Source: Owenia fusiformis
Lineage: Eukaryota
NCBI GenBank assembly: GCA_903813345.2
Contig: CAIIXF020000001.1
Span: 25,792,001-25,856,000, forward strand
Length of the DNA: 64,000 nucleotides
Direction: 5' to 3'
Shown here: positions 1 to 64,000 of the stretch, in pieces
Layout: each line of letters opens with the position of its first letter
Numbering within the stretch: position 1 is the stretch's first letter
Translations under genes and position numbers: made by a program
The notes under the pieces: model-generated
The model's input: the letters and a program-made list of their open reading frames with translations, nothing else
The model's database searches: none
What the model was told of the DNA's origin: nothing

Positions 1-894
1 TTTGATGCTTCTCTGCCACGTTATTTTCGTAAAAATTAACATGGCGAAAACTCCCTAAATTACAAAAGGCCACAGCTTTACTGCGCATTATACATAACTA
101 TCTGAAATATACAAAAGTTAGGACAAGTACATATGTTTCTATTTTTATATGCTGTTGCAATATAGTCATTTGATTGCTTATTTTTTAAATTCAAAGTAGT
201 TCCAAACAATTAAAATTTTACTGTAGAACACCACCACCGGAACATGAGTTGAGCGAAGTGAAAAAAGAGCGTCCAGGGTGGTCTGGGGGGGGGGGGGGGT
301 TCTCCCAAATCAGGTCCTATGTCAGGAAGAAATTTCTTTTTCATTTTAATATGAGACCAATTTTGTGTTGCAGAGAATTTCTCTTCCAAATAAGCGCCCA
401 GAGGGTCAGAGAGACAAACAATAAATGCAGTTTGAAAATAGATGTCAAATCTGATGGATCAGACCCAAATGTTGATGTCAAATTTGGTAAGATATCTTTA
501 GATCATAGTTTAGATGTGGAAGTTAATTATCTGGGTCAGATCCTTGTATTTTTGTGACTGATGAGGTACATAGGTGTTTGTTTGACTCTTTATAGTTTAA
601 GGCATGTAGAGATTTTTCAATGTTGACAAGGATCTTGAAATATTGAAGTGAATTTCTCATATAACTTTCACCTACTTTTGCAGAAAAAAAGAAGGAACAA
701 CATAAAACTAGTATAATCAATTAACTTTAAAATTAACTTTCGCCAGTCTATATTATTAGTTTGCCTCACATGCATGTTCATGTTTATTAAAATTGGATCA
801 AAAGATCTAAGTGTCCTGGACCATTATATTTATTAAGAGCAAAAAAGAATCAAATGTTTTGGTGATGGAAGTGGTATATCAAGCATATGGTCAT

Positions 895-2582
895 TAGGGT
901 GGCTCAAAATAATTTTTTTTTGGAAATGTTATGCTCCCTACGTGAATCGAGTTGCATTTTGGGGTTAATATCACCTGTGATTTTTTTCAAATTTTTTAGT
1001 CAACTTTTAGGGGTCCCCCACAGCCTTTGAAGTTTGCCCATAGGCTTAACATTAGTGGGCGTCGCCCAAAATCGTACTTTGTTGAAGTTTTCTTCTAGAG
1101 TGATTTATATATGTTGTGTGAAGAAAAACAACATTGTATATGATATTATTAGATGTTTAAATCATCATATTACTCTGTTTCATCATGTGAACTTATATAA
1201 AAGGTTATACTTACAATATCCTATTAACAAAATATTAGGTACATTCGACCAGTATAATTATTTAAACAAGTACAGTTTTAGAGAATCATGTCTCATATAT
1301 GATTTGGTATTGTCATTATAATGGTTTAAACTGTAAAAGGTATATTCATTCTTGACATTCAATGTTTTAAACATGGTTCAGATCAGATTTTCTTCCTCTA
1401 TGATCTGAGCGTTCAGCACATACATTGTCATGATGCGCCGCGTCACAGGTCATTTGAGATATTCCTGCAGATGATACCAGAACTTGAGACCGTGAAGAGG
1501 TGCTGTGGTTGTCAACGGGGCACTTAAGAAATACCATCCGTAGAGACAGACCACAAATCCCACAAGTTGTGTTATCCTCTGCAGTTGCTGTGGAGTAAGT
1601 TGGACAAATAAGTGGCTGAGCATGAATATCTTCAAGAGGTTGAGACTCTTCCCCATGAACCTGACATGGTGGTAGGCTCCAGGTTGGTCGCAGCTCTTGG
1701 CAGTGTAAGACAGAGCAAGAGAGGAGAAGCAGGAGCTTGCTACAGCACTGCTCAACATCCCATGGCCTGTACAATTTGCAACTGGCAAACCAGGACAGCC
1801 TGAATTCAACCCAGTTGCTGCTTGATTAGGCAATGTTAAACCATCACTAGCAATGTTTGTAACTGAGAGATCTTGGCTCTTATCGTGACAATGTATGTGT
1901 TGTGCGCTCAGAGCAACTTATATTCAAACCCAGAATTTCTGTCAAGACCTGCATTCTGAGAATGATCCAGCTGAACAAGCAGTGAAGCTGGTACAGGAAT
2001 GCTCTCAAATGACCTATGACGCGGCGCATCGTGACAATGTATGTGTTGTACGCTCAGATCATAGAGGAAGAGTGTCACATATAAGAAAATCTGATCTGAA
2101 CCATGTTTAAAACATTAAATGTCAAAAATGAAAATACCTTTTACAGTTTAAACCATTATAATGACAATACCAAATCATATATGAGACATGATTCTCTAAA
2201 ACTGTACTTGTTCAAATAATTATACTGGTCGAATGTACCTGATATTTTGTAAATAGGATATTGTAAGTATAACCTTATATATAAGTTCACATGATGAAAC
2301 AGAGTAATATGATGATTTAAACATCTAATCATATCATATACAATGTTGTTTTTCTTTAAACAACATAAATAAATCACTCTAGAAGAAAACTTCTACAAAG
2401 TACGATTTTGGGCGACGCCCACTAATGTTACGCCTATGAGCAAACTTCAAAGGCTATGGGGGACCCCTAAAAGTTGACTAAAAAATTTGAAAAAAATCAC
2501 AGGTGATATTTACCTCAAAATGCAACTCGATTCACGTAGGGAGCATAACATTTCCAAAAAAAAATTATTTTGAGCCACCCTA
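895..2582. mobile_element. Non-autonomous hAT (hATm-like) element with ~570-bp inverted arms and a degenerate transposase C-terminus
   Basis: Termini TAGGGTGGCTC...GAGCCACCCTA with 8-bp TSD ATGGTCAT (887-894, 2583-2590). Arms are ~895-1467 and ~1994-2582. Plus-strand interior translates to EEKQELATALL..GKPG..F.P / SLAMFVTERSWLL / LHSENDPAEQAVKLVQE..HR, resembling the hATm ND.AER.VKL C-terminal motif, with stops and deletions. Confidence 0.85.
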
Positions 2583-3454
2583 ATGGTCATTAGAACAGGT
2601 TAAACAGTCTGATCATGACTCTATTTGACAATTTGATTGAGTCTACAAATTTTTAATGAGTGTTTTTGTTTTTATTTTCAGTTGATGGGCATAAGCTACA
2701 AATAAATACAAGGAATTTAACAACATATGAAATAGCAAACTTATTCAGTGAACACTGCTTGAAAAGGACAGAAAATAAAGCAGAAACTTAACCATAATCA
2801 AACAACAAATGAATTCGAATGTCACAAATGATATGGTTGTACAATTTGCATAAAGCTTCACACAAAGAACTCGGCAACTGTAGACAGAACTATAGAGTGC
2901 AGGTGCCATGTGTTTAAATACACAAACATTGCACAATTCAGTCATTCCATATGGCTAGTTTCATGTACACTTGGTATTTACCCAAAATTACTTGATATTA
3001 CAGTTTGTTTGCTGGATTTATTTAACAGATCAAGAACGAATCAACGACGAATCCATGTACATTATTTGTGGACTCCCAATTAATATGAATGCTGTAAAAG
3101 TAAATTGTTGGGCACACCTTATTAATATGGATATTTCAAGTAGAATATAAAACTTCATCTGTAATCAATCAATTGGTTTTATCCTGGTAGGCTTCTTTTG
3201 AAGGAGCATTCTTTAAGATTGGACGCCCATATAAACCATTATATTCTGAGTGGAGGGCTTATAGTTAGCTTATCTGACATTGTTTTGTTAATTTTTATGA
3301 GATTATAGATCGCAAATTTAACCAACCATTTCTTCTATTTACAATAAGTGATACAATTCAATTTACAACTTTTTACTTGAACTTTGAATTCCCAAGGATT
3401 TTAAGTTTTCTGAAAAGGCAAGGATCAGGCTATACACAATGTTCAAAAAATCTT

Positions 3455-4136
3455 AACAAGGCATTAGCATGACAACATGTCACCACCTAGTTGCTCACAA
3501 TATTTTTAGTTCAATCTTAAGTCAGATTTGAATTCCTGAGAACATGTAGATGATTTTGAAAATAAAAATTGGTCAATTTGAAGCAAGTTCAACAAAGACC
3601 TTTTTTGACCATGAAAAGGTCGACTAGAAATCTCAAATCTATTTAGTCAGATTTGAACTTCTGAGATCTTGTAAACAGTTTTGAAAAAATTGGTCAATTT
3701 GAAGCACTTCTTCTAGATGATTTTGAAAAAAAAATTGGTCAATTTGAAGCAAGTTGAAAAAGACCTTTTTGACCTCGAGAAGGTCATTGAAGGTCAAATA
3801 TTTTTTTGACCTTGAGAATATCATTGAAGGTCAAATCTATAGTCAGATTTGAACTTTTAGATGATTTTGAAAAAAGATAAGCAAGTTGAAAGACCTTTTT
3901 TGACCTTGAGAAGGTCAATGAAGGTCAGATCTTAAATTTAAAGTCAGATTTGAACTTCTGAAAACGTGTAGATGATTTTGAAAAAAACTGAAGTCAGTCT
4001 AAACAGTATTTGTTAAGTTGTTGGAAGTTTTAAGAATTTGTTACAGATGCCAACCACCGATCGCCGATCACCAACCGCCGTCACAAAAAAACAGAGACCA
4101 TAACGATATACCACCACTTTTTGGTGGTGACATAAT
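3455..4136 (+). mobile_element. Helentron-type non-autonomous element (HINE/DINE/pearl-like) with internal tandem repeats
   Basis: Starts AACAAG. Subterminal IR ATGTCACCACC (~3477-3487) pairs with GGTGGTGACAT (4123-4133). 3' hairpin CCACCACTTTTTGGTGG. About 4 diverged core units (AGTCAGATTTGAACT...GATGATTTTGAAAA...GACCTTTTTTGACC). Confidence 0.65.
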
Positions 4137-4339
4137 GAAAATTGGTTTACTTTTTTTTAAATGGAGGAAATCAGTTTTTTCAATGTTTTTCATTGTGAAA
4201 TTTTTTATGTAAGGAAATATAATGTGCAAAATATCACCAGCAGCCATTTGTTACAGATGCCAACTGCCGAACACCATCCACAAAAAAGTTGAAGAATAAA
4301 ACAATATGTGACCACTTGTGCTGACATATCACTTCTCCC

Positions 4340-5320
4340 TGCTCTCAAACTTTTATATCTTGTTATTCCTCATTCAAATTTTCAGAGACACATTTGACAT
4401 TTTTCTAACTTCCCTGAAAAAATTATTGAGCAAAAAAGTGGTTGTCATAGCAGCATGGATACAGGTTCTGCTGAGCAATATTCTTAAAGTTCACAGCGTA
4501 GTAGATTTTGTTAACCCTAGTTTCTGTCCTGTCTGTTTTGAACATACTTCTGTGGCTGCTTGATATTTCTACCATCAAGTTAACATTCCTTTTCATGTTC
4601 AAAATAGTTCTTATTAGCTTTCACACGTAGCTGGTGTCATTTTTCCCAATTCTGGTTTATTCTGTGGAACCCATCAGCGAACGTTGAGCAGCATTCTGAA
4701 GCTTGTGTATGTTTGTCTGGATCTAACCACACAGACAATTTTTCAAACATAAAAATATCCCCAAAATCGCACAATGCCTTGTCAGGAGAATATGTTGGCT
4801 GACCTTGAATCTCTATCTCCATTGTTGACAGTTTTTCTGGATAGTTTTCCTGCACCCTTTGTGACCTATCCGACAGCGCATTATCCTGATGGAATGTGTT
4901 CGAGTTGAGTCCTATGGGGCCTCAGAATGCCGTTCAATTTCCGCTTACAAAGGACTTTCCAGATGGGTTCCACAGAAGTGGGTATAACCTGATAACACCA
5001 GCTACAGTGTGTGAAAGCGAAGGGGAACTACTTCGAACATGAAATTGAATGATAACTCGTTATTAAAAATGTCGAGCAGCCACATAACTATGATCAAAAC
5101 ATAAACAGGACAGAAGCTAACGTTAACAAAATCTAGTGCGTTGTGAACTATTAAAATTGCTCCGCAGAACCTGTATCAGCATTACTAACTATGACAACAG
5201 CTATTTTGCCATTATTCATTATATCTCAATAATTTTTTCATCAGGGAAGTCAGAAAATGTCAAATACTTCTTCTCTGAAAATTTGAATGATGAATACCAA
5301 GTTGTAAAAGTTTGATAGCA
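4340..5320. repeat. Old foldback/MITE with diverged ~340-bp inverted arms
   Basis: Arm ~4340-4680 is the diverged reverse complement of ~4960-5320, e.g. TTCTGTGGAACCCATC vs GATGGGTTCCACAGAA and ATACAGGTTCTGC vs GCAGAACCTGTAT. TSD not resolved. Confidence 0.7.
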
Positions 5321-6708
5321 AAATTATCTTTACTTGAAAACCCTGTAGATCTTTCCTATAAATCCTGCCACCTTTTGATAATCAGAGAAACTTTGATATA
5401 TTGGCTTGCACTGTGATGTCAAAGGTTGTATTTATTTAAATTAGAAATAAGTTAATCATGTTTTTGCAAGGTCAGATTTCTACCTACAACCAATGACATC
5501 ATCAATTTAGCCAATATATCATAGTTTTTCCGAAATATCAAGATGTAATATTTCATGTTAGTAAGTTGATAGTTCTCAGTACTATACTAATTGGGTCATC
5601 TAAATATATGCCACTATCTATCAGATTCATGTAAACTGCATCCAGACTTCTATTGTAACTAAAATTAATTGGCTTCACAACAGATTTTAACAAATAAGAG
5701 CCATTGTAGAAGCAAAGTTGCAGTTTGCACACATCTCTATCTACCTATAGCAATTCAAAAACCTAACAAACTGATTCTTTGTTTCACTTAAAAATTTTAT
5801 TATACAAAATAAGAGACTACATCTATTCTTATATCAAGTTGATTAATATTTATGATTGATTTGAAATATGTAACATGTTGTCAACATACTAAAATGTATA
5901 GTTGGAAATGAATATGAAAACAATATAGGTAGTAAGCTAGGACACAAAAATGTTTTTACCAGTGAACAAATTGAAATTACTTGTTTCTTATGTATTTTTA
6001 TGTGATACTTCAGAATTTTTTTGTCTGACGCGCCGTATCCGGGGCGAAAGTTGCCAAAGTGGGGTTTTAGACCCTAATATAGAAAATAACAGGGGGTACT
6101 TTATTATCCTTGAATAACTTTTTCAGTTGATCCTTAATCATCACAATAACTTTACTGGAAGTTGTTAATATCATTCTTAACTAGTATGCAAAGTTTCAAT
6201 GATCTGTCATTAATGGTTGTCATGGAAACCATGATCTTTGTTGAAAAAGTCCATAATTTTGGTAAAACCTTTACCTCTACATCATACAGAATAGGCATTA
6301 TTTTTCAACTCAACAGATATCAGAACATGTTAGTACTCTAAGAATTATCAGGACAGTTCAGACATTTGTTTAATATAATAGATATTGTTATTCACATCAT
6401 TGGTATGTGTCACAGACCATACAATTACATAGGTGATCAAAAGTGGGCGTCGCCCTTATAATAGTAGGTGATTACGTTTCCCTATAAATACAGATTTTAA
6501 GTTGACTTGAGATACAATTATAATGTACTTCTATTACCATAATCTATATCAAGCAATTCTGGAAGATACGTATAAGTGTTGTAGGTATTACATCATGCTA
6601 GGGATGGGGGGAGTATATGGGGGGGGGGGGGGGGGTAGAGGTAACCAGCCTTATATAAAACTCATATATAAAGTTTTAGTTTAAAAGTGGGGTTTGCCTT
6701 CATTATAA

Positions 6709-7782
6709 CAGGGTTCATACACCTTTTTAAAATGAAAATCCCTGACATTTCCAGGCAAAAAGGAAAGTCTTGCCCATCCCACTAAAAAGTCTCAAACAAC
6801 TGTATTATTTAAGACAAGACATATTATGAAACATTTTGGGGTTCTCATTTAGTACCATTTTCTCATACCGGTAACTTAGAATTACTTCTAAAAGCCATCT
6901 TATTCACCAATTTATTCCTGATAGATTACATTTTTAATTTTACAGATTTTACATTGCATAAGGTTAAAGGTAAACATACTTGTACAGGGAGTACCCAGTA
7001 AATGTTAAGGGGGTGAAATTATTTGGGTTTGCATCACTATGAGTGAAGCGAAACCCAAAAGGGAATACTGCGGTTCACCTCCCGGAATTTTTAAAAATTT
7101 ACATTGTAAATGGTGCATTCTAAGCATTTCAAACTATAATTTGTCAACTACTGATCATTGTTAACATTATATGATAACAATAACCTGGCATTACTATTGT
7201 CTTCTCCCTTTGGGAAAATCCACACCAAGACATGACACCATATTAGAAATTCCTTATCTAGTAGCGACACTATACGGAATAGTCCTATGATACCAAATAA
7301 AATATTCGGTATTTGTATTATCAGGAATCATGCTTCTTCTGAAAACAGCAACTTTTTGAGTAGCAACAACCTTTTTTCTAGAGCATGTGCCCATCTGCAC
7401 AATTAATCTGAACCAAAAATGGTGAAAGTGTCTTTTTGAGCAGAGGCCCTATATGACCAAAGCATCAGTACATAAAGTTTGAACAAAATCTGTGAACTGA
7501 TATTTGAGTTATTGCCTTGACAGATGGGCAGATGAATAGACTGATGTAAGACCAGACTGTGGAACAGACAGCTTTGTGGAAACAACTGAATGTTAGAATT
7601 TGGATTTCATTGATATCCTGTCATAGCCTAAAATGTATTTTGCTGGAACATTATATTTCAACATTGATACAAAATTCCCTGACATATCTACTGTTTCAAA
7701 ATTCCCGGACATTTTTGACCCAATTTTAACATTCCCTGACCTTTCCAGCACCTGGAAATTAAATCAATTTCCCTGACATTTC
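6709..7782. mobile_element. Truncated hAT-like MITE nested in the left arm of the Academ element
   Basis: Begins CAGGGTTC. Repeated TCCCTGAC subterminal motifs at ~6739 and ~7675-7780. The right terminus and TSD are missing. Confidence 0.45.
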
Positions 7783-8064
7783 TATTCTTAATTCTAAATA
7801 TGGAGTTTAACTTATAAGATACAATTATACTGTATATCTGTTACCATAATTCATATCAAGCATTTCTGGAAAACACATATAAGTCTTGAAGTGGGGGGAT
7901 AGAATGGGTGGGTGTGGGGGGGGGGCTATGCTAGCCAGCCTTAGGTATAAATCTCATCAACATAATTTTGTGTCTCATAGTCAGTATATTTCTTGGCCTT
8001 GCATTTTCTTAGCATTATATTTTTCCCTTTGGTTAAGTTGCTGCCAAGCCTCTTCTCATCATTT

Positions 8065-9300
8065 CATACCGAAATATGTGAAGCCCTCCCAGCACTTCAC
8101 ACTTTCACTGGGTGTAACACTGTAAGTGCCATGGTTCGGAGGGGCAAAGTAACACCTTTCAAAACAATGGCAAAGGTGGAGAATCATACAGACACATTCA
8201 AAGGACTAGGACTCTCAGCAGACATAAATGACGAAACAACCAGTAAAGTAGAAAAGTTTGTATATACCATATACAGGGTGTTTCATATGTATGCACCTTA
8301 TACATTAAACTCATACATGTAGCATTGCCACCGTATTATGTTATATATCATTTTGTTCCTTATGAAAAGTTAATTAGTACTGAAAAGTTTCAGAATCAAG
8401 AGGTGTCCCTGAAAAAAGATACAATCCAACAAAATATGTGGGTAAGGGGTCATTTATAAGCACTTTTGTAAGGATTTTTATGCCTGTCTGGAGATCTGTT
8501 CACTTTGTCTGCTACCCAATTATGGCGATAAAGGTGGTCCCATGGTCCCTGAACTCCCTATAAGCCACACCATGAATCCTGTCTATACCTCTTTGTGCAT
8601 AACTGCCACTGATATGTGGACTGAGCTCTGCCATGGTGACAATAGCAAGAAATGTGCAATACGGAAACTAAATTTGTCCTTTAAATTGTCCTCAAAATCA
8701 CCAGAAATTGCCGTCTAAATGACCGGTACCCACAATCTAGATTATAACTTTTGTCAGTGACACCCCTGGATTCTGAAACTTTGGAATCTTATGTAACTTT
8801 CCATAAGGCACAAAATGATATGTAATATGATACGGTGGCAATGCTACATGTATGAGTTTAGAGGGGGGGTGCATACATATGAAACACCCTGAATACTAGT
8901 ATGGGAAACCTCAAATATCCCAAATCCAGATATGTGTTAAGCCAGATATGTGTTATTTAAAGAGAAGTTTAGGCCCCATACTAAAACAATAACTGACAAT
9001 GAAGGAACAGATATTAGTCTACTTCCCCCTTGTTAAGACTCCCCAATGCATCACTTAGCAAGAGCCAACTACCAGGCACTTATCTGGCGTATAGCCCATT
9101 TTGAAAAACCTAATATTCCAGGACCCGATGGGCACGGGTGGAAACTTAATGATTCTAAAAAATCTGGAAGTTCAGTAGGTAACAATAGATATTCTACCAC
9201 AAGAGATTGTTGATATCTTAACACTAGGGGAAGAATCAGAAGATGACCCAGAAGATATACCCTATAAGATCCAAAATTATGTTGATGAGATTTATAACTA
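8065..9300 (+). pseudogene. Degenerate Academ transposase/XPG-like C-terminal region, interrupted by a MITE
   Basis: Translates to ALPALHTFTGCNTVSAMVRRGKVTPFK...VEKFVYTIY, then after the MITE ARYVLFKEKF...DISLLPPC*DSPMHHLARANYQALIWRIAH..P.IPGPDGHGW...ILPQEIVDIL. Contains in-frame stops and frameshifts. Confidence 0.75.
8274..8891. mobile_element. Tc1/mariner-type MITE inserted into the Academ coding remnant
   Basis: TIR CAGGGTGTTTCATATGTATGCACC / GGTGCATACATATGAAACACCCTG plus ~65-bp subterminal inverted homology. TA on the left; right flank reads AA. Confidence 0.75.
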
Positions 9301-9524
9301 ATCCTGACTAGCTTTGCCCCCCCATCCCCACATTCGAACCCCCCTCCCAGCCTGTTGGAATAACATCAAGACTTAAATGTGTTTTCCAGAAATGCTTAAT
9401 ATGAATTAAGGTAATAGAAATTCAGTATAATTGTACCTAGTTAAACTCCATATTTATAGAAAATGGTAGTAATCTATTATCATTATGAGGGCAAAGCCCA
9501 TCTTTGATCACATTTGTATTGTTA

Positions 9525-10027
9525 ATAGGATAGTTTCTAAATAGCAGAAAAATCAATGAAATCTCGTGCTGCCATCTTTTATTCAGCTTTTAACTCGGGC
9601 TAGAGCTCCATTCGTTTACATGCTAAAATCTTGGAAAAGTGGCTTAATTTCATGATTTATCAAAGTGTGTTTGTTAGATCTGTATAAAACTTGAATGATA
9701 TACCACATGATGACCCTGTTTATGTACATGATGTGATTAAACATGCAAATGTTGATTGACATACAAATAATCCACGGATTTAAAGAATTTTAGCATTGCA
9801 TCTATGGACATTTGGCCCAAGTTTTTTCAAATTGTTATAGAAAATTATTCAAATTACATAACTGTGTAAATCAAAGCTATTAAAGGAGAAAACATTTCAC
9901 TGAATTCAAATATGCCATTTAAAAGAAGGTAATGTAAGTCATTAGAGGTCTAATATGCAAGTCTCTTAAAATCTCACGAAAAACGAGATTTAGCGAGATT
10001 TCAAAAGCTATATGGAAACTATACTAT
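9525..10027. mobile_element. ~500-bp insertion with ~21-bp imperfect TIR inside the Academ right subterminal repeats
   Basis: ATAGGATAGTTTCTAAATAGC vs GCTATATGGAAACTATACTAT. It splits a unit that is contiguous at ~10360-10400. TSD unclear. Confidence 0.45.
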
Positions 10028-11078
10028 TGTATGGTCTTTGACACTTTCCAATAATGTAAATTGCAATATCCTATATATTGAGATAAATCAGAGCAAGATC
10101 CAAAAGATGTACCACATGAAACTAAAACTTTAAATATGAGTTTTATATAAGGCTGGTTACCTCTACCCCCATGTACCCCCACCACATACCCCCCCCCATC
10201 CCTAGCATGATGTAATACCTATAACACTAATATGTATCTACCAGAATTGCTTGATATAGATTATGGTAATAGAAGTACATTATAATTGTATCTCAAGTCA
10301 ACTTAAAATCTGTATTTAAAGGTAATGGTAATCACCTACTATTATAAGGGCGACGCCCACTTTTGATCACCTATGTAATTGTATGGTCTTTGACACTTAC
10401 CAATCATGTGAATAACAATATCCATTATATTTAAACAAATGTCTGAACTGTCCTGATAATTTTTAGAGTACTAACATGTTCTGATATCTGTTGATTTGAA
10501 AAATAATGCATATTCTGTATGATGTAGAGGTAAAGGTTTTACCTAAATTATGGACTTTTTCAACAAAGATCATGGTTTCCATGACAACCATTAATGGCAG
10601 ATCATTGAAACTTTGCATACTAGTTAAGAATGATATTAACAACTTCCAGTAAAGTTATTGTGATGATTAAGGATCAACTGAAAAAGTAATTCAAGGATAA
10701 TAAAGTACCCCCTGTTATTTTCTATATTAGGGTCTAAAACCCCACTTTGGCAACTTTCGCCCCGGATACGGCGCGTCAGACAAAAAAATTCTGAAGTATC
10801 ACATAAAAATACATAAGAAACAAGTAATTTCAATTTGTTCACTGGTAAAAACATTTTTGTGTCCTAGCTTACTACCTAATAGTATCTTTTGTAAGTTTTT
10901 TCAATTTTTAAGAATTTACAGTTTTTTATTTAAAGGGTGCATATCAATATCAAATGCTTAGAAAATGACTTCTGAGAAATATCATCAATTAGATTTAATA
11001 ATTTCAGATTTTTGTTTTCTTTACATGGAATGAAAGCCGAGTATCCATTTCAAGTGCTTAAAAATCAATAATAAATAT

Positions 11079-12416
11079 TAGGGGTCAAACGGTTCAAAAT
11101 TCCAACGGTTCGGTTCGGTCACGGTTTTTAGGTTCACGGTTCGGTTCTGTTCACGGTTCTCGCGGGTCTCGTAAATTGGTAATATTTCCTTAAAAAATTG
11201 TAAAGACAGCTCATAAAGAAACAGGTTTTAGCTTTCTATCTAGCCTTGCCCAAGTCGGTCACTTTCTATCCTGGTCCCACTATCCTTTTTTTTACTAAAT
11301 TGACTTGACAAAGCAAAGTTTATTGGCCTAGTGGCCCACTTTAAATTTTAAACTTTAGATTTTTCTGTCCTTGATAAGATTTCTGTCAGATAAGAGCTGA
11401 GATCTACATGTAGCACAAGCAGTAACTAACAATGACTAATAGCCCAGGGAACATGCATAAAAAGATCGAGTCGAATACTGTACACCAAGTAAGAGATCTG
11501 TATTCAACTCATCTGAATCAGCACAGATGGCGCTGCGATTGTGCGGGAGATTTAAACACAAATATGTTTCAAGTTTTTAACAAAGACATTAGTAATGTTA
11601 TAATTTCTGTAATTGTAGTATTTTTTAAATAATATTGATTAAAAACTAACTCATTATAACAGACAAAACACCTCCACGAAGCAAAATTAATTGTACTATG
11701 AATAGCGTAATCTGGCGAGACCAACTTCCGGTCTATTTATAGTCACAAAAATGTAAACAATTACTTGTCTATCGATTTGTGAGCGATCTGTTTCATATCT
11801 AAGGTAAGAATTGAATGTTCTCTATTGCTATAAACATGTTTTTATACCCTTTGCATTCGTTTGACTTCACTTCTTAAAAGAGAGCTTCGTCTTCACTCTT
11901 TCAAACTAAAATAAACCTGTGAACTCACCGCGCCAATCAGTGTTCGTCGGCCAAATTTGACCGACGTTCTATATATGGTCATTCCTTCTGACGTCATCGT
12001 TGAGCCCGGAATTGACCAATGACATGCGCATATTTAATTAGAACGCATTTGGCGTATGTTTGTTCAGGCTCGCTGAATGGTGGAAGAAAGGTCAGCGCAT
12101 AGGTCAGAAGTGATTTATATTATTACCCAAACTGTCACCGGTACCCGTCGTGGGGGCGGGGCTACTAAACTGTAATATGGTCTCTACTAGGCAGAGTGTA
12201 GTTTAACTAGACTCTGCACGCAGGGTAATGTTTTTAAGGAATATATACATGAAGAATAAGTTCATGTCGAACGAAAGAGAGAATATTGAAGTCTAAAAAA
12301 TTTCAGTTTTCAATTTTTCCTCGAACCGTGGATGAACCGAATCTCATATTTATGAACCGAAAATACCGTCCTAGCATCGTGTACCGCGGTAACCGCGGTT
12401 AACCGTTTGACCCCTA
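11079..12416. mobile_element. hAT-family MITE
   Basis: TIR TAGGGGTCAAACGGTT / AACCGTTTGACCCCTA with perfect 8-bp TSD ATAAATAT (11071-11078, 12417-12424). Subterminal CGGTT/AACCG repeats. Confidence 0.9.
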
Positions 12417-13211
12417 ATAAATATACAGCAGAATGCTATAATGAGGCTTTGAAAAGGAGTGAAAAACACTTTCATCTTTATATACAACCTTTAATTGGCC
12501 AAAATTAGAAGTACCAGAACATTTCAAGTGTAACCATGAATATACAAGTCATCTAAGTTAATTGTGTTGACTTTGTTAACAACCACATATGTTGCGACAA
12601 AATAATAAATATTTAATAAAAAATTGCAGTTCATTTATAAGACATGGATGATTCTATGATACATGACAAATATGTGATAGAATTTTATGAAAATATTTAC
12701 AATGTGATTTTACATTAATATGACCTTGCTGATACATGACATCAGTTTCTTTCTTCACCCCTGTCTTCATTCACAGATTTTTCACAGACTACAGATATTT
12801 TATGTTACCCCTATGGGCATGAACATATTTCAATGGGTAGATATTTATGTCTATTGTCCATTGGTTTACACTGATATGAGTCTTGGATGACCGTATAATT
12901 GCCCAGCACTATACAGTTACAGTACATGGTAGTATTCACCAGATCCCAGGTATTTTCTGGACACAGCCTATGTAGCCAGAGTGGCCTAGCACAGTTTGTA
13001 ACTGGATAAGTGATAACCACATATTTGGTCCATAACGCCAGTGGGAGGCATTAGCACTGGCCAACCCTAAATGCCATTTCCCATCCACCATCACAGTCAA
13101 TCCCATAGCACTTCCATCTGACACTGACAATACACTGACAAATGACAATACAGTGTATCCATTGCTAATCCACTGAATATTAAACTTATGGCAACATTAT
13201 ATTAACCCGAT

Positions 13212-16200
13212 CTAGCAAACCTTTGCAAACTTTGGTCCCTTTCCTATTAAAATATCTCCATACGCTTCAGTCTGTTTCACGGTGATAGAGTCTGTCTTAC
13301 GTAGCACTAGTAGTGAGTAGAATTTAGAAGCTGCCTGTTTGCGGGAATTTTTCACTAACAATTCCTGGAAGGTAAAGTCCTTACGTTTTTGTAGTGAACG
13401 TTGGAGTGTGTATAACATCTGTTGACTACGTTTGTTCCACCTTTGTTCATCTTGCTCCTCAGCTGTCAGGTTCTCATCGTTCACTTCTTCCTCCTGAAAT
13501 AGAAAATAAAATATTTGTATATGTGATTAAGGAGAAATAAAGCTTTTTATTATTTAATGAATATAGCAACAATTGGATCTAACCTAGATCTTAGTGTTAA
13601 TTAAGGCATCAATAGACCATTTTGGAAGGAAATTCACACAATTTTAGCTGAAATAAAAACTCCAAAAGATGCATTTTTTCTATTGACTCCTGGCTCCATT
13701 TTCATATTCGAGTTGCCTCTAGTTTTCTTCGCGACTTGCACCGCACGCTATGATACAATAAATCATATATTCTTGAACTTACATCTTCCCTCTCTACAGG
13801 TTTCACAGATTCAGGCATTTCAAGTGGAGGCATTTCAACTGGCATCTCCAGCTCTGGTTGTGCAAAAGTCTGATCTGGTAGAGGTTCTGGTTCAGGCTCC
13901 TGGAGTGGTGTCTTAGAGCCAGACTTGTCTCCCCTGGTGGATCTCCTAGATGGTTCCTTCTCCTTTGTGGATGTATCTACTCGTGAAGTCTCCTCTGTTA
14001 TAGTGGACAGCTCAGGAATGACGGATGTATCTTCAACTGAAAGATTAATGATATTAAGGTTATTTTCCTATTGCAAATATGATGATCTAGAGGTTCACAA
14101 CTTTACTAATTCTATCTTTTTAAATCGCTTTTGAATTCAACACTATGACAAGTACCTATGTGTAATACACTATAATTACCTGGTGGTTGTTGTTCTTCTG
14201 TCTGTTCTCTGTTTATTTCAGGAGATTCCAGCTCTAACCTGTCTTCTTCTTGTTCTTGCTCATCTGTTAGAGGTCGCGTCACCAAATTACGACCAAACAA
14301 CTGAAATAACAACGTTATACATTTAACATTGGTTCAAATGGTGACTAAGACACCAAACACTGAAAATGAATCTCTGGAAAAAATAAAGTAAATCAAAAAA
14401 ATTTGGATGTTAAGTTCCAAGAAAAAAATCAATCTTAGTATTTGTGAAGTACCCTTTAATCCAAATATATTTACCCTAGACAGCCTCTTGGAGGGAATAC
14501 TGCGACCTGGGAGGGAGAATAGCTTCTCAACACCACCAGTCTCCTTCCAGTGCATCAGTTTCTTAGTGGGTGGTGCCAGATCTAAGGTAGTTACAATATC
14601 TGAGGTGTCAGACAGTTGCATCTTCATCGTGTCACTAGCAATACCCTTGGCTTCATCTACAATCAGCTTCCTTTTCCTTTTGGCCTTTCTTTCAGTTCCT
14701 ATTCAAGAAAACAAGGCATGACAAAATCTCACCATCTGCAAGTAGTTACTGTAAGTTGGAGACTATAACAACATGTTACCACCATAAAAAAACGGAAGCA
14801 ATATAATAAGACACTAGACAACATTGAGAACACTTTCAATGAGAAAATATTATTAGGCCATCACTTTGATTTTTGAATGAAAACAATCTCACCATAATAA
14901 AATTTCAGTCTAAGATAGTCTTGCAAATCCCCATATCTACTTGGTGGAGGACAAAGTATTAGCAAGATCAAGTTTCTTACATGGGTGAAAAATTAACATA
15001 TCGCTCCTATAAATGAAAACTTCACCTACCTGCTACTGTGGTTACATCTAGGGGTTCAAGGGCAAAGGCCTCCTCCTCATTAGGCACTAGGGTTGTTTGG
15101 TCTGGCTGCACAGAAGATGCATGACTTGGAGCCTCTGTCTCTATGGTGTGGCCAAAAGTATCATGCTCTTCTGAATCTAGAGGTTTTTCTGCAAATAGAA
15201 ATGATCTTCTTCATTAAATTTTTATAAAATGTACACTAGCAGTTCAATTTGTCACACATATTTGAGTCAATACAAATATGAAATAATCAGCAAAGAAAAT
15301 TCTTTACTATTTGAATTTAATTATTTTTGGAAAATACATGTACCCTACTAAGTGCTTCTGTTTCATTTAACATCAGGTCACTGATTTTGCTTTGACTATC
15401 TAACACTTTGTGGATGAACAAGATTTGCATGACTTATATCACATGATAAAACACCATTTGTGGACGTCACTTTGGAAATCTTTTGCCTAACTCTTATCAA
15501 ATTTCCTTCAGGTCTTTGGCAACCCTTGGTTGCAAAGATTCTGTTTTGACAGATAAACTGGTGTTTACCTGATGTTTCCTTTTCAAGTTCAGGTTGTTTA
15601 CTGGTTGATGGTTCTACATCTTGGGCCATAGGTACCTCTGGCATTGGAGCATCTTGGAACAGCCCCCCATCAAAGTCACCTACAAGCATTAAGAAAGCAA
15701 TGTAAACATTCTGTACTGTATCCACAATATGTCTGTATTCTCAAAGAAATACAATGACGAGTCAATACCTCACATTTGATTTTTGCCTAAGTTTAAATAT
15801 TTTCACAAACAATGGAACAGCTCAGCAAAACAGAACATTGAAGAGAATAGTCACATCTATTACTTATGGCTTTTTGCGCTTTTAAAAAACATAATTTCGC
15901 TTCACACATTTATGAAAAATATGATAAATTCATAAATCCTGGTTACATAATATCATGCCATATAGTTACATACCAAACAGTTCATGGTCCATGCCTCCAC
16001 CAAAGTTGTCATCATCGTCTGAACTTTCTGCGCCAGGTGCATCATCATCTGATTATATAACAGGGTAATGTGGAACATGTTAACAATAGAACAGTGGAGT
16101 GAACTTACTACATATTTGTTATTAACTAATTAATGTATTTAATTCTTAACTATGTGTGTACATCAATAATAACAGCTTATAGTAATGAAACATTAATAGA

Positions 16201-18676
16201 TTTAACACCAGTGTGGGAATATGGCCTGAGACTGGACAAATAACTGATCTTAACAAAAATTTGCCCAGAGTGTTTCAAAGTGGTATTTGGACAAAATTTA
16301 CAAGACACAAATTTCCCACACTGTTAGTTACACCATGCTCTCACATCATGTGATCAAAATATTATGGTTAATTTAAATAACTTTTGAATATATCTGTTAG
16401 ATTGTTATATTAATTGTAAATAAATAAAATGTCAAACTTGATAAAATATTTAGAACTATCAAAATTGAGCATATCACTCAAAAAATGTTGAATCTCCCCA
16501 TATAGCATTTTCAGTGAACTCCAATGATATTTCAGATCTATCCATAATGAGATTTTTTCATAAGTATCAAAGAGAGAGTCAATATTTGAGTTGGGTGATA
16601 CAAAATTATGATCAATTAAAGTTCTATTCATACCTAGCATATCTGCCCCACCCATACTTCCACCAAAACCATCGTCTTGTATAGGCGCTTGGAATGGATC
16701 CACTTCCATGGATTTCTCTGGAGGTGCTATGACAGAGGAATCATCTTTCTTATGTGAACTATCAAGAAGAATACTGGAAGATCCTGGTTTCTTGAAAAGG
16801 GAGTCATCTATGTGTTCATCACGCAAAAGCTCTCTGTCATCAAACCCAATGTCACCTACAATCAAATCAAGTTTTGTGAAATTACCAGCTTAAAATTACT
16901 CAAATTACTTCTACTTCAATTATTCTATCAAAATGACAAAATGGTTATACATTATCAGGCTAAGTTACACGTTTAAATTTGAGGCAAAAATTATCTTCAT
17001 CACCATCAGTTACTGTTTCTTAAACTTATCTTAATTAGGTAAGCAAAGGCATCAATCCTAACACGAAAGATGAAAAGTTTTGATTTAGAATAATTTATAT
17101 AGGACAAAGAACAGAATGACTCACCAAAACCATCATCATTGACTAGAGTAATATTTCCAAAGTCTTCCCTCATTGTAATTTCTTCTGGACGGCTCTGGTT
17201 AACTGAGAACTGTGCCTGCACATCTATATCACTAGAAATGGAGCAAATCAATTTGACTAAAACTTAAACTATTCTGAAACCTCGATTGTTCAGACATGTT
17301 ACTATACAATTATTTTTCAACTACTTATAATACTTTACTCAGAAAGCTACTAATTTCTTGGATATAATATTAAGAAATACATATGATATATAAGATACAA
17401 TGATACATATGATATCTAAGATAAAATGCAACTTACTTAAGATCTGCGAGTGTTGTGTCAAAGTCATGGAAGTTTTCAGGTAATGTGATAGCAGCAACTG
17501 CAGCTTCTCTATTGTCTTCAGGTAGATCAACTACACCTGGTCTGAACGCCATCTTAATCTTGACAAATGCCTCATTACAATCTGCTAGGAGATACTTGGC
17601 CTTTCTAGAGTAGATTCTCACCACACCAAGCAACAAGTGACCAGATGTACGTAAGGCCATCTTTACCTGGAGAGACAAGTAATTTATAATCAAAAGCAAG
17701 AATTAAATCATCAAAACCATTCTTCCAAAGATATATAATGTTGATCGATTTCTCCTGTGTTGCAACATACATATCATTATACTTGTAAATGCATGGTTGG
17801 ATCATAGCAAATTCGCTTCCTGATTTGACATTTTACTCCAAAAACTTGGTGGGCGGGAACAAATGATTGCTACCTCAAATCTTAACCAAAGAATCTCATG
17901 TATTTCAACCCTTCCATCGCATAGAATCAATGGAACTTACCACTCCGTTATTTTTTCATCATGTTTCCGATAGCGACAAACAATCTCAATGCTGATTGGT
18001 TGATATGAATCCATAGTGAAACATACCGAGATTCTCATGAGTCAAAAATGGTTATTTCGTTCAGTACAAAAAGCGGGAATAACCGGGGATTTGTTATAAG
18101 ACAAGATTGAGACAGATATCAGTCTAAAAAATGGTATTTTTGTTGCTACCTGAATATGGCAATTTGCTACTTGTTTTTGTAGACAGCACAGGAAAACATC
18201 ATGAAAAAAATATCATGCTTTCTAGAAGGTTTGAGAGATTTTATACCATGTTCAGATGAAAAGTTGAGACATAGTGATTCTAGAGGTATATCTGCATGGT
18301 ATGGTCAATGTTTCTACAAAAAGGAAAAAAAACATATTCTGTCAAAACGTCGAAACAAATGAGTACTTACAAGTCTCCTCCCCCCCGAAAATACTCTCAT
18401 AACGTCATTAACTTCAGTAAGTTTATGACTTATAAAAGAATGGGCTGTGGACGGTAGCAAATCCTTGCGTAAAAAAAGTTAAGGTCAGTCCCTGGCATGC
18501 ATTTAATTTTTTTGCAGATGATCAGTGCTTACCTTAGGCTCTATGATGGCTTCTACACTGCTCTCTACATTGGTTTCAAACACATGAGCCTTGGTCAGCT
18601 TTTTATCCCAATGAGCTGCCAGCCAGATTCTAGCCAATGGCCCCTTCTTACTCAGCACAAAATGAGCATAAAACAT
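13212..18676 (-). CDS. RAD21: Cohesin kleisin subunit RAD21 (Scc1), 11 coding exons, ~642 aa
   Basis: Exons (minus): 18533-18676, 17437-17666, 17125-17231, 16634-16855, 15974-16048, 15569-15679, 15030-15188, 14475-14698, 14180-14300, 13783-14036, 13212-13493. Total 1929 nt, phases consistent, GT-AG. Motifs: N-terminal [46 protein letters not shown], central [26 protein letters not shown]-terminal winged helix [14 protein letters not shown], and separase-type ExxR sites DRELLR, PEINR, KEPSR. Confidence 0.97.
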
Positions 18677-18952
18677 GATGCTATTCTCCTTTTACACCAG
18701 ATTGTAGTTATACTGAAAGCAAAAAATATTACTGTTTTATAGCTTCTAGTCAAAAGAATTATATCATGGTAAAATGGATTGACCTGTACAGGCAATCTAA
18801 CAAGCCATTTCAAAGATTTATTTTTCATAGTTGTCAAGGGAACCTCAAATTTAAAGTTTGTTGACTATGAAAGTGATATCGAACAAATACATTCTCTGAT
18901 AGAACTTCTATGAAAGATGCACAGTGTACAAAATCACTTTTTGTGTGACTAC

Positions 18953-19743
18953 CACTGCTCCCAGGATTCCGTGTTTGCAGAGCGCGGACGGAATTTGCCT
19001 CTGCCCGCGGAATTGCAGAATCAACTATTTTGGTCAATTTCCGCGGAATTTTCCGCAGAATCCATATATTTTCCAAAAGTTTAAAAAGTCAGTCTTACCT
19101 GTAACAATTTGACACGTTTTCAGTCAAATCCCTTGCAGAAATAACCCAAATTATGCGAAGTGAAAATTCTAAACGCCATCGTTTGATTTCTGCCGTTAGA
19201 TGGCAGCATGTATGTAGTGACTGAGACTGACTACCTGACTATCACGATATTTTCCCGTTTACTGGTTCGAAAACCATTAGTTTTTCTTTCGGTTCTCGTC
19301 AGAAAGTTAAACAAAGACATAAATTAATAACAGTTATTTATATTATTAAGTTATTGATCGAAAACTTCGAACTCCAATGAGATATTACACTTAAAACCTG
19401 ATTTACATATATCGTGATTCCCATTATGCGCCCGATCCTCCGTGTTTGAAGTTTCGAAAAATGTGAAATTTGATTAATTACAGCATTTTCATGGAAATGG
19501 AACTTTCAGTGGTCAAATTTGTTTGTGGCAGGGTTTAACATGTAGGAATATGATTATCAAATCATGTTTTTAGAATATATGATACTGTTCTTGTTAAACC
19601 AATCTTGATTTTTTTATAATAACCGTAAAAAATGCCGCGGATATCCGCTGAATTTCTGCAGAATTAGCCCTTTCTTCTTGCAGAATTCACTAATTTCACT
19701 TGCAGAATTGAGCATTTTAACTTGCAGAAAACTGGGGGGAGTG
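18953..19743. mobile_element. hAT-like MITE with 6-bp TSD in the RAD21 5' intron
   Basis: TIR CACTGCTCCCAG / CTGGGGGGAGTG (10/12 match), TSD GACTAC on both sides, repeated GCGGAA/GCAGAA subterminal motifs. Confidence 0.7.
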
Positions 19744-20213
19744 GACTACATTGTACAACGAACCCCATGACTTTTTTGAACCGCATGCAATTTTATTAGT
19801 CTAAAAACATTGGCATCACTGCACTCACAATTTTAGAACAATCGTTGTTCGCTGCATTAGCAATGTTACGTCCATTGCATCAGTTTGAAAGATTTATCAC
19901 TTACAACAATATATAAACACTAACAAGATGTTTCGATATCAACCTCCTTAAATATATATAACAATTGATTAGAACGGGGATATAAGCTGATAATCTGCAA
20001 ATGTGTTCATAAAGGTATGTTTTATATAATTGTGCAATAACAACTGTGCATGTGTCACCATGATTTACAAATACTGAATATCAGGGTGACTGTAAAGAAT
20101 CACTCAAAGCCGGAATATAGAGAAGGCTTTGGACCTAAAGTAAGGCTAGGTAATAGTATATAACTAGGCCAAATCCAGTCCCCATTGGATGTAGGCTCAA
20201 TGAAGTACTTTAC

Positions 20214-20793
20214 TCAAATCACTTATTCTGGTGACCAGTTCATATGGTTAAAATTAGTGTTGTCGCGATGTGCCATCATCGTACATCGAGAAAAAGTCCA
20301 CTGAAATACCGAACGCCAATGCACTAAAATACCGAATAGAACAAATTAATAAGAGTATGCTGGTACATCCGGGAACTTCTAGTAACGGTAAAATGAAAGT
20401 AAAGTAATTTTTAGATTAATGGTTCACTTCGACTAACTAAAACAGTTTTAAAGCGAAAGAATATCAGAAAACATTGGAAAATGAAATAAGACATGAGAAA
20501 GGTAAGCGATTTGTGTCAAAATAAGATAAGGGAAAATTTTTAGCAAATTAAATTTTTTTTAAAAACAGACATCGATGCATCGCCAGAATCAGCTTAGGCG
20601 ATGTATATCGCGATGTATCGATTAATCGCGACAACACTAGTTAAAATAACGAAATGATCTAATGTTAACATGTGTCTACTTACCAGTTTGTTCTATGTCA
20701 TCCGACTATGTAACTGGTAAGTAGACACATGGTAACATCACATCATTTCGTTATTTTAACCATATGAACTGGTCACCAGAATAAGTGATTTGA
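20214..20793. repeat. Hairpin repeat with ~80-bp arms after removing the nested MITE
   Basis: TCAAATCACTTATTCTGGTGACCAGTTCATATGGTTAAAATAACGAAATGAT...TCTACTTACCAGTT is mirrored at 20713-20793. A diverged half copy lies at ~58005-58101. Confidence 0.75.
20255..20639. mobile_element. hAT-family MITE nested in a palindromic repeat
   Basis: TIR TAGTGTTGTCGCGAT / ATCGCGACAACACTA with 8-bp TSD GTTAAAAT (20247-20254, 20640-20647). Confidence 0.9.
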
Positions 20794-20827
20794 CGCTAAG
20801 ACAAGAAGCGTAGGAGATGGTCTTGGG

Positions 20828-22328
20828 ACTTACTCACTTCGAGAGCCATGTTTGATTTTGAAACTTATGGCTCTCAAACGGGGAAGTGAACAGCTGATTA
20901 AAAGTGACCTTTGAAATCGAATTAAGTCGATCCGCGGCTTACTTTTGGTCCATTACTGTGTCTTACATCAGTATCATCAATCCGTGTAAGTATTGGAGCG
21001 CTGAAGTACTTCCTTTTCGATCAAGACTTGTAATTGTTAGTTGAGTGAATGTTTTTACTGCTAAATTCCAATATGGCGTTTTCTGCTCGGACATTTTTGT
21101 AAATCTCTGGAGGTTGTCCGAACCTAACTAATTCTCAAAATTAATTTCGTTCGTTCCGTATCTCGCTCCTAGCAAACCGCCATATTGGAAATAGGTCTAA
21201 AAAACATTCACTCGATGAACAATTTACAAGTCTTGATCAAAAAAGAACTATTTCAGCGCTCTAATACTTACACGGATTGATGATACTGATGTAAGACACA
21301 GTTAGATCTAGAGACCAAAAGTAAGCCGCGGATCGACTTCATTTGATTTCAAAGGTCACAATCATTCAGCTGTCCAAATGCTCCGTGGGAAAGCTACTAT
21401 ATCAAAATCCAAATAGCTTTCGCAGGAAGTAACTTGGGACTAGATAAGAAGCAGCCTAGGGTTAGATAACTGGACCAGAAAGGTTTGGAGTTACTTCCTG
21501 CGAAAGCTATTTGGATTTTGATATAATAGCTTTCCCACGGAGCATTTGGACAGCTCAATGATCGTGACCTTTGAAATCGAATTAAGTCGATCCGTGGCTT
21601 ACTTTTGGTCTCTAACTGTGTCTTACATCAGTATCATCAATCCGTGTAAGTATTGGAGCGCTGGAGTACTTCTTTTTCGATCAAGACTTGTAATTGTTAG
21701 TCGAGTGAATCGTTTTACTGCCAAATTCCAATATGGCAGTTTCTGCTCGGACATTTTCGTAAATCTCCGGAGGTTGTCCGAACCTAACTAATTCTCAAAA
21801 TTCATTTCGTTCGTTGCGTATCTCGCACCTAGCAAACAGCCATATTGGAAATAGGTCTAAAAAACTTTCACTCGATGAACAATTTACAAGTCTTGATCGA
21901 TAAAGAAGTACTCCAGCGCTCCAATACAGTTGGGGACAAAAATAAATGACAGGTCGATTTTCGATCACCATTTCCTAATTATGGTGGTCTGAAAGCCCAT
22001 AATTTCCAATATTGTCTAGATATATATCCCTTAAAATTTGTATATTTTACATTTTGTATAATCTCATCCACTGATGTATGGCCTCTTGTAAATTCTCTTA
22101 TTTTTAACATGGGAAATCCTCACTTCAGCAAATCCACCTGTCATTTATTTATGTCCCCAACTGTACTTACACGGATTGGTGATACTGATGTAAGACACAG
22201 TTAGAGACCAAAAGTAAGCCGCGGATCGACTTAATTCGATTTCAAAGGTCACTATTGATCAGCTGTTCACTTCTCCGTTTGAGAGCCATACGTTTCAAAA
22301 TCTAACATGGCTCTCGAAGTGAGTAAGT
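20828..22328. mobile_element. Dimer of a ~600-bp long-TIR foldback MITE
   Basis: Unit 1 is ~20828-21434 and unit 2 is ~21489-22328 (including a nested MITE). Each unit has ~190-bp near-perfect inverted arms plus diverged terminal modules carrying small hairpins. Confidence 0.75.
21927..22163. mobile_element. Tc1/mariner-type MITE
   Basis: TIR CAGTTGGGGACAAAAATAAATGACAGGT / ACCTGTCATTTATTTATGTCCCCAACTG with TA TSD. Interrupts the CCAATA|CTTACACGG sequence that is intact in unit 1. Confidence 0.88.
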
Positions 22329-22584
22329 TTGGAGGATTTGGTGACCTACTTTTATTTAGCCTAGGCCTACATCTCTGTACACTAGGCATATGCACTAGCC
22401 TAGGCTAGTATAGAAATCTAGCTCGACATGAGTAAATATATAAAGACGTTTTTATTCATAATTTCAATATCTATCGTAAATGAAAAAATAAAGGAACAGA
22501 TTGATGAGAAATTCTTGAAATTTTTATTATTTTTCTTGGCGATGTTCGGCATGAAAGTTCCCCGTTTATTTTCAAAAAACTTAC

Positions 22585-23321
22585 CTCAAGAAGACGTTTC
22601 TGAAATGCCTGATTACATCTGCAATCTTGCTGCATACACAATATGTTCAGATCTTATATAATATCGTTGATATCTTGAAAATATGTGAGCAAGTACTATC
22701 AATTTTGTCCAAGATGGCGTCACTCTGTGTTCCCGCTCAAGAAAATGTTCGAAAATGGCCGATTCACGTAAAAATAATTACGCACGGAATCAAGTACTAT
22801 GAATGAAAACTTGATATCGTTGCATAAGCAGGTATCATATGCCAATTATTTTTGAAGTTAATGGTGAAATAATATAATGCCCTGATATTTAATGTATAAA
22901 AGTATACAGATCGCTTCAACGTGAATCTATATGTTGACCTAGATATGTGTAACAGCGGATTGATATTTTGCAATCAAAACACAAACCAAACACATTTATT
23001 GATTAGCTCCAATTTCTCTCTATTTCTTTGTAAAAACGCCTAAAATTTGTTGAAGATGCATTGAATTATGATACTTATGAATCAAGTAATAATAAACGAA
23101 CTGCGAAATTGATCATATTGCAGGATATCACAAGAAATTGGCGTCTGAACAGCATGACCTTTAAAGGTCATCAAAGGGGTCAACATGTACTCTGACGTCA
23201 CGTGATACCAATATTTTCAAGATGGTGAGAGTAAAAAAAGCTTGAGTTGCAAATCTTTTTATAATTTGATGAATGTAGAAGGGATCCGCACTAAAATTGA
23301 TAACAGACAATCACATGAACA
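22585..23321. promoter_or_regulatory. Putative bidirectional promoter: RAD21 non-coding exon 1 (minus, donor at 22585) and the Bfr1-like gene (plus)
   Basis: Minus-strand donor GAG|GTAAGT at 22585 and an acceptor upstream of the RAD21 ATG exon at 18712. YY1-like CAAGATGGCG at 22710, CRE/E-box TGACGTCACGTGA at 23193-23205, and locally more CpG. The exon assignment is inferred. Confidence 0.5.
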
Positions 23322-26300
23322 ATGGCTAGTGCTGAAGAAAGCACTGAGGGAGAAGAAAAAGCTGTTGATAAAGAGGCGGTTGCTGCAGGTAAGTTTGTAA
23401 ACATGTGTCCTGATGAATCACAACTTTTGGCGAGAAATCATTTCTGGAATTTATTGTTTCATCATCAGTTTAGAATCAATGATTCAGTTAGGAGTCTTTC
23501 TAACTGAGCCCTGGATTTGTGCATTTATTCATCCATATTAGCTCTACTTCACTTGCATGTTTCTCTCAATTTTTATATCACAACTTTCTGTTTTTTGCTT
23601 TTCTGCCACTGGATTTCCAGTAGATGTCTAAGTTCAATAAGAATTTATGGTAGTTTACTGTAATTGACCCAACTTGTTTCCATTCTGTTGGTTTGAGTGA
23701 CCACAACATTGTAGGTGAACATCTATAGTTCCAAAGACCCTCTGATTATTGCAATCTGTGAACCCTTCCCAAGGCATTTGATAAGGGTCACGTAGGGCCG
23801 TGCCATTCGACCGGAATCGGTCCGAACCGCGGACTTTTGTTAAAATACCGGAATTCGGAATTTTAATATCATGTTCCGAAGGGTTTCGGAACAATATCGG
23901 ACCCTTACCTTAGTACTTGCTTTGAATCGTTAATATCCGTGACCATTGTTCCTCCAGTGATGTTTTCCTTCAAACTACATCCAATTTGCATGTGTATTAC
24001 TCGCATAAACAAAATAAATAGCGGAGAAATCAACAGAAATCAAGTTTTGTTTTACGAACTTTGACCTTCGGATTTCATTGGAAGTAGGAATCGACGGGGC
24101 GAAAATACTCATAGATAAATGAATAAATTTACTTTTCCATGACGTCTTACAATCTAACAGCGTTAATTAATTACATTTTAACTCTTACAATATATATATG
24201 CCGCCATTTTGTTCACTTTAACATTTGAATCGTTAATTTTGGTCTTACTTTCAAACGAAAAAGCAGTTTGAATTCAAATTTTGTAATCAAGACATCAAGA
24301 ACATCGAGAGAGCATCGATGTTGCATTCTGGGACCCAATCCTCCTTGGGTTTCACAGTTTTTCAATTTCGTTGATTTCGTTTCAAAACTTTTTCAATTAC
24401 GCATGCGCATTATGGTCAGAGCAGCCGGAAGTGAAAACAAGTAGAAAAAAGATCGAATTTTCTCTCTTTTTACAGATTTTAGAGTCTATTTCTTTCGTAA
24501 AAACATTCAAACTTGCTTGACAGGAAAGGTAAGTGTTAACCTGACAAACTTGGACGACGATATCGTCATGATCGCCGTCGAACTCACTCATACATAATTA
24601 TTTTCATTTGTGAACCAAAAGGGGTTCCGAAAGTTCCGATTCCGTGAGACCAAGTTCCGGTTCCGATTCCGAACCGTCCGAACCGGTTCCGGCACAGCCC
24701 TATTTAAAGGGTGTGTCTTACTCGAGTCTCTAGCTTACAGCTAGATGTAACTTCATTGATTTCGTATGTAATCGTATTTCGTATGTAAAAATGCTACACG
24801 CACCTAGAAATCATTTTTAATAAATTTTATAAATATATTTAAGAATATTAATTATATTTAGGATGAAGCATTGCATGTCTGGATTTAGATATTTCAAAAT
24901 TTCTTTTCGGAGTTCGACAGATGGTGAAATTTACTCGCTGTAGCTAAAAATGGCTTCCGGTTCCGAACGTGAATAAATGGAGGAAACTTTGAAATTATTC
25001 TCGCTAAAAGAAATCAAATATAACAATAGATTCAGACGGAGATGTGTGCTGATGTTTCTCAAATCTATACATAAAGGTATATTTCATATTATTATGCCGT
25101 ATTTACTGTGCGTGTGACACAATGATTTACAATATTTACAATACCAAGGCAGCTCAATCTTTCGACTCAAAGCCGGAATATAGAGAAGGCTTTGGACCGA
25201 AGTAAGGTGTGTCCATCTTACAAGAATATCTCAGAGTAATAGACATATTTTCTTGCTGAGAAAATTGCCATTGATATCTGTTATAAATTGGGAAATGTTT
25301 TGGCTGTGTGCATTGCAACTCCAAAATCTACGTTAAATTCAATTTTGAAAGCTTCTTTGCAATCGTCCAATGATCTCTATGATTTCCAAGAAAACCATTT
25401 TGACCTCCCCATTGTAAAATCAACATTTTTCTCTTAGCTCAAAATTTTAATTCCGGGTTAATGACTTAAAGAAGTTCCGTAATTAATGGCTTCCTAATTT
25501 GAGTCTCATGTTAATTATTTTCAGGTACACATAATTACTCATTCTATACATGGTCTAAGACATTCAGTTCGGCACTAAGAGTGTGTATAAATAGCATTAA
25601 TAAACATTTTACTTAAAATTAAAAAGGAGAAAATTCAGTGACCTACATTTTTTCCCTTTTGAAAAATAGGTCACTGAGATTTTCTTTATTTTCATACATT
25701 GAAGAAAAATATTCACCCTCTCATGATGTAGATTGTAGATACATAAATGTACTTTTTGTGCAAAACTGAAAGATGTACGTGTAAACCATGTATGGAATGA
25801 AGGTGCATTAATGACACCTTTATACCCTACCCTTTCGCGCCTTTTGAAAATACAACAGGAATTCAGAAAAGGTATTTTTTCAACCAATTATTTCTTATCG
25901 ATCAGTGTAATTAATTATTTTGTGACTATCCAGAAAATTATTAATTTTGTCATACAGTTGTGAAATTAACACCTGTAGAATAAGAGTTGTCAATTGGTAT
26001 ATAGATAAATTAAAATCACACATCCATTTGTAAAAAATGAAGGAATACCAAAATTTTCCCCACTCACTAATAATGCTCATGTTTAACTGTTTGATTAATT
26101 ATCCCATCGAACAAAGTTCGGAGGGCTATAACTCAAATACCGTTGGCCAGATTTTGTTCATATTTTGTACACATATACCCTATGGGGGTAGAAGTTCTGC
26201 TTTAAAGCCGATGGTTTAAAAATGGCGGCCATTTTAGTGCCGATTTCACAGTAATTTAGGTGCAATATGTAAAACTGTAATAGCTATATGTTTTAAATGT

Positions 26301-29300
26301 AAAAAAATTATATAGGACATTAGTAAAGCTAGAAATGTAGATATTAAAGAAGCACATGGCAGCCATCTTGAAAAATGGGGGCCTTTACTCGTTATTTTAC
26401 GATTTTTGCTGTAACTCGAAAAGTAGTGGAGCGCACATCATATAATCTTAAGAATTTGGTAAAGATTTCACGTTTCAAATAACTTTTAAAGAGGCATTTT
26501 GTTCTCAGGATCAAAAAATTGATATTTTATACATGTATTATTCAACATCAAGGTTTTACAAGGCTTTTAAGCATATTTATTAAAATAAGTTATAAATAAA
26601 TAAGTATCATCAGTTTGTGAAAATCTTTCTTTGCCCATGTTTCAAACCTGAGCTCGTTAGGGTTGGTGTCAGAACCAAATTGAAAAAAATTGTTGACATT
26701 TTGCCATCTTAATACATGTACTATGTGTAAGTTTTATTCATGATATGTTTTACCTCCAAACCAAAGGAATGAGAAGTGAAAATCAACCCACTAGTGGTCT
26801 GCAATGTGGCATCTATACAAGTCTTCAAATACGTTGGTTTTATTTCAGAATTCCGCCGTATGAAAGCTCCCAACAAGAAACGACTAGAGGATGATATAGA
26901 GGTACTGATGACCCAAATAAAGGAGAAAGAAAGTCAACTTGTATCCTTTTTAAGTGTTTGGTTTCATTTTTAATCTCTGGTTTTGGAAAACAATTGCTGC
27001 ATGAAGTGTAATGAAGAAACAATGAAATAAAGATAATTGAGATAAAGTTCGAAAACATTGAGGTATTTTATCTATAATATTTACAAACTCTTTTACAGAG
27101 CAAATTCCAATTCCTGTTTTTAATTTTTTTTATATTTATTTTATAACTTAAGTTGTTTGGTGGATTTATTCTCATATTAGGCTTAATAACACTTGCATGA
27201 AGTAACCAAAGGGCTTGGAATAGATAATGCCAAAAGGAGGAACAAATACTGACTGATTATTTTCATCATGAGGGAGAATTTGATAAAATGTATGCTGTTT
27301 GGTGTGACTCCATGGCATTCCTGTTGTTCTTTTTGGATATTATTATTGATTAAAGAAATCATTCTAACTGAGTCACATCTCCTTAACCCAAGAACCACAG
27401 AAAGCTAACAACAGCAAATCAGACGAAAGAAATCAGGAAGAAGGCCGTAATATACGCGCTGAAAAGGAGGCCAATAATGAAAGGCGAAAGAAGAAAGATG
27501 CCGAATTACGACAACTTGGAGTCACCATTAGATCACAGGTAAGTACAGTAAGCCAGTATGTACAGATCTATTTTCTTGAACAAAATAAAGTGTGAAGACA
27601 TGCATATATTTTCTTGGCTTTTTTCTGGAGTTTGCTATTAAATTCCCTCGAAACATCATGGCATTAAGGCTCAGCTGGAAAGTAACATTTGGGTAAAAAA
27701 TTGCTATACCTGCACATGTTATTTTCTGGTACAAAATAAAGTCTGGAGGCATGTATGTATTTCCTTGCTTTTTTCAGGAAAGTATCATTACACTGACCTA
27801 CTTTTAGTAAACCTGGAAACCAGGTCAATGGTAGCTCCTGTGTTGTCTGGAAACTTTGAAAGAAAATTTGGAAAAATAGAAAGTGTGAAATATCAGAATT
27901 TCCTGGAGTTCCCATTGAACTCCTACCAGAATGATACTTTCCTGAAAAAAGCAAGAAAATTGACACATGCCTTCATACTTTATTTTGTACCAGAAAATAA
28001 CATGTGCAGGTATAGCAATTTTTTACCAAAATGTTATTTTCCAGCTGTACCTGGATACATCAAAGATAATCTCTTTGTTTTGTTTTCTAGCTGGACTCTC
28101 TGGCTAAAGTGCAGGCTCAGTTGACATACAAAAGAGAAGACCGTATCAATGAGGCAATACGCAGACTGGAATACCAACTGAAAAACCAGAATTTCTCACT
28201 GAGGGAAGAAAAGAAGATTGTCAGTGAAATAGATAGTCTTAAGCGCTCAAAGAAGGCTTTGGTGTAAGAGCTATATATTTATATGCATTTATTGTTGTTC
28301 TTTAACATTTCAGCAATCAAAATTATTATATCATCCAAAATGTCAAACAGGAATAAGTGATTTTGAATTTTTTATTTCCATTTTTTCAGCCATAACAAAC
28401 TTTTATCTCTGTCAGACAAGAGCTCTCTCTCTTTCTTTCGTTTGGAAAAATTCGGGAATGTATGGAAAGTTATGAATGCATTGTTGATATTGTAACTTAT
28501 TCTGATGGTATTTAATCTGGGATCCATCTTCCCCCTCTATTAACCCTTCTGATGATGCATCAAGACTGAATAACCGAAGTACAACAGCAATTTTTCAATA
28601 GAGATCCAACAAAGGATTTAATGTATATATTATTGTACATTTCAGTCAGTACACTGCTATGAAGAGAGAGTTGGATTCTCTGAGGGACAAGCAGAGAAGA
28701 ATCAGGGAAGAGATAGGGGTAAGATAATTAATTAATTATGTATCTCGTGTGTAGTGGGCATACATGTACATGTATATGCAAAACTATGATATGATAGGAA
28801 GTTCCCTTGAACTTAAATATTCATTAGTTTTAGTCAATCAATTTTCATATTACCCTTACAAATGAACATGTCCTGTATAAGGTCTATGGGGATTCTACCC
28901 GGCATAGAAGTCACCTTTTCAAAGAAAGTTAAAATCTCAAAGTTGATAAACAATTTTTGAAACGTTATTTCTAGATGCAATTTTACATATTTTTTCACTT
29001 TGACTGAATTCTGAATATTTAATGCTGCAACTTAAGATTATTTCTACTTGCATCTAGTCCATTAATTATCACTTGACTAGCTTTTTATTTCATTTCAGCA
29101 CTACAGCAAAGCAGTGACGGGGCTGAAGAACAGGGAGGGGGCTATTAGGAACTCATTTAAAGCAATGCGAGAGCACAATGAGCAACTCAGGAAAGGTAAC
29201 AATCCAACTTAAAGTATTTACCTTAATAGATTGTAAAATGGCAAAGTTAAAGGGCACATCTTTTTGATAAAGTAACAGCTTAAAAAGTTCATGATGTCAG

Positions 29301-32300
29301 AGAAATGTAATTTTGTAATGTTGATTTAGATTATACATAATACGTATTTATGAGAGTACAGTTGCTTTTAATTCTCAATTTCATTTCCGGTCTACAATTG
29401 TTTAACAAATTAATGTGTAACAAAAGATCATGGGTCGTCTCAGATAAATATTTTGAAGTTCAATTGAATCTATCTGTTTCAGAAATCGATGCCTTATTTG
29501 ATGAGAAACGAAAAATGATTGCAGACTTCAAAAAGTATGAGAATGAATATTATAATTGCAAACGTATAACTAAGGAAGTTCAGTCAAAGAAACGAGAAGA
29601 AGAAAAACGTGCTCAATTGGCTGCCAAACAAAAGGAAATGTAAGTTTTTTTTTACATCTTTTGTAGGAAAATAACTTTTGTTATAACTACAAAATGTGAG
29701 TACTTAGTACTATAGTAAAAAATACTAAAGTGAGAGAAACACTATTAGCTCATGTTACAGGGTTCTCATCAGGAAATTTTTAGACCCCGGATTTTCAGCG
29801 GATTGAGACTACATTTTTTGCGGTATCGCGACTACTTCTCCTCATTTGAGATCAGAGATATCCTATTCGTATACTTTTCAACATACTTCTTAAGATTATC
29901 TTGCTTTTTTAATCCCAATATTTATTTCTAAAAGGTTTCTGACTGACTATTTCTTGTTTGTATCCAGTTTTATGTATTTTCTCAAGAGTTTTACCGCAAA
30001 TAATGTGACAAAAATATAAAATTAGACTCTGGAGCAAGAGGGTTTTAAGACAATAGACTCTGGAGAATCTCCGGAGTCTAAAAGCCTAATGAGAACCCTG
30101 TGTTATATGTAGGTCACATAATAAGTATTTAAAGACATAACTTTAATGTTTTGTTCCAGTGCTGAAATAGAAGCCCTAAGGGAGCCCTATGAGCAGGAGA
30201 AACAACTATGTACAACTTTGATAGTTTATTTACAACGGTTTCTGTCTCAGGAGACAACGCAGGACAACCAACAAGATACTCCCTCAACACCAGGTTAGTA
30301 CAGACCCACCACTCTTGTTTGGTCAACTTTATTTCTCTTGACAATATGTTAGTACACAACCACCACTCTTGTTTGGTCAACTTTATATCTCTTGACAATA
30401 TGTTAGTACACATTACACAACCACCACTCTTGTTTGGTCAACTTTATTTCTCTTGACAATATGTTAGTAAACAACCACCACTCTTGTTTGGTCAACTTTA
30501 TATCTCTTGACAATATGTTAGTAAACAACTACCACTCTTGTTTGGTCAACTTTATATCTCCGAATCTTGACAATATGTTAGTACACAACCACCACTGTTG
30601 TTTGGTCAACTTTATTTCTCTTGACAGTATGTTAGTACACAACCGCCACTCTTGTTTGGTCAACTTTATTTCTGATGACAATATGTTTGTACACAACCAC
30701 CACTCTTGTTTGGTCAACTTTATATCTCTTGACAATATGTTTGTACACAACCACCACTCTTGTTTGGTCAACTTTATATCTCTTGACAATATGTTTGTAC
30801 ACAACAACCACTCTTGTTTGGTCAACTTTATATCTCTTGACAATATGTTTGTACACAACCACCACTCTTGTTTGGTCAACTTTATATCTATTGACAATAT
30901 GTTAGTGTTCTACATTCACCCAGTGTGAAAACAAATCATATTTTATAGCTAGTAAATGCATTCAACTCTTGTGACACATTTTACTCTGTTTGAATTAATT
31001 TTCTTTCCCATTTTAATTAATTGTAAAACTGAGTCATTGTTGAACATTTGTGTACACAAAGAGCAAAATAATTGTTATTCATTAGGACTTTGCTTTCAAA
31101 ATGGTAACCATGTCAGCCATCATGCTGAAGAAAATATTTGTTGTTGATCCAGATGCAGTAAAGGCAGTTGAAAAGGAGGCTGGTATGTTTGTGTTGCGTA
31201 GGAAGAAAAGTGATGAAGATGATGTGTTCTGGGGAGCTGGACGTGGCAAAGCTGGCAAACGAAACAAGAAAGACAAGAAAAAGATAAGTGTGGTATGTGT
31301 CTTGTATGAATTTTCAAGGTAGTTCTGCAATTTTAAAAAAAGTTGAAAATATATTTCTAGGAAAATTTCATTTTACCATTCAAACAAAAGATTCTGACTT
31401 TGAATGTATTCAATTTAAAAAAATTATCTTTATGTGGATCTATCTACCTTAAAGTAATTGTGTGTGCATTTGGGGAAATTTCTTTTACTTACTCGCTTTG
31501 ATTTCAAAGACACTGTCTAGATTTCAGATCATTCCACGACTGAAACAATATACTTTAATTTCTTTGAAAATGTATGTTTAATAATAGAACACTTGATCAT
31601 TCCAGCCAAAGCATATTCAGCACAGTCCAGAGATATTTGCTCAGTTTGATGCATTGAACCTCACAGCTCCATCGACCATGACTGAAGTACAGATCTCAAT
31701 TGAACAGTTACAAGCCAGAAAGGTCAGTTGCAAATTTTGCAAATAAGTGGATTTATGAATAGAAAGGAAATGTAAATAATCAAACATTATCATTAACTGT
31801 TTTTTGTAAACATAGTTTATTCTATATACAAATGCATATGTATTTGAACATTTCTCTTCCTTTGTTGATTGGTTGCAGTGCTTATTCCAATATTAGCCGG
31901 TCTGTATCAAATGTTTCCAGTTATTTTGTGTGCTCAGGTAGAACATTAGATACACAAATACATGAATATTGCTCAACACACATTTTGTATGTTGATATTG
32001 TTGTAAAATACTTGCAGGCATATTACCAGAATGCTCCAGCTATTGTGCCATCACAATTCTCCCCAACAAGTCAGGTGTCTACTGATTGGACAATCAGTGA
32101 AGCAACATCGCACACTGGAAGTCTTGTTAGCGTAACTACACTAGATAGCACAACATCTGATGGTTCCGTCATCTCAGACGTCGACCTAGAGTCAACTCTC
32201 AAACAGCAGGACTTTCAAAATATTTTGGTAAGTGAAACTATAGACGATGCTGTGGAAGAAAGGTCCATATCCCCTATTGAAAAAGACATTAATAAAGATA

Positions 32301-32785
32301 ATGTCGGAAAAGGCACCACAGAGGGACCAGGTGTTAATATGGAGAAGGTTCCAAGTACAACTCTTGTCATGCGGAGTATAAGTAGTGAGAATGATGGATC
32401 AAGTATATGTAGCCTTGACAACCATGTTAACAATGCCCATGATGCAACAGACACTGAGGAATCAGGTATCGAGCTAGATGAATTCACGCACGATCTACCC
32501 AAAACTAATAAACAATGTCCCAGAGATAAACTAAAATTGCATATACTTAAAGACAGTAATACTATCAACAACGCACATGCAGGAAATGAAGTGGATGCTG
32601 ATAGTGCATTAAATAATATGAACAACTGTAATGGCTATATAGATGATGCTGAAAACAAGGATGATATAGCTGATACCTGTAATAAAGACACTGTAGCCAA
32701 TGAGAAAGTGACTCAATGTGAAGATTCTAGTGATAAGTTTGACACAGAGAATCTTGTTAATGGTGATGTTGTTGAGGAGTCATAG
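23322..32785 (+). CDS. Coiled-coil protein, Bfr1 / proton-pump-interactor (PPI)-like, with acidic low-complexity tail; 11 exons, ~651 aa
   Basis: Exons: 23322-23388, 26849-26940, 27401-27538, 28091-28263, 28646-28718, 29099-29195, 29483-29639, 30160-30293, 31153-31292, 31606-31722, 32018-32785. Total 1956 nt, open frame, GT-AG. Motifs: APNKKRLEDDIEVL, INEAIRRLEYQLKNQNFSLREEKKIVSEIDSLKRSKK, PYEQEKQLCTTLIVYL, RKKSDEDDVFWGAGRGKAGKRNKK, HSPEIFAQFDALNLTAPSTMTEVQISIEQLQARKAYY. The exon 3 acceptor is the least certain boundary. Confidence 0.85.
23793..24702. mobile_element. hAT-like MITE in intron 1 of the Bfr1-like gene
   Basis: TIR TAGGGCCGTGCC / GGCACAGCCCTA, with many CGGAA/TTCCG subterminal repeats at both ends. 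TSD not preserved. Confidence 0.7.
26098..26433 (-). mobile_element. Partial copy (3' part, inverted) of the HINE family at 40992 and 51462
   Basis: ATCCCATCGAACAAAGTTCGGAGGG...AAAATGGCGGCCATTTT...GGCAGCCATCTTGAAAAATGG matches the reverse complement of 52380-52750. The GACG microsatellite is deleted. Confidence 0.75.
27666..28053. repeat. Inverted repeat (MITE-like, ~120-bp arms) filling most of intron 3 of the Bfr1-like gene
   Basis: 27672-27789 is the near-identical reverse complement of 27930-28047. Confidence 0.75.
29758..30100. mobile_element. hAT-like MITE with 5-bp TSD
   Basis: TIR CAGGGTTCTCATCAGG / CCTAATGAGAACCCTG, with TGTTA duplicated on both sides. Confidence 0.8.
30294..30906 (+). 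repeat. 54-bp minisatellite, ~11 units, starting at the donor of intron 8
   Basis: Unit GTTAGTACACAACCACCACTCTTGTTTGGTCAACTTTATATCTCTTGACAATAT repeated head-to-tail with no spacers. Confidence 0.95.
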
Positions 32786-33189
32786 CGTAAAGCTCATTCT
32801 ATGTCTCACTAATTTTAGTGGCTTGTTTGAAATACTGTATGAGGGGGGACTGTAACAAATATATCAAGGACCTATTAATTGAACTGTTTTTTTAGTTAAA
32901 AAAACAAGCCATTACATAATCAAAATATTGATCTGCCATTTTGAATTATAATCAACCAACACCAATTGGTATTCACTTCTAATGTAACAATTCATTACTT
33001 CAGGGAATTGGCGCACATCGCACACATCAATGAATTATATTCCGATTTATCTAATAACATGTACCCTTAACACACAAATTTTATGTAACTCCAAATCATC
33101 TGGTGATATTCACAGGACCTCCTCTTATTAAGAACAATATTCAATAACTAACTCTCATTCTCAGATATTCTGAAATTTAAAAAATCATG

Positions 33190-34239
33190 ACAGCCTGCAA
33201 TGTGCACCATGAATAGACATTGGTACATATCTCTTTTCAAGCTTAAATGAAGGACCCACGGTCCTATGCTCACACAGTTTGGAACCTTCAGAGGAATTTA
33301 TATCCTGACTTTCAAACAAAAATATTGATTTGGATTTGTAGTCTCGAACTTTGAGAAACTTAGATAGCATAGTTATGTGACCTAGTTTGATGACCTTTGA
33401 CCTTGAAAATTTTACTTATTCAGAGCTCAGTAAGGTCTTTTGTGATTAAGCTGACCAAAATTTACATCAAAAAATCAATTTGAAAAATCAACTTTTTTGA
33501 CCTTTCGAAGGTCACTGAAGGTCAAGTAAAGGTGAAATCCTAAAACTAATGTCAGATTTGAACTCCTGGCAACTTGTAGATGATTTTCAAAAAAAAATTT
33601 GGTCAAATTGAAGCAAGTTGAAAAATAACTTATTTTTACTGTTTTTTGACGTCAAATATTTCAAAAACGGTAAAAATTTGATGCTGACATATATCGAGAA
33701 ATATGTAGGGAATGCTTAAATCTATTAATGATGTAATTTATTGCAGGAAATGATCAAGTATAAGGCAAACTTTAAGAATCTTGTCAATCACAAAACCTGC
33801 CATTGACTTTATACATGAGAAAGTTTCCTGAAAATGACTAGTTTTTTTCAAATTTTATAGAGTAAGCACCAAAAACCGTAATTCCAAGAGCTTTGAAATC
33901 TTCAGAGGACATAGGTTGCATATACACCAACTACTAAAAGTTATTTGAAAGTTCTACTTCAACAAAGTGTCTAGTATTTACAGAAAATTTGAATTTTTGA
34001 CGTCAAAATCCGCAATTTCTCGGAAACCGGGCGAACTTGGGAAATCATGATGATAGGTCAAATAGGCATTATGGATATGCATAAAATGAATGTGGATATG
34101 ACTCAATCCGAATAGCAGTTTTAATTTGTGCAGCCAATGGTGACGGACGGACGGACCAACGGACGGACGGACGGACGGACCAACGGACGGACGGACGGAC
34201 GCCTGGTCAATCCCATAGGCTCACTGTGTGAGCCAAAAA
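33190..34239 (+). mobile_element. Helentron-type (HINE/pearl-like) element, second family
   Basis: TGACCTTTGACC motifs, (GACG)n microsatellite at 34142-34201, and 3' hairpin GGCTCACTGTGTGAGCC followed by an A-run. A degenerate 3' end recurs at ~54690-54775. The 5' boundary is approximate. Confidence 0.6.
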
Positions 34240-35474
34240 TTGCTCACCTAATTAACAGCATGAAAATTTTTGATTTTTAAAGGTGATTAATTCACTTTTA
34301 TAATCCATCTTAAGTATTTTGTACTGTACAATATACATTAATAAAAAGGAGGGTTTGTATGAAAGTCTATCTGATGAAGTTATAGGTTGTTCTGCTTTTG
34401 AAATTTGTTAGAGTATTTTAGGATCAGGCTAAGAGACGGAGCAACTGAATTGTTTTTGAATAAACAAACCGGAAAATATGCTTTTAAATAATTTGGCTTA
34501 TATGTGTGTACATATACACATATGTATATTGTATATTGATGTATTGATCCAAAACAGTTGTACAGTAGAATGGATATATTTATATATAAGAAAGAATCAA
34601 TGCAGTACTTAACCAAATATTAATACAATGCATGCATTCTCGAATAATGTTCAGTTAGAGTAATTTGAATGCACAATAAATCTTATTCTTAATATATACT
34701 GCATTTAATCGGATATTGTATGTTAGTCACTATATTATTGCAGACTTTAAAAGGTGTATACAGAAGATGCACAAATTTATAGACTCGTTGTACATTACAT
34801 ACACATTAGGGATCCACAAAATATTCTTCATTTCAGTCTATTGTGGGTTCCCTAATACACATTTAAAGGCCTTGTGTGTATTTATATAAATACCTCATAG
34901 TCATTTTGTCTGAATATCTGACTGGAGTGATAAATACAACAGCAAAGGTCATACCCAGGGAGAGATTGTATATTTGGGTGTTTGTAGGGGAAAATATTAT
35001 ATCCTGAAGGGGAACCATGATATATAACCCCCAAGCAGAGAATTAGCCTTCATCATATGGAGAGGATGAACTATTCATTGTAATTCACACTTGCATTTAT
35101 TTTCCATTTACATTTATAATAGTAAATATATATATGTACTGTATGAAATGGTGTCTTAGTATTTGCAATCATTGTAATTTCACTAATCTGTCTATTCATA
35201 AAAACATGTTGGTGAATTTGAAAATGATGAAATGACAAGACCCCATGTTATACAATATGTGTGATATATCAGATCTTTAATCTACTTCATGCTTATAGGG
35301 ATATTTGGAAACAGGAGCAATTAAATGTAGAGACTCTATGTATCTGTGGTTTTAGTGTATGCTGAGAATTTTCATAGTAGATATATTGATGATATTATAC
35401 TATATTTAAGCAGATAATTGATTGCAGTAGAGTAGCTTGTATACAAATGTGAATATAGGATAATGGAGTGATCT

Positions 35475-35635
35475 CACAAGCTGGATTAAGTGCTCACAAG
35501 TTGAATTGAGTGCTTATAAGCTGAATTGAGTGCTTACAAGCTAAATTGAGTGTTCATAAGCTGAATTGAGTGTTTATAAGCTGAATTGAGTGTTTATAAG
35601 CTGAATTGAGTGCTTATAAACAGAATTGAGTGCTG
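35475..35635 (+). repeat. 20-bp minisatellite, ~8 units
   Basis: Variants of ATAAGCTGAATTGAGTGCTT in tandem. Confidence 0.9.
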
Positions 35636-38600
35636 TACGCAGTTGAGTATTTTATAAAATTTTATTGCACTCAACTGGAGTCCAAAAATTAGAATTTCGT
35701 ACCACTTTGCATATTTGTTTGTGTATTACTTAGGAAAGAATTTTTACTCAGTTCCAAAACACAAAGTTTAACTCATTTGAGAAATCATTGTGGGATCTGC
35801 ATAATATATTTTTTGGTCATAACTACTGCTTTTTTAACGAATTGATCTCTTGCTGAAACAAGTATTACTTGATAATTGATTGTCAATCATGGTATTCAGA
35901 GTTAGATATGTTGTTTTAGAGCATTTCAAATATTTTCTTACATACCCCTAGATTACAGTTTCACTTATTTTTTCACTTGGTTTAGGTTTTTTAAACATCT
36001 ACGATTCTAGCAAATAATGAATGTGATATTCATGATTGTTTTTGAATGTCCATATTTGGAGAGAAATTTAATCGATTAAACATTAACTATTGACTCAATT
36101 GATAACATTGATACATAGAATTATGATTACCTTGATGTGTTTGTTTGTTGTCATACAATCTTAGACAATGCATGTTATCCCCATGCAGCTTTGTGTTCAT
36201 TGTAATTTTTGTATATCTTAGTCTAATCTCTGTTGTTACCACAAATCACTTTTTCCACATATGAATTTTAGAATTGTTTTGAAGCCCCAAATTGCAGTGG
36301 GCTTTGTAACAGATATGTCCTTTGTATTATGAAGATATGTGCACTCATGCATATGCATGTACGAGTGTAAAATGTGTGTTTTAGTCATATTAGCTTTTTT
36401 GTTGGGTGTTATGATCGGCAAATAAAAGATGAATATCATTTTTCCCAAAACAGATTGTAGATTGTGGAGTATGAGAAACAGATCCTGAGCATTAAGGATT
36501 TTGAGACCCTAAGAACTGAGACACATCCGTGTTCAATATAGTGTCCTGAAGCTTTATAGCCTATTGTGTTTATACAATGTGAAAATCTTCGCTTGTGAGC
36601 CTTTACAGAACAAAGTTCTGTTCCCATAAGGGGCGCTCACAATTGAAAGCAGTATGCATCAAGAAATTGTATTTCCTTACACATGCCATATATTCTGAAG
36701 TTCTACTCCTATCTGACATGCATTTATCATGTATTTTCTTACATTTGTTTTTATGAAGCTCTGTCTTACTTTACTATAGATTGTTTCACAAATCCTAATA
36801 TTGAGATTTTTGCATTTTATAATCTTTTAGCTATGACTGTAAGCATAGTATGCATGTAATGCATGTTAACCTTTTAATCAGTGATTGGATCAAAGGTTTC
36901 AATAAAGTAATTTTAGTGTGTGTTTAATGCTTGAAATCCTAATCAGGAATTCAGCATTACCAATCATGTATTAATTGCAATTTAGTATGAACACTGTACA
37001 ATGAATCCTTGTTACCTTCATTTTAGAATGTTCATGTCACTATGAAACCTCAGAAATTCTCAGTGAAGATGAATGTAGGGTGAAAATATGAATTTTAATA
37101 GAATATTGAGCATTGAAATGAAGTCTATTAAAATAGATGGAAGCTCAGTCAAATTCACCTTATGTAAATGTATATATTATTGATAATTAATAGTCTATTT
37201 AAAAAATAAATGAATGATATAAAAATGTTAAGATTATTGTTGTTTAATCGAAAATGATATACTCTGCTTGGAATATCTGGCTTTTTACTACAGGTGTATA
37301 ATACAGGGTTGTAAAAAACTTTTGTGAGTTAAAAAGATTACTCCCTCATATTTGACACATTTATACATCATTCAATTTTCTGCCACCCTACCATATCTCA
37401 TGACCATCAGACTGATTGTCACAATGTTTCAGCACTTTGAACAACATGCTTCAGGTTTGGCCATCATCATACTGTTGGCAAACCTGTTCATTTGTCAAAG
37501 ACCCGAATGCATTCCTCGGCAGGTATGGCCTGAATGACACAGATGATCTCACTTTTGAGGTGTGCAATTGTCCTGAGGTTACCTTTGCTTGATACTGAAC
37601 AGTGAAATTAACCAAGGGAGCTTGCTCTTTAAGTACTCAGGTTTATTGTATGACCTGTAAAATGAAGCCCTCTGATTGGTCAGTCCTTGTGCTGTACCAA
37701 TCAGTATTACTATGAGATTGTCCCCATTGATCATCTCAGTAGCAATACAGAAACTATTGGTACAGAGAGGACAATCTCAGTAGCAATAGAGAACACAGAA
37801 TATTTCCTAGGGATAATCTTCTTAGTAAAATGTATTGGCCTAAGATCACATGATAAAAACGTTAAAGAATGATTTAAAGTGCAATACAGATATATTCTGG
37901 TCTCGATATTCTGTATTGGCAGTCAACTTTGTCTCGTTCCAAAACAGAATTTCTCGAGCAGAATATATCCTGTATTGCACTTCAAATCATTAAATAACTT
38001 AAAATTTTTTTGGGTAAATGGCAAAATTACAAAAATATTGACCTTTTTGTACTTGTACCTTTTTAATTGAGCCACTCTGTATATAGCAAAACAATTCTGG
38101 TATCTTGTGTGTACTTGTCAGTTATTTTCAAAATAGCTTTCAAAAACTTTTTAAGTTTTTAGATCATGACCATGCCTTGATTTTCTTACACATAATTCAA
38201 TTTTTCAAATCAAAGTGTCTACAAATACTAACAAAACTATTTTAATCAATTTCCTATAAAAAATAGTTGTATATTTTATCTAAATGTTAAAAGCTGAACA
38301 CTTGAAATGGTGGTGAGTTTACAATTCTTCCTTTAATCATAACATAACAAACACTTGTTAAAGCAAATGACAACTGCATTTGCGCATGTCCAATATTTCA
38401 TACATGATCTATAGAACTATGTATCTTCCAGACATGATTAAAATAACATCCTTAATATAATTGCAGTCTCAAGATTGGCAATTCTGCCTTGTCGGCAATA
38501 TCCAGATTTAGCATAAGTGACAGCCCCTAGGATAAGGCTATAATAGACTGATATTTACAAACTAAATCAACTGCATGATATATATATTTTTTGTAGAATA

Positions 38601-38733
38601 TCTACTGTAGCGTTCCTATAGACTATCGACTATCATGTTGCCATAGTTGTATACAATACATTGTTAGACAAGTATGTAAGCTTTGTTTACAATATCCACA
38701 ATACTGCTCCTATGGTTTTATGTAGAGTATCCT

Positions 38734-41700
38734 CTATGTTTGTGTTATTATTGGTATAGATGTTTGGAGCTTTTGCAAGGTACCTAGCGAATCTTTTGTA
38801 AGGTTCACAATAGACCTAAAATGCAAAAAACAAATTGTTTAATCATTCCTTTAAGTCAATACATTTGAAATCTAAACTCAATAAAATTGTGCTAAAATTC
38901 AACAGAGGCTAGAATCAAAGGGTGGTTGATTAGCTATTGGTTATCATTATTATCATTGGTCATTTTTGAAGGCTAATATTGTTTGATACATTGACCAACT
39001 AACCTGAACAATTTTAACTTCTCTATGCTTTCTTCAAATTCAATAGCTTTCTTTTGTCCTCGTAGAATAATCTGAAAAAATAAAACAACAATTAAATGGG
39101 GATTCTTTGATTAAATTCATGTTCAATATTTTCTTACACTTTGAACAAATGAAAAACAAGATTTATCGTGACTTGCCCAGATTTCCAGATGCCCATCAGC
39201 ATAAGAAATTGTAAAGCTATAAGCAATTTACTTTTGGGCATCCATAACATCATTGCATTGATCATTTTAAAGCCAAAATTCATTTGTGATTCGAACTTTA
39301 CCTCATTGGGTAGATCTGCCAGTCTGGCTGCATTAAAGCCATAACTCTTAGGACAAGCGCCACCTATAAACTTGTAGAGGAAGGTGATGGTCTCCTGACT
39401 TGGGTCATTCTCATCTTCATTCTCCACCATACACGCCTGGAAAACAGACTTCATGTTCATTAAATATACACATTACAAGAGCAGTATTGATTTTTTTTTA
39501 AATGTTAATGAACCTGTCCATGTATAGCTCACACTAAAACCCCATGTCCTGTCACCATGCTCATCACTACCGGTGTAAAAGATGAAGAAATTGTTTCAAC
39601 TTACCATGTGCCCTGTCCTGACATTGGGGTCATGTGAGAACTCCTCCACCAGAGAGTGGTAGTGGGTGCTGAACAATGTGCGACATTTAACATTCTGAGA
39701 AAGTTCCTGCACCACTGCACATGCTATTGCTGTACCATCATATGTTGCTGTGCCTCGACCAAGTTCATCCATCAGAACCAGGCTATGTGGAGTTACATGC
39801 TGCAGGATGGCCGATGTTTCACTCAGTTCCACGAAAAATGTACTTTCACCTGCAAAGCATAAGTTTAAGTTCAATACAAATACAAGACATTTAAACAATG
39901 TATGTATGTATCTTTTATTCCCGATTTCAAATCGGATTTCATATAAACTAATTACATTGTTAGATTAATACAATAAACATAAAACATAAACAAGGTCACA
40001 ACATATTTACAATCTTTAAAAGTAATATAAAAATTTCAGATTACAAGGTCTAGATCTTCTGCAAGTTTATGCAAATAAGGGTACGAGACTAATCCCTGAG
40101 TCTGATATCACTATATGAATGTATCTCAGGATGAGCTCTAAGTTATGTATCTCAAATGACTCCGAGGCAGGACGCAACGTCAATAATGAGTTTATTCCTC
40201 ATGTGATTGTACTTATTACAGTCGATTAGCATGTGATTTATGGCATCCTTATAGAAATTGCCACATCTATTGCAAAGAAGGTTGGAGTCATTGACGGGCA
40301 TGGCTAAAACTTTGACTGCTGTGAGAATATACGGAAGTAGATAATTCCGTTTTCTGGCTAAGTTCCAAAGATTATGGGCTCTCAAAACAGAAATGGAAAT
40401 TCTGATGTCATTGCGTTGAGATTCACTTTGAACTAGGAAGCGTTGTCTGACTACATATTTGCAAATGCGTTTCCACAAGATATTATTTGGAAAATAACCG
40501 TTATCTAGATATTGAATCAGGTATTGTTCCAATTCGTAGGTTTTCAGAATGTTTGAAATGTCGGCGACAAATCCTGCCTGCCGGTGATTTCCGCCGTAAA
40601 GCAAATTTGCTCTAAACAGAAAGATGTCCTTTGTCAACGTCAGCTGTTGCATGTTGCAAAGCAGACCAAGAAACGACAGCTTTCGTAGGTCAAGAGTGAA
40701 CTGGACTGGTAACTGGACTGGTTTTTGTAGTACACTTTGATAATGCAGAACAGTAAAAATAGCAGGTCCTGGTAAAATGATAATTTGATATGAACTGTTC
40801 ATTTGTTTAAAAATCCCATAAATTCAAGTAATGTGTGAAGAGTACACTAAATAAAATGTACTTACCTGACATAATCCGATCACTGGCACCCAGGCGCGTG
40901 AACACTCGATCTACAGGGGTCAGCTTACACTTCTCAGCAGGCACATAGCATCCCTACAACATAATTTATCAGAATATTTTAACTTAGAACCAGAACAACG
41001 GCAACGCCAAAGCGTAGCGAATCCCATCGAACAGAAATGGCTGGCATTTTTACAAACAAAATATATAGCAAATATCATAAAATAACACACATAAGAAAGG
41101 CCACCATTTTCAAAATGGTTGCTCACTAGCCAAGTTGTCATCAGAAGAAGTAATATGCTTTTAAGTAGCCACATATGAAATTTTTAAAAATCGCACACAC
41201 GTACATGTAAATGGTGGCCATTTTTATAAAATGGCCGCCTTCTACCCAAAATGTCATAAGACAGTATGCAATCCTTACGAGTATTCACATTTCAAATATA
41301 AACAAAATCGCTCTATAACTTCTTGAGTTATCATAAAAAATGTAAATTAACACACATAAAAATGGTGGCCATTTTTCAAAATTGCCGACTACTCCCCAAA
41401 GTTTTATTAGACAACGTGCCATGCTTAAAGTATTCACAAATCAAATATGAACAAAATTGCTCCAATACTTTTCGAGTTATAATAAAAAATGAAAAATGAC
41501 AGCCATTTTTTTAAAATGGCCGCCTACTACCCAAAATGTCATTAGACATTGTGCCATGCTTAAAGTATTCACATACAAAATATGAACAAAATCGCTACAC
41601 TTCTTTTTGAGTACAGTAAAAAATGTTAAACACACGTAAAAATGGCGGCCATTTTTCAAAATGGCCGCATACTACCCAAATTTTATTAGACATTGTGCCA

Positions 41701-44700
41701 TGCTTAAAGTATTCACATACCAAATATGAACAAAATCGCTCCACTACTTTTCCAGTTACAGCAAAAATCGTAAAATGACGTGCGAAGGCAGCCATTTTTC
41801 AAGATGGCTGCCATGTATTTCTTCTATATTTACATTTCTAGCTTAAACAATGTTCTATATAACTTTTTTGCATTTAAAACATATTGCTATTACAGTTTTA
41901 TATGCAGAACCTAAATTACTGTAAAATCAGCACTAAAATGGCCGCCATTTTTAAATGAGCGGCCATTTTGAAAATTGGCTTTCGAGCAGAACTTCTACCC
42001 TCATAGGGTATATGTGTACAAAATCGGGCCAACGGTATTTGAGTTATTGCTCGGACGGACGGACGGACGGACGGACAGACGGACGTAGGTACGGATGTAC
42101 ATACGGACGGACGGACGGAGGCGTTCCCTATATCCCTCCGAACTTCGTTCGATGGGATAATAATGCAGCTTTCAACACTAATCAATGATAACTTAGTCCA
42201 TTTTTCTGTATTTCTCTTCAAAAAGGGAACACTAATGGAAAAAGATAAAATTCTTGATATAGATAAAATAGATGTAAAAACGAATAAAGTTAGAGCAAAT
42301 GAATTTGAATGTTAGAAAATACTGATTGCCTCACCAGCTGAGCCATAATGACAACGAGGCCAACTTGACGCATCAATGTCGACTTTCCACCCATATTTGG
42401 TCCAGTTACTATGACAACACTGCTATGAGATTGATCTTCACCTTCAGTCTTCATAGCATTTTCCTACAACATAATGTTGCTTATAACCATTAAGATTGAT
42501 TAGATCTGGTCAAAATAAGAGAATTTAGAAATTACTATGCCTTATTTGGTCAATAAAAAATAAAATAAATTTATAGTGCATACATCTCTGATTCCAATCA
42601 CTGTATCATTAGGGATATAATCTCCGCCAGAGAATGTTCTTGAGACACAGGGATGTCTGGCGTCACGAATCTCCAAGAATGAGGTTGTGGCATCATCAGG
42701 GAGGATGAGCTCTGGCCGACACATAGCACCATCTGCTGACTGGCTGTAGCGGGAGATATTGAGTAGGACATCAAGGGTGGCGAGACATTGCACCGCAGCC
42801 TCCCAGTCTTTGTACCTGGACATGATAAAGGAGAATGTCTTTAATGGTGAATGAGTGAGAATCATACATGAATGAGGCTGAACTTTTTACCTCATCACTT
42901 TTGCTGTAAATAGTTAAATACTCATTGAGATGTCAACAGACAGCATTGTTTTGTTCAGACTTTAGATATCGTGACAGGTGCAAAAACATACACTTAATAG
43001 TGTTGCATGTACTTGCAGTATCATACAGTGCATACTGTAGATATTCTTGGGCAATACAGTAAAGCAAGTACATGTACTTTTAAAGGTGGATCAATCAAAT
43101 AACTCAACTTACTTTTTGTCAAAGTGCCAGAAGAGCAGTCTCATAGTGTCTGTGAGGGCTCTCTCCTTATCTAACTCCGTCCTCTCTAGTTGTTTTAGAA
43201 GATCTTCTATCTCTGTGGTTCGGTAACGTCGACATCCCTTCTTCTGTGACTGGAGTTCGAAATCATCTGGGACACGATCACGCAGGCTGTCTGGGACCTC
43301 AATCTGACAGCGATTCTTGCCTTTGCCCCAGTACACAAGTGTCTATTGAGAAAACATGTTTGTTGTAAATTAAAGAGATAAAATGACAGTACTTTGATTA
43401 AAAGGTTGAATCGATGAATGATACACCTTGCATAAATCATCTTCATATTAAGAAGTTTGATTCTATCATAAGATGTCAAATTAGTACCACCTTGCCAGGC
43501 CAGTTCTAGGGGTTTTATTGCTAGTTTAGAAGGCGTTCATTTGACTATATCGACCTAAGAAATGTGTGACGTCATAGTGGTGGTCCATATGGCCCGGTCT
43601 AGAATATATTCTGGACCGGCAATTTTCCCCGGGAAATTAGATATCGTTCAATGCGTAAGCTTTTCTTGCTGTTTCAGTCCTGGTCGTTAACGGTGGTAAT
43701 AATACTAATAACGTCATTTCTGCGAGCAATATAGTGAAATATTGGACCTTGGGCCTTCGGCTCTCGGTCCAATATTTCACTATATTGCCCTTAGAAATGA
43801 CGTTATTGTACGAATAGTAATTTGTGCAAACATTTGCTTTTGGTCAAAAACTATTTTCATGAACTTAATGGAACAGAATAAAAGTCAAGTTTTTAAAACT
43901 TCAAGAAAATACATATAATGTTTAAAAGTACTTACATTACATTTCAAACGTTTTCTTTGTTGCTTGAGATAGTCATCCAGCTCCTCTTCTATGCTATTAA
44001 TGTGCTCAATGGCCTGGTCATAGTCAGGGTTGCACCCTGGTAAGGGCTTTATGACCCCGCTCTGTTTGGCCTTGGTATGGTCAAATGCACGCTAAAAATC
44101 ATTCAATCAAAAAATCAAAGTACATCTATTTATACCTTATTTATTATCATTTTCAGGAGTACTTAGTCAATACATGTGTAACCATTTCAAAATATTATCA
44201 AATCTTTATTTCAATGAAAATAAATGAAATATAAAGGTTTTTTTACAAAATTATAAGACTTAAATCTTGATTTATATCATAGCAGCTGAATAAACCTTTA
44301 AACATTTAGTATTTTGACAATTCTTCACACTACTGAGTATTAATCGATATATGTCTTACATCTGTTGCAGCTAGATCCTTCCTAAGGTCAGGGAATCTTC
44401 CAAGTGGCACAGAGTCATCACTGGCAAAACTAACAGTTTGTTGCAAAAGCTTTGATCTAAAAACACATGACATATGGCATAGATTTAAGAACACATGACA
44501 CATGGGAATATAGAGGAAAAATGAAAACAACAGAAGTGTAGAATGAATGTCTTTTTAATAGTACATGTATTTTTACTTAGAAACTGAAATCCTAAATTGT
44601 CTATTCAACCTAAGATTTGTATGAGGGATTTTTTCAAAGGAATTCATTTCCTATTTTTCCATCAATTATAGGAAGGCTATCTGTAATGTTTTATGATTTT

Positions 44701-47700
44701 TAATTATGAGTGTTAATCATACATGCATGTTTTCCAGTTTCTGATTGATCAATCACTATGGTAACAACCATTTACCAAAGTAATCACTTTTCATTACAAA
44801 AGGTTGAAGCATTCAAGAGGGCAACTTACTTAAATGATGTGTTGTGACTCTTAAATTTCTCCATAATATCACAAGCCACCTTGAAGCCAGTTAATGCAGA
44901 CACAAAATCCTCAATCTTACGCTTGCTGGAACAAAATAAAAGTAACAGGATTTAAGATCTTTAAATGTTCCATAAATATCAAACATTGATGTGTGAAAAT
45001 TACAGTACTCTAACACGATGATTAGATGTTTCTCATACATGTAGTTATAGTTTAATGTACAAAGGGTAGTGACGAGAATAACATATACCTGTAAGTGACA
45101 TCTTCATACATGATGGCCCTGGCATCTGGATGGTCTTTGGAACGCTTGAGGGAACCCAGTGTATGGATCCTAGGGCACATAGAGCAACATTTATATGTAT
45201 ATTATACAGACAGGCCAATACAGAGTTTAAGAAGCCTAAAGCCAATTTTGAAAGAATTTAGGCAGTTGTTCCTATTCTAGATGTTGCTTGAGCTTACATC
45301 ATTATTATCAACTACATTATCAAAGGGAGCCCAATTATTAATTCAACATTAATGAAACACAAAATATGTACCGGGTGTCCCAAAAAATTGTACTCAAATG
45401 AAACAGATGCAAGAGGATTAACTCATCGAAAAAAGCTGAACTTCGCACATGATAAAGAGAATTCATTTTCTCCGATTAACAGTCAAAAATTCATAGAATT
45501 TTTTAGTCCCAAGTACAATTTTGAGACACCCTGTATCTCAAACACACAAGGTCAATGTGGCATCTTACTTGCTGAGTAATCGCTCCAGATCAGGCAGTTT
45601 CTTAAGGCTGTCTGTGACATCAGCTGTCACATCTGAGACACCCCATAAATCTTCTACTGCATCCAGTCTATCATTAATCCCTTCCGGGTTACACAGGGGG
45701 GCACATAGCCATTGCTGGAACAGCCTCTTGCCTAAAATGATCATCATTACTATGATTAAATAAATTTAATAACCAACTGGGGAATTGATTTCTAAATTGA
45801 ATAATTAATTTGAAAAATGCAATAAATCAAATTTTTTCTGATTTACAGCAATCCAAATATTTAGAAATCCCGTCTTTTGAGAACCATTATTTGAGCCAGG
45901 CCACGGGAAAAGGGGTTTTATCACAGATTTTTTCAATGTTTTGATTTTTTGTTTTTCTTAAAAAGCACAAAGAGACCTTTCAAATGAGCCATGGCTTGTG
46001 TCTTAACAATTTTTCCTTGCAGGTATAGACCAAAAAGACTGTTTGAATTTTGCACATTTTCCTCTTAATCTTGGGCACATTTTTGACTCTGTAGCACAAT
46101 TTAAATTTTTGTGATAAGACCGGTTTTCCTATGGCGAGGCTCATTTGTTTGTGTGTCGCATGGTAGCAGTTCAGAGTACTTGTAAAACTGACATTTATAA
46201 CTAACACATGTCATTTCCTTCATATGAAATGAAAACAGAGAAAGAATGTTACGTCATTGGAGGAGAAGTTCTCCAAGCAATGGTCAAGCACTGCACTAAA
46301 CTTAATTTCCTTTTCTAATCAATAAACTTTAAGGTGATTCTAACCAAATGGTGTAACGCAATGGTCCAGCCTCTGAAGTAGAGTCCCCTCTTGGTTGCCT
46401 CTTGTGTCCATAACATCCAGATTACTAAGGGTAATACCATCAAGCACCTGAAACAAATTTATTTTTTATTTAGTTTTTAGTGAGTTTAATACCCAGTGAG
46501 TTTAGTACCCAGCAGCCAGATCGCAATAGAATCAAGCAATAACCTACACTGTACTTGTCTTTTTAAATATACACTCTTTACCAACAACTATTCCACTTGA
46601 ATCTACAAACCCCATGGTACTTTCATTTGAACTTATGTACAATACAGAGCATGAATATTCAACTTTTATTTTTCTTCCATGAAAATGATAGTGTGACATA
46701 ATTCAATGGTTTATTATAGACTTTAACATGGAAACAGATTCCTGACATACATACCATTTTTTGTTTGTTTGTGAATTTCTTTTTCTCTACAGGCTTGCTC
46801 ACTGCATTAGGCCCACTATCCACTGGTATATATTGTGTAAAGTTCTTCATGGAGAGCACAGCATGGTCCATGAGACAATGCTGGAGATACCTAGAACACA
46901 TAAAAGTCCACTTTAAAATATCATTTGTAAGGCCCTCAATAAAAGTTTGAACATGCTTTGCTTTAAAGCTTTTATTGTACCTTACTAGTTAGAACTGTCC
47001 AACTAACTACATTTATTTTTAAATCCCTTGAATCTGAATTATACCAAATTCTGAACCGCAGTTAAAATAATCAACAAGAAAGAAAAAACTTGTACATGTA
47101 GTGTTATATTAATTATTTCTATGTTTATTCACAAACCAGAAGAAATGACCATAAATATAAATGTTCCTCTTACCAAGTGATTGCACCAAGACTGCGTATT
47201 GCAAGGTCATATTCAGCAGAAGCAGTTTGCCCAAGAGAGTCAGCTGAAAAAAAAATCAAGAATTATAATATATACAGGGTGGGCCAAAAAAACGCCACTT
47301 TTTTTTTCAAAATGCTTTAACTTTTTTAATTTTTGATACAAAATCATAATTCACATACCAAATGAAACTTGAGGTTGTTATCTAGCCATTGGTCATGAAT
47401 TATACACTTTTACTTGAATGAGATATGTCACCAGCGTCTCACTTAAACATGTGGTGTGCCATGAGAAATAAGCATAATTTGCATAATGTTCCTAAACTGA
47501 TACGCCCTGATGACCACAAGCTAATAGCCTTAATTCAAACCCAAGTGAGTATAGGGCATGGGGAGGTCTCCAGGAGATGGTATGAAGGCACCCGATCTAA
47601 AAAATTGCTTAACTAAAGCTGGCAATTAAGACACATTGAAAATAATATAGCTAACATTTCATTGATACTGCTATATCAGCGAGGCGACTAAAACTAAAAT

Positions 47701-50700
47701 CTATCATCAAATGGGGTGGCGGACCAATTGAACTCCTCTTTTTAGATCAAATATAATCCCATTTGAAGGACTCGTTACATTATATTATTACTAAGAACCC
47801 TTGGCACTATATAACTGCAAAATTTGGGGTATGTAGGTTGGAAAATAAAAAAGTTATAGTGTCTTGAAAAAAAAGTGGCGTTTTTTTGGCCCACCCTGTA
47901 CATACAGGGTGATAAATTGCAATCCTTTCACTTTTGGGACACCCTGTACTAAAACATGTACACTGACCTCACCATTAGCTAAAGAAGATTAGTTTTACCT
48001 TCTGAGATCATAAATTAAAGAAAATAAGTTTTACCTTCTGAGATCATATTCTTGAGAGTTTCTGGCCATGAAAACTCCCTAGTTTTGTCATCCTTGAAGA
48101 ATTCCCCCTCACTGAGATATTTCAATGTCTTAGTAGAATCCCAAAATTGTGAGTTTGAATTCAATGTCTCCCTGGGTACACCTGTGAGACAACTGTTAAA
48201 CACCTGTTGGACCTTACTTGACACCTCTCCTCTCTCGATCAGCAACTATAATAAACATGCATACACCTTTAGTACAGCATTTAGTCTATCTGCAACTACT
48301 GTAATCAAAAACACATCTTTGCACATGTTACCAGAATCACATTAATAAGATCATATACATTGTTCATGGCCTACACTAGGTCACTTAAATCTAAATTGGT
48401 GAAATTTACATTTGGTATAGATGAGCGATTTTGATCACATGACCACTGCCATTTGAGGAGTGCTGCAATGAAGAACAGTTGACAATCTAAATGTGTTAAT
48501 AGCAAATAGAGTGGAATGAGTCAATAGTTGTTAGTGATGACAGAGAGAAATAAGTGCAATGACCACATTGACAAGCTTAGTAGTGTATGCATACATGTGC
48601 AGGTACTACAGGTATACACAGGCCCGTAGCCAGGGGAGAGGGATGAGGTGCAAGCGACCGCCCCCCCCCCAGCCAAAAATTCTTCCAACTACATGCAGTT
48701 TTCACCAATCTAATCACTTTTCAAGTCATTTTCAGGTAAAAATGGTCAAATGTGAAATCCTTCCTCAGGATTTTTTCAAAAAGTGAACCCCCTTGGAAAA
48801 AGTTGGCTATGGGCCTGATACATGTAGTATATTGTGCAGAAGTACATTATTGTACCTCTGTTGGTGTGTGATGTGCCAGGATGGTCCTCAGTCTGGAGCA
48901 ATGTCTGTCATCCTCAAACTGTCCAACATGGAACCTACCCACAGTTGTATCCACAAAACATACTCCAAACACACTGGTCTCTCCAGCAAGCCCACTCTGT
49001 GTCTACAAAATACAAAAAAATACAAATTAGATAAAAGAATCATTAAGTATTTTCATATTCATGAAATGGGCAGAAGTACCATTTTTATAGAGTTAATAAA
49101 TTCTAGAAGTCTGCATAAATGAACATATGTAATAGTTAAGCAACACTTTAAATAATGATATACTAGAAATCAACCAAAACCCCAAAAAGTCCTAGTTCTC
49201 AACTGTGTTACAGTATAACATGGGTTTTTGTAACTTAACAAGAAATATTCTGATACCTTTTCACAAATAGCCATGAGATAGGCATTGTCAGCATTAGAGG
49301 CATCCCCATCAAGGAAGCTGTATGTCTTAGTGCCTGGTGTAGTTACCGCACAAACCTCTCTTTTTACAACCTTGTCAAACTTTGTAATTTTTCGAGTACC
49401 TACAGTTAGATAAAGTAATGATGATCCGAATACAAGTTGTACAATGTATTAACAATTTGGAATATATGAGGTGTACATATTTGCAAAGAATACTTTTCAA
49501 AATTTAAAACAACATTTCTGAACATCAACAACGATCATATTTCTGTGCCGAACTGTATGAATGCCACCTAGAACTTGCATGATTAACTTATTGATCTCAG
49601 ACACTCACTATTTTTGCAGCGTTCATTCATCATATCTGGATTCTCCGTCTGTTCCACCCTGGCGACTTTGTACCCTTTTTGAACCAATGTCTCAGAGTAG
49701 CGACCATAAGCAATCTCAGGAAACCCAGAATGGGCATATGCTCCCTAAAGATTAAGATTTAGTGAACATTCTTAAAGGGTCAAGTCAAAGTAGTATCAAT
49801 GTCCATCAAACAAAGTTATCTTATTTATAACTTAAGCCCCCTCGTTTTTTTAATGAAACCTTTAAATCTGCGATATCACAACAAAGCAATGGTGAAACCT
49901 ACGAAATGATCTATGGTCCCTACCCCTTAAAACAAGAAATGACAGCATTTGCCCTTTGAATATCAAAATTATATTGTAGGCTGAAAATCTTTAATATTTT
50001 GTTTCATGAATGAAATCAGTTGAGTTGTTATAAAAGTTTACTCGTGGTGCACAAGATATTAGAAAATTGAGGGGAAAGTAATAGCTTATAGAAAAATAAC
50101 AATCCAGACCATTACGTTCTACTCCATGTATTATGTAGACCTATGTATAATGCAGTATATGAATCAAATTAAATCTTACCTTCATGTAGATAAGGCCAAG
50201 TTCATTGACTCCAGTAACAGCATCCATGTGGTAGAGCTCGTAGAATTTGCCCACTTTAAAGAACAGCACCGTGTCAAAGAGCTTTGCCTTGATGTCCCAC
50301 CATTGTCTGTGGCCCTACACAAAAGTACACATATATACAGAGTAATGCAAATCACCAATAACCCAATGCCCAAAATGTGTATTGTACAGTCAAACCTGTG
50401 TAGGTGGAACACCCTTTGTTCTGCCAAAAAGTGTTCCACTTACAAGGTGTTCCATTTGTGGTTTCAAGTGGATTGTACGTGCCTTTTAACATAATACAGT
50501 TATCTATCTATCTATCTATCTTGGCGAGTCATGCTCCTTGTAAATAAGGATACATCATACATAGCCTGGTTTTGGATAATTAAACTTTATCATAATCCCT
50601 ATTTGTGAAGTCAGAATGGGTCTGCATTTTCACAACAATGATATATCTTCTACATGCTACCTCCCCCTTAGATCAATACCTAGCCCCTGAACCTTTGTCA

Positions 50701-53700
50701 TGTGTCTTTAGAAAACCCCATTAACTCACTGGTGTGCAATCATTGAGGAATCTCTCTGGTATATGCAAAGTTCTGGGGTCATAATCGGGGTGGCTTTTAA
50801 GTCTCTTTTCAGCATCCCTGTAACATATGAATCAACATTACATAGCATATTCACAGCAATAGAAGCAAACTGACATGAAATTCTCGAGGCATTTTCTTTG
50901 GATGCATTGGTAGTGTCTCGAAATTTCAACAGGATTTTTAACCCAAGTCCATAAATGATATATTTAGGAAAAATGATCCAATTAAAAGGATACATTTTAT
51001 GCAATAGATAATTTGAAATCCTCCATCAGCTGAATGTATCTAACAACTGTTTTATTTTTCTATTTTTTATAATCAGTTTTATTTCTTCATGTAACTTGTC
51101 ATAATGCAATTGTAGTTAATGATAAGAGTGACACATTAGCATGTTCACTCTGGGTTTAAAAGAACATTTAGCTTTATAAACTGGTAGATAGCTGTAGTGG
51201 CAATCTATGCTGTGTGACCAGTTTCACTTACTTGATCTTGTCTGGCTTGAGGAAGTCAAGAGTGAAATGTGTATATACTTGCTCTTCTACCCCAGGTCTG
51301 CTTGGACTAGACACCTAGAGAAAAAATCTATAGTATTACCACTTTTCCCTACTTTGATCATCTCAACTTAACATTAGCATATTTCATTAACATTACATAG
51401 CTCAACTTAACATTAGCATATTTCATTGGCATTTCATGAACACCAAATTATTGCAGGAAAAAGAACAACGGCAACGCCAAAGCGTAGCGAATCCCATCGA
51501 ACAGAAATGGCTGGCATTTTTAAAAACGAAATATATAGCAAATATCATAAAACAACACACCAGAAAGGCCACCATTTTCAAAATGGTTGCTCACTAGCCA
51601 AGTTGTCATCAGAAGAAATAATATGCTTTTAAGTAGCCACCTATAAAATTTTTGAAAAATTGCACACATGTACTTGTAAAATAACACGCATAAAAATGGT
51701 GGCCATTTTTCAAAATGGCTGACTACTCCCCAAAGTTTTATTAGACAATGTGCCATGCTAAGAGTATTCACATATCAAATATGAACAAAATCGCTCCACT
51801 ACTTTTCGAGTTATAGTAAAAAATGTGAAAATGAAAGCCATTTTTTAAAATCGCTGAACTACTTTTCAAGTTATAGTGAAATACGTTAAAATGGGGCCAA
51901 AATGGCCACCTTCTAATGGCGGCCATTTTTCAAATTTTTTTTCAAAATGGCCACCTTCTACCAAAAGTGTCACAGGACTGTGTGCCATGCTTATAGTATT
52001 CACATACCAAATATGAACAAAATCGCTCCACTACTTTTCGAGTTATAGTAAAATACGTTAAAATGGTGGCCATTTTTCAAAATGGCAGCCTACTACCCAA
52101 AGTGTCATTAGACAGTGTGCCATGCTTATAGTATTCACATATAAAATATGAAACGTACCAAATATATGAACAAAATCGCTGAACTACTTTTCAAGTTATA
52201 GTGAAATACGTTAAAATGGGGCCAAAATGGCCACCTTCTAATGGCGGCCATTTTTCAAATTTTTTTTCAAAATGACCGCCTTCTACCAAAAGTGTCTTTA
52301 GACAGTGTGCAATGTTTATAGTATTCACATACCAAATATGAACAAAATCGCTCCACTACTTTTCGAGTTACAGCAAAAATTGTAAAATAACGAGTAAACG
52401 CCGCCATTTTTCAAGATGGCTGCCATGTGCTTTTTTAATATCTACATTTGCAGCTTAATTAATGTCCTTTATAATTTTTTTACATTTAAAACATATTGCT
52501 ATTACAGTTTTACATATTGCACCTAAATTACTGTAAAATCGGCACTAAAATGGCCGCCATTTTGAAATGAGCGGCCATTTTGAAAATCGGCTTTCGAACA
52601 GAACTTCTACCTCCATAGGGTATATGTGTACAAAATATGAACAAAATCGGGCCAACGGTATTTGAGTTATTGCCGGACGGACAGACGGACATACGTACGG
52701 ACGGACGGAGGCGTTCCCTATATCCCTCCGAACTTCGTTCGATGGGATAATTAAATATAGGTTGTAGAAATCTATAATTGTAGTTCATCATATCAACAAT
52801 TTGAAAATTTGAGATTTTTCTTACAGAATCTGGGGCCGAAAATGCACTGAGTCTAGACTTGGTAGCTTCATGGCATACTGTTGGTGTCTTCATTACACTA
52901 GGTGTACTTGGGGTCTTTGCGATGCTAGGTGTAGCAGGGGTCTTCGGTGTACTTGGTGTACTGGATTCTGCACTAAAACTGGCTAAAGCTGCTTGGGATT
53001 TTGAAGCAGTAGGGGGAGCATCTGATGAATTCTTTGCCACATTGTCCTTTCCACGCTTTCTCTTACGACTCTCCTGAAAATAAGAACATCTTTTTGTTAG
53101 CATTACCAAAAATATCCAATTTAATAGTTCAGACTTTAATTTTGTGTCTGATGATGAACAGTTGTGGAAGAACAAAGTTTAATTCATTGTGGGAGGGGGG
53201 AGAGTGCTGCTTTTTGGAATATTTATGTCAATAAGCGGAAGACTAAGTCAGATTTTTAAATTTTGTTATATGAGGGAAGAGTCAAACAATAACGAGATAA
53301 ACTTTCAACAATTTTGATAACTTACTGTATACCTCTAATTGTAAATGTAAAGTGACTGTACCCTTGTTAATATCAAACATACCTTAAAATCACTGTAACA
53401 ACATAAAGCCCTGCTTTGAGAAATAAATGACCACAGAGGCCTTAATAATTTGTTGGTTTTTAGCAATAAGTTTAAAAGCCACAAAAGCTTTTTTAGCATA
53501 TGGCGAAGATTTGGATCTAAAGATTTGCAAATATGGAAATGATCTATGAACAAAAACTACCTGAGAAACAGGAAAATCATCAAAAACAAATTTAATTATC
53601 TAGACCACTGCATTTCTTGTGTTTTGTCACATTATTTTTGACAAACATTTACCTTCACTGGTGATTCAGCTTCATCAAGAGACTCAATATCTGAGATGTT

Positions 53701-56700
53701 TTCATCAACACCACTGCTCTCATCATCTGAGCTTTCTGGAGCTGTCTTATCAGGGTTGTACTCATCACCTGGATATATGTTATCCACATTAGTGAGGGCA
53801 TTCATAGTTCAAGCTACAGATTTCTAACAATAAAATTTCCCTGACCAGACTTGGAAACCAGTGAAAAACTGAAGCAAGTGGCAATAGGCAGCATAATAGT
53901 ACTAATGATCACACCAACACTGTGATTTAAAGGAATAAGAAGAACTTGGACTCAGTGATAAAAGTAACTTTTTTACAAGTTCAAAGTCCAATGTTCAGTT
54001 TAATAATTTATTGTTTCATTGTTTTCAGATGTTGACCTTTGTACATTCCCAGTCTTTATGGAGCATCACTATTTCTATACCTCAATTCCAATCATTACTA
54101 TTTACACAACATGACTTGAATCCCTGTAATTTTGGACACATTGCCAAACATATGCAAAGAATATATTAGTATAGACATGAAGACTTGGACATACCTGATT
54201 CTTCATCCCCAGACTCAATGACAACTTTTCGTTTCTTAGCTGTTGACCTCATTGGTCGACCATTCTTTTTCTTTGGTGTCTTTTTTGGTGTACTTTTGGG
54301 GGACTATAAATATGTAAAGCATTTTAATATAACAACAGTACAGGAAGAGAACCAAATATCAACAACTAGACTGTAATTCATTGGATTATTCATTCTTTTT
54401 TTTTTATCTACACCCATAATCATATGTACCATACTGTACTAATATTTTGTACTATGAATAAAGGACTCAAGGCACACAGTAGACTATCTGTTTGGCAAGC
54501 TGTCTTATATCTTTAAATAAAGTAAGTGAAATTCCAAAAATTTTCAAAAGCTGGGAGGACTTTGGTATTGGTGGTATTGGTGGTATTGGTATTAGTGTAA
54601 AATAGACACTAAGGATAGAATTTACAAGTTTATAATTTACATGCAGTCTAAAGTCTTAAAAGCAATTTCCACTAATACTGATTGATGTGTGGACTGACAG
54701 ATAGATGGACCGATGAATGGACAGACTGAAGGATGAATTCCTAGTCTCTCATAGGCTCACTGTATGAGGCAAAAATTCACCCAATTTTCACGAAATGAAA
54801 TATTGAATATAATGAGATACTAAAATCAATATTTTTACAGAATCAAAACTGATTCATTTCCCCAAAATGAATCATTGCTTTGCTGCAGAAATACTCTAGT
54901 TATATCATCTACCTCCTTACCTTCACTTTATCAGATGTAGAGCTGGAGTCCAACTGATGGTTCTCCTTACTATTGTTTCCCTCCTCCTCTTCCCCTACTT
55001 CATCATCAAATATGTCAGCTTAAAAAAGTATGTGTGCGCTACATCAGCCAATCATAATTATGGTCTACATTAATTTACACATTAACGGGAATAAGTACAT
55101 GATTGTATGTATATGATTGTATGTTTGTTTATGTATGTATGCAGAGCAATTGTGAAGTGATTTAAGAACAAATCTGAAATACTGTACCCTATATTGATTA
55201 ATTAGAGTACATGAACATGTAAAAAAGACACAATTCAAACAATTATACGCTTGGGTAAACCAAATGCCTATCTCAATCCCCAGTACAATTTATGTATAGT
55301 TATGTATAGAAATGAGTCAATGAGACTTAATCGTACCATTAAAATCCATCTTTTCACAATGGACTGGTTCATCCTCCTCAGATGAGGATTCCAGCTCCAT
55401 GACAAGCATCATCCTATCTTCATGAGACATGGACATTGCTTTGTCAGCCTCTGCAGCAAACTTCTGACACTTAGCATCATAAGTGTGGTATTTACCTCCA
55501 CGTTGGAAACTATGGTCATCTGATCCAAGAAATTTATCCACAAATCTTTAAAAAAAGAATTTTGATAATTTTTAACATGTATGTCTAAAATTTTTAAGTT
55601 CTACACTACACATTCATATCACTACATTTTAATTTTAATTAAATAGAAATATTTTTAATACTAAATACATATAAAATTATTACAATCACAGTATACAGTT
55701 ATGGAAAAGCACATATCCAAAATCAAATACTTTTTTATATCTGCCTATTACCTTCAGAAATTAATGAATTTCAGTTTTAGTAGAGGTGTACAACATACGC
55801 AGTTTACATCACAGAAGATGCTATGTTCCCTAAATGTGGTATTAACCTTTTAATAGTGCTCTAAATGTAAACTTATACTTAAAATGCAAATACCTTACCT
55901 TGTTTTAAGCCAGGCCCGAGAGATTGGGTCGTCAAAGAACTGCAAATGAACCTCTGGTTTCTTTCCAAGCTTGTAGTATTTACCAGATGGACTTTTGCAC
56001 ACAAGGGCTGGCCACCAAGGGTAGCCATCTAGCTTGCCCCATACTATATCACACTCTTTGAACTCTGGAATATAAATAAATCTGTATCATATCAGCAGAG
56101 ACATATAAAACAATTTTGTTGTTTTGTTTTGTTTTTTGTCTCCGATATCAGTTAAGTATTTGTTTCTGGGAATAACATCTACATATAATTTTCATATATA
56201 ATTTTCATATCCTAAATCGTATAAACATTCACTACAAACATTGTATTATGTTAAAACTCCAGGTTTTGTTTCTTAATTTCTAATTGATATAATTTTAACC
56301 CTCATATTCCATATTTTTCACCCATATCCCATCTTTCAAACAAAGCCATATTCCCTCCCTACAAACATATAATATACAACCAAATTGCATACAGGTACAT
56401 GTTCGCTCACACGCATTAGAACCTATTTTGAGTTTTTATACAGTTTTTTTGGAATAAATATATAAACCAGATTCACTTTTTCCATTTGCTAGATTTATAT
56501 ATTAGATTTATCTATTTTGTGATGCATGTGCAAAAGTTAATAAAAGTAAATTCACGCTCTAGGCAGCAATTTCACACAGGAATAGCCTGACAACGGTAAA
56601 GTCAAATCCCGGGAGTCAAATAGCGTGACATAACTGTCACTTCAACTGTTTAATCACTTGGTCCTGATTTCATGGGATTTTATCGTCGCTAATTCTGTGC

Positions 56701-58294
56701 ATGTATTAAGCTCTTGTGATAATCTATCATATGAAATCCCATTTTCGATCAAATTGGGTCGTGCATCGCCACAATATAGGTTCTTCGATATCGTCAATGA
56801 CAACTGAATCTGAATTTGAGTAATTTAGAAAGACAACGGCACATGGTAATAACAGTGTCCGTTGTCCCATATCTCATTTTGATTGGTTAAATTAAAGACT
56901 TTATTTCGATGGTAGAACATCATTAACTGTACAATGAGTATTAAGACACTTTGATTGATTGTTGTTCCAAAGGAATTTAGTCTATACTCTAAAAACCCTG
57001 GTGTTCGACAATCAAGAAAATCTATTTATTCTCTCATTTGGCCTTATTCTTAAGTATTCCCTGCATGTATAATAAGTTTGGCCGATGCCTTATCTAGCGC
57101 CACCTACCTTTTGCCAGTTAATCACAGGAGATTGAATCGAATATAAGTAGGCTGAATGATTTAGAAGGAATACATGAACTTTTTCAGAAAATGGATTTTT
57201 TGATCATCGAACAGCATACTTTTTAGAGTACAGGTGCTCTATTAAACATACAGTTCATGAAAATCTAATTGAAGCGATGGTTTTGTCCGCAATTTGTGAC
57301 AACGGCATCTGACTTTACCGTTGTCAGGCTATTCCGGGGTTAATTTTGAATTTAGTGAGGCACGATTCAGAAAAACAATACCATAAATATGATCTAAAGT
57401 GGGGGACAAAAATAAATCTCAACCCTCAAAAGTTGTCACAATGAGCTAAATTCTAAGTTTCATGTCTCAAACTCTCCCAAGTGGTAGAAAAATAATTCCC
57501 ATCCACTTTAAGTAGCACAATAAATGAATCCAAAGCCTCATACCTGCAAATGATGGATAAATCCCTACCAAATCGGACTAATGTTTTCATGAATCGCCAT
57601 GTTTGTGATCCAAGGAGGATTGACTCCCAGAATGCAACATCAAGTAACCTTATTTATTCGTGGCGTATTTCAAAACGGCGGAATGGCATTTTGAAAGCTG
57701 ACACGTGTCATGTTGCATTCTGGGACCCAACCCACATTGCGGCGTAATCTGGCTCCAAAATCACCTCAACATTTGAAGAGTCGGCATTAACATGTGAATT
57801 CCACATCAAATTTTTAAGTTCTAATTTGTCATTATGGACACAAATTCCACTATATCTGGACTTACTATGACGGAGAAAATAGAGCACTGAATACACTGAG
57901 GTAAGAATTTATTACATATGCGACAACATGTAATTTCCATAGGTTTTGTAATTCTTTATGCCCCCCACTGTACTCTAAAAGTCGTCGATGTAACCTAGCA
58001 GGAGGGATGACATAGAACAAACTGCTAAGTAGACACACGGTAACATTTCATTATTTCGTTATTATCACCATATGAACTTATTCCGAAAATAAGTGTTTTG
58101 ATTCTACCTGAGGTTTCTGAACCATCATCCTTTGGAGTTTTTCCAGCAGGCACAGGATTGTTTTCTTTGATCAAGTCATCATTACTATTTTTTGCATTCA
58201 ATACATTCGATTTATTGTCACCAGAAATATTCTCTGTTTTGCTCGGCGTAGGCACTTTCTTAAAGTAAGAGAATAGTGTGTTTACTTTAGGCAT
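38734..58294 (-). CDS. MSH6: DNA mismatch repair protein MSH6 (MutS alpha subunit), 30 coding exons, ~1395 aa
   Basis: Exons (minus): 58108-58294, 55899-56064, 55337-55545, 54921-55018, 54195-54303, 53653-53768, 52825-53073, 51232-51314, 50730-50817, 50180-50314, 49609-49744, 49257-49399, 48856-49002, 48035-48245, 47174-47243, 46755-46890, 46345-46447, 45569-45731, 45089-45169, 44830-44925, 44360-44456, 43936-44091, 43113-43342, 42584-42815, 42335-42463, 40866-40953, 39605-39849, 39302-39436, 39004-39071, 38734-38815. Total 4188 nt. Motifs: PIP-like TLFSYF, PWWP (GYPWWP), HPDYDPRTL, mismatch-binding [15 protein letters not shown], Walker [35 protein letters not shown]. Confidence 0.97.
39898..40735 (-). 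mobile_element. 3' fragment of a non-LTR retrotransposon (post-RT region with CCHC zinc finger) in an MSH6 intron
   Basis: ORF 40152-40802 contains [35 protein letters not shown]...HMLIDC. The 3' end is GAATAAAAGA followed by a (TACA)n tail. Clade not determined. Confidence 0.7.
40992..42161 (+). mobile_element. Helentron-type (HINE/pearl-like) element with tandem core repeats and GACG microsatellite
   Basis: Subterminal IR ATCCCATCGAAC (41021-41032) / GTTCGATGGGAT (42147-42158), 3' hairpin, about 4 tandem ~130-140-bp cores, and (GGAC)n at ~42052-42118. Confidence 0.8.
43707..43807. repeat. 101-bp near-perfect palindrome with a C(TTCG)G-capped centre
   Basis: AATAACGTCATTTCT..GCAATATAGTGAAATATTGGACC - GGGCCTTCGGCTCTC - GGTCCAATATTTCACTATATTGC..AGAAATGACGTTATT. 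Confidence 0.8.
45371..45533. mobile_element. Short Tc1/mariner-type MITE
   Basis: TA|CCGGGTGTCCCAAAAAATTGTACT ... AGTACAATTTTGAGACACCCTG|TA. Confidence 0.75.
47275..47898. mobile_element. Tc1/mariner-type MITE, followed by a 42-bp mini-element at 47905-47946
   Basis: TIR CAGGGTGGGCCAAAAAAACGCCACTTTT / AAAAGTGGCGTTTTTTTGGCCCACCCTG with TA TSD. Confidence 0.88.
48619..48817. mobile_element. hAT-like MITE with 5-bp TSD
   Basis: CAGGCCCGTAGCCA ... TGGCTATGGGCCTG, with ATACA on both sides. A related copy starts at 62913. Confidence 0.75.
51462..52751 (+). mobile_element. Second full copy of the HINE family at 40992
   Basis: Identical 5' end AGAACAACGGCAACGCCAAAGCGTAGCGAATCCCATCGAAC and identical 3' hairpin. 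The number and arrangement of tandem cores differ. Confidence 0.82.
56579..57335. mobile_element. MITE with ~29-bp TIR in MSH6 intron 1
   Basis: GGAATAGCCTGACAACGGTAAAGTCAAAT / ATCTGACTTTACCGTTGTCAGGCTATTCC. TSD and superfamily unresolved. Confidence 0.7.
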
Positions 58295-58339
58295 ATTTTC
58301 TTGATTTTGTTGATTTTTCAGATGTCAACAAATCAACAT

Positions 58340-58640
58340 GTGCAATGGCGGCTCCATAAAATAGAATCGTCTCCATGAGGGGGTATAAAATTGTTTTCGT
58401 ATTAAAAGATCACATTATATTCAGAGTTTTGAGTTATGTGAAATTGACCGGTATTTCACTTATTCAAAATGGAAGATCATGATTAATCCGTCATTATTTT
58501 ATTTCGAATTAAGCTGAGTGAAGTTATTAAATGAAAAGCTTCCACCCCTATTGAGTGATATTTGAAGCCTATCTCTAATTTCGCGGGAAATTTTAAGAGG
58601 ATGTTCAAGGTCATACAACATTTTCAACCAATCAAATATC
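58340..58640 (-). promoter_or_regulatory. Putative MSH6 promoter with E2F, CHR, CCAAT and YY1-like motifs
   Basis: Overlapping E2F sites TTTCGCGGGAAA (58579-58590), TTTGAA (58561-58566), CCAAT (~58629) and AATGGCGG (~58344), all within 350 bp of the ATG. Confidence 0.5.
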
Positions 58641-58923
58641 GGTCTCAGTCCAGCCCACCAGAGTACAACAACAAGCTTGACTCCTTTTTGATTGAAGGTA
58701 AGATCTGAATGTGTTATTCTGCATCTTTCGCTTCGTAATTGACATAGACAGTAATTAGGTCTCAGTCATCATTATCATCGGTTTCAGGAGTATAAGGCTG
58801 GGTGCTTGTGTGTTCCTCCCTTTCAAATATAGATCAATTAATCGTGCTACTTTGGTAGATCTATTTTATTTCCCAAAGTTGCTGTTTTGTAGCCTAACAA
58901 TGTTGTTACAGCATGACAAAACT

Positions 58924-59109
58924 TAGTCATATAAATCTGACCCTCGTATGATGTTATTTGTTGTTATTTTTTCCGATTTGGATATTTATTTTTTCTTATT
59001 TTCTTGCATACTAGGGTCGTATATGCTAAGAAAATGATAAAAAATAAATATCCAAATAGGAACAAGGAATATCGAAGAACAGCATACAACGGTCGGATTT
59101 ATATGACTA
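58924..59109. mobile_element. 186-bp palindromic MITE with 9-bp TSD (AcademH- or Mutator-type)
   Basis: TAGTCATATAAATC...GATTTATATGACTA, arms ~85 bp, TSD GACAAAACT (58915-58923, 59110-59118). Confidence 0.8.
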
Positions 59110-59139
59110 GACAAAACTAGACTGAACTGGTATTTGACA

Positions 59140-60297
59140 AACAAACCTAATTTGCCTTGAATTCATCTAGTGTCAGAGACAGCTATTTCTGGGAGGTTGT
59201 TCCAGTCGTTGATGACACGCTGGCTAAAGAATCCTTGTCTTAGGGCAGTACTTGTTCTGTTCTTGTAGAATTTCAGGTTGTTGTAGCCTCTGGTGGTGTT
59301 GTGGTTCAGTGTGAAAAACTGTGAGTGATCTATGTTGTCAATGAAGTTCATCAGTTTCTATACATGGATCAGGTCTCCCTTGTTCCTTCTGTAGTCCATC
59401 GAGAAGAGGTTTAGCTGTTTGAGCCTCTCAGTGTATGGCAGTTCAGACATATTGGTTATCATTTTGGTGGCTCTTCTTTGGATCTACTATATTTTGTTTA
59501 TGTCCATATTATATCTTGGGCTCCAAGCAACAGTACAGTATTCAAGGTGGGGGCGGACAAGAGTCTTGGAAAGGGGGAGAAGGATGTCTGGGTCTTTATT
59601 GGAGAATGTCCTCTTGATGGATCCTAGGATTTTGTTGGCCTTGTTGGTGCAGTTAGAGACATGATCATGGAATTTCAGCTCAGTATCTATTGTAACACCA
59701 AGGTCGCATTCTTCCGTATCTTCTTGTAGTGGAACTTGATTTTCGAGTAGTGTCAGTTGTTGTTTTTCCCTAGATGTAGGACCTTGCATTTACTGGTGTT
59801 GAACTTAAGCAGCCAATCGTTGGACCATCGCAACAAGTGCGTCTATATCTGATTGAAGCTGCTGGATATCAGGTTCTCTGAGAATTGCATTATACAGTTT
59901 GGTGTCGTCTGCAAATATTTTGACAGTGGATAACACATGATCAGGTAGGTGGTTGATGTATATTATGAATGCCAGTGGTCCAAAGCTGGTTCCCTGAAGG
60001 ATGTCACTCATCACTTTGGTCCAGCCTGATACACAGTCATTGACTTTGACTGGTTGCCTTCTGTTTGTAAGGAATGCAGTGAGCCACTTCAAGAGGTCAC
60101 CTTTGAAGCCGTAACTGCTTAGTTTGTCGATCAGTCTTTTGTGCGGTATGCTGTCAATCACCTGGGAAAACTCAAAATAGATGACGTCTATTGTCTCACC
60201 CGAGTCGAGTAAACTGGTCCAGTCCTCTAGCACAGTTAGGAGTTGAGAGCGGCCAGGCACAAACCTGTGATGGACGTCTGTTATGAGGTTGTGACTG
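59140..60297 (-). mobile_element. CR1/L2-group LINE fragment, degenerate reverse transcriptase
   Basis: Frameshifted ORFs: QLLTVLEDWT..IDVIYFEFSQVIDSIPHKRL, QGTSFGPLAFIIYIN, IFADDTKLY, DLGVTID..L.F..H, LVRPHLEYC..WSP, FFSQRVINDWNNLP. Confidence 0.9.
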
Positions 60298-60967
60298 GGC
60301 GAAGACAGCTATTTCTGGGAGGTTGATGATGTCAAATGGATAATACACATCTTTATCATGATTTTTGAGATTTGGCAGTCAAACAGGCCTGAGATAACAC
60401 CCGAAAGGATCTAGAAAAGCATATTTCATACCTCAATCATTTGTAGTGTTATCTTATGGCAAGATAATACTGCAAATGTAAGCACTGCAAAATTAGTAAA
60501 ATGATCCGTGCTTCACCTTCTGACCAATCACATTGCGGGACGCATGCGCAGTATCCATGTAGAAATGAAATTCTACATGGATCTTTTGTAGCCTGATATT
60601 TCTTCCAACAACCCTGACCCTTTGGCAAAAGGTAAATGTGGTAATGTGGTTGTATATGGCTTGTTTAACATCATTTCAAATGTGGTATTCTTGAATTTGT
60701 TGAGTTCCTTATACACATATGTTATAACTTAAAAGCTATCTGTCCTATCAAACAGCAGTCAGTACCATAATCAAACTGCCCCCATAAATGTGAGGGATGA
60801 TTTCTATACCTACATGTATAATGTATATAGGCTAGTTGAATTTACATTCAGATTTGTTGGGTCAAATGTCAAAAATAAGAAACGCAAACCAATCACATAC
60901 ATTTATTTATTTACATGTACAGTAACATGTATGTTATATTGCAGATTCTCCTGAGAAAACAAACAAG

Positions 60968-63900
60968 ATGGCTTGTCCTGATGCAAATGGACTTCTTACA
61001 ATTCAGAACTTTATTAATGGAGATTTTGTGCCATCTAAACAACACATCGACAGCTATGACCCATCAACTGGGAAAGTCTATGCAAAAATTCCAGAATCTT
61101 CCAAAGAAGAAGTGGATGCAGCGGCTCAAGCTGCAAAAAGAGCATTCCCTTTGTAGGTTTTATAAGATTAAACAGTTGTAAAAAATTCAACAAACATTTT
61201 CTTTGATGAACGATAAACTAGTGTAGCTATATTTATCATAGGGATCAATTAGATATTACAAAATATTTACAAGTTGCACATGATACAGGAACCAAGTTTA
61301 TAACTTTTTTATGACATGACATGATAGAAATCAGAAGCTAAATTTTTTTTGAATGTTTGGCACACTTTAACTGCATGTACAGTATTAAGTACATATCCTC
61401 TATACTGTTTGTATTGACTTGTAGCCCCATACATTTAGTACTATAAAAGGAAAAAGGTCCTTGTAAAGTATAACATCAATCAAAAGAATTTAAATTTTAA
61501 GTGAACTGTTGTAAGACATTAAGAACAGAGGATTATCATTTGCTAATTTTCTAGATGGTCCCTCACAGAAGCTAAGGAAAGATGTAGAATTATGATCAAG
61601 ATAGCTGACATCCTCGAGTCACGTCTGGCAGAGTTTGCAGCTGCAGAGTCCAAAGACCAAGGCAAGACAATCGCCACAGCAACCATAGTTGATATTCCCA
61701 GAGCTGTCCATAATATGAGATTCTTTGCAACTACAATCCTGCATGATGTCAATACGTAAGTGTTTCTCAGTGAAAACAAAAATACCAGTCAAGCTTGACT
61801 GAGTAAAGTGAGTATGCAAACTAAGCTTGATTTGCGAATACAACTAATGCCTGTCGGCTACCAGATTAACCTACTATTTTATTGGAAATTCATTTAAATA
61901 TGGATAGTACATGCCACTATTCCGTTCATATTTAAATGAGTTGGTCTTAAAATGCTAGGTTAATCCGGTAGCTGACAGGCATTCGCGAATACAAGGTTAG
62001 ATACAGAGGCAATGGGCAAATGGCGCATAACAACCTATTTGCTCATCTGGGTAAGATTTACAATTTAGGATATCTGGAGTCGTTGAGACAAGTGTGACCA
62101 GAACAATAAAGTTCTGTGTATATACTTGATGATGATCATGATAAGTCAATTATCAGATGAATGATATAACCCAAAATCGACAGGAAATGAATTCTAAATC
62201 TAGATACTTTATCACAGGTCAAGTACAGTAGATAAACTAGGCATAGTCAACTACACAACGAGGGAGGCTTGTGGTGTTGCAGGGTTGATCAGCCCCTGGA
62301 ACCTTCCTCTTTACCTGCTTACCTTCAAGATTGCCCCAGCTATTGCATGGGGGAACACAGTGGTAGCCAAACCAAGTGAGATGACCTCTGTCACCTCATG
62401 GATGTTTGCTAAAGTATGCAAAGAAGCAGGTTTGTTGAACAGTATATTAGTCAGAAGCTCTGAATTTGTTTTTGCACATAAATAAGTTCTTTGCATGCAA
62501 ACACCTCTCTAAAGTGAACACTTTCAGGCCAACAATTCAGTTGTCCCATTGATTCCCATGTTATCAAAATCCCTCAAGGGTATTTTTCTTTGTTAGCATT
62601 ATACATGTACTATGTTTTACGTTCTCAAAATGTAAACGAGGAAAAAATTCTTGGGAGAACACTACTTGTACCAATCACATTGTTATCTAGGGTTGCCTGA
62701 TGGAGTTCTCAACTTCACATATGGGACTGGTCCAGTGACAGGAGATGCCATTGTATGTCACCCAGACATACATCTTATCTCATTCACTGGAAGCACACTC
62801 ACTGCAGAGAGAATACAATCAGCCAGCTCACCATTCTGTAAGAAACTTTCCCTTGAGGTAGGAAATCTGAAAGTACAACCTTTCATCTCTCATCTAATAT
62901 TTATTCAAAGTTCAGGCCAGTAGCCAGGTGGGGGAGGCGTTGGAGAACAAAAAATCTTTCAAAATCATGCAGTTTTTCACCCTTCAGAGCACTTTTTGAT
63001 TGATTTTGGCCAAGATGTGAAGTTGTGAACCCCCTGGCACTATTTAAAAAGCAAACCCCCTTGGTAAAAGCTGGCTACAGGTCACATTTTTTATATGCTA
63101 TAGTGTATTTAGAGTAAAAGAGATATTTAATTATGGCTGAAATAAATGTGATTGGATCATCAATAAATTATTAAATAAGGCATTTCATTGGCCAAGATGT
63201 GAAGTTGCGAACCCCCTGGCACTATTTGAAAAGCAAACCCCCTTGGTAAAAGCTGGCTACGGGTCACATTTTTTATAAGCTATAGTGTATTTAGAGTAAA
63301 ATAGATATTTAATTGTGGCTGAAACAAATGTGATTGGATCATCAATAAATTATTAAATAAGGCATTTCATTTTCCTTATATATACAGAAAAAAACTAAGA
63401 TGTGAAGTTGCGAACCCCCTGGCACTATTTGAAAAGCAAACCCCCTTGGTAAAAGCTGGCTACGGGTCACATTTTTTATAAGCTATAGTGTATTTAGAGT
63501 AAAATAGATATTTAATTGTGGCTGAAACAAATGTGATTGGATCATCAATAAATTATTAAATAAGGCATTTCATTTTCCTTATATATACAGAAAAAAACTA
63601 ATTGTTAAATTCATATGCACACATATAAAATTTAGAGTTCTTGTTTATTTTTCAAAGCTATTATATTGGAGGGTATGTGATAGTTGTAAAGATGATTTTA
63701 CTAAGAAATGGTGACATGGTGTAACAGTCACTATCTATTTGATTAGCGTTCAGCACCATTGTTACATGTAACAAAGGTTACACTTTTGTAATTGCAACCG
63801 GTGTCTTGAATGTCATTATGAGGAGCCACTTTGCATTTTGTTATAATACATTGATACAGAATATTGATTTCCAGTTAGGAGGGAAGAACCCAGCTGTGAT

Positions 63901-64000
63901 ATTTTCTGACTGTGACTTCAAAAAAGCTGTTGCTACTACAGTCCGCTCAAGTTTTGCAAATCAGGGAGAAATCTGTCTTTGTACCAGTAGAATATTTGTA
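60968..64000 (+). CDS. ALDH8A1: Aldehyde dehydrogenase family 8 A1 (2-aminomuconic semialdehyde dehydrogenase), 5' part; continues beyond the window
   Basis: Exons 60968-61152, 61555-61755, 62218-62429, 62691-62857, 63875->64000. Motifs: ESKDQGKT, DIPRAV.N.RFFA, ISPWNLPLYLLTFKIAPAIA.GNTVVAKPSEMTSVT, ISFTGST, KLSLELGGKNP, RSSFANQGEICLCTSRIFV. A likely 5' UTR exon ends at ~60631. Confidence 0.93.
61847..61983. repeat. ~137-bp palindromic repeat in an ALDH8A1 intron
   Basis: AATGCCTGTCGGCTACCAGATTAACCTA...TAGGTTAATCCGGTAGCTGACAGGCATT, flanked by direct GCGAATACAA. Confidence 0.65.
63006..63600 (+). repeat. Three tandem ~180-210-bp copies that include the right end of a hAT-like MITE
   Basis: AAGATGTGAAGTTG.GAACCCCCTGGCAC...GCTGGCTAC.GGTC...GGCATTTCATT repeated at ~63011, ~63194 and ~63398. 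The MITE left end CAGGCCAGTAGCCAGG is at 62913. Confidence 0.85.

Follow-up and report, generated by a model that had tools for sequence, protein, structure and literature searches.

The members of the Bfr1 family that have been studied are yeast Bfr1 and ERBP1 of Trypanosoma brucei (Tb927.10.14150). In the available sections of the relevant reports, yeast Bfr1 is described as binding mRNA, as associating with the ER and polysomes, and as associating in an RNA-dependent manner with Scp160/vigilin (PMC8783092, PMC6859859, PMC11571813). RNA cross-links have been assigned there to R38, H79, K138, F211, Y225, and F239 (PMC6859859), and Scp160 is orthologous to mammalian vigilin (PMC8783092). The mechanism of Bfr1 is still called unclear in the accessible part of PMC6770257. 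ERBP1 belongs to the Bfr1 family, is associated with the ER, binds the mRNAs of ribosomal proteins, and has acidic C-termini, and it differs from Bfr1 in its targets and stress-granule behaviour, as the excerpted text of PMC7025706 reports. PANTHER family PTHR31027 already includes predicted nematode and protist homologues, according to the part of a review available to us (PMC8783092). The first-pass annotation of the locus described below knew of no characterised animal member; we likewise found none in the partly accessible literature on Bfr1 with metazoan or human orthologues or with C. elegans, whereas animal sequences had already entered the family in PANTHER as predicted homologues.

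Here, we describe a gene of the annelid Owenia fusiformis that we regard, with a probability of roughly 0.8, as the orthologue in this species of the pan-eukaryotic Bfr1 family (InterPro IPR039604 / PANTHER PTHR31027). It lies in a window of 64,000 nucleotides (contig CAIIXF020000001.1, positions 25,792,001–25,856,000 of the forward strand), within which all coordinates below are counted. The window was searched exactly for a chain of GT-AG exons yielding the public O. fusiformis protein P0001. An 11-exon gene at 23322–32785 on the + strand gave a spliced product identical letter for letter to this 651-residue protein, just as the intact 11-exon gene of the first-pass annotation had anticipated. 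P0001 carries the public name "unnamed protein product", and its gene model is already part of the public annotation. A 12th "exon" at 36482 was an artefact of a splice-first search, as straight reading from 32018 gives the identical C-terminus and stop. Rfam returned 0 matches at the gathering score over the whole window.

The gene is intact and expressed, with splicing as predicted, as seen in the raw stranded RNA-seq runs X17 and X18 together with the 2892-nt transcript contig X1. Nine of the ten introns appear as RNA-seq or contig joints at the predicted positions. The tenth, 29639/30160, is absent among the joints listed and is implied by the arithmetic of X1, because the 327 letters between its exon 4 and exon 8 pieces equal exons 5, 6, and 7 (73 + 97 + 157). 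The first mate maps to the - strand in all reads, which fits an mRNA of the + strand. The 5' UTR covers at least 23000–23321, where read depth is found on the - first-mate track only. It lies in a contiguous X1 piece (23000–23385, record positions 2271–2656 of 2892), and X1 extends about 236 nt further upstream of 23000. An in-frame TGA at 23316–23318 precedes the ATG at 23322.

All exons lie on the + strand and match P0001, and the structural elements assigned to them below come from the predicted model. The coding part of exon 1 (23322–23388) holds the ATG and an acidic N-terminus (residues 1–22) and is joined by GT..AG to exon 2 (23388/26849; 18 + 13 RNA-seq reads). Exon 2 (26849–26940) encodes a conserved K-x-P-N-K-K block and the start of the first long helix, which continues through exon 3 (27401–27538) as part of residues 32–109; the joint between them is 26940/27401 (23 + 17 reads). 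Across 27538/28091 (29 + 33 reads), exon 4 (28091–28263) carries the helical block that is best conserved in the family alignment, L-x-Y-K ... E-E-K-K-I-V-x-E-I-D-x-L-K-R-S-K-K, in which E139, L149, and R151 are invariant or nearly so. The long central helix (residues 136–272) occupies exon 5 (28646–28718), exon 6 (29099–29195), and exon 7 (29483–29639), the last with a K/R/E-rich end. The corresponding joints are 28263/28646 (29 + 11 reads), 28718/29099 (12 + 24 reads), and 29195/29483 (18 + 21 reads). Position 28718, at which the window has G and the reads have A, is the third position in a Gly codon.

Exon 8 (30160–30293) encodes the block E-P-Y..E...C..L-I-x-Y-L, of which P275 and L286 are invariant in animals, with the helix 277–295 and the start of a disordered linker. 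Exon 9 (31153–31292), reached through 30293/31153 (24 + 9 reads), contributes a G-x-F-V-L-R-R-K-K block and the basic K/R/G linker. After the joint 31292/31606 (24 + 16 reads), exon 10 (31606–31722) encodes the C-terminal module H-x-P..F.QF..L.L.AP....E...IEQL..RK, with conserved H363, F371, L374, and P379 and pLDDT of 93–95; together with the preceding blocks, this module is the part reaching the furthest relatives. The coding part of exon 11 (32018–32785; joint 31722/32018, 10 + 16 reads) comprises the end of the last helix, an acidic disordered tail of about 245 residues, and the stop, at a read depth of 16–26x on the - first-mate track. The 3' UTR follows at 32786–33176, up to the end of the transcript contig (X1 piece 32016–33176). 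The junctions that the first-pass annotation had proposed to check by RNA-seq are thus in place, nine directly and one by implication.

The five sequence blocks described for the locus are all present in the order given, at about residues 25–35, 122–153, 275–290, 325–345, and 363–400 of P0001, although three of the five are spaced one or two residues differently from the patterns as written. In an alignment of 139 sequences, P30, E139, L149, G321, F371, and P379 are each at least 90% conserved. Five conserved blocks in a fixed order are more than chance.

An AF2 model of P0001 predicts an all-helical core with very high confidence (292 residues with pLDDT of at least 90) and a disordered linker and tail. 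In this model, helices 32–109, 115–131, and 136–272 would run antiparallel, capped by helix 277–295, and a small C-terminal module is added. After the helical core come the K/R/G linker (about 322–359), the conserved C-terminal module (360–401), and the acidic S/T-rich tail. The linker, also predicted to be disordered, has 14 K+R against 5 D+E and a pI of 10.6; the tail (residues 406–651) has a pI of 4.14 with 50 D+E, 53 S+T, and 23 N. The net charge is +16 for the core and -33 for the tail. A helix-rich build with three helical/coiled-coil segments and no canonical RNA-binding domain therefore holds for P0001 (AF2, Pfam): the local Pfam copy found no RNA-binding domain in it. No hydrophobic segment was found either, the maximum 19-residue Kyte-Doolittle mean being 0.56. 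The tail had been attributed to one large terminal exon, and this exon does encode the last 255 residues, including the disordered S/T/D/N-rich stretch. It had also been called lineage-specific. As a feature it is not, since tails of this acidic, disordered kind are widespread in the animal clade and long in hemichordate, tardigrade, millipede, and mollusc orthologues; the description fits its sequence, which only lophotrochozoan-type relatives share (24 of 197 family proteins).

Profile comparison connects the core to fungi. With hhalign, a profile of 17 named animals matched a nine-row fungal-type clade with probability 100 and E 6.7e-45 over 379 columns (25–408 versus 11–424), and a nine-row clade holding Mesostigma with E 1.2e-41. 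Much of the protein is coiled-coil-like and its profile scores are thus inflated, and the reversed templates still gave E 0.011 and 0.0011, with five column shuffles at 0.18–0.75. A core profile of lophotrochozoans only (Z = 1e6) gave E 3e-30 for the fungal-type protein P0159 and 2.4e-39 for the chytrid protein P0102. By BLASTP, P0001 and P0159 align collinearly over 416 columns (22% identity, E 1e-10).

The non-coiled C-terminal blocks, on which the first-pass annotation had staked its proposal beforehand, do match. A profile of ten lophotrochozoans restricted to residues 273–405 (Z = 1e6) gave E 3.8e-14 for the chytrid, 3.1e-14 for Mesostigma, 6.4e-18 for Mallomonas, 5.6e-10 for Symbiodinium, 2.1e-15 for Syssomonas, and 7e-8 for P0159, with 1e-6 to 4e-13 for the fungal-type clade. 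At E < 1e-3 it recognised 173 of the 197 family proteins and none of the 1242 decoys, which were reversed or shuffled sequences; because the 197 targets were chosen with a profile containing lophotrochozoans, the match counts are not independent, and only the contrasts between regions and with the decoys are.

ESM Atlas supplied the family name. The first match of residues 1–400 of P0001 was "putative Nuclear segregation protein BFR1" (0.96), the first three matches of P0159 were Bfr1-named (0.98, 0.98, and 0.97), and PF30554 (Pfam 38.1) lies on the aligned part of a cluster related to P0001. Judged from their sequences, the first ~405 residues are homologous from end to end to the fungal-type clade that the Atlas names Bfr1, as well as to proteins of a chytrid, a streptophyte alga, a stramenopile, a dinoflagellate, and a holozoan protist. 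The proposed kinship with fungal Bfr1 is therefore borne out as full-length and collinear, with the label "Bfr1" taken from automatic Atlas cluster names, the chytrid member P0102, and what is generally known of the yeast sequence.

A search of 1.84 billion proteins with an animal-centred profile gave 1772 matches at E <= 1e-3, of which 1007 also passed E <= 1e-10 and 250 passed E <= 1e-30; among the 150 matches listed, most were covered over profile positions ~1–440 in one stretch. Organism names were looked up for 30 of these 150, which gave 14 named matches (nine animals and five non-animals), and other searches added molluscs, annelids, and Pristionchus. A word-index search with the 139-sequence profile A2 returned 14 matches and nothing new, the four weakest being SMC-type or other non-relatives. 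Orthologues occur in Placozoa, Mollusca, Annelida, Arthropoda, Tardigrada, Nematoda, and Hemichordata. The Owenia protein shares 35–47% identity over the core with mollusc and annelid proteins, and a single 61-row clade (support 99) takes in every one of the 17 named animals of the tree. The names under which these orthologues are deposited lack consistency, and most are spurious ("DNA ligase 1-like", "CENP-E-like", "NST1-like", "Lebercilin domain"). That of the Trichoplax sp. H2 copy derives from the S. pombe Swiss-Prot entry "Uncharacterized protein C458.02c", which we take to be the fission-yeast Bfr1 homologue; we found no literature on SPCC458.02c / C458.02c.

By analogy with the yeast and trypanosome relatives, the Owenia protein would be expected to act in mRNPs and translation at the ER. 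Like Bfr1 and ERBP1, it would bind mRNA without a canonical RNA-binding domain, by way of its basic linker and the positive charge on its helical surface. It would travel with mRNPs under translation on the cytosolic side of the ER and adjust how they are translated or stored, perhaps in partnership with vigilin. The acidic tail would be an extension for regulation or partner binding, for example, an autoinhibitor that is controlled by phosphorylation or mimics nucleic acid.

A protein of Bfr1 descent could also have taken another role in animals, such as a cytoskeletal, centrosomal, or ciliary scaffold with the acidic tail as its working part. Automatic ortholog names ("centromere-associated protein E-like", "Lebercilin domain-containing", "calponin homology domain-containing", "stress response protein NST1-like") hint at this, SMC, dynein-stalk, and axonemal coiled coils turn up in fold searches, and animal tails are much longer than those of fungal-type members. 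ERBP1 is, moreover, already unlike Bfr1 in targets and stress granules in the accessible part of PMC7025706, so that function in animals may have drifted. However, the suggestive names conflict with one another, and no such Pfam family passes its cut-off (best CCDC138_cc, 17.4 versus 27.1 bits). Solved-structure searches return only generic antiparallel coiled coils: a VIA-align search wide against the PDB peaked at Z 12.8 with generic helical hairpins, within the range of an arrangement common for long helices; Foldseek against the PDB gave nothing at E <= 0.001, with SMC and Rad50 coiled coils as best matches; and PDB searches by sequence gave two insignificant matches (E 0.22 and 0.63). The conserved parts are exactly those common to fungi and protists, which argues for a conserved core activity and against a scaffold; we consider the scaffold role unlikely.

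A resemblance of the middle block to plant PPI1 had also been noted, and P0001 could be a PPI1-type protein, tail-anchored in the ER, that binds and stimulates a P-type proton pump. The resemblance persists as a lead only, in an Atlas cluster "Proton pump-interactor 1" (PPI_C, PPI_helical) that scored 0.89 for both P0001 (rank 25) and P0159 (rank 28), and a streptophyte cluster reached 0.95 with TM 0.42 by structure. PPI1 has three coiled coils and a transmembrane domain and resides mainly at the ER, as far as the available text of PMC11394911 describes it, and two family members have a late hydrophobic segment, namely P0111 (residues 408–426 of 429) and P0068. P0001, however, has none, and such a segment occurs in only 3 of 192 family proteins, so the resemblance does not extend to the membrane anchor of PPI1. 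We found no literature linking Bfr1 and a proton pump interactor. Animals are not known to possess a plasma-membrane H+-ATPase of the type found in plants and fungi, which counts further against this role, and we hold it to be very improbable.

That P0001 is a generic coiled-coil protein, matching others through heptad periodicity and K/E-rich composition with no specific kinship, was rejected as hardly credible, for although no Pfam family passes, PDB sequence matches are insignificant, structural matches are generic, and the reversed-profile controls are not fully silent (E 0.0011–0.011), the real hhalign scores are about 350 against 30–39 for reversed templates, the non-coiled C-terminal region alone reaches distant eukaryotes at E 1e-8 to 1e-18 with no decoy among 1242, and ~380 columns align in the same order, conserved P, G, H, and F positions among them.

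Pfam was run on single exons and the whole of P0001, as well as on eight relatives, with a local copy that contains no Bfr1 and no PPI models, and nothing passed; DUF1664 reached 14.5 bits on the Owenia sequence (cut-off 34.6). DUF7121 (PF23435) is precomputed on P0014/P0015 and P0016, whereas local hmmscan gave none for P0001 (E <= 10) or for P0014/P0016 (E <= 1).

Assignment of P0001 to the Bfr1 family might have wider implications, which we put forward tentatively and consider doubtful as a whole. The family might descend from the last eukaryotic common ancestor and persist as a single-copy, expressed gene in most invertebrate phyla (Placozoa, Lophotrochozoa, Ecdysozoa, and at least one deuterostome, the hemichordate Ptychodera). 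Its animal branch might have gained the long acidic S/T-rich tail and be an unrecognised vigilin partner on mRNPs bound to the ER, either lost from vertebrates and insects or diverged there beyond recognition, with PPI1 and tail-anchored forms (P0111 and Symbiodinium P0068) as membrane-tethered offshoots. Nearly all work on Bfr1 comes from budding yeast, and the wider family has been examined once, in trypanosomes. The expressed annelid gene and its orthologues in molluscs, arthropods, nematodes, tardigrades, a placozoan, and a hemichordate offer animal systems for Bfr1–vigilin and ER-localised translation control, and one family name could replace the misleading ones. The gain is incremental, as PANTHER/InterPro already lists the family, nematode and protist members included, and the public annotation already had the Owenia gene model.

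Among known systems, PPI1 (At4g27500; Pfam 38.1 models PPI_helical PF28572 and PPI_C PF27883) is alike by description, with about 600 residues and the ER localisation and three predicted coiled coils given in the available text of PMC11394911, and the Mesostigma (streptophyte-alga) clade is clearly homologous to the animal proteins. PPI1 ends in a transmembrane domain in that description, whereas the Owenia protein ends in an acidic, disordered tail. Animal orthologues, for example, Liolophura LOC135463348, Ptychodera flava XP_070533697.1, and Trichoplax TRIADDRAFT_58379, share the same blocks and in most cases an acidic tail, the length and sequence of which vary. ERBP1, in the accessible portion of PMC7025706, is likewise mainly alpha-helical, ER-associated, and mRNA-binding, and its very acidic C-terminus parallels the Owenia tail by description, although it is short (19 D/E in the last 33 residues versus ~245 residues in Owenia) and its partner ERBP2 is kinetoplastid-specific. 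Fungal-type members have 447–577 residues and no such tail, in contrast to the 651 residues of the Owenia protein, and identity to P0159 is only ~22%; yeast Bfr1 was compared by way of this fungal-type clade. Despite these differences, the Owenia protein and yeast Bfr1, the latter as described in the available sections of PMC8783092 and PMC6859859, share an all-helical core of ~400 residues with three helical/coiled-coil segments and no canonical RNA-binding domain, together with the same order of conserved blocks and a collinear profile match through the Atlas-named fungal-type clade.

The gene under study, which occupies window positions 23322-32785 on the plus strand, is visible between 22.5 and 33.5 kb only as fragments among stop-to-stop reading frames. 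With the exon-7 fragment as the query, we retrieved a single protein at 100% identity, a 651-residue "unnamed protein product" of Owenia fusiformis (P0001), which could be rebuilt letter for letter from 11 exons by an exact search for GT-AG exon chains from the ATG at 23322. The chain comprises the coding part of exon 1 (23322-23388), exons 2 (26849-26940), 3 (27401-27538), 4 (28091-28263), 5 (28646-28718), 6 (29099-29195), 7 (29483-29639), 8 (30160-30293), 9 (31153-31292) and 10 (31606-31722), and the coding part of exon 11 (32018-32785), all on the plus strand. This exact match bears out the gene, the exon count and the coordinates proposed in the first-pass annotation; the gene model itself is not new, since the public annotation already has it. 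An in-frame TGA lies two codons upstream of the ATG. A 12th exon at 36482 was spurious, as straight reading of exon 11 yields the identical end and stop.

Two raw stranded RNA-seq runs (X17 and X18) and two contig sets (X1 and X6) were aligned to window positions 23000-33300. Nine of the ten introns appeared in X17 and X18 as GT..AG joints where the gene model places them, within the stated cut offsets of the tool, with 9-33 reads per run per intron. The first mate was on the minus strand in all joints and on the plus strand in none, which implies transcription as a plus-strand mRNA in the usual stranded libraries. The junction of the tenth intron, 29639/30160, was absent among the joints listed; we infer it from a 2892-nt X1 contig, in which 327 letters separate the exon 4 piece from the exon 8 piece, exactly the summed length of exons 5, 6 and 7. 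This contig starts upstream of 23000, by about 236 nt, and its last position is 33176, which gives a 5' UTR of more than 320 nt and a 3' UTR of about 390 nt. The reads carry a synonymous A at 28718, the last base of exon 5, where the assembly has G, and an in-frame TTG insertion relative to the assembly after 32753, within the acidic tail (9 of 14 reads in X17 and 8 of 8 in X18).

Intron 1 contains a repeated element at 26096-26439, with loose ends running into (CCGT)n, at which RNA depth reaches about 440x versus about 6x on the neighbouring exons; it has at least three copies in the window, because open frames at 41916-42311 (-) and 52528-53178 (-) hold similar peptide stretches. Intron 3 holds an inverted repeat whose 123-nt arms (27667-27789 and 27930-28052) are separated by 140 nt and show 92% complementarity; it resembles a foldback or MITE-type element. 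In both X1 and X6 the summed contig depth over it is very high, which points to numerous genomic or transcribed copies. In intron 8, a 54-bp minisatellite (30294-30906, 11.1 copies, 90% matches) starts at the first base of the intron, directly after the end of exon 8 at 30293, so each unit begins with a GT-containing donor-like sequence. The array gives long spurious open frames at 30407-30928 (+) and 30529-30909 (-), and RNA depth is zero over 30568-30911 of the same intron. Upstream of the gene, several long open frames of 121-159 residues at 13702-16889 (-) look like exons of another gene, and Pfam found no family in the two of them scanned. Downstream and on the opposite strand, an exon-like open frame at 39599-39964 (-) with MutS domain V (PF00488, E 4.4e-30) is part of a MutS-family mismatch-repair gene, and a reverse-transcriptase fragment at 59808-60308 (-) (RVT_1, E 7e-8) is probably a retroelement remnant.

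Residues 1-400 of P0001 retrieved mollusc and annelid proteins in a word-index search (35-47% identity, E 1e-49 to 1e-85), with weak matches to one metagenome protein and to proteins of two Pristionchus nematodes. We built a profile from 14 of these relatives; scored against 1.84 billion representatives, it matched 1772 proteins at E<=1e-3, of which 1007 scored at E<=1e-10 and 250 at E<=1e-30; among the 150 matches listed, most have 440-650 residues and cover the profile from about 1 to 440 in a single stretch. Thirty matches were looked up and 14 bore an organism name, nine from animals (Elysia, Trichoplax, Ptychodera flava, Caligus, Homarus, Chamberlinius, Cyprideis, Gnathostoma and Paramacrobiotus) and five from other eukaryotes (Syssomonas, the chytrid Quaeritorhiza, Mesostigma, Mallomonas and Symbiodinium). 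No vertebrate or insect occurs among these 14, which are too few to imply absence. In an unrooted FastTree phylogeny of 139 members, made by a quick method, all 17 named animals fell within one 61-row clade with a support of 99, and all five named non-animals lay on the other side. The automatic public names of the orthologues P0006, P0008, P0012, P0014 and P0090 are mutually inconsistent ("centromere-associated protein E-like", "Lebercilin domain-containing", "DNA ligase 1-like", "calponin homology domain-containing" and "stress response protein NST1-like"), and P0006 and P0014, the two scanned, have no passing Pfam match behind them.

We estimate a probability of about 90% that the Owenia protein belongs to the Bfr1 family (IPR039604/PTHR31027), where the label "Bfr1" derives indirectly from cluster names in the ESM Atlas, co-clading with the chytrid, the published family scope and the presumed likeness of clade members to yeast Bfr1. 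At the sequence level, controlled alignment-based tests support the kinship. The first-pass annotation had tied the proposed homology to the non-coiled C-terminal blocks, and these did match: with the database size set nominally to one million, a profile made solely of ten lophotrochozoan sequences and trimmed to residues 273-405 reached Quaeritorhiza (E 3.8e-14), Mesostigma (3.1e-14), Mallomonas (6.4e-18), Symbiodinium (5.6e-10), Syssomonas (2.1e-15) and a clade of nine rows around the chytrid (1e-6 to 4e-13). No reversed or shuffled decoy, of 1242 in all, scored at E<1e-3. The C-terminal region matched 173 of 197 family proteins, the N-terminal third 81 and the tail 24; these targets had been picked by a related profile, and the informative quantities are the contrasts with the decoys and between the regions. 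Alignment by hhalign of the 17 named animals with the chytrid-containing clade gave a probability of 100 and E 6.7e-45 over 379 collinear columns, and with the Mesostigma clade E 1.2e-41, compared with 0.011 and 0.0011 for reversed templates and 0.18-0.75 for column shuffles.

P0159, a 470-residue member of the fungal-type clade, aligned collinearly with P0001 over residues 25 to 401 by BLASTP (E 1e-10). The top Atlas feature match of P0001 1-400 was a cluster named "putative Nuclear segregation protein BFR1" (0.96), and the top three of P0159 were Bfr1-named clusters of Ascomycota and Basidiomycota (0.98, 0.98 and 0.97). The chytrid, a true fungal member, shares a clade with P0159, which we take to resemble yeast Bfr1 closely. 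The name of the Trichoplax H2 protein derives from an S. pombe entry, presumably the fission-yeast Bfr1 homologue.

An AlphaFold2 model of P0001, built with the 139-sequence alignment (mean pLDDT 70.7; pLDDT >=90 at 292 residues), predicts helices at residues 32-109, 115-131, 136-272 and 277-295, a disordered stretch at 300-357, a small confident module at 360-401 and a disordered tail from about 410 to the C-terminal end. The helical core is basic, with a net charge of +16 (pI 9.6), and residues 322-359 form a K/R/G patch with 14 K+R versus 5 D+E. Pfam gave no family above the cut-off for P0001, PDB sequence matches were insignificant, and fold searches with the model found nothing beyond generic antiparallel coiled coils.

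The tail (residues 406-651) is acidic, with pI 4.14, 50 D+E, 53 S+T and 23 N. It had been proposed as a lineage-specific addition by one large terminal exon. The single exon holds, because exon 11 encodes residues 397-651, and so does the restriction of the tail sequence, since the tail profile matched only the 24 family proteins, every one in the lophotrochozoan-type clade. As a feature, the tail is not restricted: Ptychodera (216 residues, pI 4.3), a tardigrade (268 residues, pI 4.3), a millipede and molluscs also have acidic disordered tails, of 100-380 residues when roughly measured from a motif anchor, and Trichoplax and fungal-type proteins have short acidic ends. The C-terminus of trypanosome ERBP1 is described as extremely acidic (PMC7025706).

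A link between the family and plant proton pump interactor 1 (PPI1) is a possible lead. The Atlas PPI1 cluster (PPI_C and PPI_helical; Pfam 38.1) scored 0.89 for both P0001 and P0159, where values below 0.9 are leads only, and a streptophyte cluster scored 0.95 for P0001; the Mesostigma clade is clearly homologous to the animal proteins. Our literature search found no paper joining "Bfr1" with "proton pump interactor". PPI1 is described as having a transmembrane domain (PMC11394911), to which P0001 has no counterpart, its 19-residue hydropathy peaking at 0.56 over the whole protein. Only 3 of the 192 family members examined have a hydrophobic segment. Strongly hydrophobic 19-residue segments lie at residues 408-426 of the 429-residue P0111, at its very C-terminus, and from residue 489 of the 666-residue Symbiodinium protein P0068; membrane-anchored family forms would therefore exist outside land plants.

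Published reports on yeast Bfr1 (PMC6859859, PMC8783092, PMC11571813) describe RNA cross-links at residues in the first two coiled coils and their connecting region, arrival at the ER by riding translated mRNAs, targets common to Bfr1 and Scp160/vigilin, and a requirement for Bfr1 in the synthesis of some ER proteins. By analogy, the Owenia protein would most likely use its basic helical core and K/R linker to bind mRNA on polysomes at the ER, a reading by homology to which we give slightly better than even odds. The conserved C-terminal module, the part of the protein under the widest constraint, may be a protein-protein or ribosome contact, and RNA binding may be controlled by the acidic S/T-rich tail. 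Our literature searches found no characterised animal Bfr1 member. According to published accounts, homologues in nematodes and protists are predicted within PTHR31027 (PMC8783092), and T. brucei ERBP1, which is located on the ER and binds ribosomal-protein mRNAs, belongs to the Bfr1 family along its entire length (PMC7025706). Our own nematode and protist members agree with this scope, and the Owenia protein is an annelid, and more broadly invertebrate, addition to a family already known, with nematode and protist members in PANTHER.
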